Virus record (IMG/VR): IMGVR_UViG_3300036846_000738
Coordinates: 1 to 64,000 of that record
Strand: one strand, 5' to 3'
Origin: a virus
Length of the DNA: 64,000 nucleotides
Shown here: one piece after another, positions 1 to 64,000 of the stretch
Layout: each line of letters begins with the position of its first letter
How positions within the stretch are numbered: position 1 is the first letter of the stretch
Notes under the pieces: model-generated
Databases searched by the model: none
What the model was told of the DNA's origin: nothing
Seen by the model: only the letters and a program-made list of their open reading frames with translations
Translations under genes and position numbers: made by a program

Positions 1-2
1 TT

Positions 3-209
3 CTGTCCCTGATTGCGATCTCGCGCACGACACTGTTCCGGTTGGAGCGCGAAAAACTATTCCCGCAAGGTCAGGCGATCACACCGCATAGAAAACTGTG
101 GTTCAAAGATGAAGTGATCGCTTGGCAGCGAGACTTGCAAGACGAAGACAGCGCGCTGTCGCAGAAAGTTCGGTTGCGCCCAAGGCCGAAGCGTCGGGCG
201 CATGGATGA
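3..209 (+). CDS. AlpA/excisionase-like HTH protein (5' partial)
   Basis: Manual translation, not in ORF track: LSLIAISRTTLFRLEREKLFPQGQAITPHRKLWFKDEVIAWQ...; the SRxTxxR...FP...W..EV..W pattern is typical of AlpA; lies upstream of the integrase. Confidence 0.75.
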   Translation: MSLIAISRTTLFRLEREKLFPQGQAITPHRKLWFKDEVIAWQRDLQDEDSALSQKVRLRPRPKRRAHG

Positions 210-219
210 AGATGGGGAT

Positions 220-645
220 TTGGCATGGCGTGGCGAGGCGAGCAAAGGCTTGGCATGGCTCGGCGAGACGAGGCAAGGCAGGCACGGAATGGCAAGGCAT
301 GGCGTGGCACGGCGAGGAGAGGCAGGCGCGGCTTGGCATGGTCAGGCGTGGCGTGGTGGGGCTGGGTTTGACGTGGCACGGCATGGCAGGCAGGGCAACG
401 CAGGCCCGGCATGGCGGGGACCGGAAGGCTTAGGCGCGGCCCGGTGCGGCAAGGTTTGGCGCGGCATGGCAGGCCGGGTTTGGCGGGGACTGGCACGGCT
501 AGGTGTGGCTCCGGCGCGGCTCGGCAGGCAAGGTGAGGCTGGGCTTGGCTCGACGAGGGTCCGGCACGGTTCGGCAGGCGCGGCGCGGCACGGCGTGCCG
601 GGGCGGGGCGTGGCCCGGTGCGGCGTGGCGCGGCAGGCAGGCCAA
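220..645 (+). repeat. Degenerate pentamer tandem array (GGCNN)n punctuated by GGCAGGC
   Basis: Direct reading: tggca tggcg tggcg aggcg ... cggcg tggcg cggca ggca ggcc; strongly G-skewed. Confidence 0.85.
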
Positions 646-689
646 AACGGGGCCGGAAACCCGGTCCGTTTTCCTCTACCGGTCCCATC

Positions 690-930
690 GTTTTCGTCCT
701 AGGATTAGCCCAGCGTTAGCCCGAGATGACCAAAAAAAGTCAACTATCTGATCCAGCTATCATAATTCCGCTTGCCGCCCTGTTCATGGACGTGTATAAA
801 GGAAAATGAGACCGGTAGAAAAAAGCTAGAAACCCTTACGAAATGGGCACAACTCGCATATCGTCCGGTCTAGTTTTCCATAGCCAGTCTCGCTTTTCGC
901 GCCTGCGATTAGCCGGGGCTAACGGCGAAA
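690..930. other. Candidate attP / integrase control region
   Basis: AT-richer intergenic stretch immediately upstream of the integrase with repeated TTAGCC motifs (~705, ~716, ~909) and an inverted GGCTAA (~917); no core identified. Confidence 0.3.
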
Positions 931-944
931 AAACAGGACTCAAA

Positions 945-2303
945 ATGCCCGTCTACATCGGCGACAAGCACCTTCGGAAAAGCGCGATGCGCAAGACCTA
1001 CAGCGACACCGACGTGAAAGGCTTCGCGCTCCGGACCACACCGCTCGGCGTGTTCAGCTTTTACTACCAGCACCTCAACGCGCGCACCGGCAAGCGCGAC
1101 TGGCATCTGATCGGCAGCTATCCGGAGTGGAGCGTTGCCAAGGCGCGCAACGAGGCGCGACGGCTCGCCGGGTTGGTGGCGGACGAAAAGGACATCAAGC
1201 AGGTCCGCCGCCAGAAAACCGAACAGGCGCGCGTCGGCGGCATCACCTTCCGCCAACTCCACGACGAGTACATCGACGATTGCCGCGAGCTGGTGATGAA
1301 GAAGTGGGGCCGGGTGCCGCGGCTGGAGAGTTGGCTCGACATCCGATCATTGCTCAAGCGCCCGCTGAAATGGTGGGGCAAGTTGCCGCTGACCGACATC
1401 ACCGACAACGAGGTCATGGCGCTCTACAGGTCTTTCGTCCGCGACGGCCATGTGCCGCAGGCCAACCGCATCCGCGGCCAACTGCACACGCTGTTCCGGT
1501 GGGCCGCTCAGCCGCCGCGCAAATACATCGCAATCAACCCGTGCTCTAACCTGCCCAAAAAGGACGACGAGCCGTCCGCCCACGATGACGGTCGCGTGCT
1601 CACCGCCGATGAAATTCGAACATTCTGGTACGGCCTCGATGATCCCGACTGTCCCGGCGATCGTCTGTCGAAATTGGCGCTCAAACTTTCGCTGGTCACG
1701 ACGCTGCGCACCGGCGAGATCGTGGCGATCGAGCGTAACGGAGTTGGACCGTCCACGGTGACGATCCCGTTGCGGGTCGTCAAAAGTCGGCGCAGCAAGA
1801 AAGCTCGCGACGTGGTGCAGCCGCTTAACTCGCTGGCACGCGAACTTCTCGGCGAGGTCTTCACCATCGGTGATACCGAGCGGCGCTACGCCTTCCCCGG
1901 CACCGGCAGACGGCAGGGCGGCTCGATGCGGCAGCAGACTCTCGCCCACCTTCTCAATCGCAAGAGTCGGGATGAGGCGGGCAAGATGGGCATCAACGAA
2001 TATCTCGGCCTCGATCACTGGACACCGCACGCGCTGCGACGCACCGCGGCCACGATCCTCGAACAGCTCGGGTTCGACGATGGCCTGATCGGCAAGGTGC
2101 TGACCCACAAGGCGCTTGGCCGCGACGCCTCGCCGGTCACGCGCCAGCACTATCTTGTCGCCAAGCCGATCATCGCGCGGCCGGTCGACAAACGGATCGA
2201 AGCGCTTGATGCGCTCGATGACGCGCTGCGCGAAATCCTCGCGCTGCGGAGCGCCAAAGTCTTGCCGAAGCCGAAGCCGCGGCTGCTGACCGAGGCCGCG
2301 TAA
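945..2303 (+). CDS. int: Tyrosine recombinase/integrase with N-terminal arm-binding domain
   Basis: Catalytic motifs TTLRTGEI (R), PHALRRT (HxxR), LTH, RQHY (Y); N-terminal YSDTDVKGFALR resembles arm-binding domains; AGGA precedes ATG 945. Confidence 0.92.
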   Translation: MPVYIGDKHLRKSAMRKTYSDTDVKGFALRTTPLGVFSFYYQHLNARTGKRDWHLIGSYPEWSVAKARNEARRLAGLVADEKDIKQVRRQKTEQARVGGITFRQLHDEYIDDCRELVMKKWGRVPRLESWLDIRSLLKRPLKWWGKLPLTDITDNEVMALYRSFVRDGHVPQANRIRGQLHTLFRWAAQPPRKYIAINPCSNLPKKDDEPSAHDDGRVLTADEIRTFWYGLDDPDCPGDRLSKLALKLSLVTTLRTGEIVAIERNGVGPSTVTIPLRVVKSRRSKKARDVVQPLNSLARELLGEVFTIGDTERRYAFPGTGRRQGGSMRQQTLAHLLNRKSRDEAGKMGINEYLGLDHWTPHALRRTAATILEQLGFDDGLIGKVLTHKALGRDASPVTRQHYLVAKPIIARPVDKRIEALDALDDALREILALRSAKVLPKPKPRLLTEAA

Positions 2304-2319
2304 AAACGGGACCACACCG

Positions 2320-2559
2320 ATGCGGACTGACGAGCACATATTACGGATGTGGACAATTTACGATCATCCGTCCGATTTTCCGGACAAGTATGTTGCGCGG
2401 CTTTTTGAGGTCGATGCTGGCGGTCCGCGACCGACTGACAATTTCATTGCAGTGTCTGACGTTGAAGAACTTCGCCAGATGTTTCTGGAGCATTTCGCGC
2501 TGACCTGCATTTCCCGCAGTCCAGAGGACGATCCGAAAATCGTGGAGACGTGGCTATGA
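2320..2559 (+). CDS. Hypothetical protein, paralog of 8891..9118
   Basis: WTIYDHPSDFPDK...EDDPKIVETWL is shared with 8891..9118. Confidence 0.75.
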   Translation: MRTDEHILRMWTIYDHPSDFPDKYVARLFEVDAGGPRPTDNFIAVSDVEELRQMFLEHFALTCISRSPEDDPKIVETWL

Positions 2560-2828
2560 AGGTCGGCCGAGGTACAAGGCTCGCGAGCGAACCACATTGC
2601 CTCAACTGCAATGTGGTGGTCGACGGCGCCCGTTGCGTTGACGGAGACGGCAGCCCGAGCCCCGGCGACGTGACGATGTGCATCTATTGCGGGCACGTCA
2701 TGGCGTTCTCGGAGGGGCTTGGTATGCGCGAGCTGACCGATGCCGAGATGCAAGAGATCGCGGGCGATCCGCGGCTGGTTGCAGTCGGCAAGGCCGTCGG
2801 GTTGCTGAAGAGGAGGACAAAGCCATGA
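2556..2828 (+). CDS. Small CxxC/CxxC zinc-ribbon-like protein
   Basis: CLNC and CIYC motifs; ATGA overlap with upstream gene. Confidence 0.65.
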   Translation: MKVGRGTRLASEPHCLNCNVVVDGARCVDGDGSPSPGDVTMCIYCGHVMAFSEGLGMRELTDAEMQEIAGDPRLVAVGKAVGLLKRRTKP

Positions 2829-3526
2829 CCGTTTACCAGTACAACCGCAGCGTCGACACCGGCTCGATGCCTGACAGAGTTCGCCGCCTGCCGATTTCGC
2901 CGCAAGGTTTTCCGGTGCCGTTTTTCGTGACGTGGTTCAAAGACGGCAAGCCCTGTGCGCCCGGCGCAGGCGTGCCAGACTTCCGCGTCATCGATCCACT
3001 CAAAATGGTCAAAGCCGTCCGCCAGCATCTGTGCTGGGTCTGCGGCGGCGTCATGGGCGTCCACAAATGTTTTGTGATCGGCCCGATGTGCGCGGTCAAC
3101 CGGATCAATAGCGAGCCGCCCTCGCATCGCGACTGCGCAATTTATGCGGCGCGGGTCTGTCCGTTCCTCTCCAACCCGCGGATGGTTCGCAACGACAAGG
3201 GGATGGTCGGCGAGACCGGCGAATTGCGCGACGGTTTGGTGCCGCCAGCGGGCATCCACCTCGACCGCAATCCGGGCGCGACGTGCGTCTGGATCACCAA
3301 GAGCTATCGGCCGTTCAAGGAGGGTAACGGTGTGCTGTTCAGTCTAGGGCGGCCCGAAGAGGTGCTTTGGTTTGCGCAGGGGCGGCGTGCCACGCGCCAG
3401 CAGGTGCTGGCATCGATCGAGAGCGGCTATCCGGCACTGGAGGAAATGGCCCGGCAGGATGGCGCCGCCGCAGTGACTGCGCTCGCCACCAAGCGCGAAG
3501 TGGCCATGGCGCTGGTTCCGGCGTAA
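2825..3526 (+). CDS. Phage hypothetical protein with Cys/His motifs
   Basis: GGAGGA precedes ATG 2825; CWVCG, HRDC and CPFL motifs. Confidence 0.7.
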   Translation: MTVYQYNRSVDTGSMPDRVRRLPISPQGFPVPFFVTWFKDGKPCAPGAGVPDFRVIDPLKMVKAVRQHLCWVCGGVMGVHKCFVIGPMCAVNRINSEPPSHRDCAIYAARVCPFLSNPRMVRNDKGMVGETGELRDGLVPPAGIHLDRNPGATCVWITKSYRPFKEGNGVLFSLGRPEEVLWFAQGRRATRQQVLASIESGYPALEEMARQDGAAAVTALATKREVAMALVPA

Positions 3527-3545
3527 CCCCCTGTTTCTGGCCATA

Positions 3546-3588
3546 ATACGACCTATTGACATATAGGCCGTAATGACCTATATTGAGG
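3546..3588 (+). promoter_or_regulatory. Cassette repeat R1: sigma70 promoter with palindromic operator
   Basis: TTGACA 3556-3561, 17-bp spacer, TATATT 3579-3584; TAGGCC-GTAAT-GACCTA. Confidence 0.85.
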
Positions 3589-3609
3589 CTGTCAGAAAAA
3601 GGACACCTC

Positions 3610-3750
3610 ATGTGGACCACCAAGCGCTTCAAGTCACTCGCCGCGCAAAAGGCGTGGATCGCGGCCAACGAAGGCCGCTGTCAGATTGTGGTGCTGTTCG
3701 TAAACAACGGCTACGCGGTCGAGTACCGCAAGCTCCGGATCGTCGGCTGA
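3610..3750 (+). CDS. 46-aa cassette protein (not in ORF track)
   Basis: AAGGA RBS; MWTTKRFKSLAAQKAWIAANEGRCQIVVLFVNNGYAVEYRKLRIVG; TGATG overlap with next gene. Confidence 0.7.
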   Translation: MWTTKRFKSLAAQKAWIAANEGRCQIVVLFVNNGYAVEYRKLRIVG

Positions 3751-4268
3751 TGGCGCGGCTCTTCGAAATCCTGACCAGCAACGTCGAGAGCTGGGCACAG
3801 CTTGGCCATCCGTCGCTGCTCGAACGGTTCGTGCTGCGCAACGGCAAGCCCTACTCGCCCGGACCGCGCAAGGGCCTCAAGGGTCCGGCGAAGCAGTGCT
3901 ACATGAATGCCGCCAAGGTGGTGATGTGCGATGCTGACGCATCGGCCTATGTCGAGGGCTTTGTCGTCATAAAGGATTTGCCGATTCCGATTCTTCACGC
4001 TTGGGTCAGCTACGACGGCGAGACGGTGATGGACCCGACGCTGGACAGCGCGAACCGCGAATATTTCGGCGTCAGCTTTACCCGCAGGGAATTGGTCAGT
4101 GAGCTACGCAAGACAAAAGTTTATGGATTGCTCGATACCGGCCGCGGGTTCAACGCCGACTTGATGTTCCGGCGCGATCCAGAACTCAAGGCGATCTGCA
4201 ACGGCGTCAAGGCTGCAAGAGGTGTCGTCACCCAGCGGAAACTGGCCGAACTGCATACGACCTCTTGA
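3750..4268 (+). CDS. Hypothetical protein (KQCYMNA...VEG...HAW pattern, possibly transglutaminase/papain-like)
   Basis: Translationally coupled start; Cys...His-x-Trp...Asp-Pro-Thr pattern; stop codon lies inside the -35 box of R2. Confidence 0.65.
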   Translation: MARLFEILTSNVESWAQLGHPSLLERFVLRNGKPYSPGPRKGLKGPAKQCYMNAAKVVMCDADASAYVEGFVVIKDLPIPILHAWVSYDGETVMDPTLDSANREYFGVSFTRRELVSELRKTKVYGLLDTGRGFNADLMFRRDPELKAICNGVKAARGVVTQRKLAELHTTS

Positions 4269-4297
4269 CATATAGGCCGGAATGCCCTAGATTGAGG
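4255..4297 (+). promoter_or_regulatory. Cassette repeat R2
   Basis: TTGACA 4265-4270, 17 bp, TAGATT 4288-4293. Confidence 0.85.
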
Positions 4298-4317
4298 CTG
4301 TCAGAAAAGGACACCAA

Positions 4318-4497
4318 ATGGCAATGATCGGCACCAAAGACAAGCCCACCTACTATCGGATCGTGGGTTCGGTCAGCAAAACGGTTTTCGCTACAGCACC
4401 GGCTTCCAAGGTTCTGCCTCTCCACAAGAAACTTCAGAAGCAATACAACGGCGAAAAGCTGGAAATCGAGCTGATCGAGGACAATACGACCTCTTGA
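4318..4497 (+). CDS. 59-aa cassette protein (not in ORF track)
   Basis: AAGGA RBS; MAMIGTKDKPTYYRIVG...IEDNTTS; TGA lies inside the -35 box of R3. Confidence 0.7.
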   Translation: MAMIGTKDKPTYYRIVGSVSKTVFATAPASKVLPLHKKLQKQYNGEKLEIELIEDNTTS

Positions 4498-4526
4498 CAT
4501 ATAGGCCGGAATGCCCTATCTTGAGG
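4484..4526 (+). promoter_or_regulatory. Cassette repeat R3
   Basis: TTGACA 4494-4499, 17 bp, TATCTT 4517-4522. Confidence 0.85.
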
Positions 4527-4547
4527 ATGAACAGAAAGGAACCATGA

Positions 4548-4946
4548 ATGTTAAAACTCGGAAGTCAGACCGGCAGCCTGACGAACCACCTCTACAGCCG
4601 CATGATCAAGGGTCAGCCGGAGCCGGTGGTCGGCATGGGGGCGACGCTGCTGTCGTGGACGGATCGAGAGGCCGCCACCATCGTCGAGGTCTCCAAGACC
4701 AAGGGCGGTGCGTGGCTCATCACGGTGCAGGAAGACGACGCCAAGCGGATCGACAAGAACGGCTTGTCCGAAAGTCAGGACTATAAATACACGCCGAACC
4801 CGGCGGCGCCGAAGCGGATGTTCCGCTTCGATGAAGGCAAGGGCTGGCGCGAGGTGCGGGCCAACGGCAAGGGCCGGTTGGTCCTGACCGGCGGCGCCGG
4901 GCTGCGGATCGGCGAGCGCGACAAGTATCACGACTTCAGTTTCTAA
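4548..4946 (+). CDS. Phage hypothetical protein
   Basis: AAGGA RBS; PVVGMGAT...TDR...YHDFSF. Confidence 0.75.
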   Translation: MLKLGSQTGSLTNHLYSRMIKGQPEPVVGMGATLLSWTDREAATIVEVSKTKGGAWLITVQEDDAKRIDKNGLSESQDYKYTPNPAAPKRMFRFDEGKGWREVRANGKGRLVLTGGAGLRIGERDKYHDFSF

Positions 4947-4961
4947 AAAAGGGAGCAGCAC

Positions 4962-5264
4962 TTGACCAACATCACCCAAACCCACCTTGAGGCGGCGCTG
5001 ATCGATCAGAGCGCCGCGGGCGCCTTCCATGACAAGACCTACTGTTTCGTCTCTGTCGGCGCCGAGGGAGGCGGATGGCAGCTCGGCGTCGCCGTCGCCA
5101 ACGAGCCGGGTTATCACCCGATCGCGAAATTCTTCCGCACCCATGACGAGGCCGAAGAATGGGCCACCGGGCTCAACCGCCATATCGGCCGGTCGGTCGG
5201 CGAGGCTTTCGAAATCATCGGCTCGACCATGGGCGGTCGCCGCGTCTTCGAGGTAAGCCGATGA
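4962..5264 (+). CDS. Hypothetical protein
   Basis: GGGAG RBS, TTG start, operon packing. Confidence 0.65.
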   Translation: MTNITQTHLEAALIDQSAAGAFHDKTYCFVSVGAEGGGWQLGVAVANEPGYHPIAKFFRTHDEAEEWATGLNRHIGRSVGEAFEIIGSTMGGRRVFEVSR

Positions 5265-5443
5265 TGAGTCCGCGTCCCTGTCCCTGCGGAAGCCATCAGG
5301 ACTCGTGGTGGGAGTACGACGCGCGCGGTATTGCTTTGTGCCGGGTCTGCCCGAAATGCCGAAGCCAAAAACTGGCGCGTTATCGCCCGGAGGTGCTGGC
5401 CGATCCGAATTACTACGCCGACGAGGCAATCGAGGAGGGTTGA
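5261..5443 (+). CDS. Small Cys-rich (CPC...CxxC) protein
   Basis: MMSPRPCPCGS...CRVCPKC; ATGA overlap. Confidence 0.65.
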   Translation: MMSPRPCPCGSHQDSWWEYDARGIALCRVCPKCRSQKLARYRPEVLADPNYYADEAIEEG

Positions 5444-5701
5444 ATGGCCAAGGTCCGCAAAAGAAAGGCCAAGGTCCGCAAACGTCGCGTGATCATCGCC
5501 GCCGGTCCAATGACCCACGAGCAGTACCGGCGAGCCCTGAAAAAGCTCGGCCTGACGGTCGCGGGCAAGGCCACCGCCAAGGCGCTCGGGCTCGGCCTGC
5601 GCCAGTGCCAACGCATCGCCGCGGGCGACGGCCCGGTCCCCGCGCCGGTCGAGCTACTCTTGAGGCTGTACCTCATTTATGGGCTTCCCGACGATGACTA
5701 A
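5444..5701 (+). CDS. Small HTH regulator, candidate cassette repressor 1
   Basis: MTHEQYRRALKKLGLT...GLRQCQRIAAGDGPVPAPVELLLRL; similar to 45743..45946. Confidence 0.7.
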   Translation: MAKVRKRKAKVRKRRVIIAAGPMTHEQYRRALKKLGLTVAGKATAKALGLGLRQCQRIAAGDGPVPAPVELLLRLYLIYGLPDDD

Positions 5702-6200
5702 AAAAAAGAACCACCTGACCGACCTGAAATCGCTGGTCGAGTTCGCGTCCAGACAGGCGGAGAAGATTTTCCGCCAGACCGGCGTGATCTATCCGATGTA
5801 CCACGCCATCAAACCAGACGGCGATTTTATGATCCTACCGGCGCCGGAAGGCGACAAGGACACCAGCGTCGGCTTGATCAAGGCTGCGTTCGCCATCCAC
5901 GCCATCGATCGATACGTCTTCATCGATGAAGGCTGGATTCTTGATCAACGGCTGAGCGGCGGAGCGCCGCTCGATCTGGCTCGCATCGCGCGCACAGGCC
6001 TGCGCGATCACCCCGATCGCCGGGAAGTCTTGTTGTTCTTGGCCGAGAATCGCCGCGGCGAGAGGCAGACCGGCTCGCGCTACATTCTGCGCCCCGAGCA
6101 CGGAAGGGCCTCGTTGGCGCCGCTCAAGCTCGACGACATGACCGGCCTGCAAAGCAGCGGACGGATGATTGGATTACTGAACCCACTACAAGGAGGATAA
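5694..6200 (+). CDS. Hypothetical protein
   Basis: ORF overlapping the HTH stop; start uncertain. Confidence 0.65.
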   Translation: MTKKKNHLTDLKSLVEFASRQAEKIFRQTGVIYPMYHAIKPDGDFMILPAPEGDKDTSVGLIKAAFAIHAIDRYVFIDEGWILDQRLSGGAPLDLARIARTGLRDHPDRREVLLFLAENRRGERQTGSRYILRPEHGRASLAPLKLDDMTGLQSSGRMIGLLNPLQGG

Positions 6201-6206
6201 AACACT

Positions 6207-6608
6207 TTGGCTTTCAAACTCGACAAGCAGGAATCACTGCGGCGCGCAGGACTGGTCGCCAGCCTGCAGGAAGCATGGGGCAAGATCGAGGATGCCGTCG
6301 ACGTCTACAACGACGCGGTCGCCGAACTCAAGGGACCGGTTGCGGAGGCGATTGAGGCCTACAACGAGATCGCCACCGAGGCGGCCGGTTTCGCAGAAGA
6401 CGTCGCCACCCGCGCCGAAGGCGAGTTCGACGACAAGAGCGAGAAGTGGCAAGAGAGCGAGCGCGGTCAAGCCGCCGGAGGATGGCGCGACGAATGGCAG
6501 AGTCTCGATCTCGCCACCATCGAACCGGAGTTTCCGGACGATCTGGCGATCGACGATCCCGGCCATGCGGACGCTCTGGAAGGACTGCCCGACGAGGCAT
6601 CCGAATGA
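6207..6608 (+). CDS. Highly acidic helical protein
   Basis: AGGAGG RBS; D/E-rich throughout; DDKSEKWQESERG motif. Confidence 0.75.
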   Translation: MAFKLDKQESLRRAGLVASLQEAWGKIEDAVDVYNDAVAELKGPVAEAIEAYNEIATEAAGFAEDVATRAEGEFDDKSEKWQESERGQAAGGWRDEWQSLDLATIEPEFPDDLAIDDPGHADALEGLPDEASE

Positions 6609-6859
6609 AGATCATACCGGCACTGATGCTTGCGCTGCTGACCGGCGCCGCTTCGGCGCAGCAACGCACCTTCTACGACGCAAGAGGCAACGTCGTCGGA
6701 CGGTCCGCGACCGACAGCGAAGGCTCGACGATCCGCGACGCGCGAGGCAGCACGGTGAGCCGAGAAAGCACACGCGGCAACGTCACGACGATCTATGACG
6801 CGGGCGGACGCACGATCGGACGTGTCTCAAACGGCAACGCAGGCAAGGGAAAGAATTAG
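6605..6859 (+). CDS. Small secreted protein with DARG-type repeats
   Basis: Signal peptide MKIIPALMLALLTGAASA; YDARG/RDARG/YDAGG repeats. Confidence 0.7.
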   Translation: MKIIPALMLALLTGAASAQQRTFYDARGNVVGRSATDSEGSTIRDARGSTVSRESTRGNVTTIYDAGGRTIGRVSNGNAGKGKN

Positions 6860-6861
6860 TC

Positions 6862-7287
6862 GTGGCTTTTCTGATCATAGGCGAGACCGAACAAGCTGAG
6901 ATCGCGAAACTGATTGCCGATGCGAAGGCACATATCCTGCCATTCGACATGGTCAGGCAGGGAGCTATCGACCACACCGACGTGCTGACGCTGGATCAAC
7001 GCAGACGGATGTTGCCAGACTTCGTTCGACCGCGCAGCGCGCACATGGTCTTTCCGGGCGGCTATCGTGCCGCGTTTTCGTTCGAGCAACAGCCACCCGG
7101 TCTTTGCTCCCATCTTTCGATCAGCGTCGAAGGTCGTCCCAAAAAGGGTTCGATGCCGAGTCCGCCAGCGGTGCAAATGATCGCCGAAGCCTTCGGTGTC
7201 CCGTTTCCGGGCGATAAGGCATGGATGGAAGAATACGAGCCCGGCGAATACGCAATCAACATGGTGTCGCTAGTTGATAAGGCTTGA
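6862..7287 (+). CDS. Hypothetical protein
   Basis: Operon packing; FSFEQQPPG...HLSISV. Confidence 0.65.
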   Translation: MAFLIIGETEQAEIAKLIADAKAHILPFDMVRQGAIDHTDVLTLDQRRRMLPDFVRPRSAHMVFPGGYRAAFSFEQQPPGLCSHLSISVEGRPKKGSMPSPPAVQMIAEAFGVPFPGDKAWMEEYEPGEYAINMVSLVDKA

Positions 7288-7348
7288 AGCGCAACCAGAC
7301 TGGCTTTAGGTTCGCGCATCGCAACAGAGCAAGAAGGGGGCAGTCCTG

Positions 7349-7996
7349 ATGCCCAAGACATTTCCAATTATGATCGAGGTCGAAGAGATTGCGCTGGGAC
7401 CGGTGCTTCGCCGACTCAACGAAATGCCGGGGATTGCAAAGCTGCATCTCGACTTGGGTCACGGCGGCGCGGGCAAGGACAGGCCCGAGCAAGGCGCGAG
7501 CCATGCGGTGGCCAAGGCTTCGGCCTCCAGCCTCGATGAGGCCGCTGTCAAGCTGCTGGCCGGTGGGCCAATGCATATCCGCGCAATCAGCGCAGGCCTC
7601 GGCGGCGCACGATCGCGCGCCTACGGCGTGATGACCCGGTTGCGCGTCAAGGGCCTCGCTCAACCCGGCGACGGTCCCGGAATGCATCAGCTCACAAGCA
7701 AGGGCGTCAAAAGCAATGGCGCCACGAACGGCGCCACGCCACCTCAAGTGACGCACGGCCCGAAAGGACGCGCCACGCCGGGCTCTGGCAACCGCGCATT
7801 GCTCGCCGGAATTGAGGCGGGTGCGGTTACGACGTCGGCGCTGCGCGATTATCTCGCCAGCGCTGGCATGTCGTCGAAGAGCATTCCCGGTGTGATCGTT
7901 CGCGCGAAACGCGACGGCCTAATCAAGATGGGCGGCGACGGTTACGAACTGACGGCGAAGGGACAAAAGACCAATGGAGTAGCGAACCATGGCTAG
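7349..7996 (+). CDS. Putative DNA-binding protein (winged-helix-like ends)
   Basis: Two segments ending HQLTSKG and YELTAKG suggest duplicated wHTH wings. Confidence 0.55.
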   Translation: MPKTFPIMIEVEEIALGPVLRRLNEMPGIAKLHLDLGHGGAGKDRPEQGASHAVAKASASSLDEAAVKLLAGGPMHIRAISAGLGGARSRAYGVMTRLRVKGLAQPGDGPGMHQLTSKGVKSNGATNGATPPQVTHGPKGRATPGSGNRALLAGIEAGAVTTSALRDYLASAGMSSKSIPGVIVRAKRDGLIKMGGDGYELTAKGQKTNGVANHG

Positions 7997-8363
7997 AGGT
8001 TTTTTGCGCATCTATCGCACCTACTCCTATATCGACAAGAATCCGGTGATCGATAAGGTTCGAACGCTGGTGCAGGACGAAGGCCTGTTCAAGAAGCTCG
8101 GCATCGTTCACGAACTCTCCGGCGTCGCGGTCACGACGCTGGATAATTGGTTCAATGGCGCCACGCGCTCGCCGCAACACGCCACCATCGCTGCGGTGGT
8201 CACCTCGCTCGGCTACGAAGAACAATTCGTCAAGACAAAGAGTCTCGACATCGAAGCTGAACGCAAGGTGGCGGCGGCTTGGCTGCAAAAGCAGGAGAAG
8301 AAGAGCAAAGTGGCGCCTCCTGCAAAGACGAACGGGCACCGCAAGGCAAGGAAGAAGCGTTAA
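7989..8363 (+). CDS. HTH DNA-binding protein
   Basis: HELSGVAVTTLDNWFNGATRSPQHATI is an XRE-like helix-turn-helix. Confidence 0.7.
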   Translation: MARGFLRIYRTYSYIDKNPVIDKVRTLVQDEGLFKKLGIVHELSGVAVTTLDNWFNGATRSPQHATIAAVVTSLGYEEQFVKTKSLDIEAERKVAAAWLQKQEKKSKVAPPAKTNGHRKARKKR

Positions 8364-8392
8364 AAGGAGAACTGAACTTGGTTACTATCGAG

Positions 8393-8575
8393 ATGGATAT
8401 GCAAGCGCTGGACCTGCGCGAGAAGCTGGCGCACATCGATCAAATGCTCGCCGACCATGATCGCAAGCGGCAGGAAATCCGCTATGCACCATGGATGCTG
8501 CTCGCCTCCGGGATGACAACAGGAGCTGCTTTGTTCGCGTCAGGCGCTGCGTTCTTCAAGCTGTTCGGTGGATAA
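8393..8575 (+). CDS. Small protein with C-terminal hydrophobic helix
   Basis: MDMQALDLREKLAHIDQ...LFASGAAFFKLFGG; start uncertain. Confidence 0.55.
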   Translation: MDMQALDLREKLAHIDQMLADHDRKRQEIRYAPWMLLASGMTTGAALFASGAAFFKLFGG

Positions 8576-8660
8576 TGCGTCACCGCGGTGATTGCCAGCT
8601 CTGTGCCTAGTGCCGGTGAAAAAGCCCGCGGGTACGGCATGCCAGTTCCAGAAATTTCAC
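8575..8660 (+). pseudogene. Decayed copy of the 5' end of the gene at 9115
   Basis: 20-bp (8585-8604 = 9128-9147) and 41-bp (8620-8660 = 9176-9216) identical blocks; reads MRHRGDCQLCA* versus MKRECGDCQLCCK. Confidence 0.75.
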
Positions 8661-8675
8661 CGATAAGGACAGGCA

Positions 8676-8894
8676 ATGAGCAAGATTTTCACCGTCGCCC
8701 ATGTGCCGGAGGAGCTGGAGCAAAAATGGCTACAGCATCTGCGCGATTTCGACACCGCGCATCCCGGCTGCCATTTCGAGGTCGGCATCGATGGCCCGGA
8801 GACCAGCGTCGCCGACATGGTCAAGCGCATGACGGTCGAGCCGGGCCTGACCTTTACCAAGATTTTCGAGCGGGCGAAATGGAGCAAGCCGTGA
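8676..8894 (+). CDS. Hypothetical protein
   Basis: AAGGA RBS, operon packing. Confidence 0.65.
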   Translation: MSKIFTVAHVPEELEQKWLQHLRDFDTAHPGCHFEVGIDGPETSVADMVKRMTVEPGLTFTKIFERAKWSKP

Positions 8895-9118
8895 CAAGCC
8901 TTGCGATATGGACCGTCTACGACCACCCGCGCGATTATCCCGACAAAATTGTCGCGCGACGCTGGGATGTCGATTACGACGGTGCGAAGCCAACGTCCAG
9001 CATCATCGTCGGACCCGATCTGCAAACGCTGCGCGACATTCTCGAATTCGAGATGCACCTGACATGCCTTGCGCGCTTGCCGGAAGATGATCCGAAGATC
9101 GTGGAGACGTGGCTATGA
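8891..9118 (+). CDS. Hypothetical protein, paralog of 2320..2559
   Basis: GGAG RBS and GTGA overlap; WTVYDHPRDYPDK...EDDPKIVETWL. Confidence 0.75.
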   Translation: MTSLAIWTVYDHPRDYPDKIVARRWDVDYDGAKPTSSIIVGPDLQTLRDILEFEMHLTCLARLPEDDPKIVETWL

Positions 9119-9654
9119 AACGAGAATGCGGTGATTGCCAGCTCTGTTGCAAACTGGTGCCGGTGGTGCCGCTGCAAAAGCCCGCGGGTACGGCATGCCA
9201 GTTCCAGAAATTTCACAAGGGCTGCACCGTCTACAACAAGCCAGCAATGCCTCCGGAATGTTCGCTGTGGAATTGCCGCTGGCTGATCGACGATGACACC
9301 AGCGAACTGTCGCGCCCGGACCGCTCACACTACGTGATCGATGTCATGCCAGACTTCATCACCATCTCGAACGAGGACGGCTCGACACAGAACATTCAGG
9401 TGGCGCAGATTTGGGTCGATCCGAAACATCCCGATGCCCACCGCGATCCGGCGCTGCGACGCTGGATGGTTCGCCGCGCCGAAGAGGGCATCGCCTGCTT
9501 GATCCGGTTCAATTCGCGGAATGGGTTCGCGATCTTTGCGCCGCCGTTTGATGTCAACGGTCAATGGCACGAGATCGAGAGCGGCATGAAGCCGGGGCCA
9601 ACGCATACGCTGACCGAAGTCGCGGCAGCGCTGGGCGGGAGCTTCATGCCGTGA
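9115..9654 (+). CDS. CxxCxxCC (YkgJ-like) metal-binding protein
   Basis: CGDCQLCCK...C...GCTVY...P..C..W.C.W. Confidence 0.7.
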   Translation: MKRECGDCQLCCKLVPVVPLQKPAGTACQFQKFHKGCTVYNKPAMPPECSLWNCRWLIDDDTSELSRPDRSHYVIDVMPDFITISNEDGSTQNIQVAQIWVDPKHPDAHRDPALRRWMVRRAEEGIACLIRFNSRNGFAIFAPPFDVNGQWHEIESGMKPGPTHTLTEVAAALGGSFMP

Positions 9655-10241
9655 CTGACCGCCCATGGGAAAACGAACCGGACAGCCTCACTTTTGAGGC
9701 CGAGGGCCTGCCCTGCGCGATGCGCCGCGGCGTTTATGGTGTGTGGTGCGGCTATGTCGGCGTCGGCCCGGAGCATCCGCTGTTCGGCCTGCCCTATAAC
9801 CATCCGCTGAAATTGCCGCCGGGGTGGTTTGCGGCTCGCAAGCCATTTCCGGGCAGCGGCTCGATCGACATTATGCTTCATGCATTGGGCGGCAAGCCAC
9901 TTGAAGAGAGCTGCCAGATCAGTCTCGCCCTTGAGGTCCATGGCGGCGTCAGTTTCGCAGGCGTGCCGGAGGGCGCATCGGACGCACACTGGTGGTTCGG
10001 CTTCGATTGCGCCCATGCGGGTGACTATCTGCCCCGCGAAAACCGTGTCCAAACATTTATAAGCGAGATGATCGAGTCGATGCCGAAAGAAGCGCGCGAG
10101 ACCATGCGCAGAATCATGAACAAGCCGCGAGTTTATCGCGACCAGCAGTATGTCGTCAGCGAGTGCCAGTCGCTCGCTGCCCAACTGATCGCCATCGTCA
10201 AGGTGATCGAGCAACAGCAACACAACCAGAGGAGCCGTTGA
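9651..10241 (+). CDS. Phage hypothetical protein (WCGYV...HGG...FGFDCAH family)
   Basis: GTGA overlap; motifs WCGYVG, VHGGVSF, WWFGFDCAHAGD. Confidence 0.75.
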   Translation: MTDRPWENEPDSLTFEAEGLPCAMRRGVYGVWCGYVGVGPEHPLFGLPYNHPLKLPPGWFAARKPFPGSGSIDIMLHALGGKPLEESCQISLALEVHGGVSFAGVPEGASDAHWWFGFDCAHAGDYLPRENRVQTFISEMIESMPKEARETMRRIMNKPRVYRDQQYVVSECQSLAAQLIAIVKVIEQQQHNQRSR

Positions 10242-10633
10242 TGGCAAAAGCGAAACGAAAAATCGACCCGCGCACGAAAACCGACGTCGACGCCACGATA
10301 GGCGTGCGCGTGCGAACCCGCCGCGTGGAGCGCCAAATGTCACAAGACGTTCTCGGCAAGGCCCTCGGCATCTCGTTTCAGCAGGTGCAGAAATACGAGA
10401 AGGGCGCCAACCGCATCACCATGTCGCGGCTGCAGAAGATCGCCGAACTGCTGGATGTGCCGATCACCTATTTCTATGGCGACGGCAATCCGGTGCGCAA
10501 AACAGAGGTTGACACGCTACTGTCGGGGCATGACGCGGCCACGATGCGGCTGTTGCGCGCCTACGCCGACATCAAGAATCGGGACACAGCGCACGCAGTG
10601 GTGACGCTGACTGAACTGATCGCCGGTGAATGA
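10241..10633 (+). CDS. XRE-family HTH regulator
   Basis: IGVRVRTRR...MSQDVLGKALGISFQQVQKYEKGANRI. Confidence 0.9.
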   Translation: MAKAKRKIDPRTKTDVDATIGVRVRTRRVERQMSQDVLGKALGISFQQVQKYEKGANRITMSRLQKIAELLDVPITYFYGDGNPVRKTEVDTLLSGHDAATMRLLRAYADIKNRDTAHAVVTLTELIAGE

Positions 10634-10899
10634 TGGTCAAAATCGAAACATTGGTTCACGCCGAACCCAACGAGGCGCCGATCGAGGAGCTGTTTGCCTT
10701 TCTCTCGATCGACGAGACCGGCGAAGGCATCTGCGCCGCCATCCTCCCGGAGGTTGGCTCGACGCCATTGATCACGTCGAAGGCGCGCGTCGCGGAGTTG
10801 ATGAAGGACAAGGCGCAAGAGATCGCCTCGCTGGCGGGCAAGCCGGTGCGGCTGGTCCGGTTCACGCGCGCCGATGTGGTGTGGAAAAGTCGAGCTTAA
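10630..10899 (+). CDS. Hypothetical protein
   Basis: ATGA overlap. Confidence 0.6.
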   Translation: MMVKIETLVHAEPNEAPIEELFAFLSIDETGEGICAAILPEVGSTPLITSKARVAELMKDKAQEIASLAGKPVRLVRFTRADVVWKSRA

Positions 10900-11119
10900 C
10901 TGACGCAAGCTCCATTTTTGGTTGCGCACCATAATCATCGCGTCAGAGCAACTTTCAAAATTATTTTCGTCAATGATTTCGGTCGCGATCGGCGCGTAAG
11001 TCATTGACGCGCGCAACTCGCTCAGCAGTTGTATGTGTTTTATGCTAATATGTCCGTGCGAGTGGGGAAAAGCTCCACGCGCGGGTTGTTTGAAAATGTA
11101 AATCAGAAAGGACACGACA

Positions 11120-11614
11120 ATGGCTAAGAAGCCAACGCTCGACCATGTGACGCTTGCAATTGCACGATGGCAGACACGACTGCGACGTGCGGTTCGCATG
11201 ATCGAGAAACTTGAGAAGCAGCGAAAGCGAATCGAGAAGGCCGCCGCCGCCAATTTCACGGCAATGGTACAGTCCCGGCGCAGTCCGCCGCGACCTGCTG
11301 CCATTCGAGAGGCGGCGCACGACCAGCGGATCGGCAAGCTCATCACCGAGACGATCGCAGATCAGGGTCTGAGCCCCAAGCCCGAGCGCAAGCCAGAGCC
11401 CGCGCCGGTCGCCGCGATCGACACCTCGATCCCGGACTTCCTGCAACGCAAGAAGCTCGATCCGGTCGCGGAGCAAATCCTGCAGGAGCAGCAGGACCTC
11501 AAGCGCCGGAAGTCGGCCGGTCGCATCGCCAAGATGAAGGCGAAGGCGAAGGGCGATCTGAAAAAGATGCCGCTGACTGGCAAGGCCGCGCTCGACGCGA
11601 TCCGCGGCACATAA
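11120..11614 (+). CDS. Basic hypothetical protein
   Basis: AAGGA RBS; followed by hairpins. Confidence 0.7.
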   Translation: MAKKPTLDHVTLAIARWQTRLRRAVRMIEKLEKQRKRIEKAAAANFTAMVQSRRSPPRPAAIREAAHDQRIGKLITETIADQGLSPKPERKPEPAPVAAIDTSIPDFLQRKKLDPVAEQILQEQQDLKRRKSAGRIAKMKAKAKGDLKKMPLTGKAALDAIRGT

Positions 11615-11710
11615 AAAAACCCCGGAGTGATCCGGGGTCAGAAGCGAAGTAGGATTTGAACTGACTAGCAGAAAGAGGCCGCTCTGGGCAACCGGGGCGG
11701 CCTTTTTATG
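11613..11710. terminator. Two hairpins, probable intrinsic terminators near the convergence of the early and late operons
   Basis: A7-CCCCGGA...TCCGGGG (11613-11638); AGGCCGCTC...GGGCGGCC-TTTTT (11676-11708). Confidence 0.7.
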
Positions 11711-12092
11711 TCTTGGGAACCCGGCGGCGGCTTCGGGTGCCTGATCCAGCGATCCAAGGCCGCCGCGATCTTCCGGCGTCGCTCCTCGCACCCCCGACAA
11801 CGGAGATTGATCTTTCTGGCCAGCGACTTACCTATGCGAGTCATGAAACTGGTCTGCGCCTCCTGTCACCGCCACTGGACCCCGAAAAGGCGCCAGAAGC
11901 GGACCGATTCCTGCCCGGCCTGTCGGCACCTGCACCTGAGTGAGGCGCAGCGCCGGGTCTGGCACCGCAGGCGATTGCTGGCCCCTACAGGGCCGGTCCC
12001 GGAGCCCGGACCCTACCTAGCGGCCGATCTCGATCGGCTCATGGCGGAGGCCGACAGGGCGGCTGCCAAGGCCTTGGAGGCCGCCCTTTCGA

Positions 12093-12299
12093 TCACCCGG
12101 CGTCGCCTCTAAGGCGCGCTTCGGCCGCGGCGAGCTGCCGCTTCAGCTCGGCGACTTGCTGCAGCAACGCTGCCACCACGGCGGCGCTCCAAGCTGTGGA
12201 CGCGCAGGTCGTGCAAAATGGCACCGTCGATTCCGGACTGACGAATCTGCCACAGATGATGCAGTCACGCACAAGGTTGACCCCCCATTTTTCACTCAT
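12093..12299 (-). CDS. Small CxxC/CxxC protein
   Basis: CIIC and CTTC motifs. Confidence 0.45.
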   Translation of the reverse strand: MSEKWGVNLVRDCIICGRFVSPESTVPFCTTCASTAWSAAVVAALLQQVAELKRQLAAAEARLRGDAG

Positions 12300-12455
12300 C
12301 CCCAGATCATGTTGGCCGCCAACGCCAAGAGAACCACGATCGTGACAGCTCCGGCGACCAAGATCATGTCGTGAGTCGAGAGCATCAGCATCCCCTGCAG
12401 ATTGATGGCGGCCCCGGCGGCACAGGCGGCAACGGGTCGACTCTGGAGGGCCGAT

Positions 12456-12668
12456 CTACTTTCCCAAGCGAGGGACACCAAGGTCGCCGCCGACAAACTG
12501 CAGCAGCAGCAGGATCACGATCAGCACGCCGATCGCTATGATGGCGAAGCGCGCGACCCTTGCGAAGGGTTCAGGCAACGGAACCATGTCGACCAGATAG
12601 GTCAGCAACCAGACGATCAGACCGATGACGATCAGATATATGACCAGATAAACCAGTGAAGCGATCAT
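12456..12668 (-). CDS. Two-TM membrane protein, holin candidate
   Basis: MIASLVYLVIYLIVIGLIVWLL...PLPEPF...IAIGVLIVILLLL; AGGAG RBS; directly after the endolysin. Confidence 0.65.
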   Translation of the reverse strand: MIASLVYLVIYLIVIGLIVWLLTYLVDMVPLPEPFARVARFAIIAIGVLIVILLLLQFVGGDLGVPRLGK

Positions 12669-12690
12669 GACTGGACTCCTTTTCGATTTT

Positions 12691-14037
12691 TCAAACCTGC
12701 GGAGCCATCTGCTCCTGTATCGCGTAGAACATCCGATTGGCCGAGGGCAGCAGCTCAACCTCCTTGCGGTTGATTGGCCCCCAATGCTGGCGACGATTGC
12801 GCAGACCGATTGCCGTGATGTCGATATGCGCGGGCGGGCACTGCTTGCTCAAATCCTGATAGTCGAGACCTTGGCCGCTGCCATAACTATCCCAGTCCGA
12901 ACTGTCGCAGGACACGCCCTCGCTGAACGTCGACAGGTAGCATTGCGTGTACCCGCCTTTGACATCGAGTGACGGTGCCCACATCTCAAAGAGCTTTTCG
13001 ATTTCGTCTGAGCACGATGAGATGTTCCACGAGGTCTGGAATAGTCCGGCCTCGCAGGTGTCGCTCGATACATTCTCGGCGCTCATGTCGCGACCGACAC
13101 AATGCTGACCGCTGCTCTCGCGCATGCCAAGCCCGAGCATCAGCACCATAAGATGGCGCAAGGTATCGATGCCGCCCTCCTCGTCGTTCGACATGCCGAG
13201 CGCGGAAAACTCGTCGGCGTACCATGACAGTGCGTCCAGATCAGGATCGTGGCTGTCGGGCTTGGCCATTTCCCTGACGGCGGAATCCCGCAGATAAAAG
13301 CGCTGCACCAACTGCGCCCACGCCAGCGCCATGCCCATGATGTAGCCGGGCGGTGCCTGACCGCGGTCTCGCCAGTCGTAGTCGGCAATGGCGGAGTCGA
13401 CCGCGATCTCGCAAATCGCGTCGTAGGTTTGCGTATCAAACGGCGGCGGCATGACCGGAGAAGCGCCCGGAGCGACCGGCGATTCCGGTTGTTCCGGTTC
13501 GCCGATTTCCACGCCGCCGATCGTCGCCGCAATGGCGCGGCAAATGTCGTCAAAATTTTCCAGATAGCTTGCGCAATCGACCGTGCTGTCGACGAAACAC
13601 ACCTCGATCAAAATCGCTGGTTCGGTCGTATTGTTCAGAAAGAACAGATCGGTGCGCTGCTTGGGTCCGCGATCCACTAGGCCGCCCGCAAAGGCGATCG
13701 CCTCGCTGACATCGCGCGCGAGATCGTGCTGGCTGACATAAAGACATTCGGTCCCCATCGGCTTGTCGCACACTTCAAAAGCATTGAAGTGAACGCTGCA
13801 ATCAAGCTCGCGCTTCTTGCTATTATGGAAATCGACAATGGTGTTCAGATTGGTCGTCTGGTCCCGGCTGGTGTCGTCGTGAAACGTGGTCACGTCGACG
13901 CCAGCCAGCCGCAAAAATTCCGCCACGCGCTCGACCACGCGCCGCGCCTCGTCGACTTCGTCGAGCCCCCACACTTCCGGTCCGGCGGCGCCGCGTACAT
14001 AGAGCCCATGGCCTGATGAGATGACAACCGAAGGCAT
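12691..14037 (-). CDS. Endolysin: Amidase_3 domain plus C-terminal lysozyme-like domain
   Basis: SSGHG...E...SVHFNA...AILIEVCFVDS zinc amidase motifs; C-terminal MRESSG...EAGLFQ. Confidence 0.85.
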   Translation of the reverse strand: MPSVVISSGHGLYVRGAAGPEVWGLDEVDEARRVVERVAEFLRLAGVDVTTFHDDTSRDQTTNLNTIVDFHNSKKRELDCSVHFNAFEVCDKPMGTECLYVSQHDLARDVSEAIAFAGGLVDRGPKQRTDLFFLNNTTEPAILIEVCFVDSTVDCASYLENFDDICRAIAATIGGVEIGEPEQPESPVAPGASPVMPPPFDTQTYDAICEIAVDSAIADYDWRDRGQAPPGYIMGMALAWAQLVQRFYLRDSAVREMAKPDSHDPDLDALSWYADEFSALGMSNDEEGGIDTLRHLMVLMLGLGMRESSGQHCVGRDMSAENVSSDTCEAGLFQTSWNISSCSDEIEKLFEMWAPSLDVKGGYTQCYLSTFSEGVSCDSSDWDSYGSGQGLDYQDLSKQCPPAHIDITAIGLRNRRQHWGPINRKEVELLPSANRMFYAIQEQMAPQV

Positions 14038-14045
14038 ATTCATCC

Positions 14046-14369
14046 TCACTGTTGCTGCTGTTGCTTGCTTTTGATTTCATTGGCGTCGATCTCAGCCATC
14101 ACTCCGATATAGGCGCGCTGCGCTTGACGAAGCCCCACTCGGGCGCGCTCCGGCTGATTACTCTGGTCCTTCATCCATATCGCGATCAGATGCTTGACCT
14201 GATCAACATAGGCGTCATCGAGCGCCCGTCGATCCAGCACAAACATCTGTTCATCGTATTTCGATTTTTGGCGCGGCTCGGCCGCCGGGAAAGCAGGCAT
14301 CAATAATTGAAGCGTCAACCATATCTCCACAACGACAACAATTGCGGCGATGACGATTGCTTTCCACAT
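14046..14369 (-). CDS. Membrane-anchored hypothetical protein
   Basis: N-terminal hydrophobic helix. Confidence 0.6.
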   Translation of the reverse strand: MWKAIVIAAIVVVVEIWLTLQLLMPAFPAAEPRQKSKYDEQMFVLDRRALDDAYVDQVKHLIAIWMKDQSNQPERARVGLRQAQRAYIGVMAEIDANEIKSKQQQQQ

Positions 14370-14376
14370 CTCACCC

Positions 14377-14544
14377 TCACCCGGAGGGCGGCGGTAACGG
14401 TGGCGCCGGATCGGGCACACCGCCAGCCGCCAGCCATTCCAGATAGGCTTCGTAGTCGATGTTGTCGTTGTCCTTTGGTATGAAGGCGTGGTCGATGGTG
14501 CGTGTGATGCTACCCGGCCACGGTGCTAATTCATATTCAGCCAT
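14377..14544 (-). CDS. Small fibre-associated protein
   Basis: FIPKDNDNIDYEAYLEWLAAGGVPDP. Confidence 0.65.
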   Translation of the reverse strand: MAEYELAPWPGSITRTIDHAFIPKDNDNIDYEAYLEWLAAGGVPDPAPPLPPPSG

Positions 14545-14557
14545 GACTGACCTTTCA

Positions 14558-16129
14558 TCATATCCGTGCCGCTGCTTTCCATTGCGACAAACCATAATTG
14601 TTCACCGTTCCATCGCCGCTGACGAGATAGCTGGCACAATCACCCTCGCCGATTGTCAGGTTCGCGACGTTGCGATCCGCGACGAAAACGCCGTTGACCT
14701 GTTGTTCCCCCAGCTTGCCGCTGGCTCCGGTTTGGTATGAATACCAAGTCATGGTTGGCACCACGCGCTTGCGAACCTTGAATTTGATGGTGGGCGAGGA
14801 AAGCACAAAAATGCCACCAATAAGCGAGATGGAGGCGCCGCCAGCGTTTCCGGCAGTGCCCGGAATGACGCTGGCATCGTAAGACTTTTCAAAATATCGC
14901 TGGCTCAACTGCAACTCTTCTGGATACGGTCGCATGATGAATGGCAAGCGTTCGACACTCGGCGCAAAGCTGCCGGGAAAAATCCCGAATCCAGTGACTT
15001 GAAAATAATCGCTGGTCGAAGCGAGCCCGTTGGTCTGACCGGCAATTCCGAAATTACCCGGTCCGCCCGTCGTTGCTGTCCATGTATTCGGCGTGCCGCA
15101 GAAAGCCGAGTGCGCAGCAAAGCAAAGGATGACGCTGAGATTTGGCCCAATCCCCGGATACCAGCCGGTGCCGCCAGTATCGCCGGGGAAGGTCAGCGCT
15201 TTGAACTCGTAAGTGTTGGCAGCGTTGATCGTGAAGCTCTGCCGGTACTGTCTATTCCAGTCGCCATCATTGAGTGTGCAAGTATAATTGCCCGGCCTGA
15301 ATCCCTTGATCGAAAATATCACGGTGACCGATGAGGCGGACGCGGTGCCGAACGCTAACGGCTGAACGCGATAGCCCTCCATGCCCATATAAAAATAAAA
15401 GCCGTCGCCAGTACCCAAGGTTGGCTTCGGAGTAGTCACTTGCATTTTGAACGCGCGGATGAACCCCGGCGGCGCGTCGCTGACTTGTTGCTGGGTCCCG
15501 GCCATGCCTGAACCGGCAAACCCTCCCCACATATTGCCGTCGAGCCCAAAAACCCCACCGGCGATGCTATGAGAGGTGCCGCACCATTCCTGATCCACCT
15601 CCATCGAACCGTTGACCTGCATCCCGGTGTAAGCCAGTGCGTCATAGGGCGCGGCGTGAATGTTGGAGCGCGCCTGCTGACGCTGCGTCGCGTTGTAGGG
15701 CTGGGAGATGTCGCTGCGGACGCTGTTGTTGGTGATGAAGTTGGTGGTCGCCACTTGCGTGTCATCGGTACTGGCGGCCGGTGTGGGCGCGTGCGTAGCG
15801 GCACCGAAGGCACCACCGCCCGCCACCTTGAGCGCGGCGGCGCTGGTCGGCCCGGTCGCTGGCGTGGTGGAGGTGATCGTGACGGTGTTGAAGGACACGT
15901 CGCCGCCAGCTCCGCCCGGTGGACCGGCTGGCCCCGGCGGCCCCGCTGGCCCCGGCGGTCCCGGCAAGCTCGCGCCCGGAGGCCCGACCGGACCGGGCGG
16001 ACCAACCTCGCCGGTTTGAATGGTCTCGACGCCTTGATCGTCAGGCTGGATCACAATGGCCGGATCGTCCGGCTCGATGATGATGATTACATCATTTGGT
16101 TCGGCGATGATCTCGACGTTGCTGGTCAT
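14558..16129 (-). CDS. Tail fibre/receptor-binding protein (short collagen plus carbohydrate-binding-like domain)
   Basis: GPP repeats; QVATT fibre repeat; NGSMEVDQ...EGYR...PGDT...QRYFEK domain is paralogous to 52100..53287. Confidence 0.75.
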   Translation of the reverse strand: MTSNVEIIAEPNDVIIIIEPDDPAIVIQPDDQGVETIQTGEVGPPGPVGPPGASLPGPPGPAGPPGPAGPPGGAGGDVSFNTVTITSTTPATGPTSAAALKVAGGGAFGAATHAPTPAASTDDTQVATTNFITNNSVRSDISQPYNATQRQQARSNIHAAPYDALAYTGMQVNGSMEVDQEWCGTSHSIAGGVFGLDGNMWGGFAGSGMAGTQQQVSDAPPGFIRAFKMQVTTPKPTLGTGDGFYFYMGMEGYRVQPLAFGTASASSVTVIFSIKGFRPGNYTCTLNDGDWNRQYRQSFTINAANTYEFKALTFPGDTGGTGWYPGIGPNLSVILCFAAHSAFCGTPNTWTATTGGPGNFGIAGQTNGLASTSDYFQVTGFGIFPGSFAPSVERLPFIMRPYPEELQLSQRYFEKSYDASVIPGTAGNAGGASISLIGGIFVLSSPTIKFKVRKRVVPTMTWYSYQTGASGKLGEQQVNGVFVADRNVANLTIGEGDCASYLVSGDGTVNNYGLSQWKAAARI

Positions 16130-16473
16130 CGAGTCGGCCCCGCATTGTTGGTGAAGGTGCCTGACCACAATCTGACCTTCATGCCATCGTCGCGGGTCAT
16201 GATGTTCGAATGAACGAAATCGCCGGTCGCAAGATGCTCAAGCGCGTTCTGCGTGATCAAAAGTGAGAATGTGCCCTGCAGCGCGTCAACCATCACGAAG
16301 TCGCCGGTATCACTGGCCAAGCGCAGCACCGCCGCCGCATCGTCGGCATTACGGCGCAGCATCATTTCCAGCGAAGAACCAATCAAGCTGACCGGGAAGC
16401 CATCCACCGTGACGTACTGAAACACCCGATAGAAATCCGCGTCGTTGCTGGTGGTGATATTGACAATGGCCAT
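16126..16473 (-). CDS. Fibre adaptor (BppU N-terminal-like)
   Basis: NDADFYRVFQY...PVSLIG; position between fibre genes. Confidence 0.55.
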   Translation of the reverse strand: MAIVNITTSNDADFYRVFQYVTVDGFPVSLIGSSLEMMLRRNADDAAAVLRLASDTGDFVMVDALQGTFSLLITQNALEHLATGDFVHSNIMTRDDGMKVRLWSGTFTNNAGPTR

Positions 16474-16482
16474 GATCGAACC

Positions 16483-17079
16483 CTATGCGTATGCGGCGTC
16501 GATCTGTTCGAGCGTGGTGATGGTCCCGTTGTCGATCTCGGTATTGGTGCTCGCCGAAATCGTGAAGCAGTTCTCGATATGAGTTTGTAGATCGTTGCTC
16601 ATGGCGAGGACATCGTTCGAGTTCAGTTGCACGATGCTGTCGTCGGCAAAATGCCAGAACGGATTGTAGGTCGTGGTCTTGTCGATGGCCATCAGCTTGG
16701 CGCCGTTGATCTTGGCCTGCGAGCGATCATCGGTCTTGATCGGCTGGCCTGCAGTCAGCGTCACGCCGCCCTGCTCCTTCGCCCAGCGCTTGTTTTCGGA
16801 ATAGGCTTTCAGTTGATCCGTGGTGTAGGTGGTCGGCGTCGGCTGGATGAAGGACGACGAGTTCAGCAACCATGCGGGCAGCGCCGAGCCGCGATTGCGA
16901 AGCACCTCGGCCAGCTCGCTTTCATTCAGAATTGTAGAAACCGATCCACCGGCATCCGTCCATTTTATGTAATCCGCATTGTCAACAGGCACCATCGTGT
17001 TGCTGGCGCTCTGATAGATGTCAGAGGTCGATCCGCCGATGATCCAATAGTGGTCTGCAATGTTGAGGTACAGCGTCAT
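16483..17079 (-). CDS. Tail fibre assembly-like protein (DUF4376-like)
   Basis: RWAKEQGGV...TDDRSQAKING...HIENCF. Confidence 0.7.
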   Translation of the reverse strand: MTLYLNIADHYWIIGGSTSDIYQSASNTMVPVDNADYIKWTDAGGSVSTILNESELAEVLRNRGSALPAWLLNSSSFIQPTPTTYTTDQLKAYSENKRWAKEQGGVTLTAGQPIKTDDRSQAKINGAKLMAIDKTTTYNPFWHFADDSIVQLNSNDVLAMSNDLQTHIENCFTISASTNTEIDNGTITTLEQIDAAYA

Positions 17080-18380
17080 CCGTATTGTCCTCCGTTATTA
17101 GTTGTGCCAGCAAGGGTGCCCGGCAGATACGATGCCCCGCCGCCAAAAGTCTCAACGATCCCGTTGATGTTGGCGTTGTACTTACGACCGCTGACATTGG
17201 CAGCGCCGGTGATGCTGCTGTATTTCAAGGTCACCACGCCACCATCTGAAGCGTTGGCCCAGTTTTGCACGTTAATCGGAGCTGTAATGTTCACAGTCGG
17301 CAACGTCGGAATTGGTTCGCTGAAAACAGCACCGTTGCCAGACGCAAAACAGTGGTCGCCGCCCAAGGGCGATCCGCTGACGGTGATTGGTCCCCAGAAT
17401 TGAATTTGGCCATTGTTGCCAGCGACCATGTGGCCAGCCGCGACGTTGCCGAAATTCATAGCGTCAACATCAAACTCGCCACCGTTGAAGCCCGAATAAA
17501 TCGCGTGCCCCGGATCACCACCCTGCGGACCATCGACCAGAAGTCTGAAGCCGTTGGCACGATAATGGCCACCGTTCGCGTGCATGAAGGCCGTGCCAGC
17601 GGTGGAATGAATGATGCAGTTGGCTGGCGTTGTGGGGTTGCCGGTAATGAAGATGGTGCCAGAACCGTTGGGTGTGCGTAAATTGAGTGACGTGCTGAAA
17701 TACGTTCCATCCGCAACGTGGATGGTAAAATACCAGCCGCCAAGATTGAATTTGGGTACTTGGTCGAGCGCCTTCTGAATCGTCTTGAAGGGGCCGCCCA
17801 TCACGCCGGTAATGGTCGGTGTCGTACCATCATAAAGCGTATCGCTGCCGATGGCGTCATTGACGTATAGGTCACGCGGCTGCGTCAAACTCACGATCGT
17901 GCCGGGCGGCCCGCCGGAGATGAGTTGGAAGCGGGTGCCGTCATAGGCAACCTCGATCATTTCCCCGGCCAGCAATTCCCACGGATTTAATGGCGTGAGG
18001 TCGAGATGCACCAGCGGCTTCGCGCCAAGCCCGCTGACGTTGAGCGTCACTTGCGAGGTGTTGGGATAAGTCATCTTGATAATGAAGCGCTGGCCCAGCG
18101 CATAAGCCGCAATCGGCTGTGTCGGGGTTATCGCAATCGCGTTGATGGCGCCGACATCGAGGCCGTAGTTGACGATGCCGCTCTGCACCGCGCGCGTGAG
18201 CTGAAAGAGGTCGGCATTTGTTGGCGTGAAATTGTTTCGCGTGATGAAATTGACGATCTCACGCTGCGGATACTCAATCGATGCGGCAGGCGGAATCGAT
18301 CCCATCGTGCCAGTCGATGGATTGCCGTTGATATACGGAGCATTTGGGTCAGATACGCCGTAAGGTTGGTTGTAGAGCAT
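17076..18380 (-). CDS. Tail fibre protein
   Basis: Follows the gp48-like gene; YINGNPSTG..GSIPPAASIE N-terminus; PFKTIQKA. Confidence 0.75.
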   Translation of the reverse strand: MLYNQPYGVSDPNAPYINGNPSTGTMGSIPPAASIEYPQREIVNFITRNNFTPTNADLFQLTRAVQSGIVNYGLDVGAINAIAITPTQPIAAYALGQRFIIKMTYPNTSQVTLNVSGLGAKPLVHLDLTPLNPWELLAGEMIEVAYDGTRFQLISGGPPGTIVSLTQPRDLYVNDAIGSDTLYDGTTPTITGVMGGPFKTIQKALDQVPKFNLGGWYFTIHVADGTYFSTSLNLRTPNGSGTIFITGNPTTPANCIIHSTAGTAFMHANGGHYRANGFRLLVDGPQGGDPGHAIYSGFNGGEFDVDAMNFGNVAAGHMVAGNNGQIQFWGPITVSGSPLGGDHCFASGNGAVFSEPIPTLPTVNITAPINVQNWANASDGGVVTLKYSSITGAANVSGRKYNANINGIVETFGGGASYLPGTLAGTTNNGGQYG

Positions 18381-18410
18381 GGAACAGCCCTCTTCAGGTT
18401 GTAAAGACTT

Positions 18411-19289
18411 TTAAGGTGTGCCAGCAAACTCGCCGCCGGTTTGCAGCCCGCTATAATCGAAGATGATTTTGGTATGGGCTGGTTTCCAACGATTCAGCAG
18501 GCATTCGAGATCGTCAGCGACACCGATGCGTAAATGCGGATCGACACCGCATTGACCTGACGTGCAGCGAAACCAGACCAGCTTCGCCAGCGCGACATAC
18601 ACAGTCCAGTAACAGCGGTTCTCGGGTGGCCCCAAGCCGTAGGACGCCCATTCCGACTCCGTGCCATCGGTCGGCACATAAGCGTCGCCCTTGACGTCCA
18701 TGACGTACTGACCCCAGACAGTACGCATCGGCGCTGGCGGAGCGCCATAAACGCGACTGTCGCCGCAACAATCGATGCCAACCACCCAGACCCGATATTC
18801 CTTGATGGTGATGGTGTAGCCAATCGAAGCCGCGACCCCGATGAAGAACTCGCGCGAGGCGCCGCCAATCATCGTCATCCGCTGCAGCAGCGCTTGCTGA
18901 CGCTCGCCAATGGTCAACGGCGCGGTATAGCAGGGATCAGGCAGGCCCCAGTTGCGTTCCCAGTCGGGCAGCAGGCCGTAAAGCTGGGTTGGCGGTTGTG
19001 GCGGCAACGTCAGGCGCGGATCGCTCTCGCGCTCCAGCAGATCGGCGGCGACACCATCGACGTCGCCCCAGTAGTCGGAAAGGCCGCGGCAGGTGAGATC
19101 GAGCGTGGTGCCGGGGTCTTTTGGCCATGCCTGCCCCTGCGGCAGCAAAGTCAGGAAGACGGTGCCGTAGTCGTCGCCATCGCGGCGAATGTGGCGATCG
19201 CCCTGTTTAATGGTGGGCGGCGCAGGCGGAAGAGGGTCTAGCTGAAAGACATTGAACTGAAAGACAGTTGGTTGAAAAATACCGGCCAT
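18411..19289 (-). CDS. Mu gp48-like baseplate wedge protein (YmfQ/DUF2313-like)
   Basis: LLPQGQAW, LLPDWERNWGLPD, LECLLNRWKPAHT. Confidence 0.85.
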   Translation of the reverse strand: MAGIFQPTVFQFNVFQLDPLPPAPPTIKQGDRHIRRDGDDYGTVFLTLLPQGQAWPKDPGTTLDLTCRGLSDYWGDVDGVAADLLERESDPRLTLPPQPPTQLYGLLPDWERNWGLPDPCYTAPLTIGERQQALLQRMTMIGGASREFFIGVAASIGYTITIKEYRVWVVGIDCCGDSRVYGAPPAPMRTVWGQYVMDVKGDAYVPTDGTESEWASYGLGPPENRCYWTVYVALAKLVWFRCTSGQCGVDPHLRIGVADDLECLLNRWKPAHTKIIFDYSGLQTGGEFAGTP

Positions 19290-19295
19290 CTGAGC

Positions 19296-20105
19296 TTATG
19301 GGATGTCGTCGGCGATCAGGTAGCTGCCACGCTTGGCAGTCGTTGCTGTACCGTTGCTGGTATTTTGCGCCATCCGAACGGTGAGAGTTCCTGCCAAGTT
19401 GACCGTGATGGTGCCGGAAATGCGGACGACAATGCCTGCCGTTTCCGTGGTGAGCGTCGAGCCGACTGCAGTCCCCAGCGCCGTGGCATTGCCCTTACCC
19501 TTGATTGCGTTGTCGGCAATCGTGTAGCCGGTGTACTGGATCGCCGTGGCGGTGCATGTGCCGCCGATAGCGGCTTGCACGCCGCCCGCCGCCGCATCGG
19601 TGACGAACAGCTCCGCCACGAATGTGTAGGTTCTGCCTGCTGCGACGTTGATGCTCAGACCTGTGACGTCGACGAGGGCGGTTGAAGACGTAACGGGGAA
19701 ATCGCTCGCGACGCGGGCTTGGGTCGCATCGCCGGGCGCTGCCCATGTGCCGTCACCTCGCCAGTAGGTCAGCGAGGATGCGCCTGCCCCACCGTTGAGA
19801 TTGCCAACGGGCAGATTGCCGCTGACGTGAGTCGCAAGACCGATCTTGCCCCATGACGGCGGCACACCGACACCGCCGGAAATCAGCGCGTTTCCGGCGA
19901 CGACATCCGGCAGAGAAGTCAATGCAGCAGCCCCGCTGGCAACAAGGAGATCGCCAATGGTGTAGGACACCAGTCCCGTACCGCCTTGCGCTACTGATAG
20001 CGCGCCGCTCAAAGTATGCTGGGCGTTCCATTCATCCGAGCCGATCGGATATGTTGGGTCATCGGGGACAGCGACAACAGTCGCATGTGTAATTGAAAGC
20101 GGCAT
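19296..20105 (-). CDS. Fibre-like virion protein
   Basis: LSVAQGGTG and [11 protein letters not shown] fibre motifs. Confidence 0.65.
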
Positions 20106-20113
20106 CAGGTCAC

Positions 20114-21181
20114 CTATTCAAACAACAGCGTACCGAGCACAGCCATGGTCCCAAGATTGGGCATGACCGCGTCGTCGGTTGTCACCAGCGTGAAGGACTC
20201 GACGCCGGGCGTGTTCATGACCGCGTAGGAAATCCACGCCGCATAGATGGTCTGGCCGGGATGCGCCAGCTCGCGCAGCATGGTGCGAATACTGGCCTCG
20301 GCGGCAGCTTGGGCTTCGGCAGTGTCCGGCATCAGGTCTTGGATGGTGACGTCGACGAACTGCTTGATCGGCGCCAGCACATAGCAATCCTTGACCGTCA
20401 CCGGCCGCTTTTGGTCTATGTAGTCCTGCACCGCGTAGACGTCCGTCTGGATCGGCCAGCCGTCGTCACTGGCGCGCAGCTCGTCCATCAGGAACCGCAC
20501 GGTGATGGTGCCGAGACCCTGCTCCGGCGCCGCCCATGCCCGCGTCACACCGGGCACTGCCAGCGCCCAAGTGATGTAGTCGGCTTCCGAGCCACCCATC
20601 GCCGGATTGCGAATCCGGTGCAGGATGCGGGCGCGCAGATCGTCGTCGTTTTCGGTGTCGGTGCCGCCGATCATCTCCACAACTGTGACCGCGGCATCGG
20701 CGCCGGGGACATTCACGCCAAGTGTGTCGCCCAGTTGGAGATTGCCGAGGGCGCCGGGGTCAAGCGCGCGCGCGGAAGCGTTGGTCGGACCGCTGCCAAT
20801 CGTGATCGCGGCGGTGGTTTCGTAGCCGACCTGCTGCCCAGTGAGCTGCGTGAATATTGGAACGACGGTGCCGTTGATCCCGGTAAAGGTCACCATGCCT
20901 TGCGCAAAGGTGGCCTGCTTGCGGCCGAGAGAATTATCGGAATTGACCAGCCAGATTGCGCCGTGCCGGTCGAGCCATTCGGTCTCCGCCGTATCGGGCA
21001 GCAACTGCAACGCCAGCCAGTCGATATACTGCAGCGTGAGATGGCATAGTCCTCCCTGCGCGTCGGAAATTACGCGCAGCACCGAATTGGGCACACTGGC
21101 ATCGGCTCCGGGGAGCCTGCCGCGCACGTTGTCGCGGACAATGCCGCGAACATCTTTTAGAGTAGGAGTGGACCATGGCAT
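20114..21181 (-). CDS. Baseplate J-like protein (Mu gp47)
   Basis: [39 protein letters not shown]. Confidence 0.9.
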
Positions 21182-21208
21182 CGCTGTTCCGAAACCTTTC
21201 TATTTTTT

Positions 21209-21715
21209 CTAGGCCGCCGCCTCGATTTCGTCCCACAGCACCTGAAAGCGTAACTCGACGGGGTTTTTGGGGCCGCGATAAAGCACGACGTAAGCGTCGA
21301 TCCGTTCAATCCCGACGCGCGCCACCTGCACATCGAAACTGCTGGCGATTTTCATATCGATGAACGGCTGAATGGATTCCCGAATGTAGTGTTCGACACG
21401 AGCGACGGTCGCGCCTTCAACGTCTTCGGGTCCCACGATCTTGGTGCGTTTGAGCAGCCACAGCCGCGTCCCGATCGGCCAGCCGTCGAACAGCTCCTCG
21501 GCATCCAGATCACCCCACCAGCCCGCGCGGTCGGTCGAATCCGGGTCCGGCAGAATGTCGTCAGGCTGCGCCAGCCGATCAGTGCCGAGCGCCACGATCA
21601 CAGCGCTCGCCAGCGCCTGCGAATCGTCCAGCGTGCCGTCGTTTAACAGGGACCAGTCGACGCTGATCGAATAGCGCGGCCAGCGCGTGTCCTGTATGAG
21701 CCGGATGTCCGGCAT
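21209..21715 (-). CDS. Mu gp46-like baseplate protein
   Basis: ALGTDRLA, GWWGD, GTRLWLLKR. Confidence 0.88.
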   Translation of the reverse strand: MPDIRLIQDTRWPRYSISVDWSLLNDGTLDDSQALASAVIVALGTDRLAQPDDILPDPDSTDRAGWWGDLDAEELFDGWPIGTRLWLLKRTKIVGPEDVEGATVARVEHYIRESIQPFIDMKIASSFDVQVARVGIERIDAYVVLYRGPKNPVELRFQVLWDEIEAAA

Positions 21716-21716
21716 T

Positions 21717-22586
21717 TTAGGGTTCTTGATCCAGCGAGGTCGGCGGTCCCGGATTCGGCGCATTGACCAGCACCGCACCGTCGCCGGATGATTGCGTGGT
21801 CATGCCGACGCCGCCGTTGACACCGTAGACCGGGTGCGAGGCGTTCTCGCTGCCCACCCTGACCTCGCCGATGAAAACCCACCGCTTGGCCTGCTTGTCG
21901 TAGTAGCCGACCACGTCGTCGCCGGAGCGAAACTCGATCCGCTTCTTGCTGACGCGCACTTCGAGGTTGACGGTATCGCCCTCGTGCTTGAAGTCCTGCG
22001 CGCTCTGGCCGCCGCTTTGCTGCCCGGCCGCTCCGGACGAGCCACCTGCCTGCCCTCGCTTTTTGCGCTCCTGCTTTTTCTTCTCGACGTGTCGCAGCGA
22101 GACGAAGCGCTCGGTCTGCTGTTGACCACCGCTGCTATCGCGCGCGCTTGCACCACCGCCGCCGCTCTGGCTCTGTTGCTTGTCTTCCGGATTGTCGTTG
22201 GTCAAGACGTAGACGCCGGTGCGTCGCAGCAGCGTCATCTGGGCGAGATCGTCATACTGCGCATTCTCGCCGGGCTTCAACCCCATCGGCCGATAGCGCC
22301 GATCGTCCATCACCGCACAAAAGTTCGACGTGCGGTTGCCGCCGAAATACGACATGAAGCCTTCGGCGCAGTCCTCGATCTCGCCGTTCTGGCCCTTGGT
22401 CGCGGGTCGCACCACGCTTGAAAAGCCGTAGTTTTGTGGGCACTCGACGGCCTCCCGGCCTTCGCCCAGTTGAGAGCCCTTCATCTGCTGCATCATCTTG
22501 TCGTCGTCGATGGTGTCGATCAGCGAGCGCGCGCCGCCGCTGGTGTAGCCAACAAAACCTGCCGTCAACGGTGTCTGTCTGTACAT
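21717..22586 (-). CDS. Baseplate spike/assembly protein (Mu gp45-like)
   Basis: QNYGFSSV, DDRRYRPMGLKPGENAQYD. Confidence 0.85.
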   Translation of the reverse strand: MYRQTPLTAGFVGYTSGGARSLIDTIDDDKMMQQMKGSQLGEGREAVECPQNYGFSSVVRPATKGQNGEIEDCAEGFMSYFGGNRTSNFCAVMDDRRYRPMGLKPGENAQYDDLAQMTLLRRTGVYVLTNDNPEDKQQSQSGGGGASARDSSGGQQQTERFVSLRHVEKKKQERKKRGQAGGSSGAAGQQSGGQSAQDFKHEGDTVNLEVRVSKKRIEFRSGDDVVGYYDKQAKRWVFIGEVRVGSENASHPVYGVNGGVGMTTQSSGDGAVLVNAPNPGPPTSLDQEP

Positions 22587-22606
22587 GGCTCTCTCTTTTT
22601 AGGTTT

Positions 22607-23722
22607 TTACATCGGCTGAACTTGCGTGATGTCCGGCGCAACGGTCACGGGATCGGCGTCGGCCGGATTGCCTATTCCGGCAAATGGCTTGTCCGACAGC
22701 ATCCACGGCATCACCAGTTCAAGCACCGTCGTCGTGCCGCCCTGATTGTCCTGCTGGAATGTCGCGGTCTGGATTTTCATGACGAACTTGAGCATCGCCA
22801 TTGGCGCGTTGACATTGACGTCGTCTCCGGTGCGCCACAGATTGACGCCGTCGCGCAGCCAGCCCTGCACGGTGACGAAGGCGCGGACCAGCGTCCCGTC
22901 GCGGAATTTCAACTCGTGATAAACCCGCCGCTGCACTTCGGTGATATTCATCACCGGGTGCTCCAAAACCGTCTGAACGAATTTGTAATAGCCCTTGTAG
23001 TAACCGCTCTTAACCTCGGCTTCCATCTTGGCTGCTTGAGCCGGGCTGAGTTCTTCAGCGTTGGAGCCTTGACCGACGGCGTTGTAGATGGCCGCCATCA
23101 TCTCGTTCGAGATGATGCACTGCATCTTCTTGATGTTCTTGCCCTCGACCAAATCCTGATTCGGACTATAGGAATGGTCGCCGATCAGCAGCATATTGCC
23201 GAGTTCATCCGAGCCGAGTGTGGCGCCGCGCATTCGGCACAACTTGTCACAAAAGTCGAACACCGTTTCGCCCGGCTGCGCCTGACACTTCGGGAACGGC
23301 GTCGGATCAGCAGTGCCAACCGGCAGCACGGCCACGCCGTATTCTCCATAGGCCTTGCTACACGCCCCCTGCACCGTCATGCCGTCGAAATTCGCTTTCT
23401 TGACGGGAACGCTCGACGTGCCAGCCGCCCACGTTCTGCCAGCGCCAGACAGCTCAACCTGATGGTTGTTGGCGTCATAGGCGGTCTGTCGCGTGAGAAT
23501 GATTCCGGTGACCCCGAGCTGACCGCCGAGTTTGATCGTGCAAGAGTCTCCGGGCTTGAATTGCAGCGCCCCCCATTGCGCGGGAACGGGCGAGTATTCC
23601 GCGGCGGTAAAGCGAAACAGCGGCCAGCCATCGGACCAGCGAGTCTGGACCCAGACCGTTTCCCAGTCCTCGAATATACTGTCGTTGACTATGAGCTGCG
23701 CGACTTCCTGTGGATTCGGCAT
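22607..23722 (-). CDS. Baseplate hub (Mu gp44/gpP-like)
   Basis: QPGETVFDF, LVEGKNI, TVQGW...LW motifs. Confidence 0.85.
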   Translation of the reverse strand: MPNPQEVAQLIVNDSIFEDWETVWVQTRWSDGWPLFRFTAAEYSPVPAQWGALQFKPGDSCTIKLGGQLGVTGIILTRQTAYDANNHQVELSGAGRTWAAGTSSVPVKKANFDGMTVQGACSKAYGEYGVAVLPVGTADPTPFPKCQAQPGETVFDFCDKLCRMRGATLGSDELGNMLLIGDHSYSPNQDLVEGKNIKKMQCIISNEMMAAIYNAVGQGSNAEELSPAQAAKMEAEVKSGYYKGYYKFVQTVLEHPVMNITEVQRRVYHELKFRDGTLVRAFVTVQGWLRDGVNLWRTGDDVNVNAPMAMLKFVMKIQTATFQQDNQGGTTTVLELVMPWMLSDKPFAGIGNPADADPVTVAPDITQVQPM

Positions 23723-23725
23723 AAG

Positions 23726-24400
23726 CTAAAACGACAGGGCTCGCCCTTGACGAGGTGGAAATGCGGGATGCACGACCTTGTTTTCTGCGCGGAGCTGATC
23801 GGCGCGACTGGCGTCGGCATAGAGACGGTAAGACTGGACCAGCGTCGGACGGATTGCCGCGAACTTGAAATCGAGCATCTGCGGCAATGGTCGTGCGGTC
23901 TCGTACAGGAAAAACAGCACCGCGGCGTGCAACGCGATCAGCGTTCGATAAGCCAGCAGCGCCATCGCGTCCGCAGCCACCTCTTCGGCGGCGAGGAACG
24001 CATCGTTTAGCTGCAGCCGAACGCTATCGACATCCTCGCGGCTGGTGAATGTGGCGGCGATTACCGCCAAGCTCATTTGCTGCAGGCTGAACAAGATGCA
24101 GGACTGCGCCATCAACACGGCGATCAAGGACACCGGAGTTTCGGCGACAAGCGCCTCGTAGATTCTGTTGAACTCATCCAGCGTGGCCCCGGTGACTCTG
24201 GCCTGATCAAAGCAATAGGCGAGCTTGGGGGCAATGATGTTGGCGATGATGTAATTCTCGGCGTTGCTGACCATGTCGCCGCAGGCGCGCCGCAAATCGG
24301 AGCCGGAACGACCGACTTGTTCGTTTGATGTCGCGACCAGCATTTCAGTCGCGACGCGGACAATATCGGCGGCTTCGGTGACCTCATGAATTGGGATCAT
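23726..24400 (-). CDS. C-terminal half of a Mu gpN-like protein
   Basis: PTLVQSYRLYADASRADQL..EN.V.HPAF. Confidence 0.7.
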   Translation of the reverse strand: MIPIHEVTEAADIVRVATEMLVATSNEQVGRSGSDLRRACGDMVSNAENYIIANIIAPKLAYCFDQARVTGATLDEFNRIYEALVAETPVSLIAVLMAQSCILFSLQQMSLAVIAATFTSREDVDSVRLQLNDAFLAAEEVAADAMALLAYRTLIALHAAVLFFLYETARPLPQMLDFKFAAIRPTLVQSYRLYADASRADQLRAENKVVHPAFPPRQGRALSF

Positions 24401-25014
24401 ACCGACGTCCCCTCATTGATCGCCTTGGTCCCGTCGGTGATGCCCGCCTGTGTGGCGTTGCCAAGGCTCTGGGCGGCGTATTGCACGCCCGCTTTGCTGT
24501 CCCGAGTACCTGTCGCTGGCGCCTGACCGTATTCGACGAACGACATGTCAAACACACAGTAGCCGCCAAACCTGTCCTCTTCGGTAATTCGATAGCGCGT
24601 ACACATGACATTGAGAATGCCAAGCAGCGGCAGTTGCAGGTTGCCCGGACCCTCGGTCTCCAGTGCCACGATCAGGCTGTCACGCGCCGGAATGTAATTC
24701 TTTTTCTTGAGAGGATCGTTCGGAAACATCGTCTCATTGCCAAAAACGATGATGTAGCCCCGAACCGTGAACTCAACAGCGCGACGACCCATGTCCTCGG
24801 CGTAGGGCACGTCGCGTTTGGGAAATTCGTGCGTCACGACGCGGCGGGCCGATTCGCGAACGCCGGTGTCCACATAAAACGCGCCCGTGTTGCGGTCGCG
24901 AAAATAAGCGCGCTGGAGTTGGCCCCGCCACTCCTTGCCGAAACTGGTAATGGTCGTGGCTTTGCCGGGATCGAGGTTGACGGGAAACTGCTGCGGAATG
25001 AGCGACAGTGGCAT
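24397..25014 (-). CDS. DNA circularization protein N-terminal domain (Mu gpN-like)
   Basis: RRVVTHEFPKRDVPYAEDMGR, ALETEGPG. Confidence 0.85.
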   Translation of the reverse strand: MPLSLIPQQFPVNLDPGKATTITSFGKEWRGQLQRAYFRDRNTGAFYVDTGVRESARRVVTHEFPKRDVPYAEDMGRRAVEFTVRGYIIVFGNETMFPNDPLKKKNYIPARDSLIVALETEGPGNLQLPLLGILNVMCTRYRITEEDRFGGYCVFDMSFVEYGQAPATGTRDSKAGVQYAAQSLGNATQAGITDGTKAINEGTSV

Positions 25015-27737
25015 CAGTTGTCTCCTCCCCTCATATAGCTGCGCGCAGTATCGGCCGTGCTGGGACCGGTGTCGGTTGGCATCATCGTCGTCTGCCGCTG
25101 CATCGAAGTGGCCCGCAGCAGATTGTTGCCGTTGTAATCGACCTTGGTGCCCGGCGGCGCGCTGACATCGACGCTTAATTTGCCGGTCGAGTTGATGCTG
25201 GCGCCGTTCTGCCGATCGATGGCACTGCGGTCGATCGCCCCTCGATCAACACGCAGACGCGGCTCGCCGTAAGACCTCGGCGACAACAGGCTGTTGTCTT
25301 GCGGCAGTCCTCCCGAGAAGGCGCTGGAGTGCCCGGCCATCGACTCGGGGCTGAAATAATTTTCGCGGCGCCGCTGTATCCGCTCTCCAGCCTCTTTCAG
25401 CGACTCGGCGGTAAGACTCGGCCGCGTCGTTCCAACCTGACTTGGATCGAGGCTCGCAACTTGGGGCGGACCATCACGCGACTCGGTGCTCTTGGCGGCA
25501 GCCAGATCACGCTCGCGCTGCCGCGTAGCCCAACGGCGACCTTGCTCTCCATGGTATGAGAACCACGCACCTTGAACCTTGTGCATGTTGTAGTAGGCTC
25601 TGTTCCCCATGTACTTGGCGAAGTTAGGATCGCCCGCCATACCTTGATCGGTCGCGTAGTCGGTAATGTTTGATCCGGCTCCCACCTTTTCGAGCGCCGC
25701 TATCCCCCTGCTCCTCTGAGCTTCTGAAATCCTCCCGCTGACCATGTGGTGTTTGACGGGACCATATTGTCCAGAATGCAATGCCTGATTTATCGTCATG
25801 CCGTGCATGCTGGCGTAGTTAAACAGTTGCTCCAAATTGGATTGGACACCGCCTTCATGCTGCATGGCGTCGATTGCAAAGTCCCTTAGTTTAGGATTGT
25901 CTTGCAGCTCCTTGATGTGTTGCTGGCGTTGCGCAGCTAAACTCCCGCTGGCGTCACCGCCCTGCGCGCCAGTTATCGCCTCGCTGCTCGTCTCTGCCGG
26001 ACGACGACCGCCCGGCGCCGTTCCAGCCTTGCCACCAAGCCCGCCGCCGCCTTTCTTCGCCCAACCCGGCATGAATTGTTCAAGGTCTCCTTGCGCCGGG
26101 CTACCACCACCAGCACCCGCTGCAGCTCCGCCGCCGCCACCACCACCACCGCCGCCACCACCGCTCAGAGCGCCCCTCCATGCGTCCGGCGTGCCCGCTC
26201 CTGCCGCGGCTGCGCCTGCCGAGCCGCCAAACGAGGCCGCCTGAAAGCCACCTTTCCCCGCGCCGCCGGTTTGGAGAAAGCCGTAGAACTGAACCAGCGC
26301 ATCGTACACGCCGCCCTTGATGATCTCTTGTGCAGCACCACTGCCACTGCCGCCGCCGAACCCCTCGACATTGTCGTTGGCGCCGCCGAATGAGATCGGC
26401 CTATAGCCGCCCCTCAACTGCTCTGCGTGAGACCCAAGCAGTTTCTCACGCTGCGCTTCCTTCAATCGCTCTAATCGTTCTTCGCGCAGTTTGTCCGGTC
26501 TCTCCCCTTTGAGAAGAAGCCCCGATGCGCCAAGGTCGGTTGCCGCCGCGCCGATCGGGTCCTTGTGATAGCGCTCGGGGAGCATTTTTTCGAACTTGAT
26601 GATCGCATCGACCGCTTGCCCAATGCCTTCAAGACTTCCCTTGATGCTGTCCAAGATCGGTTGCATCTCGTGCAGCACGCTTTTTACTTTGTCGAAATTC
26701 GGACCCAGTTTGTCCAATGCCGCCGACACCTGCGGCAGGCCCCACGCCAGAATTTCATCCTTGATGTCGGAGGCCTTCTTGTAAATTTCCGCCCACTGGA
26801 GAGCGATGCTGCGGCTCAGCTTTTCGATTCTGTCGGCCTCCTCCAGCATTTCCTTGGTTGGTGGTTTCGCCGCCGGGAGGTCCATCAGATTTGTGGACTG
26901 GCCCAACTGCCCCATGAGCCGGTTGGCTATGCCGCGGGCGACCTCGGGCGCTTTGCCCTGCTTGAGCCAGTATTCGTTGAGGTCGATCTGCGCCTGTCGC
27001 GCCATGTTCTGTCGCTTGATCGCATCGGTTTCCAGCGTGTACCGATCAAGCCAGTTCGCCGGGAGTCCCTGCCCAAGCAAGGATTGCCGCAGCTTCGAAC
27101 CGTTCAGATTGAGATCGACCAATGCCTCCTGCATCCGGCCAAGCTGCGCAGCCGTGGTTTCGGCGGAGATGCCAAGCGCTTCATTCTGCGTGGTGATGTC
27201 CTTCAATTGACCATAGGTCATGCCCAGCGCTCTCGCGGTCTGACTGAGCTGGAACACCTCGCGTGAGAACTTGAATACCGAGATGCCATAGGCCGCGAAG
27301 GCGGCACCGACAGCCGCGACGCCAAGGGCAAGACTACCAAGGCCAACAACCGCCAATCGCGTTGCGGGCGCGAGCGCGGCCATGCCTTCATTGACGCCCT
27401 TCAAACCTTGGCTCGCCTCGCGGAAGCCAAGCGCAAGCTCCGGAAACGCCTCTAAGCCGCGCCGCGCCGCGAGGCCCATCTGCAGCATGCCGCGGGTCGT
27501 CTCCTCGGCCGAACGGCTCAAATCCTTGAGCGCCCTCTCCACGCTCGTGACTTGCGGCGCCGCCTGCGCCGTTGCCGTGCCAGCCCGCTGCACGCTTGTC
27601 GCCACATTGCCGAAGGCGGTCGTCACCTGACCTGCCGTCTGAGTCAGTTGCGTGAGCTGAGTGCGAATGTTGGCCAGCCCCGCCGACGCATTGTCGACGA
27701 GGTTGACGGATAATTTTAGTTCTTCAAAGTCAGGAAT
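25014..27737 (-). CDS. Tape measure protein, probable ATT start
   Basis: Position after tail chaperones; the frame is open from ATT 27737 (PDFEELKLSVNLVDNASAGL), with GGAG 8 nt upstream. Confidence 0.8.
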   Translation of the reverse strand: MPDFEELKLSVNLVDNASAGLANIRTQLTQLTQTAGQVTTAFGNVATSVQRAGTATAQAAPQVTSVERALKDLSRSAEETTRGMLQMGLAARRGLEAFPELALGFREASQGLKGVNEGMAALAPATRLAVVGLGSLALGVAAVGAAFAAYGISVFKFSREVFQLSQTARALGMTYGQLKDITTQNEALGISAETTAAQLGRMQEALVDLNLNGSKLRQSLLGQGLPANWLDRYTLETDAIKRQNMARQAQIDLNEYWLKQGKAPEVARGIANRLMGQLGQSTNLMDLPAAKPPTKEMLEEADRIEKLSRSIALQWAEIYKKASDIKDEILAWGLPQVSAALDKLGPNFDKVKSVLHEMQPILDSIKGSLEGIGQAVDAIIKFEKMLPERYHKDPIGAAATDLGASGLLLKGERPDKLREERLERLKEAQREKLLGSHAEQLRGGYRPISFGGANDNVEGFGGGSGSGAAQEIIKGGVYDALVQFYGFLQTGGAGKGGFQAASFGGSAGAAAAGAGTPDAWRGALSGGGGGGGGGGGGAAAGAGGGSPAQGDLEQFMPGWAKKGGGGLGGKAGTAPGGRRPAETSSEAITGAQGGDASGSLAAQRQQHIKELQDNPKLRDFAIDAMQHEGGVQSNLEQLFNYASMHGMTINQALHSGQYGPVKHHMVSGRISEAQRSRGIAALEKVGAGSNITDYATDQGMAGDPNFAKYMGNRAYYNMHKVQGAWFSYHGEQGRRWATRQRERDLAAAKSTESRDGPPQVASLDPSQVGTTRPSLTAESLKEAGERIQRRRENYFSPESMAGHSSAFSGGLPQDNSLLSPRSYGEPRLRVDRGAIDRSAIDRQNGASINSTGKLSVDVSAPPGTKVDYNGNNLLRATSMQRQTTMMPTDTGPSTADTARSYMRGGDN

Positions 27738-27772
27738 TTTTCATTCTCCGCAGATTAAAGCGGTGCATAATT

Positions 27773-27967
27773 TCAGCCATCGTCTGAAGCTGCTCGTTCC
27801 TGCTCCATTATGCGCGCAAGCTCACCGGTCCTCGCCATGTGGACGTCAACCTCGGTCAAGCCCATCTCAAGGAAGACTGTTGGCGAGACGTGAAAATACC
27901 GCGCCAGCCGGTAGCAATCGAGAACCAGATCGTTTCCTACCATGCCGCCGGATCGGGAAGAAAAAAA
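27773..27967 (-). CDS. Tail assembly chaperone extension (-1 frameshift product)
   Basis: The -1 frame is open after the T7 run: SSRSGGMVGNDLVLDCYRLARYFHVSP. Confidence 0.65.
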   Translation of the reverse strand, partial: FFSSRSGGMVGNDLVLDCYRLARYFHVSPTVFLEMGLTEVDVHMARTGELARIMEQERAASDDG

Positions 27968-28344
27968 CCGCGCAACCGATAAGCGCACGAATTCCAGTCT
28001 CGCGGGTCCATCATCTCAATGAACGGCTGTAAGACGCCCGAGAGCACGGCAATCATCGTCGTCATCTTGCGATCGATGATAATCACGTCGCCATTCTGAT
28101 CGATGTGACACGGATTGCCGTAGCGGTTGATGTCGCCGCCGGTCGGCTCACGAAACGACAGCTCCTTCACCATGTCGCCCTTGGGACCGCGCACCGGCTT
28201 GTGCAACAGCCGCACCTTGATCGGCCACGTCTCCGCGACCGGCTCGCTCGGAGCGGACTCGTGGTCGATCACCGGGCCAGTTGGCTTCTCGTCATCGACT
28301 GGCTCGGTGGCGACGAAACCTTCTCTCTTGTCTGGTTTGTTCAT
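27937..28344 (-). CDS. Tail assembly chaperone
   Basis: LSFREPTGGDI...MDPRDW; ends GFFLPD over a T7 slippery run. Confidence 0.85.
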   Translation of the reverse strand: MNKPDKREGFVATEPVDDEKPTGPVIDHESAPSEPVAETWPIKVRLLHKPVRGPKGDMVKELSFREPTGGDINRYGNPCHIDQNGDVIIIDRKMTTMIAVLSGVLQPFIEMMDPRDWNSCAYRLRGFFLPDPAAW

Positions 28345-28376
28345 GTTCTCTCCACGCTATCAAAAGGCAACGCTGA

Positions 28377-28799
28377 TCAGAAGGCGACGCCAGCCGTTTG
28401 GATGTTGGTTTGCTCGGTGAGCGTTGGCGGCGAGCTGCCGAGGATTTCCTCGCACCAGATTCCCTCCCAGCGGACTCGCACCTGACCGTCACGGGTGTTG
28501 GCCTCCAGCGCGGCTTTGCATGCCGCACCGACCAGCGAATAGGTGTGGCCGTTGGCGAGCTGGGCGACCACGGTCACGTCGGTCATGCCATCCAGATTTT
28601 CGAGCTGCATATCCGGCGTGGTCGAAATATCGCCCTCGATGTAGGGCACGCGCGGCAGCTCCTGAAACCCGTGAACGCCATCCTGTCCGGCGATCATGGT
28701 CCGCTCGATCGGCGACGAGCTGACGGTGAAGTTGCCGCGCAACCGCAGTTGGTTTCCAGCGACCTGCAGGAAGGCAATTCCGGCAAATTTTTGTGCCAT
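28377..28799 (-). CDS. Tail tube protein (Mu-like)
   Basis: AGQDGVHGFQE.P..PYIEG, LANG..Y. Confidence 0.85.
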   Translation of the reverse strand: MAQKFAGIAFLQVAGNQLRLRGNFTVSSSPIERTMIAGQDGVHGFQELPRVPYIEGDISTTPDMQLENLDGMTDVTVVAQLANGHTYSLVGAACKAALEANTRDGQVRVRWEGIWCEEILGSSPPTLTEQTNIQTAGVAF

Positions 28800-28851
28800 C
28801 TTGATTTACTCCTGTGTGTTTTGAAGTTGGGGAAAGAGCGACGTGGGGCTA

Positions 28852-30411
28852 TTACGCCCCGCCGCCCGCGGCGATCTGAAGACCGGTGATGCTGGCATCG
28901 ACACCGCGGTTGTACTGCAGGCGGAACTGAGCCAGCACGGCAAACACCCGGAGCTGGTTGATCAGATCGGGCGGATACAGCACGTTGACGCGGTTCGGGT
29001 TGTTGATGTCGCGCTCAACCAGCAGGTTGGACTTGAAGGCGGCGATGTTCTCCACCAGACCGTTGAACATGTCGACCCGGTATTCCGCGACCAGCTCCGC
29101 CTTGATCAGGCTCGGCGTGACGATGGCCTGACCCGGACCGAACCGCGTCCCGTCATCGGCGAGCTTGTGCCGCGGGAAGGCCGACGTGATCGCCTGCTTT
29201 TGATTGCGCAGCAGCCGCGCCAGCGTCGCCAGCGTCGTCACCAGCTCGTAGGCATCGTCGCCCTGACCATACAGATTGAGCTGATAGGTCGTGGTCTCTC
29301 GCAGGATCATCGGCAGATTATTGGCGTCGGCTTCCTGCGTCGCGATTCCCGTGCCAGCCAGCGTGTTCAGCTCCGGCCGGTTGAAGCGCTGATAGAGCGG
29401 CGCGGTCAAAATGCCAGTGAGTTCGAGCGTTTGCAGCGGTCGCGCCGGATCGTTGATCAGAGCGCGCTGCGCCTTGGCAGCGTAGGCGGCTGCCCACTCA
29501 TAATTCGGCGATGGCGATGCTGGCTCGACGGCCATGATCGAGGTGACCCCGCTGTTGCGGGTTGCACCGAATGTGATCAATGTCGGGTAGTCGCCACGTT
29601 TCGCCGAGAAGATGTGACCAAAGAGTTGACGCATCCAGCCCCATCGTCCGGTGTCGGTGAAGCCGTATTCCAATTCCCACGCCAGCAGCGTCGTCGAATC
29701 GGTCCATGGCAGCGCCACATACTCGAAAATTTTCTCGCCGAGATTGGCAATCGCATTGGTGAACACCGGAACACCAACGCCGCCGCTCAGCATGCCCAAG
29801 CCGGAATAGGTCATGGTGATGCCGGTCGGGAGTTCTTCGCTGCCGATGCGCCCGTAGTAGCTGTCGCTCATGGTGATGTCGTTGCCGCTGGCGCCCTTCC
29901 AGTTGCACGTCACCGTCACCGCGGTCGCGGTCGCAACCGCACTCACCGGGAAATCAAACTCGGCATTGATCGCCGCCGCAATCGCCGTGCAAATCGCGGC
30001 AATCGTATCGGACGCCCCGATGTTGACCGGCAGATGGTGGCCTCCGATGTAAAGATCGATGGTGCCAGCCTCATGGCTCCCGGCCGCCGTCGGCGTGATC
30101 GTGCCGAAAGCCGCGACGCCCGCGACCGGCTCCGCGACCGGCAGTCCCCAAACCTCATTCGCAAAATTGTTGGCGAAGAACGCAGCGAACATGTTCGAAA
30201 GCATCGAGCCTTCGCCGAATTGTTTGTCGGCCTGCGCCTGCGTCCCGATCGGAATGGCGACATCCGGCAGAGCGACGCCAGTCGTTAGCTTGATGCCGAC
30301 GAGCAGCGCGGGCTGATGAATGGTCCAGAGACCAGCCTTTGATGGGTCGACTTCGACCCAGTAAAGCGGGAGCCTCCAGTCGGCAGGTATGTTGGCAAAG
30401 CTAATTGGCAT
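28852..30411 (-). CDS. Tail sheath protein (Mu gpL-like)
   Basis: ISFANIP..RLPL...EVD, DPARPLQTL, KLADDGTRFGPGQAIVTP, PPDLINQLRVFA. Confidence 0.93.
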   Translation of the reverse strand: MPISFANIPADWRLPLYWVEVDPSKAGLWTIHQPALLVGIKLTTGVALPDVAIPIGTQAQADKQFGEGSMLSNMFAAFFANNFANEVWGLPVAEPVAGVAAFGTITPTAAGSHEAGTIDLYIGGHHLPVNIGASDTIAAICTAIAAAINAEFDFPVSAVATATAVTVTCNWKGASGNDITMSDSYYGRIGSEELPTGITMTYSGLGMLSGGVGVPVFTNAIANLGEKIFEYVALPWTDSTTLLAWELEYGFTDTGRWGWMRQLFGHIFSAKRGDYPTLITFGATRNSGVTSIMAVEPASPSPNYEWAAAYAAKAQRALINDPARPLQTLELTGILTAPLYQRFNRPELNTLAGTGIATQEADANNLPMILRETTTYQLNLYGQGDDAYELVTTLATLARLLRNQKQAITSAFPRHKLADDGTRFGPGQAIVTPSLIKAELVAEYRVDMFNGLVENIAAFKSNLLVERDINNPNRVNVLYPPDLINQLRVFAVLAQFRLQYNRGVDASITGLQIAAGGGA

Positions 30412-30462
30412 TTGGGTTTACTCCTATTGGGTTGTTGGTTTTGAAGCAGAGCCGATGCGCGG

Positions 30463-30876
30463 CTAGGCCGCGGGCGGCGGTTGCTGCTGCGATTTTGATT
30501 TCGAACCATTATCCTTCGGCTCGACCTTTCCTCTGCGGGCCGCAGCCTGTTCGCGGGCATTGAGCGACGGATCATCCGGAGCTGCATCGCCGGAGCCCGG
30601 ACCATCGGTCCGCACCGAGCCATCCGCGATACGACGCGCGGTGAAGCTGTCGTTGGGCCACTCGACCGCCTGATCGATGGTGTCGCGGAAGCGTGTCCCG
30701 TTGGCGTGCCGCAGCACTTCGCGCATGGTCTCGTTGGCAGCCCATACCTTGATCGTCGCGGAACGACCTTCCGCAACGACCCGTAATCGGCGTTGGCGTG
30801 CCTCGCGCAGCTTCGCGCGCGGATCGACTGGGGTCTGGTTGTTCTGATTCTGGTTGTTCTGATTATTGTTCGTCAT
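30463..30876 (-). CDS. Hypothetical protein preceding the sheath gene
   Basis: WPNDSFTARRIADGSV motif. Confidence 0.65.
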   Translation of the reverse strand: MTNNNQNNQNQNNQTPVDPRAKLREARQRRLRVVAEGRSATIKVWAANETMREVLRHANGTRFRDTIDQAVEWPNDSFTARRIADGSVRTDGPGSGDAAPDDPSLNAREQAAARRGKVEPKDNGSKSKSQQQPPPAA

Positions 30877-31549
30877 GGTCCTCGTCCTTTCGTTTGGTTT
30901 GCGCCGCCGTGAATAGATATTCCGCTCCGGTCTGGAGCCGCTGAGCCATTTCGTCTGCGGTGTCGCCCGCCTTGACGCCGGTCCGCACACCGATTTGCAA
31001 CAGATCGTCGGTGATGATCGGCGCGTAGTCGGCGCCGTACTTCACGGTGGCGTCGTACTGCATTTCGCCGATCGGCAATTCGTTGTTGAGCCCGGCGTTG
31101 CCGTAGACATGCCGTCGCGTTCCGCGCGAGACGCCTTCGATGCGGACATTGTCCGGGGTGCCGATGCCGCCGGGATAGGAGCGGGTGTCGAAGAAGTTCG
31201 TCAGGTAGGGATCACGCCACAACGTGTTCATGATGGTCCAGAACGCCTGATCGAGCTTGGCCTCGCAGGCCACCGGATCGTTGTTGACGACGATGACCGA
31301 GAACCCGAGCTTCAATAGATGCGTGAAGCGAATTTCGCCCGCGTTCAGATCGCCGTCCGGCGTCATGTCCTCGTTGACAAAGTAGACGCCGAGATACGGC
31401 AATTGCGCCGCCTGAATTTGCAGCGCCTTGTTCTTGCGCGCGGTGAATCCGGCAAAGAATGGCGTGCCGACCAGCTTGTCGAAAAACACGTCGCGGATCA
31501 CAAAGCTGAAACTTTGGACCTCCGTGATGGTGGGCGGCATCGCGTTCAT
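30863..31549 (-). CDS. Tail completion/terminator-like protein
   Basis: Gene position; LPYLGVYFVNE. Confidence 0.6.
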   Translation of the reverse strand: MNAMPPTITEVQSFSFVIRDVFFDKLVGTPFFAGFTARKNKALQIQAAQLPYLGVYFVNEDMTPDGDLNAGEIRFTHLLKLGFSVIVVNNDPVACEAKLDQAFWTIMNTLWRDPYLTNFFDTRSYPGGIGTPDNVRIEGVSRGTRRHVYGNAGLNNELPIGEMQYDATVKYGADYAPIITDDLLQIGVRTGVKAGDTADEMAQRLQTGAEYLFTAAQTKRKDEDHDEQ

Positions 31550-31911
31550 GATGGCCGCGCCGTCAACACCTTGCGCACCACCAATGTGGTTTCACCGCCT
31601 CCGTTAGGTTCGACGTTGATCACCTCGTAGATGCCAAGGTCGGGGCCGCCATCGGGATCGGCCGGGACGTGGATTTGATCAAGCTGCGATGGGATCACCG
31701 CGAATTCCTCGTCGCGCACATCGATGATGGTTTGCGCGTCGGAGACGATCGAGCCGTCTTCCGCCTGCACGTCGATCGGTCGGGTGCCATAAATGCCGCG
31801 CGCGGTGTAGGCAGGCAGTCCCATCTGCGAGGCCAGCGGCATCACAGTGATCGGGCGCGCAAACATGTCGTAATTCGGCAGATAGACCAGCGTCGAAAAA
31901 TTTACAGCCAT
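31546..31911 (-). CDS. Head-tail joining protein
   Basis: Gene position; small beta-rich protein ending GGGETTLVV. Confidence 0.6.
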   Translation of the reverse strand: MAVNFSTLVYLPNYDMFARPITVMPLASQMGLPAYTARGIYGTRPIDVQAEDGSIVSDAQTIIDVRDEEFAVIPSQLDQIHVPADPDGGPDLGIYEVINVEPNGGGETTLVVRKVLTARPS

Positions 31912-32261
31912 GTCATGGCCTCCCCGCACATTTCCACCATGCGGTCTCGCAGTTGCTGGAATAATTCCGGGCGCAGGATCGGCCGGTGGTGACCGCCCGG
32001 CCGCCCGGCCGCGATGCGGGCTCGCCTGCGAACTGATTTGCGAGCTTCGGGCTTGTCCCTGCGCAATCGCGACCGCGGATAAATCGTGGTCGAGACCGAC
32101 AGCCCGCTGCCTTCAACCTTCGGGAAGTGACGATGCAGGTCGTCCCGCTGCCACACGAGGAAGGTGTTCGAGGTTTGCTGTTCTAAATCCGCCAATCGCC
32201 GCGCAATCTCGTCGAGCTGCTTCAGCGCCCCGTCGGCGTCGACGGTGATCTCGAATGGCAT
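31902..32261 (-). CDS. Neck-region hypothetical protein
   Basis: Gene position and operon overlap. Confidence 0.55.
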   Translation of the reverse strand: MPFEITVDADGALKQLDEIARRLADLEQQTSNTFLVWQRDDLHRHFPKVEGSGLSVSTTIYPRSRLRRDKPEARKSVRRRARIAAGRPGGHHRPILRPELFQQLRDRMVEMCGEAMTWL

Positions 32262-32269
32262 GGGGCTCT

Positions 32270-32884
32270 TTAGACCCAGTACCGGGTGAAGGCCGACAGC
32301 ACGGCCTCGACCGACGCGGGCACGCCGAGGCGATTGGCGGCGGTCCCGCCCAAGGTCGGCGTGTGGAACATGACGCGGCTTTCCTTGTGCGAGATCATGC
32401 GAACGCCGGTGACCTGAACCATCGCCAGTTGCGCCTTCCACGACGCCGCCATCAGGGTCAGGGCTTGCTTGAGCGCCAGCGGCGCATCATCGGGCAATTT
32501 ATAGCCGCCGGTGTAATGCACGATGATCGGCTCGTTACGGGCGGTGAAGATCGACAGCTTGCCGGAGGCTTCCTCCAGCTCATAATCAATCCGGTCTTCG
32601 CCGTTGGTCGTGACGCTCACAATGTCTTCCGCGAGGACCGGCCAATGCGAGAGATAAACCCGGCGGCTGCCAAGACAGCGCCACGTCTCTTCGACTTCTT
32701 CCTTGGCGAATACCCGATTGCACCACTCCGAGATCGTTGCCGAGTTGGCTTCGATTATCCATGTCCACTGATCGTCGGTGGCCGGAGTGCCGGTCGGCGC
32801 GCCGAGCGCTGTCTTCAGCTCGGCGAGCGTCATCAGTGCGAAGCTGTCCGCTGGCGTGAGAATTTTTACGCTGACATCCGCCAT
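32270..32884 (-). CDS. Head-tail connector (HK97 gp6-like)
   Basis: LMTLAELKTALG, YTGGY..P..P..LKQA. Confidence 0.75.
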   Translation of the reverse strand: MADVSVKILTPADSFALMTLAELKTALGAPTGTPATDDQWTWIIEANSATISEWCNRVFAKEEVEETWRCLGSRRVYLSHWPVLAEDIVSVTTNGEDRIDYELEEASGKLSIFTARNEPIIVHYTGGYKLPDDAPLALKQALTLMAASWKAQLAMVQVTGVRMISHKESRVMFHTPTLGGTAANRLGVPASVEAVLSAFTRYWV

Positions 32885-32888
32885 GCGC

Positions 32889-34286
32889 TCACCTCACCTC
32901 CATCTGGAACTGTTCGAACAGCGAGCGCAGCTCCAGCGGCGGGCCTTCGCGGCCGTCCGACATGACTGGCACCGCGATGTAGTTGTCGCGGTCGAGCTGC
33001 CATTTCATGATCGTCACCGGAATGCCGGAGGTGCCTTGCAGGCCGCGTTCACCGCGCTCGCCCTTCGGGCCGCTCTTGCCCTGCGAGGCAATCAACTGCC
33101 ACCCGTCGCCCGGACATGGTCCCGGATTGTCGCGCTTGGCGATGAAGCTGCCGCCGTTGAGCGCCACGATGCTCAGCTTGCGATAAGTCGTGGTGTCCTT
33201 GAACAGGCCGCAAATTTCCGGCGAGCGCCCGTCCTCACCATCCGCGCCTGCGCGCGCGATGCAAACCCAGTCCTTGCTGCTGACCGGCGCGTCCGCCGTG
33301 TCGCGCACCGCCTGATAGGTGGCACCGCCATCGGTCACCACGTCGTTGGCGTAGTGAACACCGGGCTCCCAGATTTTGACGCGCGGGAGCGCTCCCATCA
33401 GGCCGCGCTCGCCCCGCTCACCGGGCTGGCCCGGCTCACCGCGTGCTCCGGGTACCCCCGGCTCGCCACGTAGTCCCATTTTTCCGATCTCGCCGGGCAG
33501 ACCGCGCTCGCCACGTTCACCGCGTTCGCCGCGCTCGCCCTTGATGCTCAATCCTTGCTCGCCGTGGTCGCCCTTCTCGCCGCGTTCGCCGCGTTCGCCG
33601 ACGTCGCCGGGCAGACCGCGCTCGCCTGTAAGTCCGATCGGTCCGGTTGCACCGGGAACACCGGGTGATCCGGGAACACCGGGCGATCCGGGTTCGCCAG
33701 CGGGGCCGGGCTCACCGACGTCGCCGCGCTCACCGCGTTCGCCTGTAAGTCCGATCGGTCCGGCCGCGCCGGGTTCACCAGCAGGACCGGGTTCGCCAAT
33801 GGGACCGCGCTCACCGGCGGGGCCGGGCTCACCATCCTTGCCGGGCTCGCCAGCGGGGCCGGGCTCACCATCCTTGCCATCCTTGCCGTCCTTGCCGGGC
33901 TCGCCGATTGGGCCGGGTGGTCCGGCGAAGCCGGGCGGCCCGAGCGGTCCGGGCTGGCCAGCCGGACCCGCCTTGCCGATCTCGCCCTGCAGGCCACGTT
34001 CGCCGCGCTCACCGCGTTCACCGGCCGGACCAGTCGCCCCGTCGCGCAATTCGGACAGTCGGTCGCCAACCATTTTCTCGACCATGGCGCGCAGCTCGAC
34101 GATCTGCGCACGCAGCTCGGCGATCGTGAGCTTGCCCTGCGTTTCCATCAGCTCGCGCTCGCGCGTCCACTGCTTGCGACTCGACGAAATTACCTGCCCG
34201 AGGGCATCGCGAAGCGCGTCAAGGGTTGCTTCGGTCATGATGGTCTGCGCGGGCGAGAAGGGCTCGATATTCGCTGGCAACGACAT
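32889..34286 (-). CDS. Collagen-like virion protein
   Basis: Long Gly-X-Y tract; C-terminal W..G..Y...DVV..GG.Y module. Confidence 0.8.
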
Positions 34287-35646
34287 CGCTGTAGTCCTTT
34301 GCCGAAGTGGGCGGCTGTGGCAGCTTTGGCGGCGGCTTCTCTGTCGCGGCGCCCGGTGGTTGAGGTGGTGCGCCCGGCGACGCTGGTGCCGCGGGAATAG
34401 CGGCGGCAGCCGACAGCGGAACCACCTGTTGCTGGACGCGGGGTTCGTCACCAAACTTGACCTCGTCCAAACTCTCCGAGGCCCGCGCTTCATTCGGCGA
34501 GAAGATGCCGCCCTGCACCGCGCGCGCCAGACCTTCGATGCGGTCCTTGAATGCAGATCGGAGCAGCGCCTTGGTATCGAACTCGACATACTCGTCGGGC
34601 TGGCCGTCGAGATTGAACAGCAGGCCGAAAGCGTCCTCGATATGATTGAGCGCAAAGCCGAGGCCGGAGGCGACCCACGACTGCATCAGCGCCTCGGTCG
34701 ATCCAAACGGCGCGCCACCAATGCCAAGAATTTGCAGCGGCACCCGGAACGCCAGCGCAATGCGCTGCTCGGTCATCTTCATGACCTCGGCCAGCTCGGC
34801 ATCCTTGGGCGCCGTCGATAGCGGCAATGGTTTGAGCCCCGCCGTCAGGATCGGCGTGCCGCCCTGCTTGAGGCCTTTTGATTGCTCGTCCCAGCGGTCA
34901 CGAACAAACTGCAATTGATCCTTGTCGAGTACGAGGTCGGTGCCGAGCACGAACGAAGGTCTCGCTTGGTTCAAGTAGAACGCAAGCTGTTGCGCTGTCA
35001 TCGCCGTCGACGCCGCGATGTCCTGCAGCGCCGCTCCGACCGGAGTGTCGCCAACGAGTGGGAATGGATAGCGGCGCCGGGTCGCGTTCAGCCTGACATG
35101 CAGCACGTCGCGCTGCGGCACCAGCAGTTGTTCCTTGACCTGCCTGTCGATGACGGAATTGCCGCCGAGATAATAAAATACATCGCCGGTGACCGCGATC
35201 TGCGGATGACTCTGGCGCGGGTCCATCAGATGCAATTCATCGATCTCAAAGCGGTCGTTGCGCAGGGCGAGCGCGTAGGCATTGCCTTCCGAGTACAGCG
35301 AGCGCGTCAGGTTCAGCATGAAGTCTGACGGCGACTGGTAGCTGTTCGGGTAGCGCAGGATGCGCGCCAGCGCCGAATTGGTGACGCGATCGCGACCGTT
35401 CTTCTTGTTCAGCCGCCAATGATCACCGGGGCACATCGCCACCGTCTGCGCATAGGCCGACAAACACGCCTCGACCATCGCCGAGCTATCGAGCCCGGTT
35501 TGAGGGACGGTGCCTTCCTGCCACCAATTCCACGGCGATCCGGCGGGCAACCACCCGCCGGTCACCGGGAGATAGTAGGGGCCGGGATTGACCTCGCCCT
35601 CGCCCTTGGTCAGGAGCGGGCGAAATATCCGCGACAGCAAACCCAT
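34219..35646 (-). CDS. Portal protein (HK97-like)
   Basis: [30 protein letters not shown]. Confidence 0.9.
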
Positions 35647-35964
35647 TCAGGTTGTCGTCGCTGGCTTTGGCGTCGAGGCTCGCGTGGCGTAGCCGCCACT
35701 CGACGGCTTCGCCGCTTCCGACTGCCGGGTGACCTGCATCCGAAATTCCGGCTGCGGTCCGCTGCCGTCATCCTCGTGCTGTTCAAACGGCACGCCGAGC
35801 GCAGCGAGATCGTTTTCCTCCTGCGTCGGGGTTGGCCTTCCCTGATGGGCATAGGCCTCCTCGACTGACTTGGCTTTTGCTTCGGCGCTTTGCTTGACCT
35901 GCTCTTTGGCGTGCGCGGTCGCCTGCTCACGGTTCTGTGCATTTGGGTCTTTTGGGTCCGCCAT
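35647..35964 (-). CDS. Hypothetical protein between capsid and portal
   Basis: AAGGA RBS; PTPTQEENDLAALG. Confidence 0.65.
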   Translation of the reverse strand: MADPKDPNAQNREQATAHAKEQVKQSAEAKAKSVEEAYAHQGRPTPTQEENDLAALGVPFEQHEDDGSGPQPEFRMQVTRQSEAAKPSSGGYATRASTPKPATTT

Positions 35965-36040
35965 AGGATGTTCCTTTTCGGGTGTCTGTAGAGTTGAAGG
36001 GGTGAAGCCCGGCGCGCGGCCGGGCTTCGGGTTTGTCAAC

Positions 36041-38275
36041 TCACCAAGTAACGCCAGCGATCCACGCCACGACGCCGGAGCGCCGCATCGTCCAGTTCAG
36101 CGGCAGAATGAGCCGCAACGCCAGCGAGTCGGTCTGGAACATCGACATGGCCGGAGCTGCTACAACTGGCGGAGTGCCAACCGAGGCGAGCTGCAGCGGG
36201 TTGGTGTCTTCCATGTGCAGCGTGGCCTGATCACTGATCTCGAACCGCGGAGCATCGCCCGCGACCGAGACGTAGTCGGCCGCATCAAGACAGATCACTG
36301 TGCCAAGCGGCACCGTGCCGGACTGGATCAGCGGCCTGCCATTCAGTTTGCCCGCGTTGATTTCCTCCCGGAACGGGAACAGCCCGGACGGATTCGGCGG
36401 CTGAATGAACCCGATCGAAAGCGCCTGTTGCGGGTTCATGATGAAGACCATGTTGCGGATGTTTCCGTTGGTGGCCGTCAGAATGGCGCCGCTCAGTTGC
36501 TTGAGATCGCCGACGAGGGCAGCGAAGGCCCCGTTCGTGATCGGCGTGGGTGTCAGACCAGACACGCCGTTGCGCAGACCGGGCGGCCGAATCGCGGTCG
36601 CTGGGTTGACATCGAGCAAGACGGTGTCGATCGAGACCGCGGTGTCCTGCTGAATGGCGTCACGCAGCAGTCCTTCAATGGCGGGCACAGAGTGCTCATC
36701 CATCTCCCTAGTCCACGTCGATATGACGGCCATTTTCTTGGGCGTCAGCGTCTGGCTGGCGAACCCCGCCTGACGCACCGGAATCGGCGCGCCTTCGCCG
36801 ACGAACGATCCGGCGACGGTGGGGGTCAGATTGCGGGTCGGAATGATGATCCGACCATTGCGCCCGAAGCTGAGCTTCAGCCCCAGCGCCGACAGCGACG
36901 GGAAAACCGAAGCCGGGAGCAGGGTCGGCATCAGATCGGTGACAATCTGCTGCACCAGTTCCGCGGCCCAGCCCGAGACCGTGGTCATCGCCGGAGCGGA
37001 TGCCGCTTTCAGGGTCAGGTCGCAAACCGCCTTGGTGGCTTCGTCGTCGCCATAGATTTTCTGGCGGGCTTCGTCGATCGAGACGTTCATCGAGCGCGCC
37101 ATCGCGCGAACGGTGCCCGCCCGAACCAGAAACTCAAGCGGCTCCAACTTCTTCGGCGGCAGACTGAACGGCCGACGCTCGCCGTTCCGGAGGACGACGC
37201 TGTGGGTCGGCTGATGCTCATCGTCTTCGATGGATTTCGCCGCCCGGAGTTCGGATTGCTTCAGCGTGGTGTAGAGTTCGTCCTGATCGGCAATCCTCTT
37301 GTTGATTTCCTTGGTGGTTTCGAGATCGGCGTCGGTGACGTTGGCATCGTCAACCGCTTCCAGATGCGCCATCAACTGATCGCGCAATTGGACTAGCCGC
37401 TGTTCGCATTCCTGTATTCTTTTCGTGAGGGGTGACATTGTCCTGTTCTTTCTGACAGGAGACGTTTCGGCTTGCCCGCCGTTCGAACCGCGGCGACCGA
37501 CGACGCTTAGGTCTTTTTTGTTGCCTTGCTCGGCAAAGACCCTGTCGATGGTGTCACGGGAGATGTTGAGCGACTTTGCAATCGCTAATGCATTCGGATT
37601 GGCCGGGATCGCGACCAGTGAGGTCTCGACCAGTTCGGTTCGCTTGAAGCGCAGACCGTCGCCGTTCTTGGTCAGCGGCTCGGATTGCTTCGGCACAAAA
37701 CCGACCGACACGGCGCGCAGCACGTTCTGCTCGACCAGCGAGATGATCTCGTTGATCCGGGCCGACGTTCCTTTCTTGGCGAGCTGCAGATGGCCGCGCA
37801 GTGCGCCGTTGACGGTCCGCAAATTGCGCCATGTGCCGATCGGGAAATCGCTGCGGTGATTAAACAGCGCCACCGGGTTTTTCTTGAAATTTTCCAAATC
37901 CCAACCCTCGGCCTCGATCACATCGCCCATCCGATCCGGCGTCGCGTCGGACAACACAAATTCGAGACCGTTGCCTTCGGAGACGTGGGTCTTGTGCAGC
38001 ACCGCGCGGGCGCCAGTGCGCTCCTCCCATGCCAGTTGGCAGGCGTCCTCGTCGCCATCTTCGGCCATGCAACGATCCATGAAGTCCTCTTGGCTTTCGT
38101 CATCTTCCGGCGTGCATTGCTTGGTCAGGGCCTTGTCCTTGTTGCGCCAGATGTCGAGACAGATCGCGACCGCCTGATCCTGCGGACGCTTGCTGTCGCC
38201 GGTGCCGATCATCTCGGGCACACACCTCGCGCTGAACTCTGATTGGCTTTCGCCCGGCTTCGGTTTCATTGGCAT
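36041..38275 (-). CDS. Prohead protease-major capsid protein fusion (HK97 fold)
   Basis: DRMGDVI, NPVALFNH, SVGF, ETSLVAIPAN protease motifs, then coiled coil and VGEGAPIP...SMFQTDSLALR capsid motifs. Confidence 0.92.
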   Translation of the reverse strand: MPMKPKPGESQSEFSARCVPEMIGTGDSKRPQDQAVAICLDIWRNKDKALTKQCTPEDDESQEDFMDRCMAEDGDEDACQLAWEERTGARAVLHKTHVSEGNGLEFVLSDATPDRMGDVIEAEGWDLENFKKNPVALFNHRSDFPIGTWRNLRTVNGALRGHLQLAKKGTSARINEIISLVEQNVLRAVSVGFVPKQSEPLTKNGDGLRFKRTELVETSLVAIPANPNALAIAKSLNISRDTIDRVFAEQGNKKDLSVVGRRGSNGGQAETSPVRKNRTMSPLTKRIQECEQRLVQLRDQLMAHLEAVDDANVTDADLETTKEINKRIADQDELYTTLKQSELRAAKSIEDDEHQPTHSVVLRNGERRPFSLPPKKLEPLEFLVRAGTVRAMARSMNVSIDEARQKIYGDDEATKAVCDLTLKAASAPAMTTVSGWAAELVQQIVTDLMPTLLPASVFPSLSALGLKLSFGRNGRIIIPTRNLTPTVAGSFVGEGAPIPVRQAGFASQTLTPKKMAVISTWTREMDEHSVPAIEGLLRDAIQQDTAVSIDTVLLDVNPATAIRPPGLRNGVSGLTPTPITNGAFAALVGDLKQLSGAILTATNGNIRNMVFIMNPQQALSIGFIQPPNPSGLFPFREEINAGKLNGRPLIQSGTVPLGTVICLDAADYVSVAGDAPRFEISDQATLHMEDTNPLQLASVGTPPVVAAPAMSMFQTDSLALRLILPLNWTMRRSGVVAWIAGVTW

Positions 38276-38326
38276 CGCAAATTCCTCCACGCTTTCAGTG
38301 GGTTGGTATCATGTGCGAAAAGTCTG

Positions 38327-38369
38327 ATATGACCCCTTGACGTATAGGCCGAAATGGCCTACATCAGGG
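38327..38369 (+). promoter_or_regulatory. Cassette repeat R4
   Basis: TTGACG 38337-38342, 17 bp, TACATC; TAGGCC-GAAAT-GGCCTA. Confidence 0.85.
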
Positions 38370-38384
38370 TTGAAAGGAAACCTG

Positions 38385-39182
38385 ATGACGCTGTTCAATC
38401 GCCACGGCCAAGAACATCACGGCCCGCACGCGCTCGACGCCAAGGGCGCCGCCTACATCGTTCGCGCCCGGCTGTGCAGGCGGTGCGGTGGCGCTGGCGG
38501 CTCCGAGGCTTGGCGCCACACCGGCTACACCTGCTACGATTGCGGTGGCCGCGGGTCCTGCGGCACTGAAACCGTCAAGCTCTACTCGGCCGAGCAACTG
38601 GCGAAGCTGAACGCCCGCAAGGCCAAGGCGGACGCCAAGCGCGCCGCCGCCGCCAAGGCCAAGGCCGACAAGGCCGCCGCGGAAGCCGCGGCCAATGCGG
38701 AAGCCTTCCGCGCCGCGCACGCCGAGCTGATCGCCAAGTCGGCGCCTCACATGGCCAACGAGTTCATCGGCGACGTGATGGGCCGGGCGCTGGCGAAAAA
38801 CGACATCAGCGAAAAACAGGAGGCCGCGGTCCTCGCTGCGGTTGAGCGGATCGAGGCGCGGGCGGTCGTGGCCGCCGCATCCAACCATGTCGGCACGGTC
38901 GGCAAGCGGTTCGATGTCGCGGTCACGGTCGACCGGGTCGCCTCTTTCGCCCGGCCCGCGTTCCGCGGCTACGGCGCCATGGAAACGGTCTGGATCGTCA
39001 CCATGCGCGACGCCGACGGCAACGCGATCGTCACCAAGTCCTCGGTGTTCTCTCCGGAAAAGGGCGAGCGGTTCACGCTGCGCGCCACGGTCAAGGAGCA
39101 CTCCGAGTACAACGGCGAAAAGCAAACCATCGTCAACCGGGCAAAGATTATTGAGCCCGCAACAGGAGGAAGTGTGAAGTGA
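38385..39182 (+). CDS. Zn-finger plus OB-fold-like protein
   Basis: CRRCGG...CYDCGG; C-terminal VGTVGKR...ATVKEHSEYNGEKQT. Confidence 0.75.
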   Translation: MTLFNRHGQEHHGPHALDAKGAAYIVRARLCRRCGGAGGSEAWRHTGYTCYDCGGRGSCGTETVKLYSAEQLAKLNARKAKADAKRAAAAKAKADKAAAEAAANAEAFRAAHAELIAKSAPHMANEFIGDVMGRALAKNDISEKQEAAVLAAVERIEARAVVAAASNHVGTVGKRFDVAVTVDRVASFARPAFRGYGAMETVWIVTMRDADGNAIVTKSSVFSPEKGERFTLRATVKEHSEYNGEKQTIVNRAKIIEPATGGSVK

Positions 39183-39472
39183 TCAAGGTCAAATATTCCA
39201 GCGTCGACGGCTACCGCAAAGTGAAGTCATTCAAGACGCTCAAGGGCGCGCGCAAGTACGCGCAATTTATGATCGGCAAGAACCCCGACATGGGCAGCAG
39301 CTATGCCGTCAGCAACGACGGCATCGGCAAAATCGAAATCGGCGCCGGGGCCGCGCTGGCCGATTTGTTCGGCGACGAGCGCGAGGGCGAAGAGGCTCCC
39401 GGTTTCGACAGCCCGCGGGCGCCGGAATGGACTGGCTTCGATAGTTCCGAAATCGACATCACGGAACCGTGA
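39179..39472 (+). CDS. Hypothetical protein
   Basis: AGGAGG RBS; stop abuts R5. Confidence 0.7.
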   Translation: MIKVKYSSVDGYRKVKSFKTLKGARKYAQFMIGKNPDMGSSYAVSNDGIGKIEIGAGAALADLFGDEREGEEAPGFDSPRAPEWTGFDSSEIDITEP

Positions 39473-39473
39473 T

Positions 39474-39548
39474 ATACGTCCTCTTGACGTATAGGCCGAA
39501 ATGGCCTACATTAGGCCTGTTGGGAACGGGCGATTAGCGCCGGTTCCC
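39474..39548 (+). promoter_or_regulatory. Cassette repeat R5 plus leader hairpin
   Basis: TTGACG 39484-39489, TACATT 39507-39512; hairpin GGGAAC...GTTCCC 39522-39548. Confidence 0.85.
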
Positions 39549-39562
39549 GGAAAGCCCCAACC

Positions 39563-39721
39563 ATGAAACACGCCGTGATGACCCTCGCCGCCCTCGAAGC
39601 CGCGCTCTACGCGCTCTACGCCACGGCCAGCCTTGAAGAGGCGGTGCTCGCCTACCGCGCCGAGCTGGCCCACGAATACCGCGCCCGGACCGGAACTTGG
39701 TTTGCTGCCCGTTATTACTGA
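39563..39721 (+). CDS. 52-aa cassette protein (not in ORF track)
   Basis: MKHAVMTLAALEAALYALY...FAARYY; stop overlaps R6. Confidence 0.6.
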   Translation: MKHAVMTLAALEAALYALYATASLEEAVLAYRAELAHEYRARTGTWFAARYY

Positions 39722-39791
39722 TACGACCTCTTGACATATAGGCCATAATGGCCTACATTGAACCTGTAGGGATCGCGATGGTCGCGGCCCC
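39721..39791 (+). promoter_or_regulatory. Cassette repeat R6 plus leader hairpin
   Basis: TTGACA 39731-39736, TACATT 39754-39759; GGGATCGCGA-TGG-TCGCGGCCC. Confidence 0.85.
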
Positions 39792-39810
39792 GGAAAAACG
39801 AAAGGACCCC

Positions 39811-40251
39811 ATGTCCGAGTATGGAAGCCTCCGCGAAAAGATCGCGGCAGAATCGGAAGCCCGCAAGATCAAGTACGCGGCTTTCGAGGTGGCTTACGCA
39901 AAGGCCGCCGCGGCGGGCAAGGCCGCCGGTGAGGCCGCGATGCCTTGCCCGATGATCGTCCAACAGCGCGCGTCGCCGCTCAATGACAACTCGGTGGTGG
40001 TGCAGCAGTGGCGCGTGCCCGAGGGCATGTGCGGCTTTGCTTGGGTCACGGTCTCTCCCGGCAACTGCGCGTTCGCGAATTGGCTCAAGAAGAACAAGTT
40101 CGCCAGCAAGGCCTACGGTGGCGGCGTCCAAATCTGGATCAACGCCTTCAATCAGTCGGTCGAGCGAAAGGAAGCCTGCGCCAACGCGATGGCTGCGGTG
40201 CTGCGCGAAGAACTCGGCGTCAAGGCCTTTAGCGGTTCGCGATTGGACTGA
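39811..40251 (+). CDS. Phage hypothetical protein (CGFAWV...QS.ERKEA.A family)
   Basis: AAGGA RBS; GMCGFAWV, NQSVERKEACANA, C-terminal SRLD. Confidence 0.8.
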   Translation: MSEYGSLREKIAAESEARKIKYAAFEVAYAKAAAAGKAAGEAAMPCPMIVQQRASPLNDNSVVVQQWRVPEGMCGFAWVTVSPGNCAFANWLKKNKFASKAYGGGVQIWINAFNQSVERKEACANAMAAVLREELGVKAFSGSRLD

Positions 40252-40284
40252 CCCGACCCGTGGGGCGGCGGCGGCGAGCCCACC

Positions 40285-40365
40285 TAAAGCCTCGCCTGCC
40301 TAGCCTCGCCAAAACCCGGCCGAGCCCCGCCGCGCCTATCCGCACCTTGCCTCCGCCATCTTGCA
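40285..40365 (-). repeat. Short copy of the GG-pentamer array in the opposite orientation
   Basis: gcctc gcct gccta gcctc gccaa ... gcccc gccgc gccta ... acctt gcctc. Confidence 0.6.
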
Positions 40366-40393
40366 CGAAAGCTCGTAGAAACTGAAAGGAAAA

Positions 40394-40741
40394 ATGAAAA
40401 TGAAAGTCTACTCAAGCCCGATCCCGGCGCCGGAATATGACTACGCCAATTACGACCGCGACAAGGTCATGGCGGCAGAGGACGAGCATAGCGTCAAGCT
40501 CAAGGCGTGGCTGCTGGCCAACGGCTACAACGGCAAGCGCACCGGCGAGATCGCCAGCTTCCCGATCGCCGACGGCTACGCCTCCTACATGCTCGGCGAC
40601 GGCAAGAAGTCCTGCCTGATCCACCTGCCCTATGGCGACGCCTACAACTATCCCGACGTGCGGTTCCTGCCGAAGGCCGAAGTGCTCAAGCGGATCGACT
40701 CCAGCAAGCGCATGGCGGCCCTGTTTGCCAAAAAATCGTAA
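40394..40741 (+). CDS. Hypothetical protein
   Basis: AAGGA RBS; FPIADGYASY...HLPYGDAY; stop overlaps R7. Confidence 0.75.
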   Translation: MKMKVYSSPIPAPEYDYANYDRDKVMAAEDEHSVKLKAWLLANGYNGKRTGEIASFPIADGYASYMLGDGKKSCLIHLPYGDAYNYPDVRFLPKAEVLKRIDSSKRMAALFAKKS

Positions 40742-40811
40742 TACGACCTCTTGACGTATAGGCCACAATGGCCTAGCTTGAACTTGCAGGGACCGCGGTA
40801 GTCGCGGTTCC
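40741..40811 (+). promoter_or_regulatory. Cassette repeat R7 plus leader hairpin
   Basis: TTGACG 40751-40756, TAGCTT 40774-40779; GGGACCGCGG-TAG-TCGCGGTTCC. Confidence 0.85.
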
Positions 40812-40832
40812 GGGAACCTCGAAAGGACCCGA

Positions 40833-41036
40833 ATGTCTTGGAAATCGGAAGTGATCGCTGATAGCAGCGGCAAGTGGGCAGGCAACGCGCTGCGCTTCGC
40901 CACCAAGGAAGAGGCAGAGCGCTACGTCGGCGACCTCTCAATGCGCTGGCTGGCGGTGCGCGAAACCCGCGCGGTCGAGAGTGACGAGCCGGTCAACTAC
41001 GCCATCGTCGAAAACGTCCTCACGGCGCTGAGCTGA
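40833..41036 (+). CDS. Hypothetical protein
   Basis: AAGGA RBS; W.GNALRFATKEEAE. Confidence 0.75.
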   Translation: MSWKSEVIADSSGKWAGNALRFATKEEAERYVGDLSMRWLAVRETRAVESDEPVNYAIVENVLTALS

Positions 41037-41039
41037 TCG

Positions 41040-41234
41040 ATGGCCAGAAAACCGAGTGCAAAGAAACTGGCAGAGGCGCGGATCAACCGCGCCGTCGTCG
41101 GGTTCCAAATCCCGATGCTGTCAATCCCGAAACTGTATCGGGCGCTGGAAGCGGCGATCGCTCTCAACATGTCTGACGCTGAATTGAAGGCGGTGGTCGC
41201 CGCCTTCCCCCGCGTGATCACACTGGAGCAATGA
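41040..41234 (+). CDS. Hypothetical protein
   Basis: Operon packing. Confidence 0.6.
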   Translation: MARKPSAKKLAEARINRAVVGFQIPMLSIPKLYRALEAAIALNMSDAELKAVVAAFPRVITLEQ

Positions 41235-41235
41235 A

Positions 41236-41859
41236 ATGGGCTGGACCTTCTATCACAAGCCGAAGGGCATCAAGGCGATCGACGCGATCACGCGCGAGCT
41301 AGGCCCCGCCTTTATGGCACAGCGTTTCGTCGTCGCCTCGGCCACGATCAACGCGGTCCATATCGTCGCGAAATATCATGAGCCGGACAGCAAGGTCTAT
41401 GTCCCCGACGCCGACGGCATGGTGCGCGCAATCCTCGTGTTCAGCATCCGGAGCGTGCCAAAGGCCAAGGACGGCCACAACTTCGGCTACAAGGACATGG
41501 ATGAAGCCATGGGTCCTTACGGCTGCGAGTGCGCGCCCTCGATCATCGCCGCGGCCTCGCCGCTGCGCGATCCGATCGGACCGGAGCCGGAGTATTCGAG
41601 CCTGCGATCGGCGCGGGACTACCGCGAGCGCTCGCTGGCGATGTCCAAGGCCAAGGCCGCCAAGCGCGGCTTGAAGGTTGGCGCCAAGATCAAGCTGCCG
41701 AAACCGCTCTCGTTCTCCGGAATCCTGCTCGACGAGTTCGTCGTCGATCGCTGCCGGGTGCGCGGCCGGAAGGGCCAATCGACCGTGTTCCGGTCGGTCA
41801 AGACCGGCGGCCTGTACGGCCTGTCCGCCCGCGATCTGGCGGAGGCGGTGGTCTCGTGA
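41236..41859 (+). CDS. DUF6927-like protein
   Basis: MGW start; FGYKDMDEAMGP...C.P motif. Confidence 0.65.
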   Translation: MGWTFYHKPKGIKAIDAITRELGPAFMAQRFVVASATINAVHIVAKYHEPDSKVYVPDADGMVRAILVFSIRSVPKAKDGHNFGYKDMDEAMGPYGCECAPSIIAAASPLRDPIGPEPEYSSLRSARDYRERSLAMSKAKAAKRGLKVGAKIKLPKPLSFSGILLDEFVVDRCRVRGRKGQSTVFRSVKTGGLYGLSARDLAEAVVS

Positions 41860-42059
41860 CCGACAATCTCGAAACCGAACTTGAAGCGCTGATCGACCGT
41901 CACGGCCTGACGCACGTTGTCAACACCCTGTCGGTGATCTGCGCCGAGAAGGCCGACCACCTGATCGGCAATTGGCAGGACAAGAACGCTGCGAAAGTTT
42001 GGGCGGCTGACAGCCGCGTGCTCGACAAGGCCGCCCGCGCCATCCGATCCGATGGCTAA
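41856..42059 (+). CDS. Hypothetical protein
   Basis: GTGA overlap; LEALIDRHGL...ICAEKADH; stop overlaps R8. Confidence 0.7.
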   Translation: MTDNLETELEALIDRHGLTHVVNTLSVICAEKADHLIGNWQDKNAAKVWAADSRVLDKAARAIRSDG

Positions 42060-42101
42060 TACGACCCCTTGACATATAGGCCGGAATGGCCTATATTGAG
42101 G
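42059..42101 (+). promoter_or_regulatory. Cassette repeat R8
   Basis: TTGACA 42069-42074, TATATT 42092-42097; 9-bp arms ATATAGGCC/GGCCTATAT. Confidence 0.88.
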
Positions 42102-42119
42102 TTGTCAGGAAAGTAAGCC

Positions 42120-42650
42120 ATGACCCACTACCTAGTTACCAAAGCCCTCGCGTTCGCCACCAAGGCGCACGAGGGCATGTTCCGTAAATGGTCCGGCGAG
42201 CCCTACATTGAGCATCCCAAGCGGGTTGCCGTGCGGCTGTCGGCGCTGGGCTTCGGCCCCGAGGTGATCGCCGCCGCCTTCCTGCACGACGTGGTCGAGG
42301 ATACCGCGACGACCGGCGCCGAGCTGGCCGCCGCGTTCGGCCCGGCCGTCGCCGCGCTGGTCGCGGAGGTCACCAAGCCCATCGTCCCCGGTGGCAACCG
42401 GGCCGCCCGAAAGGCCGCCTTCCGGGCGCATCTGGCGGGCTCGTCCTACGCTGGCGCCTCGATCAAGCTGTCCGACGAGATCGACAACTCAAGCGACGTC
42501 GCGGAGATGAACCCGCGCTTTGCCAAGGTCTATCTGCCCGAAATGTGCGCGGAACTTGCGGTGCTGGGCCACGGTCATCCCGAGCTGGTCACCAAGCTGA
42601 CCGCCAACATCACCGCCGGATTGGCCAAGATCGCCGCTATGACGGCTTGA
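42120..42650 (+). CDS. HD-domain protein, small alarmone hydrolase (SpoT/Mesh1-like)
   Basis: AH...R..SGEPYIEHP, AAFLHDVVEDT, FG..VA.LV.EVT, IKLSD..DN. Confidence 0.85.
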   Translation: MTHYLVTKALAFATKAHEGMFRKWSGEPYIEHPKRVAVRLSALGFGPEVIAAAFLHDVVEDTATTGAELAAAFGPAVAALVAEVTKPIVPGGNRAARKAAFRAHLAGSSYAGASIKLSDEIDNSSDVAEMNPRFAKVYLPEMCAELAVLGHGHPELVTKLTANITAGLAKIAAMTA

Positions 42651-42679
42651 CATATAGGCCACAATGGCCTACATCGGGA
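42637..42679 (+). promoter_or_regulatory. Cassette repeat R9
   Basis: TTGACA 42647-42652 (contains the HD gene stop), TACATC 42670-42675. Confidence 0.85.
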
Positions 42680-42700
42680 GCGCAAGCAGAAAGGACCCCC

Positions 42701-42925
42701 ATGCCACGATATTACGACGACGACTATTACGACCGGGACTATGACAGCGAAATCGAGTTCGCCGATCCCGGCGGCCGGTCTGCCTTGCGCGCCGCCAGCA
42801 AGACCAACCCGCGCAACCTGCCCTGCCCCAACTGCGGCGCGAAGAACCGGCTGACGCCAGCCGATCGCGCGCTGGGCTACCAGTGCGATGCCTGCGCCGA
42901 TCGCGCCGAACGGGGACACGACTGA
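42701..42925 (+). CDS. Small zinc-ribbon protein
   Basis: AAGGA RBS; CPNC...CDAC. Confidence 0.75.
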   Translation: MPRYYDDDYYDRDYDSEIEFADPGGRSALRAASKTNPRNLPCPNCGAKNRLTPADRALGYQCDACADRAERGHD

Positions 42926-42926
42926 C

Positions 42927-43154
42927 ATGAGCGGTAAAATCAAAACCATCAAGCTGTCCTACCCGACGCCGAACTGGGCTCGTGATTTCGATCCCAAGGC
43001 GCCCGGCGCCGAGCCCAACGTCTACACAATTTTGCAGGTCACCGACTCGATCGAGTTCTCGCCCAAGCAGCAACTGCGCAAGGCACAGGTCGAAAGCCTG
43101 TGCGCCAGTCGCGAGTGGAAGGTGACCATCGTCCCGCCGCCGCCGAAAATATGA
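42927..43154 (+). CDS. Hypothetical protein
   Basis: Operon packing; stop lies within R10. Confidence 0.65.
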   Translation: MSGKIKTIKLSYPTPNWARDFDPKAPGAEPNVYTILQVTDSIEFSPKQQLRKAQVESLCASREWKVTIVPPPPKI

Positions 43155-43191
43155 CCCCTTGACATATAGGCCACAATGGCCTATATCAGGA
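43149..43191 (+). promoter_or_regulatory. Cassette repeat R10
   Basis: TTGACA 43159-43164, TATATC 43182-43187; ATATAGGCC-ACAAT-GGCCTATAT. Confidence 0.88.
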
Positions 43192-43212
43192 TTGAAAGAG
43201 AGAAGGACCCGA

Positions 43213-43572
43213 ATGAAGATTTTCACCAAAGACGTTGTGGCGCGACTGGCCGCCAATGGTCGCGCCACCCGACTGGCGCAGCAAGCTGGCGAGAGCGAGC
43301 CGGACCACAATCCGGTGCTCAAGGTGTTCAACCCGGCCGGAGCCGCCACATGGCTGCTGACCGAGTCCGACCCCGGTGATCCGGATTGCCTGTTCGGCCT
43401 CTGCGACCTCGGCATGGGCTCGCCGGAGCTGGGCAACGTGCTGCGCTCCGAGCTGGAAACCGCCAAGGGCCGCTTCGGTCTCGGCATGGAGCGCGACCGC
43501 TGGTTCAAGGCGGATAAGCCGCTGTCGGCCTACACCGCCGACGCCAGCCGCAAGCAACGGATCGACGCATAA
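43213..43572 (+). CDS. DUF2958-like protein
   Basis: PVLKVFNPAGAATWLLTE...LFGLCDLGMG.PELG...ERDRWF. Confidence 0.85.
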   Translation: MKIFTKDVVARLAANGRATRLAQQAGESEPDHNPVLKVFNPAGAATWLLTESDPGDPDCLFGLCDLGMGSPELGNVLRSELETAKGRFGLGMERDRWFKADKPLSAYTADASRKQRIDA

Positions 43573-43796
43573 TGGTCCCGAGCAAAACACTTGAAATCGT
43601 CGGCACCGGTCAGGCTGCCGCTCAAATCAGGTTCAAGGCGCACGAGAGCTACGCGCTCGACGGCATCGACTTGAACGACCTCGCCATCCTCGCCATCCGG
43701 CTCAACTCCCGCATGGTCGATGGCGACGAATTACGCGACTGGCAGAACAGGATCAACCTGATGCTGTCGAACGTCGCAACACAGGAAGGCAAATAA
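43572..43796 (+). CDS. Hypothetical protein
   Basis: TAATG overlap. Confidence 0.6.
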   Translation: MVPSKTLEIVGTGQAAAQIRFKAHESYALDGIDLNDLAILAIRLNSRMVDGDELRDWQNRINLMLSNVATQEGK

Positions 43797-44159
43797 ATGG
43801 AACTGCGCGAACCAAACTACCACGAGTTCACCCATCTGCCGCAGTGGACCCAAGCCATTTGGATCGGCAAGTCAGGCGACGGCAAGCTCGCGAATGAGTT
43901 CGACCCCTACAAGTGGTCGGGCGACAAGCCGCCGCCCGCGATCGGCGAAAAGATCAAGGTGCTGTGCAACGGCTTGGGCAAGGGCACGGTGCTGCGCTAC
44001 TTCGCCGAATATGGCTGGCTCGGCATGATCGTCCAGTTCGACAAGCCGCCGAAATGGTATCGGCAGCAGAACGGCGACAAGCCCGGCCACGTTTTCGGTA
44101 TCGACCTCAACCCCCGCAGCAAACTGCTGCCTCAACCTGCAAAGGAATCCCGTGTCTGA
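43797..44159 (+). CDS. Hypothetical protein (SH3-like beta barrel?)
   Basis: WSG..PPPAIGEKIKV..NGLGKGTV. Confidence 0.65.
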   Translation: MELREPNYHEFTHLPQWTQAIWIGKSGDGKLANEFDPYKWSGDKPPPAIGEKIKVLCNGLGKGTVLRYFAEYGWLGMIVQFDKPPKWYRQQNGDKPGHVFGIDLNPRSKLLPQPAKESRV

Positions 44160-44715
44160 ATATCTCTCCTGTGCCGAGACCGCCAAGCTGGTGCGTGCAG
44201 CACTCAAGAAGGCCTTCCCCGGCATCAAGTTTTCGGTGCGCTCACACGTCTACTCTGGCGGTGCCTCGATCAATGTCCGCTGGACCGACGGTCCATCGAG
44301 CAAGGCGGTCAAGGCGATGGCCGGGGCCTACTCCGGCGGCAACTTCGACGGCATGATCGACATGGCGTTTTCGAACTCGTCGTGGCTGATGCCGGACGGA
44401 TCGGCGGCGCTTGCTTCCTCGCCGGGCTCCACTGGCTCGATGGGCGTCTATGCGCCGTATGACCACAAGGCCCCGGCGCCCGGCGCCCGCAAGGTCCGCT
44501 TCGGAGCGGACTTCGTGTTCTGCGACAAGGACTGGTCGATCGAGACCTACACCACCGCGGCGAAAAAGGTCTGCGCCGATTACGGCGTCGAGCTGCCGGA
44601 GATCAAAATCAGCGGCGGCCCCTACATCGCCAACGTCTGGAGCATCAAGGTGCCCAACGCCGACACCGATCTCGGCACCCTGATCAACCGCGAATTGCAG
44701 CAGGAGAACGCATGA
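44152..44715 (+). CDS. LPD29-like (large polyvalent protein-associated) domain protein
   Basis: ETAKLVRAALKKAFPGIKFSVRS..YSGG.SI.V.WTDGP...FDGMID. Confidence 0.8.
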   Translation: MSEYLSCAETAKLVRAALKKAFPGIKFSVRSHVYSGGASINVRWTDGPSSKAVKAMAGAYSGGNFDGMIDMAFSNSSWLMPDGSAALASSPGSTGSMGVYAPYDHKAPAPGARKVRFGADFVFCDKDWSIETYTTAAKKVCADYGVELPEIKISGGPYIANVWSIKVPNADTDLGTLINRELQQENA

Positions 44716-45239
44716 CGCCGAACAATGACTACGGGCTGTTGATCGAGCCGATCAACCGCTACGGCGCCGAATATATCGATGCGCGCGTCGTGCGCCGCGA
44801 CCCGAAATACGAACACCCGATCGGCTGCCCCAGCGACGGCGATGTTTTCTTGGGCTACGGCACGCCGAAACATTTGCTTGGCTTGGTGCTGGACGGGCTC
44901 GGCATGTACGGTTTCGTCACCGACGGCAACGATCCCACCTTCATCGGCACTGAGATCGAATTTCGCGAGACCTACGGCATCAACGAACCCAAGCTGCGGC
45001 GGATGCTGAAAACGATGCGGCGCGTCAACGCCCGAATCGCCAAGGATCAAGCGCGCGAGCCGGGCGACAAATTCACGTCACTGGCCGCGGCGCTAAAGCT
45101 CTCGTTCGCGGTCGAGCGGATCGCCCGGCGCGGCGATGGCCGTGACTGGCGCTGGATGTCAATCGCCGAAGGCCGCAACCGCTACCGCGCCCTGATCGAC
45201 ACCGCGGTCGCCGCCGCCGTGTCGCGGAAGATCGCTTAA
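44712..45239 (+). CDS. Hypothetical protein
   Basis: AGGAG RBS, ATGA overlap. Confidence 0.7.
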   Translation: MTPNNDYGLLIEPINRYGAEYIDARVVRRDPKYEHPIGCPSDGDVFLGYGTPKHLLGLVLDGLGMYGFVTDGNDPTFIGTEIEFRETYGINEPKLRRMLKTMRRVNARIAKDQAREPGDKFTSLAAALKLSFAVERIARRGDGRDWRWMSIAEGRNRYRALIDTAVAAAVSRKIA

Positions 45240-45257
45240 CCCATGGAGAATACAGGA

Positions 45258-45614
45258 ATGACCAAATTCAAAATAATGCTGGCGGCAGCTTTGCTCGCTG
45301 CCAGCTCGCTCCACGCGCTTTCTGCTTCGGAGAAAGAGGAAGAGGTCGCCAGCCGATCTGCAGCAATCCTGCTACTGGCCATCAACAAGTGCGGTCCAAG
45401 CAAGTTCGACAGTCTTCGCGCGATGGACCAACTCGACACCGTGTACAGCGCGACCGGCGTCAACCCGGCCAACTATCCCGAGGGCGAGTGGACGCGGAAG
45501 ATTTTCTTCACCATGAGCCAGACGGATTTCCTGCGGAAAGTTCGCGACGACGATCCGCCGATGGTGAAAGCCTTCTGTAGTTCCATCGCCGAAAGGTTTC
45601 CAAACAAAGACTGA
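45258..45614 (+). CDS. Secreted/periplasmic protein with two Cys
   Basis: Signal peptide MTKFKIMLAAALLAASSLHALSA. Confidence 0.65.
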   Translation: MTKFKIMLAAALLAASSLHALSASEKEEEVASRSAAILLLAINKCGPSKFDSLRAMDQLDTVYSATGVNPANYPEGEWTRKIFFTMSQTDFLRKVRDDDPPMVKAFCSSIAERFPNKD

Positions 45615-45705
45615 CAACACGGGCGCCAACCGCCGGGGCGGGTTGATCTCAGGATCGCCCGCCCCAAACCTTATTTGCCACAACCCCTTAACCCACGGCC
45701 CATTC

Positions 45706-45734
45706 TTGTCTTTTTTGACAGAATGGCCTAGATA
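45706..45734 (+). promoter_or_regulatory. Promoter of the HTH gene carrying the right operator half-site
   Basis: TTGTCT-17 bp-TAGATA with AATGGCCTA in the same register as R1-R10; ATG lies 8 nt after the -10 box (probably leaderless). Confidence 0.65.
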
Positions 45735-45742
45735 AGTGATTC

Positions 45743-45946
45743 ATGATGACCGCCGAACAATATCGAGCCGCGCTAGAGCGACTGCAAATGACTCAGGTCG
45801 CCGCTGGCGAGCTGTTTCGCGTTGGTGCGCGAACCTCCCGGCGCTGGGCGCTGGACGAGGCTCGCGTTCCCTTCGCCGTAGCCGCATTGCTGCATTTAAT
45901 GCTAAAGAAGCGACTCAAGCCGCGGGATTTACTCGCGCTGGAGTAA
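45743..45946 (+). CDS. Small HTH regulator, candidate cassette repressor 2
   Basis: MTAEQYRAALERLQMTQVAAGELFRVGARTSRRWALDEARVPFAVAALLHL. Confidence 0.8.
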   Translation: MMTAEQYRAALERLQMTQVAAGELFRVGARTSRRWALDEARVPFAVAALLHLMLKKRLKPRDLLALE

Positions 45947-45953
45947 GCACACC

Positions 45954-46127
45954 ATGGCCAAGGAAAAAGAGGCCGCTCCCAAAATTCCGCCGACTGAGAT
46001 TCGCGACGGCAACGGCAACCTGATTCCGCCGGAGCATTTCGATGACGATCAGCGCCCGACTGGCGACGTCGACAAGTCGCCCGGCTCGCTCTACGACCAT
46101 CTGGTCCAGCGCGACAAGAAAAAGTAA
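45954..46127 (+). CDS. 57-aa hypothetical protein (not in ORF track)
   Basis: GGAG RBS; MAKEKEAAPKIPP...QRDKKK; stop directly abuts the convergent zeta-like gene. Confidence 0.6.
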   Translation: MAKEKEAAPKIPPTEIRDGNGNLIPPEHFDDDQRPTGDVDKSPGSLYDHLVQRDKKK

Positions 46128-47258
46128 TCACTTGCTCCGCGCGTGCAGCTTCGGCGACGAGCCCATGTTGTCGTAGACTTCCCAGTAATCCATGTCGTTG
46201 CGGTGACTGTCGAAGGTGTGTTCGTTGCTCACCGAACTCAGGGAATATTCCGGCGCCACGAACCGGCCCTTGCCGTTCTTCTCGTTGCCGTGGACGAAGC
46301 GCCCCAGTGCGCGCTCGGCGGCGGTCGCGGGACTGGCGTACATGTAGTGGCCTGAAATCTTGTAGCCCGCCGCCTTGTACTGCGCGATCCGCTTGGCGAG
46401 CGAGGTGTTGCTTTTCAGCGTCGCGTCGACGATGACGTTCAACTTGTTGTCGCGCGCGTACTGTTCCATCACCTCGCCGACGTGGCTCGCTTCCTCGTGC
46501 AGCAGCGAGGCGTTCCAGCCCTTGTATTCCGGCAGGCTTTCCTTGACGTCGTCGTTGTTGATGTACGCCGCCTTGCTGGCATCGACGGTGCCATTTTTGC
46601 CGGTGAACCAGCCCTTGCCGGAGCCGCCCCGGCCGCCAAGAATGTAGAGCGTTGGCTTCTCGCCCGCCGCTGGCGCCGCCGCCTTGACCACTTCCGGCGA
46701 CATCAGCTTGTCGACGATCTGCCGGTGAACCGGCAGACGGTCCGGCGCCCAGTGCCCGTTCGGCAACTTGTAGCCGCCCGCGCTTTGCTGACCGTCGGTC
46801 GGGAAGTCTTCGGACAATTTCTGGCGTGCCGCGGCGTCCTGCTCGCGGGAGCCCGGCACTTTCGCGTAGAGATCATCGAGCGTCACATCCTCGATCTTCA
46901 GCAGCGACGACGCCGAGGTCGGATCGCTGGCATGATCCTCACCGCCTCCGCCACCACCATCGCCGCTACTGAACTGGCCACCTTGCGGGCTGCCGCCGGG
47001 CTCGTGATGCGGATTGAACTTTTGCAGCAGCGCCTGCGACCGGCTCTTGGTGCGCGCCCATTGGCTCTTGAGCCGGGCCGCTTTCTGTTCGGCCTGCTGT
47101 TCGGCGAGCCACTTCGCGCGGTTGCGCGCGCGAATCGGCGTCATGATCTTTTGGTCGATCGGATAGTCGACCGGGCCGATGATCGCCGCGTGCAGATCGG
47201 CGTCCTGCATTGTGCCGTCCTCGTCGAGATAGAAAAATTCCTGACCTTTAGGCGGCAT
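46128..47258 (-). CDS. Zeta-toxin-like P-loop kinase with internal GGQF motif
   Basis: GGRGGSGKG Walker A, INNDDVKESLP, HEEAS, NVIVDATL, RALGR...GRFV; AGGAG RBS. Confidence 0.8.
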   Translation of the reverse strand: MPPKGQEFFYLDEDGTMQDADLHAAIIGPVDYPIDQKIMTPIRARNRAKWLAEQQAEQKAARLKSQWARTKSRSQALLQKFNPHHEPGGSPQGGQFSSGDGGGGGGEDHASDPTSASSLLKIEDVTLDDLYAKVPGSREQDAAARQKLSEDFPTDGQQSAGGYKLPNGHWAPDRLPVHRQIVDKLMSPEVVKAAAPAAGEKPTLYILGGRGGSGKGWFTGKNGTVDASKAAYINNDDVKESLPEYKGWNASLLHEEASHVGEVMEQYARDNKLNVIVDATLKSNTSLAKRIAQYKAAGYKISGHYMYASPATAAERALGRFVHGNEKNGKGRFVAPEYSLSSVSNEHTFDSHRNDMDYWEVYDNMGSSPKLHARSK

Positions 47259-48834
47259 GCTGTCTCCTGCCGACATACTGATCGAAGCGCTTCATGGACT
47301 CCTTGTCCTTCAGATCGAGCACGCCATCCCAGCTCTTGCCCAGCAACAGCTCCTTGCCGCGGGCGGAGTCGGCAATCTTCCAGATCGATTTCGGGTCGCT
47401 GGAGCGCACCGCGGCCAGCAACGGATCGGCTTCAGCCTTCGGCAGCTCCAGTTGCTCCGGCTCTTCCGGCGGCTCAATCGCAATGTCGGCCATGCCGTAG
47501 TCGCGGGCGTGACGCAGCCTCTCGCTGTCATCCATGCTGTCCCAGTATTCGTCCTGATATTCGCTGACGCTGTCCGCCAGATAGCTCGGCGCGTCTATCC
47601 GGGAAGCCTTGTCCTCGGCTTCCTTGTCGAAGGCGGCGATCAGGCGCTTCTCAATTCGCTTGCGCATGTCTTCGGTCAGGCGCTGCGATGGGTCCTCCGG
47701 CTCGATGCCCGGCAAGGTGCCTTGACTCGGATCGTAGCCGACCGGCTCCTTCAGCATGTTGTCGTCGAAGCCGATGTCCGGATCATCCTCGCCGTCGCCC
47801 CTGCGTGAATCAAACGTCAGCTCAACAGCATCGTACAATTGCCTGTTGGTGTACGGGATCGGCGGCTGGCCTTTGTCCTCGCGATATTGCCGCGCGCCGT
47901 CGAGCGCTTCGTTGACCCACGCCGGGACGTCTGCGGTGCTGACTTGGTCGTTGGTGAACTCATCGGCCAGCTCGCGCTTGGCGTCATCCTTGGCCTGTCC
48001 GCTGTCGCGCCAGTTTTGCTCCTCGCTCCTCAAGAACTCATCGTGGCTTTCGCGCATCCACCGATCGCGAACGTCGGACTGCACGTCGCTCGTCAGCATG
48101 TCCCAATCATCGGCCTCGATGACATTATCGCGTGCTGAGCTGCTGCTGCTGCTTTCTCCCGTCAACTTTCGCTCCAGCCCACGCCGCAGCTCCGCCCACG
48201 CCGCCGCCTCGGGCACATAGCCGTACTTCGCCCACGCATAACCGCCGACGTCGATATTGGCGAAGACCTTGACCTTCTCGACGCCAAGCTCTCGGTAGGT
48301 TTCGACGTTGCCCGCGAGCAGGTTCTTGCCGATGTCGGAGCCGCGCGTCGATTTGTCGAGCGCGAAGTAGGCGCTCTTCGCCACCTTGTTGTCGAGATCG
48401 ATCTCGCGGGCGAAGCTGCCGACCGCCGTGCCCGCGTCGGTGCGGATCGAGCCGGTGATCTCGATCGCCGAGCCGCTGCCACTGAGCTTCATCGTACCGT
48501 CGAGGCCGCCCATGAAACTCTTCTTGAACTCCGCGGGGTCTTCGCCGACCTTGTCGTTCCACTTGTCGATGAACGGCTCGATATTGGAGCTGATCATCGA
48601 CAGCTCGACGTCGGCCTTTTCGAAATCCTCCCGCTTGACCTTTTTCTTGCCCTTCGGCTTCGCGGTCGATGTCGCGCCGCCGCCGCCTTCACCGAACTGG
48701 CCGCCGTCCGGGCCGCCTGCGGGCACGCGCGGATGCTTGCCCTCGTCCCATTCTTTCTGCAGCAGTCGGCGCGATCTTGCCTTGGCAATCTGGAAGCGCT
48801 GCGCGGTGCTGAGCTGGGTCTCGTCAAGCCGCAT
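47248..48834 (-). CDS. GNAT-like protein with N-terminal HPR...GGQF motif and large acidic insert
   Basis: WDEGKHPRVPAGGPDGGQF; RGSDIGKNLL...ANIDVGGYAWAKYGY. Confidence 0.65.
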   Translation of the reverse strand: MRLDETQLSTAQRFQIAKARSRRLLQKEWDEGKHPRVPAGGPDGGQFGEGGGGATSTAKPKGKKKVKREDFEKADVELSMISSNIEPFIDKWNDKVGEDPAEFKKSFMGGLDGTMKLSGSGSAIEITGSIRTDAGTAVGSFAREIDLDNKVAKSAYFALDKSTRGSDIGKNLLAGNVETYRELGVEKVKVFANIDVGGYAWAKYGYVPEAAAWAELRRGLERKLTGESSSSSSARDNVIEADDWDMLTSDVQSDVRDRWMRESHDEFLRSEEQNWRDSGQAKDDAKRELADEFTNDQVSTADVPAWVNEALDGARQYREDKGQPPIPYTNRQLYDAVELTFDSRRGDGEDDPDIGFDDNMLKEPVGYDPSQGTLPGIEPEDPSQRLTEDMRKRIEKRLIAAFDKEAEDKASRIDAPSYLADSVSEYQDEYWDSMDDSERLRHARDYGMADIAIEPPEEPEQLELPKAEADPLLAAVRSSDPKSIWKIADSARGKELLLGKSWDGVLDLKDKESMKRFDQYVGRRQHAA

Positions 48835-48835
48835 C

Positions 48836-49228
48836 TCAGGCGACCCGATGCAGCTTGTAATTTCGCGCCACCGCGACCGAGGCCGCGGCCCGCCATGGAT
48901 TGGCCGCCACGTAGATCAGGCCGTAGGACAAGGTCGAGGTGATGCCGCCGGTGATGATGCGGATCACGTCGCTGTAGCGTCCGGCCGCCAGCGGTGCGGT
49001 TTTGGCCGCCGGGATTTGGATCGCGCACTGCCCGGCGAGCGCATCGGTGATGGCGATGCCGACGTCGTTTTCATCGAGCGCGCGCTGAAAGTTCGCGGTC
49101 ATCAGCGCCCATTGGATTTGCGGCGATCCGCTCAGATCGAACGGGTCGCCGTTTTCGTCCAGCAGCGTGGCGTTGATCTGCCAATCGTCGCCCGCGCTCC
49201 AATACACTTGCTCGTGGGTGGTGGTCAT
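48836..49228 (-). CDS. Adaptor (BppU N-terminal-like)
   Basis: GDDWQINATLLDENGDPFDLSG. Confidence 0.6.
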   Translation of the reverse strand: MTTTHEQVYWSAGDDWQINATLLDENGDPFDLSGSPQIQWALMTANFQRALDENDVGIAITDALAGQCAIQIPAAKTAPLAAGRYSDVIRIITGGITSTLSYGLIYVAANPWRAAASVAVARNYKLHRVA

Positions 49229-51774
49229 GGTGGGGCATCCCGGTTCGACGGTATCGATAGCGGGCCGCTGCGCTGGGCTATGAAGGCGGCCGGTGAGGTC
49301 TTTCGCGCGGTGACGGCGGACGGTGGTTGCTTCTGCGCCGTCATATCGAACAGCGGCGTGTCCATCCCAATGATCGCCGACGGCGGAGTCTTCTTGGCGA
49401 CGATGTCGTAGCTCTTGTGAATTTTGCCTGCGTTGAAGCGGGCAATGTCGGGCGCCTCTTGCGCCACCAAAATCATGCCGGTGATCGGCACCAAGAAGCC
49501 TTGCAGCAACGCACTGTCGGCGGCTTCGGTGGCGGCCAGATTGCCGTCGATGCGAACCGAGCCGTGCAGGCTCGCGCTGTCCGGCGCCTCGATCGCGGCG
49601 AGGATGCCGACGTTGCGCGCGGTGACGTTGATCGCGACAATGTCCGGCGCCTCGTTGGCGGCGAGGACGGCCAAGTTGCGCACGGCGCCCGCGAAGACCG
49701 CGGTGTCGGCCGTCTCGGTTGCGGCCAGTGCCCCGGTCCAGCTCACCACGGCGCGGAGGTTCGCTGCGTCGGGCGCCTCGCTCGCGGCAAGGTCGCCGGT
49801 GGCGACGGCGCCACCCGAGATCAGCGCAATATCGCCAGCCTCGATCGCCGCCAGTGTCGCGATCCAATGGACCGTGGCCGCACTCGCCGCACTGTCCGGG
49901 GCTTCGGTGACGGCCAAGATGCCGGTGGCAACAATGCCGCCCGAGATCGCCGCGCTATCGGCCGTCTCTGTGGCCGCCAGTGTCGCGATCCAGCGGGCCA
50001 GCGCATTGATCGCTGCCGCATCCGGCGCTTCCGTTGCCGCCAGTGTCGCCAGCACCGCCGTCAGGCCGGTCAGGCTCGCGGTGTCGGGCGTTTCGGTGGC
50101 CGCCAGATTGGCCTGCCAAGCCAGCGTCGCCGTCAGGCTCGCGCTGTCCGGCGCTTCCGTTGCGGCCAAGGTGCCGAAAGCGGCGCCGCCGGTGATGATG
50201 AAGGCGGTGTCCGGGGCCTCGATCGCCGCCAGCACCGCGGTGGCATAAATGCCGCCGGAGATCGCCGCGGTGTCGGCCGCCTCGATCGCGGCGAGTGTTG
50301 CCAGCCAGCGCACCAGACCGGTGGCTGCGGCGCTGTCCGCGGCTTCGGTTGCCGCCAGATCGGCAATCCAGCGTGTCGTCGCCGTCAGGCTCGCGGTGTC
50401 CGGCGCTTCCGTCGCAGCCAGTGCGAGCCGCCACTCGACGAACGCCGCGAGCGCTGCGGTGTCGGCCGCTTCGGTGGCGGCCAGTGCGAGCCGCCACTCG
50501 ACGAACGCGGTGAGCGCGGCGCTGTCAGGCCCCTCGGTCGTCGCCAGTGCGAGCAGCCAGCGAACGAGGCCCGCGCCTGCCGCAGCATCCGCGGCTTCCG
50601 TGGCAGCCAGCGCGCCAGCAACGCCGGTCACCTGTGCGGCGAGAGCTGCCGTATCCGGGGCCTCGATCGCCGCCAGATTGGCGCCGATCCCGGCACCGAT
50701 CACCGACCCGGCGCCTGCAAAGCTGTCCGCGGCTTCCGTCGCGGCCAGCGTGGCGGTCGCCACAATTCCGCCATTGATGGCGGCGGTATCCGGAGCCTCG
50801 GTCGCCGCCAGATCGGCCGTCCCATAAATGCCGCCCGAGATCGCCGCGGTGTCGGCGGCTTCGGTCGCGGCAAGTGTCGCGATCCACACGATGGTGGCGG
50901 TCAGAGCTGCGCTGTCTGGCGCTTCCGTCGCAGCCAGTGTCGCGAGCCAGCGCACGGTCGCAGCGAGGCTCGCGGTATCAGCCGCTTCGGTCGCCGCCAG
51001 TGCCGCCAGCCATGTGACGTTGCCGGTGGCCGCCGCGCTGTCGGCGGCTTCGGTGGCGGCGAGGTTTGCGATCCAGCTAACCGAACCTGTCGCCGCGGCG
51101 CTGTCGGCGGCTTCGGTCGCCGCCAACGTGCCGAGCAGGCCGACCAGCCCACTCAGTGCCGCCGTATCGGCCGCTTCCGTTGCCGCCAGCGTCGCGATCC
51201 ACGCCGCATTGACGTTGATGACGGCAGCATCGCCCGCTTCAGTCGCGGTCAGCGTCAACAGCCAGCGGACCGAACCCGTGGCCGCGGCGGTGTCTGCAGC
51301 TTCCGTCGCGGCGAGGGTGCCGAACGCGGCGGTCAGACCCGAGAGGCTTGCCGTATCCGCGGCTTCCGTTGCGGCTAGATTGACTAGCCAGCTAACCAGA
51401 CCCGTGCCAGCGGCAACATCAGGCGCTTCCGTGGCTGCTAGATTGCCGGTGGCGTAAATGCCGCCCGAGATCGCCGCCGTATCCGCTGCTTCCGTCGCCG
51501 CCAGATTTGCGATCCAGCGAACCAGACCCGTGACAGCGGCGCTGTCGGCCGCTTCCGTTGCGGCCAGATCGCCACTGCCATAAATGCCGCCCGAGAGTGC
51601 CGCCGTATCCGCGGCTTCGGTCGCCGCGAGGTTCGCGGTCCAAGTCGTCGTGGCGGTCAGAGCAGCGCTATCTGCCGCCTCCGTTGCCGCCAGATCGCCA
51701 GTGATGACAGCGAAACCGGCCCGCTGCCCAACAGCCAGCAGATCGAGAGCGCCAGAATAAATCAGGACTGTCAT
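49225..51774 (-). CDS. Repeat protein made of about 30 ~24-25-aa LAATEA(A/P)D(T/S)A units; putative filament
   Basis: Direct translation. Confidence 0.8.
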   Translation of the reverse strand: MTVLIYSGALDLLAVGQRAGFAVITGDLAATEAADSAALTATTTWTANLAATEAADTAALSGGIYGSGDLAATEAADSAAVTGLVRWIANLAATEAADTAAISGGIYATGNLAATEAPDVAAGTGLVSWLVNLAATEAADTASLSGLTAAFGTLAATEAADTAAATGSVRWLLTLTATEAGDAAVINVNAAWIATLAATEAADTAALSGLVGLLGTLAATEAADSAAATGSVSWIANLAATEAADSAAATGNVTWLAALAATEAADTASLAATVRWLATLAATEAPDSAALTATIVWIATLAATEAADTAAISGGIYGTADLAATEAPDTAAINGGIVATATLAATEAADSFAGAGSVIGAGIGANLAAIEAPDTAALAAQVTGVAGALAATEAADAAAGAGLVRWLLALATTEGPDSAALTAFVEWRLALAATEAADTAALAAFVEWRLALAATEAPDTASLTATTRWIADLAATEAADSAAATGLVRWLATLAAIEAADTAAISGGIYATAVLAAIEAPDTAFIITGGAAFGTLAATEAPDSASLTATLAWQANLAATETPDTASLTGLTAVLATLAATEAPDAAAINALARWIATLAATETADSAAISGGIVATGILAVTEAPDSAASAATVHWIATLAAIEAGDIALISGGAVATGDLAASEAPDAANLRAVVSWTGALAATETADTAVFAGAVRNLAVLAANEAPDIVAINVTARNVGILAAIEAPDSASLHGSVRIDGNLAATEAADSALLQGFLVPITGMILVAQEAPDIARFNAGKIHKSYDIVAKKTPPSAIIGMDTPLFDMTAQKQPPSAVTARKTSPAAFIAQRSGPLSIPSNRDAPP

Positions 51775-51844
51775 GGCTCAGTCCTTACGGCCAACTTACC
51801 GCGCCGCCCCTTATCTTGCTGGATGAATGCGCCACCATATTGAT

Positions 51845-52096
51845 CTAGTCCGGCTTGAGCATGCTTTCGAGAACTTTGATGCGCTGTTCAAGGTCTGCAA
51901 TGCTCGGAGGATCGGGAGGCGGAGGTGGTGGCGCGACATAGGGGTCCGGCTGTGGCGAGCCTTGCTCTCGCCAGCGGTGACCGATCCAACCGCCAATGTC
52001 TTCTGGCTGGCTTGCTGTTTTGTCCCAGTTGATCCACTCCTGAGTGTCGACATTTAGCACGAGGGACGAGTCCGGCTTTTGAAAAATCAGATGCAT
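51845..52096 (-). CDS. Small fibre-associated protein
   Basis: W...G...PDPYVAPPP; follows the fibre gene, as 14377..14544 does. Confidence 0.6.
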   Translation of the reverse strand: MHLIFQKPDSSLVLNVDTQEWINWDKTASQPEDIGGWIGHRWREQGSPQPDPYVAPPPPPPDPPSIADLEQRIKVLESMLKPD

Positions 52097-52099
52097 TTT

Positions 52100-53287
52100 T
52101 CACATCCTCGCATCGGCGACCCAGTGAAAGATCACATTGGCATTAGCAGTCGTGTCACTTGTTCCAAAAACCGCGCCTTGATTGGTTGAGGTTTCCTGTA
52201 GACCGCAAGCCTTTCCAGCGCCGCCGCGATAGCACTTTCCGACCGCGCCAGCAGTGTCGTAGAGTGTCACGGTTGGAGTTGCCCTCATAAGGGGACCAAA
52301 TCGAAATGGAAAGGCAAGCGGTGATGTTGTAGTGCTGCCAAGATTGTATTCGATCGGTCCGTTGAAACTCGCGGTTCCTACCGCCTCGCTATATCCCCAT
52401 GATTTTTGATAATATCTCTGGCAAAAATTCCACTCTTCCGCGAACTCACGCACCATGTAACGCGACAAGTCCGACGGGATCGGGGATGATCCGGGGATGA
52501 TAGAGACGCCGGTGATCTGGAAGGTGTCGGTCGTTGCGGCCACACCATTTATCGTTCCAGTAACGCCTGTAAAATCGCTACTAACCCACGCTCCCGCGGT
52601 GCCCAGCCACGTCGTCCCCGCAGCCAAGGTAACGCATAATTGCCATGCTTGAACGTTAGTGTTGGCCCATGTTGACGTTGTATCTCCGGGAATAACAACG
52701 GTTTTATATTCCCACGTATCTGCCACACTGATCGTAAAGCTAAAGGGATATGATCTAGAGGCGGACCAATTACGAATGCTTGCGGAATATGTGCCGGTCC
52801 TATGTGCCTTGACCCAGAAACCAATGGCGATCGAATTGGCTCCGGCGGCTCCCCATCCAAGCCTAGCAACACGGTAGCCTTCAACCGGAACAGCAACGGT
52901 GTACTTATCACCAGCCGCAAGCGACGTGGCCGCAGTCGTCACGCTTACCTTCGCGGAATTTGTAAAACCAGCAGGAGCATCCGTCACTTGTTGAAGAGTG
53001 AAAGCACCGGTGCCTGTAGCTGAGAAGGAAAAACAATCTATATGGTATCTCGAAACGGCAGTAACGCCAGTCAAAGCGGCGCCTACACGTTCTTGATCGA
53101 CTAGCATCGCACCATTGATGACGAGATTTGCATAGCGCATTGCCGCGATGCCATCGAACGGCGTGATCAATCCTGATGGCGAGCGATAAAAGAACTGATG
53201 ATCGGCTTCGTTGATCGCGATCTCGCCAGCCAGCAGCGACGCCGGGATGTTGCCGCTAGTAGAGCTGCGCTTGAGCTGGATCGTCAT
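52100..53287 (-). CDS. Fibre/receptor-binding protein, paralog of 14558..16129
   Basis: N-terminal IQLKRS..G..P..L.AGEIAIN..D; INGAM.VDQ...EGYR...PGDT...CQRYYQK. Confidence 0.75.
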   Translation of the reverse strand: MTIQLKRSSTSGNIPASLLAGEIAINEADHQFFYRSPSGLITPFDGIAAMRYANLVINGAMLVDQERVGAALTGVTAVSRYHIDCFSFSATGTGAFTLQQVTDAPAGFTNSAKVSVTTAATSLAAGDKYTVAVPVEGYRVARLGWGAAGANSIAIGFWVKAHRTGTYSASIRNWSASRSYPFSFTISVADTWEYKTVVIPGDTTSTWANTNVQAWQLCVTLAAGTTWLGTAGAWVSSDFTGVTGTINGVAATTDTFQITGVSIIPGSSPIPSDLSRYMVREFAEEWNFCQRYYQKSWGYSEAVGTASFNGPIEYNLGSTTTSPLAFPFRFGPLMRATPTVTLYDTAGAVGKCYRGGAGKACGLQETSTNQGAVFGTSDTTANANVIFHWVADARM

Positions 53288-53288
53288 A

Positions 53289-54083
53289 TCAGAACGTTCC
53301 ACCAGTAATGGTTGCCATGCCAGCATCCACATAGGCCGTGGTCGCGATCTGCGTGGAGTTGTTGTTGGCAGCCGCTGTCGGTGCCGCAGGCACACCGGTA
53401 AATGTCGGTGATGCCAACGGAGCGCGCGAAGTATCAGTAGGATGAATATGATCTTGTCGGGCGAAGCGTGTGGAGGTGCCTACCGTCGCGGCCCCGTCAA
53501 TCAGTGGTGCGACAGATGCCGCCTGCGCCAACACCATCGCTGTCGTGGCAAGCTGAGTAGTGTTTGTGTCTACAGCCGCTGTCGGTGCCGCAGGCACACC
53601 GGTAAATGTCGGGCTGGTTAGGTTCGCCTTCAGTGCCGCGATTGCGTCGGCATAGGCCGTGGTCGCGATCTGCGTGGAGTTGTTGTTGGCAGCCGCTGTC
53701 GGTGCCGTTGGTGTACCGGTCAACGCCGCCGAGACCAAAGGAGCAAAGGCTCTCAAATCTTCCGCGAGACAAACGACCTGCACCTGCGGCACTGTGCTGA
53801 AACTTATTTTGGTTCCTGCACCGGTCTGGCCCGCGCCGGTGCCGGTGCCGCTGGAATTGTACAGCACCGTGGTGCGCGCGAAGGTGCCGGTCGCAGAGTT
53901 ATAATTTCCCTGCGAGTCCTCCCACTGCGTTCCGTCCGCCGACTCGGCGCGCACGCTGTAGGGCAAGGCGTTGGTCGCACCTGCCGCCGCCGGACTTTGA
54001 AATCCCGGCACGACGGCGCTGTAGGTCCAGTCGGTGGTGCCGCCCGCCGTTGGCGTGAAGCGGCAGCTATTGACAAACGCCAC
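53289..54083 (-). CDS. Fibre shaft protein with PTAAANNNSTQIATTA repeats
   Basis: Three internal repeats; C-terminal ITGGTF. Confidence 0.75.
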   Translation of the reverse strand: MAFVNSCRFTPTAGGTTDWTYSAVVPGFQSPAAAGATNALPYSVRAESADGTQWEDSQGNYNSATGTFARTTVLYNSSGTGTGAGQTGAGTKISFSTVPQVQVVCLAEDLRAFAPLVSAALTGTPTAPTAAANNNSTQIATTAYADAIAALKANLTSPTFTGVPAAPTAAVDTNTTQLATTAMVLAQAASVAPLIDGAATVGTSTRFARQDHIHPTDTSRAPLASPTFTGVPAAPTAAANNNSTQIATTAYVDAGMATITGGTF

Positions 54084-54089
54084 GGCTTT

Positions 54090-54500
54090 TTACGGCGAGT
54101 GAGTGATGGTGCCGCTATTGACGGTGATGGTCTGGCCGTTGGTGATGACGGTCGAGTTCAGGATGATGTCGGTGCCGGAGGTGCCGACCGTCAAGCCGCT
54201 CACGACTGTGGCCCCGGCGTTGTTTCTAAATTCGGCCAGCGCCGCGGTGCCGGAGGCCGACGCGACGGCAGACAGCGGCACGCCCTGCAGGGTGGCGACC
54301 GCGCCCGACACCGTGAGCGGGGTGGTGGGCAGCGCGATGGTGGCGAGCACGCCGGTGGCGCCCGACAGCGAGGCGGTGCCGATCACCAACTGACCGGCGG
54401 TGGCGGTGCCGGTCGACGCCGCGGCGACCTTGGAAGCGATCAGATCGGGCACCAACTGCATGCGGTTGGTTTTGAGCGTCGCGTTGTAACTGACGGTCAT
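54090..54500 (-). CDS. Small Thr/Ala/Gly-rich virion structural protein
   Basis: ASGTAALAEFR...GLTVGTSGTDIILNST..T.GQT. Confidence 0.65.
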   Translation of the reverse strand: MTVSYNATLKTNRMQLVPDLIASKVAAASTGTATAGQLVIGTASLSGATGVLATIALPTTPLTVSGAVATLQGVPLSAVASASGTAALAEFRNNAGATVVSGLTVGTSGTDIILNSTVITNGQTITVNSGTITHSP

Positions 54501-54503
54501 GGG

Positions 54504-55472
54504 TCACCTCTTTGCCACGTTGAGAGTTTCGTTGAGGCGCGCGAATGGAGCTGACCAGTTTTGCGCCGTGGTCTGCCGATAGGTCTGCAGGGTCGGATAC
54601 CAATTTTTCGCGTGCCACCAGCGCCAGTCCATCAGGTGTGGCAGCAGCAGATGCGCGGATGGGTGCCCCATCGCGCCTGCAAGATGCGCGCACGCGGTGT
54701 CGACAGTGACGACGTGATCCATCTCGGCGATGCGCTGTTGCAGATCGGCGAAGTCGCCGTCGGGCAGCGCCTGCACCTGATCGTTGGTTGCACCGGGCTG
54801 CAGGCTGTGCAGCGAAAAGCCTTGGTGCTCGAGTCCGCCGCAGAACTGCTCCAGCGAAAATTCGGTCTGCGTGCGACCTGACCATGCGAGGCCGATGCGG
54901 CCACCGCCAAAGCGCCACGGCACCGTGAGGTAGGGCGCGTTCGGGATGGTATCGAGCGTCTGGTCGAGTGCCGTCATCACCGAGAACAGCGGCAAGCGCG
55001 CGTCGAACGCCGTGAGATCATCGGGCACGCGCGGCACCACCTCGATCTCGAAGCGCTGCGCCAGCCGGACCAGCGCCGGGTCGATCACCAGCGTGATGGC
55101 GGCGCAGCGGCGCAGCAGCTCGGGCAAAAACCGCAGCGCCATGATGGCGTCGCCGAACCCGAGTTCGTGATACAGCAACAGCGGCCCGGTCTCGCCCTGC
55201 CACAGCGGCAGCGCCGCTCTCAGCCGGTTGATGTCCTCGCGCACCGGACCAAAGCCGCGCCAGTGAAACAGCCGCCATGCCACCTCATGCTGTGCGAAGC
55301 CTTCGGCATAGGCGCCGAGCGACAGCAATGCAGTGGCCCGGTTCCAGCGCGCGTAGTTGTTGTCGGGTTCACTCGCCAGCACCGCGTCATAGTCGGCGAT
55401 CGCTTCGAGAAACCGGTTGTTGCGGGAGTGCTCGATGCCGCGCAGCAGCGTCATCGCGGTATCGAGCCTCAT
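54504..55472 (-). CDS. TPR plus GT-B (GT9-like) glycosyltransferase
   Basis: N-terminal TPR; ELGFGDAI, IGLAWSG, DHVVTVDTACAHLAGAMG, DWRW, WYPT. Confidence 0.85.
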   Translation of the reverse strand: MRLDTAMTLLRGIEHSRNNRFLEAIADYDAVLASEPDNNYARWNRATALLSLGAYAEGFAQHEVAWRLFHWRGFGPVREDINRLRAALPLWQGETGPLLLYHELGFGDAIMALRFLPELLRRCAAITLVIDPALVRLAQRFEIEVVPRVPDDLTAFDARLPLFSVMTALDQTLDTIPNAPYLTVPWRFGGGRIGLAWSGRTQTEFSLEQFCGGLEHQGFSLHSLQPGATNDQVQALPDGDFADLQQRIAEMDHVVTVDTACAHLAGAMGHPSAHLLLPHLMDWRWWHAKNWYPTLQTYRQTTAQNWSAPFARLNETLNVAKR

Positions 55473-56032
55473 CGCAGCTCGTAGACCAGCCACGTCCCGA
55501 TGACATGGATCAGCTCGCGGCCTTCGCGCTTGAGCTGGTGCAGCACCTCGGTGACTTCAACGGTGGGATTGCCGTAGTCGTGCCAGATCACCATGCCGCC
55601 CTCGCGGGTGACCTCGGCGGCCCATTCGCTGTCCTGCCGCACCGCATGCGCGCCATGGTCGCCGTCGATGAACACCACGTCGGCGACGAGCTTGCCGAGA
55701 TCGGTGTCGCGATCGCGCAGCAATAATTTGAAGCGCGGATCGTCCTTGACCAGCAGGCCCGGCGTGGAGGGTCGTTCGATTTGCTGCGCCGTGACCTCGA
55801 ACTGGTATTCGGCGACGACGTCGATGCCGATGTAGCGTTCGATGCTGTCGATCTCGCGCAGCACCGCCTGCGCGGTGCGGCCGACATTGACGCCGATCTC
55901 GACCATCACCTTCGGCTTGACCTGCGCCAGCAGCGTGAGCAGCACCTCCTGCTCGCCGGGCTGCATGTAGGGGCGCGCCGTGCCGCTGCCGTTGATTCCA
56001 AGATCGCCCTTGGTGGTGGAGTTGAGGATCAC
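55469..56032 (-). CDS. Class I SAM-dependent methyltransferase (Methyltransf_24-like)
   Basis: VEIGVNVG, DVVFIDGDH, GGMVIWHDY. Confidence 0.88.
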   Translation of the reverse strand: MILNSTTKGDLGINGSGTARPYMQPGEQEVLLTLLAQVKPKVMVEIGVNVGRTAQAVLREIDSIERYIGIDVVAEYQFEVTAQQIERPSTPGLLVKDDPRFKLLLRDRDTDLGKLVADVVFIDGDHGAHAVRQDSEWAAEVTREGGMVIWHDYGNPTVEVTEVLHQLKREGRELIHVIGTWLVYELR

Positions 56033-57588
56033 TAGCCGATGATGGTGGAAACGTCGACCGGCCGTACCTGCTGGGCGACCCCGATCGCCATCGCCAGTGC
56101 GACGAGGCCGTCGATCCGGCCCGAGCTTTTGTTCTTGCTGAGACGGCGGTTGGCGTCATCCTTGCCCTCGACCACCGCGCAGGCCGCGCACATCGCCAGC
56201 ACCGGGTGATCGCCATGGGCGATCAGCTTGTCGCGCAGCAGCTCCTCCAGACTGCGCAGCGCCGGGCTCATCGACTGGGTGCCCTGCCCGAACTCGACGA
56301 AGCGGTCCTCGATCATGTTGGCGCCGAAGCCCGCCTTCTCCAGCCACGGCTTCAAGTGCGTCATGTTCCAGCGATCGAACGCCAGCTTGCGGATGTTGTA
56401 CTTGTCGAACAGGTCACGAAGAATGTGCGCGACGTATTCGTACTTGATCGAGGAGCCGTCAGTGGTCTGCAGCAGGCCCTTGTCGGCCCACATGTCATAC
56501 GGCACCCGATCGAGCCGGGCCTTCTCGACCAGACCGTCCTTTGGCAGCCAGAACGTCGGATGGACGTGCCATGTCTTGCCGCCGTCGGGCTGGCCGATCA
56601 GCACCAGCGCGGTGAGGTCGGCGACGCTCGACAGATCGAGCCCGGCATAGAGCGGGGTGGTCGAGGCGAACGGCAGCGGCTTGGCACCGCAGGCCTTCCA
56701 GATCGAGGGCGACACAAACGGGTTCGAGGCCTCGACCCGCTGGTTCAAAACCAGATTGCGAAACTCGGCCTCGCGCGACGGCAGCCGCCGGGCGTCGTGG
56801 GCCATCGCCAGCACTTCGGCCTTGTTCATGAAAATGTTCAGCGCCGGGTTGGCCTTGGCGATCGTCGCCTCGATCAGCGGATCATCGTCCATCGGCGCCG
56901 TGTTGAAGCGCAGCACCGTGCGCGGATCGGCGCCCGACAGCGCGTCGTCGATCAGCATCGACAACAGGTCGCTGTCGCTCGGCGCCTGCGTCGAGATCAC
57001 CACGGTCAGCGGCTCTTCCTGCGCCGCGGTCGCGGTCTCCATCGCCTCGTACAGCGGAAAGCGCGGCCCCCTCACCTGCCCGAGTTCGTCATGGATCGTC
57101 AGCACCGGCGACAGACCGAACGCGGTGGTGGTCTCCGCGCTCAGCGCCTTGTACGAGGTGCCGACGCCCGGACACTGCAGCTCCTTGGCGCTCTCCCTGA
57201 TCTTGACCACCCGCCGCAGCACCGGCGACAGCCGCACCATCTTGCTCGCCAGCCGGAAGATGATCCCGGCCTGATCGCGGCTCTGCGCGCAGGAATAGAT
57301 CGTGCCATTCGGCCGATACTCCGGCCCGCACAGATGCAGCAGCACGATCGAGGCGCACTCGACCGACTTGGCGTTCTTGCGCCCGCGCGAGATGATCGCC
57401 CGCCGCGTCCCGGCCGGGTTGCCGTAGATCGCGCGAAAGTCGTCCTTCATGAACTCGGCCATCCGCATCGGCTTGCCGACGTCCTTGCCCTCGGGCAGGA
57501 ACAGAAACCGCTCACACCACTCGATGTTCTCCTCGGCGCGCTCCGCCGGGATGCCGCGGTCCCAGACCCGCTCGCGGGTTTCGCTCAT
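56032..57588 (-). CDS. terL: Terminase large subunit
   Basis: GRKNAKS Walker A, IHDELG Walker B, ISTQ, GLDLS..DLT, RIDGLVA. Confidence 0.95.
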   Translation of the reverse strand: MSETRERVWDRGIPAERAEENIEWCERFLFLPEGKDVGKPMRMAEFMKDDFRAIYGNPAGTRRAIISRGRKNAKSVECASIVLLHLCGPEYRPNGTIYSCAQSRDQAGIIFRLASKMVRLSPVLRRVVKIRESAKELQCPGVGTSYKALSAETTTAFGLSPVLTIHDELGQVRGPRFPLYEAMETATAAQEEPLTVVISTQAPSDSDLLSMLIDDALSGADPRTVLRFNTAPMDDDPLIEATIAKANPALNIFMNKAEVLAMAHDARRLPSREAEFRNLVLNQRVEASNPFVSPSIWKACGAKPLPFASTTPLYAGLDLSSVADLTALVLIGQPDGGKTWHVHPTFWLPKDGLVEKARLDRVPYDMWADKGLLQTTDGSSIKYEYVAHILRDLFDKYNIRKLAFDRWNMTHLKPWLEKAGFGANMIEDRFVEFGQGTQSMSPALRSLEELLRDKLIAHGDHPVLAMCAACAVVEGKDDANRRLSKNKSSGRIDGLVALAMAIGVAQQVRPVDVSTIIG

Positions 57589-58070
57589 TGCGTCCGCTCA
57601 CCGCGGCCCGGCGTCCCGCTCGCCCACGGCGCCACCTCGACATACTCCTGCTTGACCCGCTCCCGCGTGCGATCGGCCACATCGGCATCGGGTATCCGCT
57701 GCTGGCTGGTCAGCCGCAGCCGCACCATCAGCGCCGTCATCGCCCGGCCCTCGCGGTCGTGCAAATGCTGCAGCACCCGGAGCCGGTCCAGTGCGTCGTC
57801 ATCGGTCGGGTCCAGCAACCCGGCCCGAACCTCCTGCAAACACTGCCCAACCCAGCGCGACTGGCAGATGTGTCGGCACAACTGCGCCAGCATCGGCCAC
57901 GTCTCCGGCGGGAACCAGTCCGGTGGCATCCGATTGGTAAATTTGTACCACTCAACCCGCTCCTCTGCGGCAAGCTCCTCCAGCGGTTCCGGTTGAGTGC
58001 CCGGAACCATCGGTGGAACCGACACATCTTCCGGTTGTGTTTTTTTGGAAGCATTAGATACCGGCTTCAT
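57585..58070 (-). CDS. terS: Terminase small subunit
   Basis: Directly upstream of terL with ATGA overlap; P..L...E...W and LRLTSQQR motifs. Confidence 0.75.
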   Translation of the reverse strand: MKPVSNASKKTQPEDVSVPPMVPGTQPEPLEELAAEERVEWYKFTNRMPPDWFPPETWPMLAQLCRHICQSRWVGQCLQEVRAGLLDPTDDDALDRLRVLQHLHDREGRAMTALMVRLRLTSQQRIPDADVADRTRERVKQEYVEVAPWASGTPGRGERTQ

Positions 58071-58139
58071 TTGGCATGTCCTTTCACAAAAACCCAAGTT
58101 CCTAGAAGGATTTGCTTTTGTTCCCGTTGCGCCGCCGCG

Positions 58140-58420
58140 CGGGAATATCATACCGCCGGAAAAAACCGCGGGTCCCCCCCGCCCCTGATGGGGCTTGGAC
58201 GGGCTTGGCGAGGCCGCTGGTGCGGTAATCCCCCTGTTCTGGCACTTTCCCTGCGCTCCCGGCACCCCAACCCATCCACGGGCTTCCTATTGGGTCCCCC
58301 CTTAAACCTCATAAGTGCTTGATGCCATTGCCTTATCCGCTCTCGACCTCGACCAGTTAAGTGCTTGATATGATTGGCTTATTCGGCGTTCCGACGAGGC
58401 CATATCGGCCTAGAATGCCC
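58140..58420. other. Candidate cos/packaging region with IHF-consensus sites
   Basis: Intergenic between HNH and terS; TAAGTGCTTGAT occurs twice (~58313, ~58358), and its reverse complement matches WATCAANNNNTTR. Confidence 0.5.
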
Positions 58421-58531
58421 TTCTCTTGGCGCGTTGTTTCAGGTTGTATCGTGGGGAACGCTATTCTCACCACACACACGGAGGTTGCATTGAGCGGGTG
58501 TGTGGTTGTGGGTTTAGGACTGCAGGAACAG

Positions 58532-58840
58532 TCACTTATAGACCGGATGCTTGGGATCGATGGGCCAGCCGTCCTCGCCGATGTCGGATCGATAGCCGCG
58601 GATGTCCTGATATTTCTTGCCGCTTTCGTGGCAGGTCCGGCACAGCGACTGCAGATGCCCGAGCCAGAACTCGTTCCAGTCACCACGGTGGGGACGGATG
58701 TGGTCGGCGATCACGGCGGGCGCGACAAGGCCCTTCTGCAGGCAATGGGCGCAGAGCGGATGCTGGCGCATCTGGAATCGGGCGCGCTTCTTCCAGCGCC
58801 CGAGGCCGTACCAGTCACGCGGATTGGCGGGATGCAGCAT
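58532..58840 (-). CDS. HNH endonuclease (terminase-associated, HK97 gp74-like)
   Basis: PLCAHC, ADHIRPHRGD, LQSLCRTCH. Confidence 0.9.
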   Translation of the reverse strand: MLHPANPRDWYGLGRWKKRARFQMRQHPLCAHCLQKGLVAPAVIADHIRPHRGDWNEFWLGHLQSLCRTCHESGKKYQDIRGYRSDIGEDGWPIDPKHPVYK

Positions 58841-59021
58841 GGGCAAAGCCGTTGTTGGTGGGGTGAATTGGTTGCCGCCAGAAACCAAGCTCCGAAGAGC
58901 TTTGCCGCCGATCGAGGAAGGCATTCAAATATCGGAGTTTCTGGCGGCGTTCGCGTTCGGGAAGGAGGCACCCGAAAGCGAATTGGGACTAGCTCCGCCA
59001 TTTCGGCTAGGTCACTTTGAC

Positions 59022-59576
59022 CTACCAATGGCTGCGCGATGAACTGGTCTGTGAATCGCGTCTAAGTGTTTCGCTGTGCGAACGCAATCTATTTCTGGGG
59101 GGTAGCTTGATCTCGGGCGCTAGGTCTGTGGTGGCTACCAGCAGGGTGACGTTCTGGCCGAGCATTTCGATCAGGACGCGCTCGCGGTCGCGGCCGGACA
59201 TTCCGGCGTAGATCACGACGCGGTGCTTGAGTGAGCCGCGCAGGATGGTGAGGCGCTGGCCGGGCGCGAAGCGCGGTGGCGGCGGGAGCTGGACCAGACC
59301 GCCGCGTTCCTTGGCGCGCCAGTTGGCGATGACCCCTCCGGAAATGCATGCCGGTTGGTCGCCGGTCTTGAGCAGGCAGCGGACGCCGACCGTGTTGGTG
59401 ATCGGGCTCCAGTCCCGCATTTTGGGAACAAAGAGGTATCCAGCGAATAATGCTGCGATGCGGCCTTTGGTGGTTTTGAAGCGAGGCAGGTAGGGATCGA
59501 GGGCTTTCAGGCGCTCGCTGACGAAGTTTTCGCGCTGCGGATGGGTCTGAACGATAAACCATTGATCTTGCAGCAT
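59022..59576 (-). CDS. NusG/RfaH-like antitermination factor
   Basis: WFIVQTHPQRE, LFAGYLFV, TVGV, KOW-like F.PGQRLTILRGSL, RVLIEMLG. Confidence 0.85.
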   Translation of the reverse strand: MLQDQWFIVQTHPQRENFVSERLKALDPYLPRFKTTKGRIAALFAGYLFVPKMRDWSPITNTVGVRCLLKTGDQPACISGGVIANWRAKERGGLVQLPPPPRFAPGQRLTILRGSLKHRVVIYAGMSGRDRERVLIEMLGQNVTLLVATTDLAPEIKLPPRNRLRSHSETLRRDSQTSSSRSHW

Positions 59577-60030
59577 TCCGCAAATCCCCTGTCCCTCGTT
59601 TGAATTGCGGAAAATCGCTCTTTTCGTGAGAAACCCAATAGAACAAGGCACTTTTGACATTTCGGAATTTTCAAATCGGCACTTTTTCTTGAAATCGCGA
59701 TTTTGGCCAAAATGCTAAGTGTCTGATCTTGCTGCAAAGCCGCAATTCCGCAATTGATTCTGACGTTTTTTCCGCATTTGAAAAAACTCGCGTGAAATTT
59801 GAAACCTCCGGAAATTCTGCAAGGAATGCTTTTCCCGCAAATAGCGGAAAAGCATTTGCGGTCGCTTTTCCGCAATTGCAGTAATTTCCGGAGGAAATTC
59901 ACGCTCGTCAATTGCGGAAGGCGTTTCCGCAATTGCCGCAAATGGCCAAAATCAATTGCGGAGCTTTGAGCGCAGCGCAAAAATTATTTTTGCCGCAATC
60001 CATTTTGGGCAATCGCGGAGCTTTTGCGGC
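59576..60030. repeat. AT-rich tract with at least 13 CCGCAA/TTGCGG hexamers in both orientations
   Basis: Counted by eye; many copies extend to TTCCGCAAWT. Confidence 0.75.
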
Positions 60031-60209
60031 CGTCTTTTGACCCGGATGAAATCACGCACTCTATGCAGATGCATGGTTCGACCGGCGGCCGGACGTCCCG
60101 GATCGCTTGGAAATGCCGGTCCCGGAGCCTTGCGGTCAGCGCATGGCTTGGCGGTATTGTCGTGGGACAAAAACACCTCCGAAAATGTCTCACGAAAATT
60201 AGTGAGCGC

Positions 60210-60241
60210 AAAAAAGAGGCCGCCAAACTGAAGCGGCCTCT
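60210..60241 (-). terminator. Intrinsic terminator of the peptide gene
   Basis: Minus strand AGAGGCCGC...GCGGCCTCT-TTTTT. Confidence 0.75.
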
Positions 60242-60318
60242 CGAAGTCCTTAAACCTCGCAATGTTGATTTTTGGACCCCTACAGGATGGGAGAAAAAAT
60301 CAACATCGCGTGCAGAGA

Positions 60319-60459
60319 TCAGTAGCAGCTACGGGTGCAGGTGCGCTGTCCGGGCGGGCCACTGCAGGTGCTGGTGCAGGTCTTGCCTGATTGAGCAAAA
60401 GCTGGCGCGACGGCCTCCATGACGAAGAACGTCGCAATCGCGATAAACAGAACTTTCAT
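60319..60459 (-). CDS. 46-aa secreted Cys-rich peptide (not in ORF track)
   Basis: GAAGGAAGGA RBS; MKVLFIAIATFFVMEAVAPAFA-QSGKTCTSTCSGPPGQRTCTRSCY. Confidence 0.75.
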   Translation of the reverse strand: MKVLFIAIATFFVMEAVAPAFAQSGKTCTSTCSGPPGQRTCTRSCY

Positions 60460-60621
60460 ATTGTACGATCCTTCCTTCACGTCCGATGAAGTTTAGACGC
60501 GAGGCACCCTTAACCAGTCACGCTCGGGTTGCAAGCCCCATATAGGCCACTTAGGCCTTGCCTTTTTCGTGAGACATTTTCAGCCCGGTTTTTGTCCCAC
60601 GACTTTGCTGGTGGGCAGCCT

Positions 60622-61320
60622 TTATCGATCCGCAAACCGCTTGCAGAGCCACCGCCAGATCGATCTGGCTTCGGCCGTGGTGATCTGGTTGAAAAACTGT
60701 GTGCGCTCTTCTGGGCTCGTCCTCTGCCACCAATGCTGGAGCTGATCGAGTGACGTCTTGGTCTTGACGATGCCAGCTTCGATGGCGGCAGCTCGCACCG
60801 ATCGAAATTCACCGTTGGCCAACCGCTCCGCGATCTCCTTGTGGTCGCGCTGCAGAACTCCCTTGAGATAATCAGCGCTATTGCCTCGCTCGGAACTATT
60901 CAAGGTTACATTGTCACCTTGATTAGTTCCATCTTTCTCATCGCCAAATTTTGGTCGGCCAGCGCCGGGACGTTTCCCGCCGTGCGATCCCAGCACATCA
61001 CCAAGCAGCTCAGCATCGTTGACCGCGTCGATGACCGTCTGTGCGCTCTCGGGCGGCATGCCGAGACCATTCGGCTCCGGATGCCGGACGTAGGCCTCCC
61101 ACGATTTAAATGGATGGTTCTTGTTGTCATAGAGCTGACGCCAGCGCTCGTCCCGCTTGAACTCAAGCAGGCCATACTTCAAATGCCGCACCTCCCAGTC
61201 GAGCTTCCGTTTTGCCGCGCACAGTTCGACGTGCGATGCTTTACACCACGGCTGCGAACCGATCGGCGCACTGGCATCACCAACATCGACAAAATCCTTG
61301 ACAGCAGTGCGTTTGATCAC
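60622..61320 (-). CDS. Hypothetical protein, putative DNA-binding
   Basis: HGGKRPGAGRP, GNSADYL...RD...GEFRSVRAAAIEAG; GTGA overlap with the helicase gene. Confidence 0.7.
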   Translation of the reverse strand: MIKRTAVKDFVDVGDASAPIGSQPWCKASHVELCAAKRKLDWEVRHLKYGLLEFKRDERWRQLYDNKNHPFKSWEAYVRHPEPNGLGMPPESAQTVIDAVNDAELLGDVLGSHGGKRPGAGRPKFGDEKDGTNQGDNVTLNSSERGNSADYLKGVLQRDHKEIAERLANGEFRSVRAAAIEAGIVKTKTSLDQLQHWWQRTSPEERTQFFNQITTAEARSIWRWLCKRFADR

Positions 61321-63260
61321 TGCTTCATCCAGATGTGCCGCATCTCAAACACCGTCTGCAATTGCGGCTCAGTCAGCTCTTCCAGCCGCTTATTGAAAAT
61401 TTTCCACATTGCCTTTCCTCGCAGCTCGATCCGTTTTGATGTTTCTGGATCATGAGGATTGTATCCGCTGCGGTGTAGCTTACTGATTTGCTTTCTGAGT
61501 TTGTCCTCGCGCTTGCTTGGCGGTTCGATGTCCTCAACGACCGCCAATTGCTCTGGAGCTATCTCCGGAGACTGTTGACCTGTCATGGCTTCGAAAAATC
61601 TCTGGGCTGCCGTTGTCGAAATGGCACCATGAATGTCGGCGAGCTTCAACGCAGTGGTAAGTTGCTCATGAGTGCCGCCAGTAATTGGAGGGTCGTTGAA
61701 AGTTGCCGCAGTGCTTTCCGTCAACGACGATTCACGCGGACGCACTCGTGTGGGGCCACCGCCTCCACCACCCGGTCCGGGTGGACCTATATTGAGATCG
61801 TCGGTTACGAACGGCGCCTGCTCAGCCTTGATCTCGGCCATGATGTCGCAGAAAAATTTATCTTTTGGCGCGAAGATCGTCGCAAATTGGTTATCCCAAG
61901 ACAGTGAACTCTTGGAATCATAGCGCGTGACACGATGGATCATCTGCTCGATCCAGCCACGCGATCTGATATGTGTCAGCGCCACCAAGACGTCTGCTTG
62001 CGGAGCATCCATACCCTCATAAGCCATCGCAACAGTCACCAGCGCATCGAGATACGGTCTTTCCTTGCGACGGAAACGCTCAATTGATGTTTGTGCCTCG
62101 TCACCATCATCGCTCGTCGCGATCCCAGCGTTGACTCCCATTTTTTTGAGAATGCCAAGAGCCCATTGGGCTTTTTTAATCGATCGGGCCACAATCAGGA
62201 ATGTCGATCTAGGATTGTGCTTGCGACGATTGCGCCAGAATTCAGTGGCCTCGATCAGCAACGATTCCGCAAACTCAGTATTCAATGCAGTGTACAATCC
62301 CTTGTGAGTATCTTTGACGGAAGCTCCATCGAAACTCTCGATCTTGCCGTTGCCAAAGAAGTCGTCGTTATCGTCAACCTCGTCCCAAGCGGCGGCGCAG
62401 TCGCGCAGCTCGAAATTGATCTTGATGATTGCGTGCTCGCGCGTGGCGTCAGCTAAACCGTATTTAATCGTCGCCACCGTAGAACTAGGATTGAGGTCAA
62501 CCAAACAATGCCCACTGGTGTCCCGATCGAGATAGTTTAGAAATGCAATCCTCTTATTGTCGTGACGCGAGAGTGATCCGCTCATGACCGCAACGACCGC
62601 CGCCGATTGCACCAACGGCCGAAGCGCCAAGTCAAATTCACCGTCCTGATAGGCGTGCTGCACCTCATCCAAAAACAGGATCATCCGACGTCGCTTGAAA
62701 AGCTCGACATGCGGATTGATCCGATATGTGCTCGCGACCGAGAGCGCCTGATAAGTTGTCGCGTAACCAACCTTGTCGCGCAGCAAATCGACTTCATTGA
62801 CCATCGCCCGAATTTCATGGTTATGCCCAATGATGCCGCGCAACCATCCATCGGTAAAAGCCGATTCGGCCTGATTGCGCAGATTGGTGCGTGGAGCAAT
62901 CCAAGCGATTGCGTCGCCGACATATGGAATCAACTCTTTCGCCGCAATAACCGGCAACGCACTCTTGCCACCACCCGGCACTATCGACGCGACCACCTTG
63001 CGCAACTCTTTTCTTGTTTTGATCAGGCGACAGATTTCCAGAAACTCCTGCTGATGTTGTCGCAGCATATTCGCTCCCTTCTTTAAACTACACCGAGGGC
63101 AAAGCGCTTGCCCGTTTGCGGTGTCCGTAGCCCCACCTTTGCTCCACGGCTCTTTATGATCTGCGTGATAGCTCGCTCCTAACGGGCCACCGCAAAGCGC
63201 ACAATTACCGTTGCTCGCGAGGCCAAGTTCAGTTCGTTCGCGCGAAGTGAAACGTCGCAT
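61317..63260 (-). CDS. HNH endonuclease fused to an SF2 (ResIII-like) helicase
   Basis: CALC...HADH..PWSKGG...NGQALC..C; PGGGKS, LDEVQH, SGSL, MAYEGMD, EQMIHRVTR. Confidence 0.85.
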   Translation of the reverse strand: MRRFTSRERTELGLASNGNCALCGGPLGASYHADHKEPWSKGGATDTANGQALCPRCSLKKGANMLRQHQQEFLEICRLIKTRKELRKVVASIVPGGGKSALPVIAAKELIPYVGDAIAWIAPRTNLRNQAESAFTDGWLRGIIGHNHEIRAMVNEVDLLRDKVGYATTYQALSVASTYRINPHVELFKRRRMILFLDEVQHAYQDGEFDLALRPLVQSAAVVAVMSGSLSRHDNKRIAFLNYLDRDTSGHCLVDLNPSSTVATIKYGLADATREHAIIKINFELRDCAAAWDEVDDNDDFFGNGKIESFDGASVKDTHKGLYTALNTEFAESLLIEATEFWRNRRKHNPRSTFLIVARSIKKAQWALGILKKMGVNAGIATSDDGDEAQTSIERFRRKERPYLDALVTVAMAYEGMDAPQADVLVALTHIRSRGWIEQMIHRVTRYDSKSSLSWDNQFATIFAPKDKFFCDIMAEIKAEQAPFVTDDLNIGPPGPGGGGGGPTRVRPRESSLTESTAATFNDPPITGGTHEQLTTALKLADIHGAISTTAAQRFFEAMTGQQSPEIAPEQLAVVEDIEPPSKREDKLRKQISKLHRSGYNPHDPETSKRIELRGKAMWKIFNKRLEELTEPQLQTVFEMRHIWMKQ

Positions 63261-63508
63261 CCAACACCTCACACACAAGCGGCGGCCCGGACCGCCCCTG
63301 TCAGGGAGAAGCCGGGCCGCCTACCTTCGTTGCGCGCGCACAAAGGGTCAGAAAAATGGTTTTGAAGGCCTGACAGGGGCAGCGCAAACCAGATTCCAAA
63401 ATTGCGCTTCTGACAAGCGGTGAGTTGTTTCTGTCTTTCCTTGAGCTTTGAAAGGTGCGGACCCCGGCCTTAGCTGGCGAGTGCGGTTGCAAGGCAAGCC
63501 TCGCCAAC

Positions 63509-63787
63509 TTAGGCCTTGCCCTGCATTTCCGCTTGTCCCTCGAACCGAGCCAACTGCTCTTTCAGGAGGGTGACGACGTCCTCGCGCTTGGCGTTGGACA
63601 CGTAGTTGGCGCGGCCATCGAACCCGGCAAACGGAAACACCATCAGGCAAAAACCAAACTTCTTGTCCTTTGGCTCGGTGTCTTTGCCGTTGATGATCTC
63701 GTCGAGGCCGTGCGCGAGCGCATTCATCGTGCCGTGTAGCTCGGGCTCGATCGGTGCGTCGCCAAGTCCTCCGGTGTGCTGGCTCAT
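63509..63787 (-). CDS. Phage hypothetical protein
   Basis: AGGAG RBS; GFCLMVFPF...RANYVSN..REDV. Confidence 0.75.
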   Translation of the reverse strand: MSQHTGGLGDAPIEPELHGTMNALAHGLDEIINGKDTEPKDKKFGFCLMVFPFAGFDGRANYVSNAKREDVVTLLKEQLARFEGQAEMQGKA

Positions 63788-63981
63788 TTGGTTTCTCCTA
63801 AACGCTCCGTTTCTTTTGTACGCGGTTCAGTTACCCATATGGCCATTTCGCCGCACCGAGGGCAGGGCCGATCCCATAGACCGGGTTCTTGAGGAAAATG
63901 CTCAGGCGGTGTGAAGCCCACCAAGAAGCATTTCGTGCAGCCCATCACCTGCTCATGTGTTTCTGCGGTCATCCTACTCAT
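63784..63981 (-). CDS. Small CxxC/CxxC protein
   Basis: CTKC and CPRC; ATGA overlap. Confidence 0.6.
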   Translation of the reverse strand: MSRMTAETHEQVMGCTKCFLVGFTPPEHFPQEPGLWDRPCPRCGEMAIWVTEPRTKETERLGETK

Positions 63982-64000
63982 TCTGCCTCTCGATCGGTTG

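Follow-up and report, generated by a model that had tools for sequence, protein, structure and literature searches.

Repeated predicted sigma-70-type promoters with two overlaid dyads and small HTH candidate repressors in a temperate soil phage of Alphaproteobacteria

Because one short repeat stands in front of unit after unit of small genes in this phage genome, the question arises whether it acts as a promoter, an operator, a stem-loop or a recombination site. We addressed this question in a window of 64,000 nucleotides (positions 1 to 64,000 of the IMG/VR virus record IMGVR_UViG_3300036846_000738). The phage, whose 76.6-kb genome encodes an integrase and an HK97-type protease-capsid fusion, is a temperate soil phage from a clade of uncultured myoviruses of Alphaproteobacteria; no isolated phage exceeded 27% capsid identity. 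The reading that we favor, at a probability of roughly 65%, is that the repeats are early promoters for a host sigma factor, carry two overlaid operators and are repressed by dimers of phage XRE-type HTH proteins, with most copies in an insertion block where they would also be preferred points of rearrangement.

A pattern search returned 10 copies of the element, all on the plus strand, seven within 38327-43194 and three at 3546-4529 (TTGAC starts at 3556, 4265, 4494, 38337, 39484, 39731, 40751, 42069, 42647, and 43159), compared with 0 matches in 100 dinucleotide shuffles, and the final 12.6 kb of the 76.6-kb record contains no further copy. All seven block repeats (R4-R10) reported by a first-pass annotation of this DNA were thus recovered, at the TTGAC starts minus 10, and its description of a 17-bp spacer, a TAGGCC-N5-GGCCTA dyad, and a -10-like hexamer was accurate; the sequence indeed looks like a strong host-type promoter with an embedded operator. 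The element is ∼45 bp long, and its -35 and -10 boxes, 17 bp apart, fit the rhizobial sigma-70 consensus CTTGAC-N17-CTATAT, the Sinorhizobium meliloti sigma-70 motif being the consensus of the copies (PMC2873474). TG is conserved at the expected start site. The element contains two neighboring 17-bp dyads: O_A (TAYGNC-N5-GACRTA), which lies over the -35 box and is made of an upstream box plus the -35, and O_B (TAGGCC-N5-GGCCTA), which occupies the spacer and extends over the -10 box. O_A is present at ≤1 mismatch in 8 of the 10 copies, and O_B is present in all 10. From each copy it is 17-51 nt to a start codon preceded by a Shine-Dalgarno sequence; R4-R10 head 2, 1, 2, 4, 1, 2, and 6 genes, respectively, and the stop codon of the preceding gene abuts or overlaps the copy in 6/7 block units. 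The second dyad, the 5' leader hairpins that follow R5-R7, and the rhizobial, rather than only Escherichia coli, character of the boxes are additional to what had been annotated before. The units are as follows.

3546-3591, plus strand: R1 unit, with O_A, -35, O_B right arm GACCTA, -10 and TG start; heads g5-g6
4255-4300, plus strand: R2 unit, O_B right arm GCCCTA; heads g7
4484-4529, plus strand: R3 unit, O_B right arm GCCCTA; heads g8-g25, g11 among them
38327-38372, plus strand: R4 unit; heads g56 (38385-39182) and g57 (39179-39472)
39474-39519, plus strand: R5 unit, perfect O_A (39475-39491) and perfect O_B (39492-39508); heads g58 (39563-39721)
39522-39548, plus strand: 5' leader hairpin of the R5 transcript, -18.2 kcal/mol, first pair at predicted +4
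39721-39766, plus strand: R6 unit; heads g59 (39811-40251) and g60 (40394-40741)
39769-39791, plus strand: 5' leader hairpin of the R6 transcript
40741-40786, plus strand: R7 unit; heads g61 (40833-41036), g62 (41040-41234), g63 (41236-41859, DUF6927) and g64 (41856-42059)
40789-40811, plus strand: 5' leader hairpin of the R7 transcript, -17.0 kcal/mol
42059-42104, plus strand: R8 unit; heads one gene only, g65
42120-42650, plus strand: g65, small alarmone hydrolase (RelA/SpoT-type HD domain), whose TGA stop codon falls within the R9 -35
42637-42682, plus strand: R9 unit; heads g66 (42701-42925, zinc-ribbon-like) and g67 (42927-43154)
43149-43194, plus strand: R10 unit; heads g68 (43213-43572, DUF2958), g69, g70, g71, g72 and g73
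44152-44715, 44712-45239 and 45258-45614, plus strand: R10 genes g71 (LPD29), g72 and g73
45636-45667, plus strand: GC-rich hairpin with a weak T tail; likely shared terminator of nested R4-R10 transcripts

In 11 relatives, the leaders of g59 orthologues form a hairpin at the corresponding position, with differing stems. Across 60 non-redundant copies from 11 related genomes, the -35, the T of the -10, the TG start, the upstream box, and both dyad arms are conserved, the core positions having been chosen by the search pattern itself. The promoter copies of a single genome resemble one another more than orthologous copies from different genomes do (0.556 versus 0.501; 0 of 2000 permutations reached this difference). 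For O_A, conservation of the right arm is confounded by its overlap with the -35 hexamer, and the C/T variation in the left arm does not covary with the G/A variation in the right arm.

If the dyads are operators, a protein should read them, and two small HTH genes come into consideration.

5444-5701, plus strand: g11, 85-aa HTH paralogue with recognition helix RQCQRIA; predicted, by covariation, to bind O_A (TACGNC-type)
45706-45734, plus strand: P_reg, TTGTCT-N17-TAGATA, with an imperfect O_B (right arm AATGGCCTA intact) and without O_A
45743-45946, plus strand: 67-aa XRE/Cro-type HTH with recognition helix RTSRRWA; candidate O_B-binding repressor

We consider the products of ORF 45743-45946 and g11, both small paralogous XRE-type HTH proteins, the best candidate binders of O_B and O_A, respectively, because the recognition helix covaries with the dyad type, the ORF's own promoter has an imperfect dyad, and a homodimer is predicted. 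Loci with an RT[SA]RRW helix (n = 50) contained 101 TAGGNC dyads compared with 10-16 for scrambled controls, whereas those with an RQxQR helix (n = 4) contained 0 TAGGNC and 10 TACGNC dyads, loci that are not phylogenetically independent. On two MAG contigs, the stretch that separates the HTH gene from a divergent early promoter contains three dyads, and a leaderless promoter with an imperfect dyad precedes 9/42 HTH genes compared with a background of 2.6%. The mRNA of ORF 45743-45946 is itself probably leaderless because the ATG is only 8 nt past the -10 of P_reg. The HTH fold of its product was predicted with confidence (pLDDT 90), and the protein is predicted to form a homodimer, with a score of 0.76 compared with 0.00 for the best control (partner pLDDT 92; ≥95% of contacts shared between runs), a mark attained by 20/30 solved homodimers and 1/23 monomers. 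Both HTH classes are encoded in records G000, G002, and G003. The g11 class was not found in G001 (a record 62% complete), though 7/8 of the promoters there have a TAYG-type O_A. With two different dyads in each unit and two HTH paralogues that differ in their recognition helices, the single repressor assumed by the first-pass annotation gives way to a pair of candidates.

It is conceivable, although rather unlikely, that the dyads are operators with another reader, be it the HTH_3 protein g23, some other phage protein, or a regulator of the host, and that the small HTHs control something else. The protein encoded by g23 (10241-10633) is the only one in the genome above the Pfam HTH_3 cut-off. 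However, its homologues are absent from G001, from G005, and from G004, which is 82% complete and has the same layout with two arrays and 12 dyads, whereas the RTSRRW-class HTH occurs in all five records examined. The dyad in the small HTH's own promoter and the covariation of its helix with dyad type likewise argue against another reader.

A further possibility, which we regard as improbable, is that the palindrome works as an RNA or single-stranded-DNA stem-loop that terminates or attenuates transcription of the upstream unit with no protein reader, as in a PeSL. Consistent with this, the order of upstream stop, sigma-70 boxes, stem-loop between or over the boxes, Shine-Dalgarno sequence, and ATG is that of published PeSLs (PMC2839356), and the R4-R10 dyads fold as RNA at -9 to -11.5 kcal/mol. 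However, those of R1-R3 reach only -3 to -4 kcal/mol, and a U tract follows the dyad in none of the element copies. Moreover, the dyad sequence is conserved within and between genomes, and its changes are uncompensated, with 25 broken pairs compared with 1 compensatory change at pair 12-20. Other lineages keep the architecture and exchange the dyad type (TAGGAC, TAGGGAC, TAGGGC, or TACGNC), and they do so blockwise, along with the HTH helix. The dyads thus look like operators that are read as sequence and not as a hairpin.

The setting of R4-R10 bears on the second part of the favored reading, that of promoters within an insertion block. Its flanks, and the integrase, are as follows.

36041-38275, minus strand: prohead protease/major capsid fusion gene (phrog_617, 4e-80); left flank
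45954-46127, plus strand: g75, small gene, conserved in relatives downstream of the HTH; block end
46128-47258, minus strand: g76, zeta-toxin/AAA_33-domain protein; right flank, convergent with the block
945-2303: tyrosine integrase (phrog_1) of ordinary phage type, 36 kb from the array

The block diverges from the capsid fusion gene, whose start is ∼50 bp from R4. A same-strand homologue of TerL, g84, g83, or g77 is the immediate upstream neighbor of the capsid gene in at least 30 more distant relatives. Because packaging and capsid genes are contiguous in most capsid-gene relatives and the divergent block is confined to one clade, the block is an insertion, and the contiguous packaging-capsid strings bear out the earlier proposal that it interrupts the virion operon. 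Its gene content is a mosaic among relatives, with rearranged junctions enriched at promoters: adjacency was kept at 18/40 junctions with a promoter compared with 138/184 without one, counts that are not independent because the genomes share ancestry, and three DNA homology ends fall at element edges. A fixed gene order in relatives, which the first-pass annotation had named as an observation that would speak against it, is therefore not what they display. Its term "cassette" is only partly apt: 59/67 lineage-unique genes are internal to units, with no promoter immediately before them, and a backbone order (g59-g62-g63, g65, g71-g72, and HTH-g75) is conserved.

Short gene units in an array, an imperfect palindrome between them, variable gene content, and a tyrosine integrase would also suit integron attC-like recombination sites at which the phage integrase captures and excises cassettes. 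We find this highly improbable: in integrons an IntI-type integrase with attI/Pc adjoins the array and an attC closes each cassette at its 3' end, whereas here the integrase is of the ordinary phage type and distant from the array, and the element is a complete promoter 5' of each unit with fixed Shine-Dalgarno/ATG spacing, lacks a GTTRRRY-type core, and is accompanied by conserved backbone gene order. Excised or deleted forms of the block were likewise absent from metagenome contigs, which is weak evidence, these being de Bruijn soil contigs in which repeat branch points are assembly artefacts. Finally, it is hardly credible that the repeats are promoters of a phage-encoded single-subunit RNA polymerase, despite a T7-like left part (AATACGAC ... 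TATAGG) that resembles TAATACGACTCACTATAGG, because the distance between the two blocks exceeds that of T7 promoters by 5 nt, the match to the host sigma-70 consensus is perfect, the large unknown proteins gave no RNA_pol match in a scan against all of Pfam, and the genome as a whole has no RNA_pol (PF00940) match, although control genomes likewise gave none.

Returning to the cargo, g65 immediately follows a promoter in each of the 10 genomes in which it occurs. The small alarmone hydrolase is the only cargo protein with a clear function; LPD29 and DUF2958 domains were also found, and there was no anti-CRISPR assignment from Pfam, PHROG, or PADLOC among the cargo. The labels "immediate-early" and "anti-host" given to the array earlier were inferences that go beyond this content.

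How does the element compare with known systems? We consider it a variant of a known phage design, closest to PeSL cassettes and Aca-type autorepressor operons, and not a new type of system. The statement that the motif is unrecognized from any described system was therefore too strong: apart from what the palindrome does, the anatomy is that of PeSL cassettes, and the regulation is similar to that of Aca-type or prophage-repressor regulons. In the promoter-early stem-loop (PeSL) cassettes of T4-type phages (Arbiol et al. 2010, PMC2839356; Comeau et al. 2014, PMC4122927), as here, a repeated sigma-70-consensus early promoter abuts an upstream stop and is followed by a Shine-Dalgarno sequence and ATG, the -35 and -10 boxes have a palindrome between or over them, and copies cluster where small genes of unknown function lie. 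Indels and replacements between relatives end at the elements there; here, three homology ends fall at element edges and junctions with a promoter are rearranged more often, yet most unique genes lie inside units. In contrast, the present phage is a temperate, unrelated myovirus and not T4-type, given its integrase and HK97-type capsid fusion; its palindrome is sequence-conserved, lineage-specific, and uncompensated, resembling a protein operator and not a terminator; and it has two adjacent dyads and a candidate cognate HTH family. The mini-circles that PeSL cassettes form by recombination between copies were not seen in the de Bruijn contigs available for this phage.

The acr-aca operon regulator Aca2 of Pectobacterium phage ZF40 (Birkholz et al. 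2019, PMC6765145) is also a small, dimeric XRE-type HTH (the dimer being predicted here), its inverted repeats lie over the -35/-10 of a strong early promoter, and its gene is placed distally among those that it regulates. Aca2 has basal expression in the lysogen, as proposed here for ORF 45743-45946, and an extra 5' UTR dyad in two relatives recalls IR2. The Aca2 HTH domain is the best structural match of ORF 45743-45946 (TMq 0.80, rmsd 0.9 Å, E 8.5e-3). However, only that domain superposes; the 67-aa protein is without the Aca2 C-terminal domain and had no Aca2_YdiL (PF08965) match at E ≤ 0.05 (E 0.18 in a PDB profile search). The candidate repressor would control ten promoters and not one, ORF 45743-45946 is penultimate in the block with its own promoter behind a hairpin, g11 lies inside the R3 operon, and there are two paralogues and two dyad types with no anti-CRISPR gene identified.

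Dispersed operators are known from prophage repressors such as P1 C1, mycobacteriophage L5 gp71 with its "stoperators", and phiC31 with its CIR sites. These regulons share with the present layout (an integrase and 10 units in two arrays) a temperate phage and one short operator at many units, which permits global silencing, but here the operator is a tandem symmetric dyad pair inside a full consensus promoter, and the candidate repressor is a minimal HTH, with no S24 cleavage domain anywhere in the genome. The CUP repeats of the IncN plasmid pKM101 leading region, under ArdK/ArdR, are similarly repeated promoter and repressor-site units before early establishment and anti-restriction genes, and LPD29 and DUF2958 are cargo typical of leading regions; however, CUP repeats are plasmid-borne, much longer (hundreds of bp), and have unrelated regulators.

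In the mechanism that we propose, each repeat would act as a strong early promoter for the host housekeeping sigma factor, with transcription starting at the conserved G 7-8 nt past the -10. Small XRE-type HTH dimers on O_A and O_B would block RNA polymerase; binding, repression, timing, and the pairing of each HTH with its dyad are inferred. The likely O_B binder is the product of ORF 45743-45946, which, with its weak leaderless promoter and imperfect dyad, probably controls its own expression and may be produced in the lysogen, and the likely O_A binder, g11, would come from the R3 early operon. Because the R4-R10 units abut the preceding genes and no terminators lie between the seven block units, their transcripts would be nested, with a common end at the hairpin near 45650. 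The block is an accessory-gene region, inserted divergently in this clade so that it separates the capsid gene from the packaging/head genes, and its repeated promoters would also be preferred, but not exclusive, points of rearrangement.

More tentatively, these could be two-input promoters, in which two paralogous minimal HTH repressors each take one dyad on every early promoter, forming a distributed CI/Cro-like switch over at least 10 promoters. If this possible reading is true, one HTH would be constitutive through a leaderless, self-limited promoter, and the other would be made early from a regulated operon. Swaps of dyad (TAGGCC, TAGGGC, TAGGAC, TACGNC) and helix would then define immunity groups in a large undescribed family of soil phages, and recombination at the promoters would reshuffle genes for counter-defence, for example that of the alarmone hydrolase.

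A pattern search recovered ten copies of the promoter-operator unit (R1–R10), all on the plus strand, and none in 100 shuffled sequences. The seven copies that the first-pass annotation had placed at 38327–43194 (R4–R10) stand at those positions, and three further ones (R1–R3) were found at 3546–4529; the final 12.6 kb of the record holds no copy. A start codon with a Shine-Dalgarno sequence lies 17–51 nt downstream of each copy, and R4–R10, which make up the block (the gene array upstream of the capsid gene), head 2, 1, 2, 4, 1, 2, and 6 genes, respectively. At six junctions of the block, the stop codon of the gene before the unit touches or overlaps the element, which leaves no space for terminators between units; downstream of the last unit is a GC-rich hairpin (45636–45667).

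Conservation was judged at positions outside the search pattern in 60 non-redundant unit copies from 11 related genomes. As judged in this way, the upstream box aTAyGnCC, a C ahead of TTGAC, the T closing the -10 box, and a TG 7–8 nt past that final T are all conserved. The sigma-70 consensus of Sinorhizobium meliloti is CTTGAC-N17-CTATAT (PMC2873474), and the unit, read at the sequence level as CTTGAC-N17-CTAnnT, equals it (PMC2873474); the conserved TG is the pyrimidine/purine pair expected at the predicted start, which would fall on the G (position 39519 in R5). Further, a search for TACGNC-N5-GNCGTA revealed a second dyad, O_A, which consists of the upstream box and the -35 hexamer. In R5, O_A is perfect (39475–39491) and is directly adjoined by O_B (39492–39508), the TAGGCC-N5-GGCCTA dyad over the spacer and -10 box, and each unit thus reads as two tandem 17-bp dyads with the promoter written across both. 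The O_B core, GGCC-N5-GGCC (38345–43183), is the recognition sequence of SfiI-type enzymes. This resemblance is probably a coincidence, as conservation extends to the flanking TA bases and to the GACC/GCCC variants. A reading of the unit as a T7-like RNA polymerase promoter was considered and rejected.

Two sites lie apart from both arrays. A lone dyad of the same class, TAGGTC-ACTTT-GACCTA (59008–59024), is located at the junction of two ORFs described as divergent (58361–59020, plus strand; 59022–59660, minus strand). The genome holds a single other TTGACA-type consensus promoter (71346–71373 of the phage record, beyond the window). It is located in a gap between divergent genes, ahead of YqaJ/RecT, and carries no dyad; the recombination module thus seems to be outside the putative dyad regulon.

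The anatomy of the unit agrees point for point with the promoter-early stem-loop (PeSL) cassettes of T4-type phages, save that the palindrome behaves here as a putative operator. For PeSL stem-loops, a terminator role has been described (PMC2839356). In the present units, the dyad arms are kept as sequence and their variation is almost never compensated (at pair 12–20, 25 broken pairs, one compensatory change, and two G-U pairs); the R1–R3 dyads fold weakly (-3 to -4 kcal/mol), and the dyad is not followed by a U tract. Together, these data argue against a PeSL-like terminator role and for candidate recognition of the dyad by a protein.

Most units have short, unstructured leaders. However, a 6–11-bp GC-rich leader hairpin is present in R5–R7 and in 16 units of relatives, as in the following examples.

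39522–39548, plus strand, 5′ leader hairpin of R5
39769–39791, plus strand, 5′ leader hairpin of R6
40789–40811, plus strand, 5′ leader hairpin of R7
L021:2356–2393, 5′ leader hairpin in a related contig
L023:8829–8866, 5′ leader hairpin in a related contig

The first pair of the hairpin falls at the predicted +4 in 16 of the 19, and the mean energy, from single-sequence folds, is -13.6 kcal/mol for these leaders compared with -2.8 for the others. The leaders of orthologous g59 genes have differing stems, and UGG is frequent in the loops. Alignment of the 19 hairpins with MAFFT and RNAalifold gave no consensus because the stem lengths differ, and an Rfam search of the block returned no match at E ≤ 1. 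Hairpins at the 5′ terminus are established as mRNA stabilizers in ompA-type leaders of Escherichia coli, and such a role would be the simplest reading here; the hairpin may also be a protein-binding RNA.

We then considered which proteins could read the dyads. The ORF at 45743–45946 (plus strand, 67 aa) is conserved in all relatives that extend to the distal end of the block, where it lies; it encodes an XRE/Cro-type HTH protein (0.97 to "HTH cro/C1" clusters and TM 0.89 in the protein atlas). The top PDB match of its AlphaFold2 model (pLDDT 90) is the HTH domain of Aca2, the anti-CRISPR-associated repressor of phage ZF40 (TMq 0.80, rmsd 0.9 Å, E 8.5e-3), a match that is not significant by sequence (E 0.18). 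Its promoter (45706–45734) is a weaker form of the unit, lacking O_A and having an imperfect O_B, and the ATG is located 8 nt past the -10 box; the same layout is seen in 9 of 42 non-redundant HTH homologues compared with a background of 2.6%. Two MAG contigs show three dyads in the gap separating the HTH gene from a divergent strong unit, an arrangement resembling a classical immunity region.

Across loci, dyad type and recognition helix vary together. An RT[SA]RRW helix pairs with TAGGNC (101 dyads at 50 loci compared with 10–16 for scrambled controls), and an RQxQR or RHxQR helix pairs with TACGNC (four loci with 10 TACGNC and no TAGGNC dyads); the pairing in L054 and L158, two related loci, was inspected by eye. 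Both HTH classes are encoded in this genome and in two relatives, and each unit of this genome carries one dyad of each type. On this basis, the ORF 45743 protein is likely the candidate binder of O_B, and its 85-aa paralogue g11 (5444–5701; helix RQCQRIA) is likely that of O_A, the latter being the weaker assignment. Homodimer modeling gave a score of 0.76 (best control, 0.00), a mark reached by 20 of 30 solved homodimers and 1 of 23 monomers, with a contact agreement of at least 95% between runs and a partner pLDDT of 92, and this pass may partly reflect the likeness of HTH dimers to solved complexes. A CI-type cleavable repressor was rejected because no S24 peptidase domain is present in the genome. 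The other true HTH_3 protein of the genome is g23, homologues of which are missing in three of five related records, including one (G004) with 12 dyads.

The record behind the window is 76,615 bp long, with a completeness rating of 100% in IMG/VR, and its DNA comes from soil metagenomes. Its main landmarks are as follows.

945–2303, integrase
36041–38275, minus strand, prohead-protease/major-capsid fusion
56032–57588, large terminase (a portal is also encoded)

Together with a contractile tail sheath, a GcrA-like regulator, a RecT/YqaJ pair, and an AAA_25 helicase, this gene set identifies a temperate myovirus, therefore, and the host is most likely an alphaproteobacterium. It probably belongs to the Hyphomicrobiales, given the GcrA-like gene and the origin of one motif-bearing contig in a Hyphomicrobiaceae MAG. 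No isolated phage exceeds 27% identity in the capsid protein, and the block had no megablast match among 50,697 phage records. Between the terminase (TerL) and head genes (54504–56032) sit a TPR/glycosyltransferase-9-like gene and a Methyltransf_24 gene. In g76 (46128–47258), the right neighbor of the block, a zeta-toxin/AAA_33 domain was identified, along with a match to a large "minor head protein" PHROG.

With the capsid protein, 80 related viral contigs were retrieved. In most of them, one strand carries an uninterrupted run of TerL, methyltransferase-like and glycosyltransferase-like genes, the capsid gene, a small gene, and the portal. A divergent block bearing the unit motif immediately upstream of the capsid gene is confined to a clade of at least 67% capsid identity (13 loci). 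The block is therefore an insertion into the packaging and head gene string, as had been proposed at first pass. The TTG-anchored repeat is absent from most of the more distant capsid relatives; a few of these have the same block architecture with another dyad, namely TAGGAC (L027), TAGGGAC (L030), or TACGNC (L040 and L054), variants found only by reading intergenic regions. Six viral contigs found only through the HTH protein (L123, L124, L128, L139, L156, and L159) show the same tandem-dyad design with TAGGGC or mixed arms, and in L139 and L156 the -35 box falls within the N5 of O_A, with a 2-bp overlap between the dyads.

The order from TerL to the protease/capsid fusion, small gene, and portal, with the portal downstream of the capsid gene, is kept family-wide (34219–38275; 80 loci), and many distant relatives have a second, partial capsid-like gene (∼32% identity) upstream of g83/g84 homologues. 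The capsid gene starts ∼50 bp from R4 (38276–38326); in this interval and in relatives, the gene is preceded only by a conserved CTGAAAnCGTGGAGGTTTTC leader/Shine-Dalgarno stretch, with no recognizable promoter for the late capsid-to-tail operon. In L021 (∼3530–3560, minus strand) and L045 (∼9880–9910, minus strand), an additional complete O_B-type dyad lies in the 5′ UTR of the capsid-proximal unit, just past the predicted start site, recalling IR2 in the leader of acrIF8-aca2.

When gene families were clustered and arranged outward from the capsid gene, a recurrent backbone of promoter-g59-g62-g63, promoter-g65, g71-g72, and HTH-g75 emerged, with variable genes in the gaps; the capsid-proximal unit is missing in two loci and different in almost every other. 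Seven families (g57, x2, x7, g61, g10, g67, and x11) occur in different units across phages, and g10 and the g11-class HTH gene reside in the other array in this genome. Among junctions whose two flanking families both exist in the other genome, adjacency was retained at 138 of 184 without a promoter compared with 18 of 40 with one (odds ratio 0.27, Fisher p 5e-4; the junctions are not phylogenetically independent). In the closest pair, L012 and L018 (∼80–88% DNA identity), homology stops at the element edge three times, and one difference is a complete promoter-plus-gene unit. The position of most lineage-unique genes counts against a pure cassette model: 59 of 67 do not immediately follow a promoter. 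At its variable positions, the element is more similar within a genome (0.556) than between orthologous copies of different genomes (0.501), an excess reached by none of 2000 permutations, and this fits gene conversion between copies or co-evolution of the element with a factor specific to each genome.

The interval 36000–48000 was compared with three soil-metagenome DNA runs. Contigs of two are identical across the whole block, and the third gave short, low-depth identical pieces only. Loose ends and "goes back" joints at 42057–42113 bear the flanks of R1 and R3 and so reflect branching of the assembly graph at the repeat rather than recombination; excised or deleted forms of the block were not seen in the contigs of these runs over this interval. 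An integron reading, with the integrase at 945–2303, was rejected on the test that defines membership of that class.

Among the cargo, g65 (42120–42650) is a small alarmone hydrolase (HD_4 at 7.6e-16; PDB 4yf1 at 2.5e-17; several further SAH and MESH1 PDB entries) and forms a single-gene unit directly behind the promoter in all 10 genomes holding it. The gene is conserved throughout the clade and is a candidate counter to alarmone-based host responses. LPD29 was found in g71, DUF6927 at the end of g63, and g68 is DUF2958; searches gave no assignment for the remaining cargo proteins, and PADLOC gave no defense-family match for ten cargo proteins. An early, host-directed role of the cargo is plausible.

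Overall, the unit differs from PeSL cassettes in two defining features, a stem-loop terminator and a T4-type host. Its proposed regulation resembles Aca-type autorepression in function, with a protein outside the Aca2 family by the test defining membership, and the array resembles prophage regulons with dispersed operators. Four features are new: a rhizobial consensus promoter that carries two dyads in tandem, a pair of HTH paralogues, dyad types that change with the lineage, and the insertion upstream of the capsid gene.

To our knowledge, few regulatory circuits have been characterized in phages of soil Alphaproteobacteria. If the model is true, it would provide a compact, easily testable part list (a perfect host-consensus promoter, two 17-bp operators, and two repressors of 67–85 aa) and a natural series of helix/operator pairs of differing specificity, useful for studying the evolution of HTH specificity and phage immunity groups. 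It would also extend the PeSL idea, in which promoters are points of both control and recombination, from lytic T4-type to temperate phages. Because the alarmone hydrolase is the one conserved, interpretable gene of this hypervariable, presumably early region, the region is a reasonable place to search for new counter-defense genes.

Follow-up and report, generated by a model that had tools for sequence, protein, structure and literature searches.

The 64,000-nucleotide stretch analyzed here (the window; it spans bases 1-64000 of an IMG/VR virus record of 76,615 bp that is rated complete; GC 61%) contains ten near-identical early promoters of sigma70 type, CTTGAC-N17-CTAnAT, with the palindrome TAGGCC-N5-GNCCTA inside the spacer. 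Because its family co-occurs with this promoter in complete genomes and among 61 loci, the small helix-turn-helix protein HTH2 is very likely the cognate regulator of these palindromic early promoters, and it is probably a repressor; this reading draws on sequence features, predicted fold, conservation, and co-occurrence. We infer DNA binding by HTH2, the direction of control (repression, including autoregulation), and its timing from sequence, fold, and co-occurrence. The features first concerned are as follows.

3556..4522, plus strand: array 1, three promoters (-35 starts at 3556, 4265, and 4494)
5444..5701, plus strand: HTH1 gene, 85 aa with a K/R-rich N-terminal tail; a paralog of HTH2 with a different recognition helix
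38337..43187, plus strand: array 2, seven promoters (-35 starts at 38337, 39484, 39731, 40751, 42069, 42647, and 43159)
45743..45946, plus strand: HTH2 gene, 67 aa (alternative start at 45746), a small XRE-type helix-turn-helix protein; candidate regulator of the palindromic promoters

The arrays and their genomic setting

The public runs that contain the phage sequence are soil metagenomes. According to our own ORF calling, a plus-strand block (~0.9-11.6 kb) is followed by a minus-strand structural block (12.1-38.3 kb), a plus-strand island (38.4-46.1 kb), and, from 46.1 kb onward, minus-strand genes again, among them those for a Zeta-toxin-domain protein and a large repeat protein and a gene of TerL size. 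Genes on both flanks of the island are on the minus strand, and the island is therefore antisense to both neighbors. The order of opposite-strand 744-aa gene, island, HTH gene, and Zeta-domain gene is common to at least nine related viral contigs; a megablast search of 36000-46200 against the phage collection returned no match.

When up to two mismatches are allowed, TAGGCC-N5-GGCCTA occurs in 15 copies in the window, as compared with 1.27 expected. Ten of these, all on the plus strand, share ~45 bp of context and read AATACGACCTC-TTGAC(A/G)-TA-TAGGCC-N5-G(G/A/C)CCTA-nnT; three belong to array 1 and seven to array 2. Every array 2 promoter has the form TTGAC(A/G)-TA-TAGGCC-N5-GGCCTA-nnT; array 1 has the identical left arm and a right arm of either GACCTA or GCCCTA. 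The 17-bp dyad occupies the spacer and extends into the first -10 bases, with half-site centers 11 bp apart, or approximately one helical turn, and downstream of each promoter comes a leader of 20-50 nt that contains a ribosome-binding site of AAGGA/GGAG type. Read in the alphaproteobacterial register, CTTGAC-N17-CTAnAT, the array promoters agree with the sigma70 consensus reported for Sinorhizobium meliloti, CTTGAC-N17-CTATAT (PMC2873474). We considered whether the upstream AATACGAC box could be a T7-like promoter and rejected this, since the element amounts to a full sigma70-type promoter. We found no literature report of the motif, or of comparable promoter arrays, in alphaproteobacterial phages.

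Several further elements accompany the palindrome. At positions 38337-43187 of the window, and in related loci, a third half-site in direct repeat lies 5' of each -35, its first base 17 bp ahead of that of the left arm; the copies here are degenerate (ATACGACC), but those of other lineages are clear (TAGGGC). A conserved TTCGTGATA box stands directly 5' of this distal TAGGNC half-site in many versions of the module that have a single operon (L077-L086, L089, L124). Additionally, an isolated perfect dyad, TAGGTC-ACTTT-GACCTA, is found at 59008-59024 with no recognizable -35 or -10; it overlaps the stop of a gene for a NusG-like protein and lies upstream of an HNH gene, and it may be an extra operator or a roadblock on the late strand.

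The HTH2 gene, its promoter, and its product

The HTH2 locus comprises the following features.

45635..45665, plus strand: GC-rich hairpin with arms GGGGCGGG/CCCGCCCC, 3' of the last array gene; probable terminator
45697..45728, unstranded: imperfect inverted repeat, GGCC(C)ATTCT(T)GTC-N6-GACAGAATGGCC, over the -35 and spacer
45705..45734, plus strand: HTH2 promoter, with -35 (C)TTGTCT at 45705/6-45711, a 17-nt spacer, and -10 TAGATA at 45729-45734
45714..45730, unstranded: weakened operator, TTTGAC-AGAAT-GGCCTA; right arm and AAT identical to the array operators, left arm degenerate
45954..46127, plus strand: 57-aa ORF with GGAG 10 nt upstream; probably co-transcribed with HTH2
46128-47258, minus strand: Zeta-toxin-domain gene, convergent with the 57-aa ORF behind HTH2

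The last array gene ends at 45614, upstream of both the hairpin and the HTH2 promoter. The hairpin has a fold energy of -33.7 kcal/mol (z -2.66); a terminator scan left it uncalled, its tail being insufficiently T-rich. Since a strong GC hairpin separates the last array gene from the HTH2 promoter, HTH2 is probably a separate transcription unit that includes the 57-aa ORF, with the hairpin as the probable terminator insulating it from the array promoters. The 57-aa product is acidic and proline-rich and has no family match in Pfam or PHROGs; the ORF is kept behind the HTH gene in L011, L012, L014, L027, and L030. It ends back to back with the Zeta-toxin-domain gene (46125-46130), with zero intergenic bases between the two; early and late transcription must therefore collide at this point unless one is shut off.

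The initial annotation placed a promoter of the form TTGTCT-17-TAGATA 5' of HTH2, and the hexamers do lie there, at 45706-45711 and 45729-45734; in the alphaproteobacterial register the -10 reads CTAGAT. A strict E. coli-type promoter scan of 45200-46400 called no promoter. The 9-mer AATGGCCTA, described in that annotation as standing in the same register as the repeats, is present at 45722-45730, and its last TA forms the first two -10 bases, as in the arrays; eight exact copies occur in the window, seven in array 2 and one in the HTH2 promoter. The element had been taken for an operator half-site. Its right arm is indeed kept, but the site is better read as a full-length weakened operator; its left arm is TTTGAC, or nnGGAC in relatives. 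The inverted repeat proposed for 45697-45728 can be read as such, but only with two single-base bulges in its left arm, and it is absent from a gapless search; about half of the relatives retain its inner part, TTGTC...GACAR, and no other part of it recurs.

Fifteen related upstream regions yield an HTH2-type promoter consensus of CTTG....TTTGGACA.AACGGCCTA followed by TAnnnn. Relative to the arrays, this consensus has a weaker -35 (TTGTCA or TTGATT) and a left arm of nnGGAC or TTTGAC, the outer TA always being lost among the relatives, whereas the right arm and the preceding AAY are retained. A GGACA element is also conserved in this promoter type, and the dyad TTGTCC-N4-GGACAA is perfect in L010 and L027; neither is explained by the model in which HTH2 acts on the palindromic operator.

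The leaderless geometry suggested for HTH2 is borne out: the ATG at 45743 sits 8 nt past the -10, and the intervening AGTGATTC contains no Shine-Dalgarno sequence. An in-frame ATG lies 6-10 nt past the -10 hexamer, with no room for a ribosome-binding site, in 14 of the 15 relatives, and the arrangement is therefore conserved. Several homolog gene calls carry an N-terminal "extension" (e.g., LVIFDKMAYI) that is translated promoter. The ATG spacing, the absent Shine-Dalgarno sequence, and the conserved layout all fit a leaderless HTH2 mRNA.

The HTH2 ORF has a coding-type GC pattern and 31 homologs; a 40-aa antisense ORF favored by a crude gene caller was overridden. The AlphaFold2 model of HTH2 (from a 32-row alignment) is a confident five-helix bundle (pLDDT 95.5), and its five helices, with the helix-turn-helix at helices 2-3, place the predicted structure in the XRE/Cro-C1 superfamily. 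The best solved match identified by Foldseek is the Aca2 HTH domain (TM 0.80, rmsd 1.0, E 9e-3), and the nearest solved structural relatives are the autorepressors MqsA, Aca2, HigA2, Aca10, and Aca1; searches of viral predicted structures agree, with HTH_XRE proteins as the matches. Sequence comparison with Pfam recovered no family for HTH2 at E <= 0.01 (faint matches at E 0.016-0.017 lie below cut-offs), and no Pfam HTH model (HTH_3, HTH_31, or similar) was passed at its curated threshold; among 60 HTH2 relatives, sub-threshold matches were to MqsA_antitoxin (15), Xre-like-HTH (14), and HTH_3 (6). PHROG 14076, "transcriptional regulator", matched HTH1 at E 1.5e-5 and HTH2 at only E 0.0056. 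A comparison with Aca families had been proposed in the initial annotation; the HTH2 profile, queried against PDB chains, reached Aca10 at E 0.17, Aca1 at 0.27, and Aca2 at 0.42, which sets HTH2 outside these Aca families with solved structures by sequence (E >= 0.17). The HTH2 family itself is large, with 4,306 representatives at 50% identity having E <= 1e-3 and 753 having E <= 1e-10. A profile search of a one-genome-per-species bacterial set returned no relative, and no prophage copy was found there.

HTH2 is predicted to form a symmetric homodimer, with a score of 0.77 as compared with 0.02 for the best of three controls; the mark applied to this score is reached by 20 of 30 proteins solved as one-chain pairs and by 1 of 23 solved as single chains. 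Contacts agree to at least 95% between runs, and partner pLDDT is at least 91. As XRE/HTH dimers have already been solved, this result may reflect likeness to known structures and is not proof of dimerization. The predicted interface consists of helix 4 (residues 43-52) and the C-terminus and leaves free the recognition helix (29-36), which reads ARTSRRWALDE.

Association of the HTH2 family with the palindrome

Co-occurrence of HTH gene and motif across genomes, which had been put forward as a check on the pairing, proved strong for the HTH2 family and extends across lineages. For 29 of the 61 loci with a canonical recognition helix, defined as R[TQ][SAV]R[RK]W, the 1.5 kb upstream contains an exact TAGGNC-N5-GNCCTA. 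These loci hold 37 upstream sites in total, as compared with a shuffle mean of 0.08 (maximum 2) and with a single site in the 1.5 kb downstream; most lie 230-620 bp from the HTH gene, with one or two unrelated small ORFs between. The other 32 loci have no exact site within this distance. In array phages the reason is the greater upstream distance of the arrays; at other loci, e.g., L101, L105, L108, and L111, no site was seen. None of six loci with a differing helix (KTAQNY or RTGQNY) has a site, in what is a small sample.

Related phages carry three to eight promoters of the same type upstream of the HTH gene and on the same strand, and such same-strand arrays are present in L009, L011-L014, and L016-L019. 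Distant homologs (37-50% identity) occur in contigs that share no other gene with the window phage, where they lie 50-620 bp downstream of one full promoter-operator, either directly or with one or two small unrelated ORFs in between; a typical layout is TTCGTGATA-TAGGNC-GTA-TTGACC-TA-TAGGNC-N5-GNCCTA-TAT. Whole-genome scans, in which reversed-pattern controls gave no hits, are consistent with this association. Two complete and otherwise unrelated phage genomes, G015 and G018, were among those scanned. The complete 65-kb genome G015 has a single exact site in the whole record, ~420 bp upstream of its HTH gene; the only exact sites in the complete 140-kb genome G018 are two overlapping ones ~770 bp upstream of the HTH gene; and the 77-kb genome G013 has 13 sites in two clusters, as in the window phage.

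The association also holds in reverse. The exact 19-base promoter was found in 12 IMG/VR contigs, some of which share no other gene with the window phage; eight have a clear family member and one a marginal one (E 1e-4), while the remaining three are incomplete (two fragments cut near the array and one provirus rated 78% complete). In bacterial MAG contigs there were six matches, two of which look like chance, and the HTH gene lies within ~320 bp of three of the four real-looking sites: divergent at ~120 bp in a Hyphomicrobiaceae MAG and in the "Alphaproteobacteria BRH_c36" MAG, and 316 bp downstream in a Pseudovibrio contig. The closest cultured relative, Bradyrhizobium phage ppBeUSDA76-2 (L124, OP596614 37478-41843), has the same module; in this phage an unannotated 94-aa ORF (L124 1401-1683) lies between the operator-promoter and the annotated HTH gene.

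We looked for specificity covariation between helix and operator and found none. The recognition helix is nearly constant, whereas the inner arm dinucleotides vary both between and within genomes (CC/GG, GC/GC, CC/GC, AC/GC), and there is therefore no covariation signal to prove contact. The invariant TAGG/CCTA may be the bases read by HTH2. As the right arm overlaps the -10, part of its conservation reflects promoter function, and the co-occurrence itself could reflect transfer of the whole module instead of direct recognition.

We favor, with moderate confidence, a model in which HTH2 binds and represses the array promoters. The arrays would act as host-sigma70 early promoters, matching the alphaproteobacterial CTTGAC-N17-CTATAT, and a symmetric HTH2 dimer bound at the 17-bp dyad TAGGNC-N5-GNCCTA would occlude RNA polymerase. 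Occlusion would silence the early cassettes, whose direction here is opposite to that of the late genes on either side. Insulated by the hairpin and expressed as a leaderless mRNA from its own weaker promoter, whose operator has a degenerate left arm, HTH2 would continue to be produced under weak self-limitation. In simpler phages the same operator-promoter stands at the head of one operon, made up of one or two variable small genes and the HTH gene, in the classic autorepressor layout.

HTH1, cargo genes, and alternative readings

The initial annotation had each array followed by a related small HTH gene, the two products being the cognate repressors. The relatedness stands: the Smith-Waterman score of HTH1 against HTH2 is 76, as compared with 22.8 +/- 4.0 for shuffles, none of 2000 of which reached 76 (BLASTP gave no alignment between the two). 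The gene positions differ: HTH1 is the fourth gene of the operon transcribed from the last array 1 promoter, at 4494, has no promoter of its own, and is non-terminal, with many plus-strand genes following. Its start is most likely 5444, behind the GAGGAGGG ribosome-binding site, so that the K/R-rich tail is present; this tail (5444-5509) has 22 residues, is modeled with low confidence, and is found in 6 of 15 homologs and absent from the others. The AlphaFold2 core has pLDDT 86-91 and the helix order of HTH2, and Pfam returned nothing significant for HTH1. The HTH1 family (16 sequences) has a distinct conserved recognition helix, SLRQCQRIAAG, as compared with the ARTSRRWALDE of HTH2.

The reading with two cognate pairs would have HTH1 act on array 1 (GACCTA/GCCCTA) and HTH2 on array 2 (GGCCTA). 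It accommodates the HTH gene downstream of each array, the right arms that differ between arrays, and the differing recognition helices of the paralogs. However, the left arms are identical in both arrays, and the right-arm variants (GACCTA, GCCCTA, GGCCTA) occur side by side in single arrays of relatives in which the HTH2-type gene is the only one of the two. G013, with two promoter clusters, likewise has an HTH2-type gene only. Relatives of HTH1 are found without the motif: within 6 kb of seven HTH1-family viral loci there was no sign of even a one-arm variant, and the one true HTH1 orthologue among five related records, in G014, adjoins no such promoter. The differing helix, the motif-free relatives, the G013 arrangement, and the mixed right arms leave the idea of one repressor per array unsupported, and we regard it as very improbable. 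Cognate status thus holds up for HTH2, through fold, predicted dimer, and co-occurrence, but not for HTH1, which is a diverged paralog, presumably with another target.

Other regulators and the array cargo include the following.

10241-10633, plus strand: HTH_3 protein, a third regulator, 130 aa, canonical (E 1.4e-14)
41236-41859, plus strand: DUF6927 protein, array 2 cargo
42120-42650, plus strand: HD_4 phosphohydrolase (Pfam E 7.6e-16; phrog_990 E 4.5e-32)
43213-43572, plus strand: DUF2958 protein, array 2 cargo
44152-44715, plus strand: LPD29 protein ("large polyvalent protein associated domain 29"), array 2 cargo
59022-59576, minus strand: NusG-like protein, a further DNA-binding/regulatory candidate

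The HD_4 (RelA/SpoT-type HD) gene is kept in at least 14 related loci, and its product may be a phage alarmone or nucleotide-signal hydrolase. The Pfam names of DUF2958, LPD29, and DUF6927 link these domains to polyvalent proteins of mobile elements. Further array cargo comprises a zinc-ribbon protein and many ORFans. Scans with Pfam and PHROGs identified no named anti-defense family among the cargo genes of the window and of ten distant operons, and no validated acr gene in an operon with HTH2; ten cargo ORFs from the distant operons had no PHROG annotation. The suggestion that these HTH genes could serve as markers for anti-defense genes fits the variable small genes of unknown function that lie between operator and HTH gene, and the cargo would have an accessory, early, and possibly counter-defense role.

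Could another protein read the palindrome? If a host factor, the HTH_3 protein, or HTH1 did so, HTH2 would control its own promoter only, via the TTGTC...GACA repeat. The separate conserved element of the HTH2 promoter, TTGTCC-N4-GGACAA, perfect in L010 and L027, speaks for this possibility, as does the presence of further DNA-binding candidates in the genome. Yet the HTH_3 gene occurs in one of five related records and in neither complete one; both it and HTH1 are missing from G013 and G015 (complete, and searched), which have the operator, and HTH1-family loci elsewhere lack the motif. A host factor would not account for a site that stays within a few hundred bp of the HTH gene across diverse elements. 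We consider a different reader quite improbable, and regulators other than HTH2, such as the HTH_3 protein, are poorer candidates for the palindrome. Still less probable, in our judgment, is that HTH2 is an MqsA/HigA2-type antitoxin for a neighboring toxin and its promoter link incidental. The structural ties to MqsA and HigA2, the sub-threshold MqsA_antitoxin matches in 15 of 60 relatives, and the Zeta-toxin-domain gene that converges on the locus point in that direction; against them stand the lack of the MqsA zinc domain, the variation in adjoining genes from lineage to lineage, and an operon without a toxin-like partner, the upstream neighbor being a signal-peptide protein gene behind the hairpin and the downstream one the ORF for the 57-aa acidic, proline-rich protein.

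Promoter-plus-stem-loop cassettes have been described in T4-type phages, and the palindrome might similarly belong to a portable promoter cassette whose uniformity is maintained by recombination or gene conversion, with no dedicated repressor and with HTH2 as an ordinary early gene. The promoters are near-identical over ~45 bp, flanks included; L017 and G013 repeat even the central pentamer (ATTAC, in four of the L017 sites found), which suggests concerted evolution; and several cargo genes are conserved alongside the HTH gene. Such a process, however, would have nothing to recombine with at the single-copy sites of the HTH operon in the 65-kb and 140-kb genomes. The spacer sequence is also kept across lineages that share no other genes, and a dyad with half-sites 11 bp apart between -35 and -10 is unneeded for sigma70 recognition. 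We therefore view a cassette without a repressor as unlikely, and regulation of the arrays by HTH2 remains the reading that we prefer.

Known systems and significance of the module

By analogy, the logic of the system appears to be that of Aca repressors (PMC6765145, PMC8633003) combined with a Cro-like shut-off. The Aca proteins most comparable to HTH2 are Aca2, Aca1, and Aca10 (PMC6765145, PMC8633003, PMC9410881, PMC13551039); regulation of neighboring operons by one Aca, at up to three operons or motif sites, has been reported (PMC13551039). Shared features are the small HTH protein (a dimer, as predicted for HTH2) at the end of an operon of small variable genes and the inverted repeat in a strong operon promoter. 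In the HTH2 family the dyad, a putative binding site, lies in the promoter and is tightly linked to the gene. Unlike the Aca systems, HTH2 has no known acr or anti-defense gene with it (Pfam/PHROG scans) and no sequence membership in the Aca families with solved structures that were compared (E >= 0.17), and it is missing the C-terminal dimerization domain of Aca2. Ten operator-promoters in two arrays are present here, as compared with one to three for Aca, and in the lineage of the window phage the regulator sits outside the operon, behind a hairpin and with its own leaderless promoter. MqsA and HigA2 differ from HTH2, which has no toxin partner and no zinc-binding or toxin-binding domain.

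Phage lambda, with its Cro/cI logic and a leaderless cI mRNA transcribed from PRM, offers a further parallel. Like Cro and cI, the HTH2 system has a ~66-aa protein and 17-bp pseudo-symmetric operators of graded strength that overlap early promoters, and the HTH2 mRNA is predicted from its geometry to start at its own AUG, as that of cI does. In contrast to lambda, no divergent switch, second repressor, or integrase was seen in the window phage, the operators lie in the spacers of many dispersed promoters, and the protein belongs to another family. P1 C1, with dispersed 17-bp operators, and mycobacteriophage L5 gp71, with its stoperators, are lysogeny repressors that act at asymmetric sites. 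These share with the present system, as we read it, one small repressor and many genome-wide copies of one site, through which several transcription units are silenced; here, however, the sites are dyads inside consensus promoters, and the one-genome-per-species bacterial set holds no prophage copy. The novelty lies in the protein family and the operator that goes with it, in a scale of ten promoter-operators, and in a regulator promoter that is separate, weakened, and leaderless.

More broadly, and as a tentative proposal that we hold to be possible though doubtful, the operator-promoter and the HTH protein with its "RTSRRW" helix may constitute a previously undescribed, widespread, and portable early-expression module of alphaproteobacterial phages and elements, with cargo slots for counter-defense or host-takeover genes; the phage described here would have amplified it to ten promoters, with a timed shut-off protecting the antisense late genes. 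If that is true, hundreds of new early effectors would become searchable through the operator. Dozens of phages that are otherwise unrelated have a member of the HTH2 family next to the same palindrome, and the pair therefore offers a practical, if not unprecedented, way into early genes of unknown function.

The soil phages of Bradyrhizobium-like hosts are almost entirely unannotated, and the finding provides a defined candidate regulator-operator pair for them, with a cultured example in ppBeUSDA76-2. HTH2 is itself a conserved, predicted leaderless regulatory gene for study, and the arrays offer alphaproteobacterial genetics a small, naturally occurring series of graded promoter-operator variants. 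The operator offers a direct way to mark early transcription units and to list the small variable genes under the same control, and thereby a route to testing this cargo for counter-defense or host-takeover activity, a strategy that has been productive for anti-CRISPRs via Aca.
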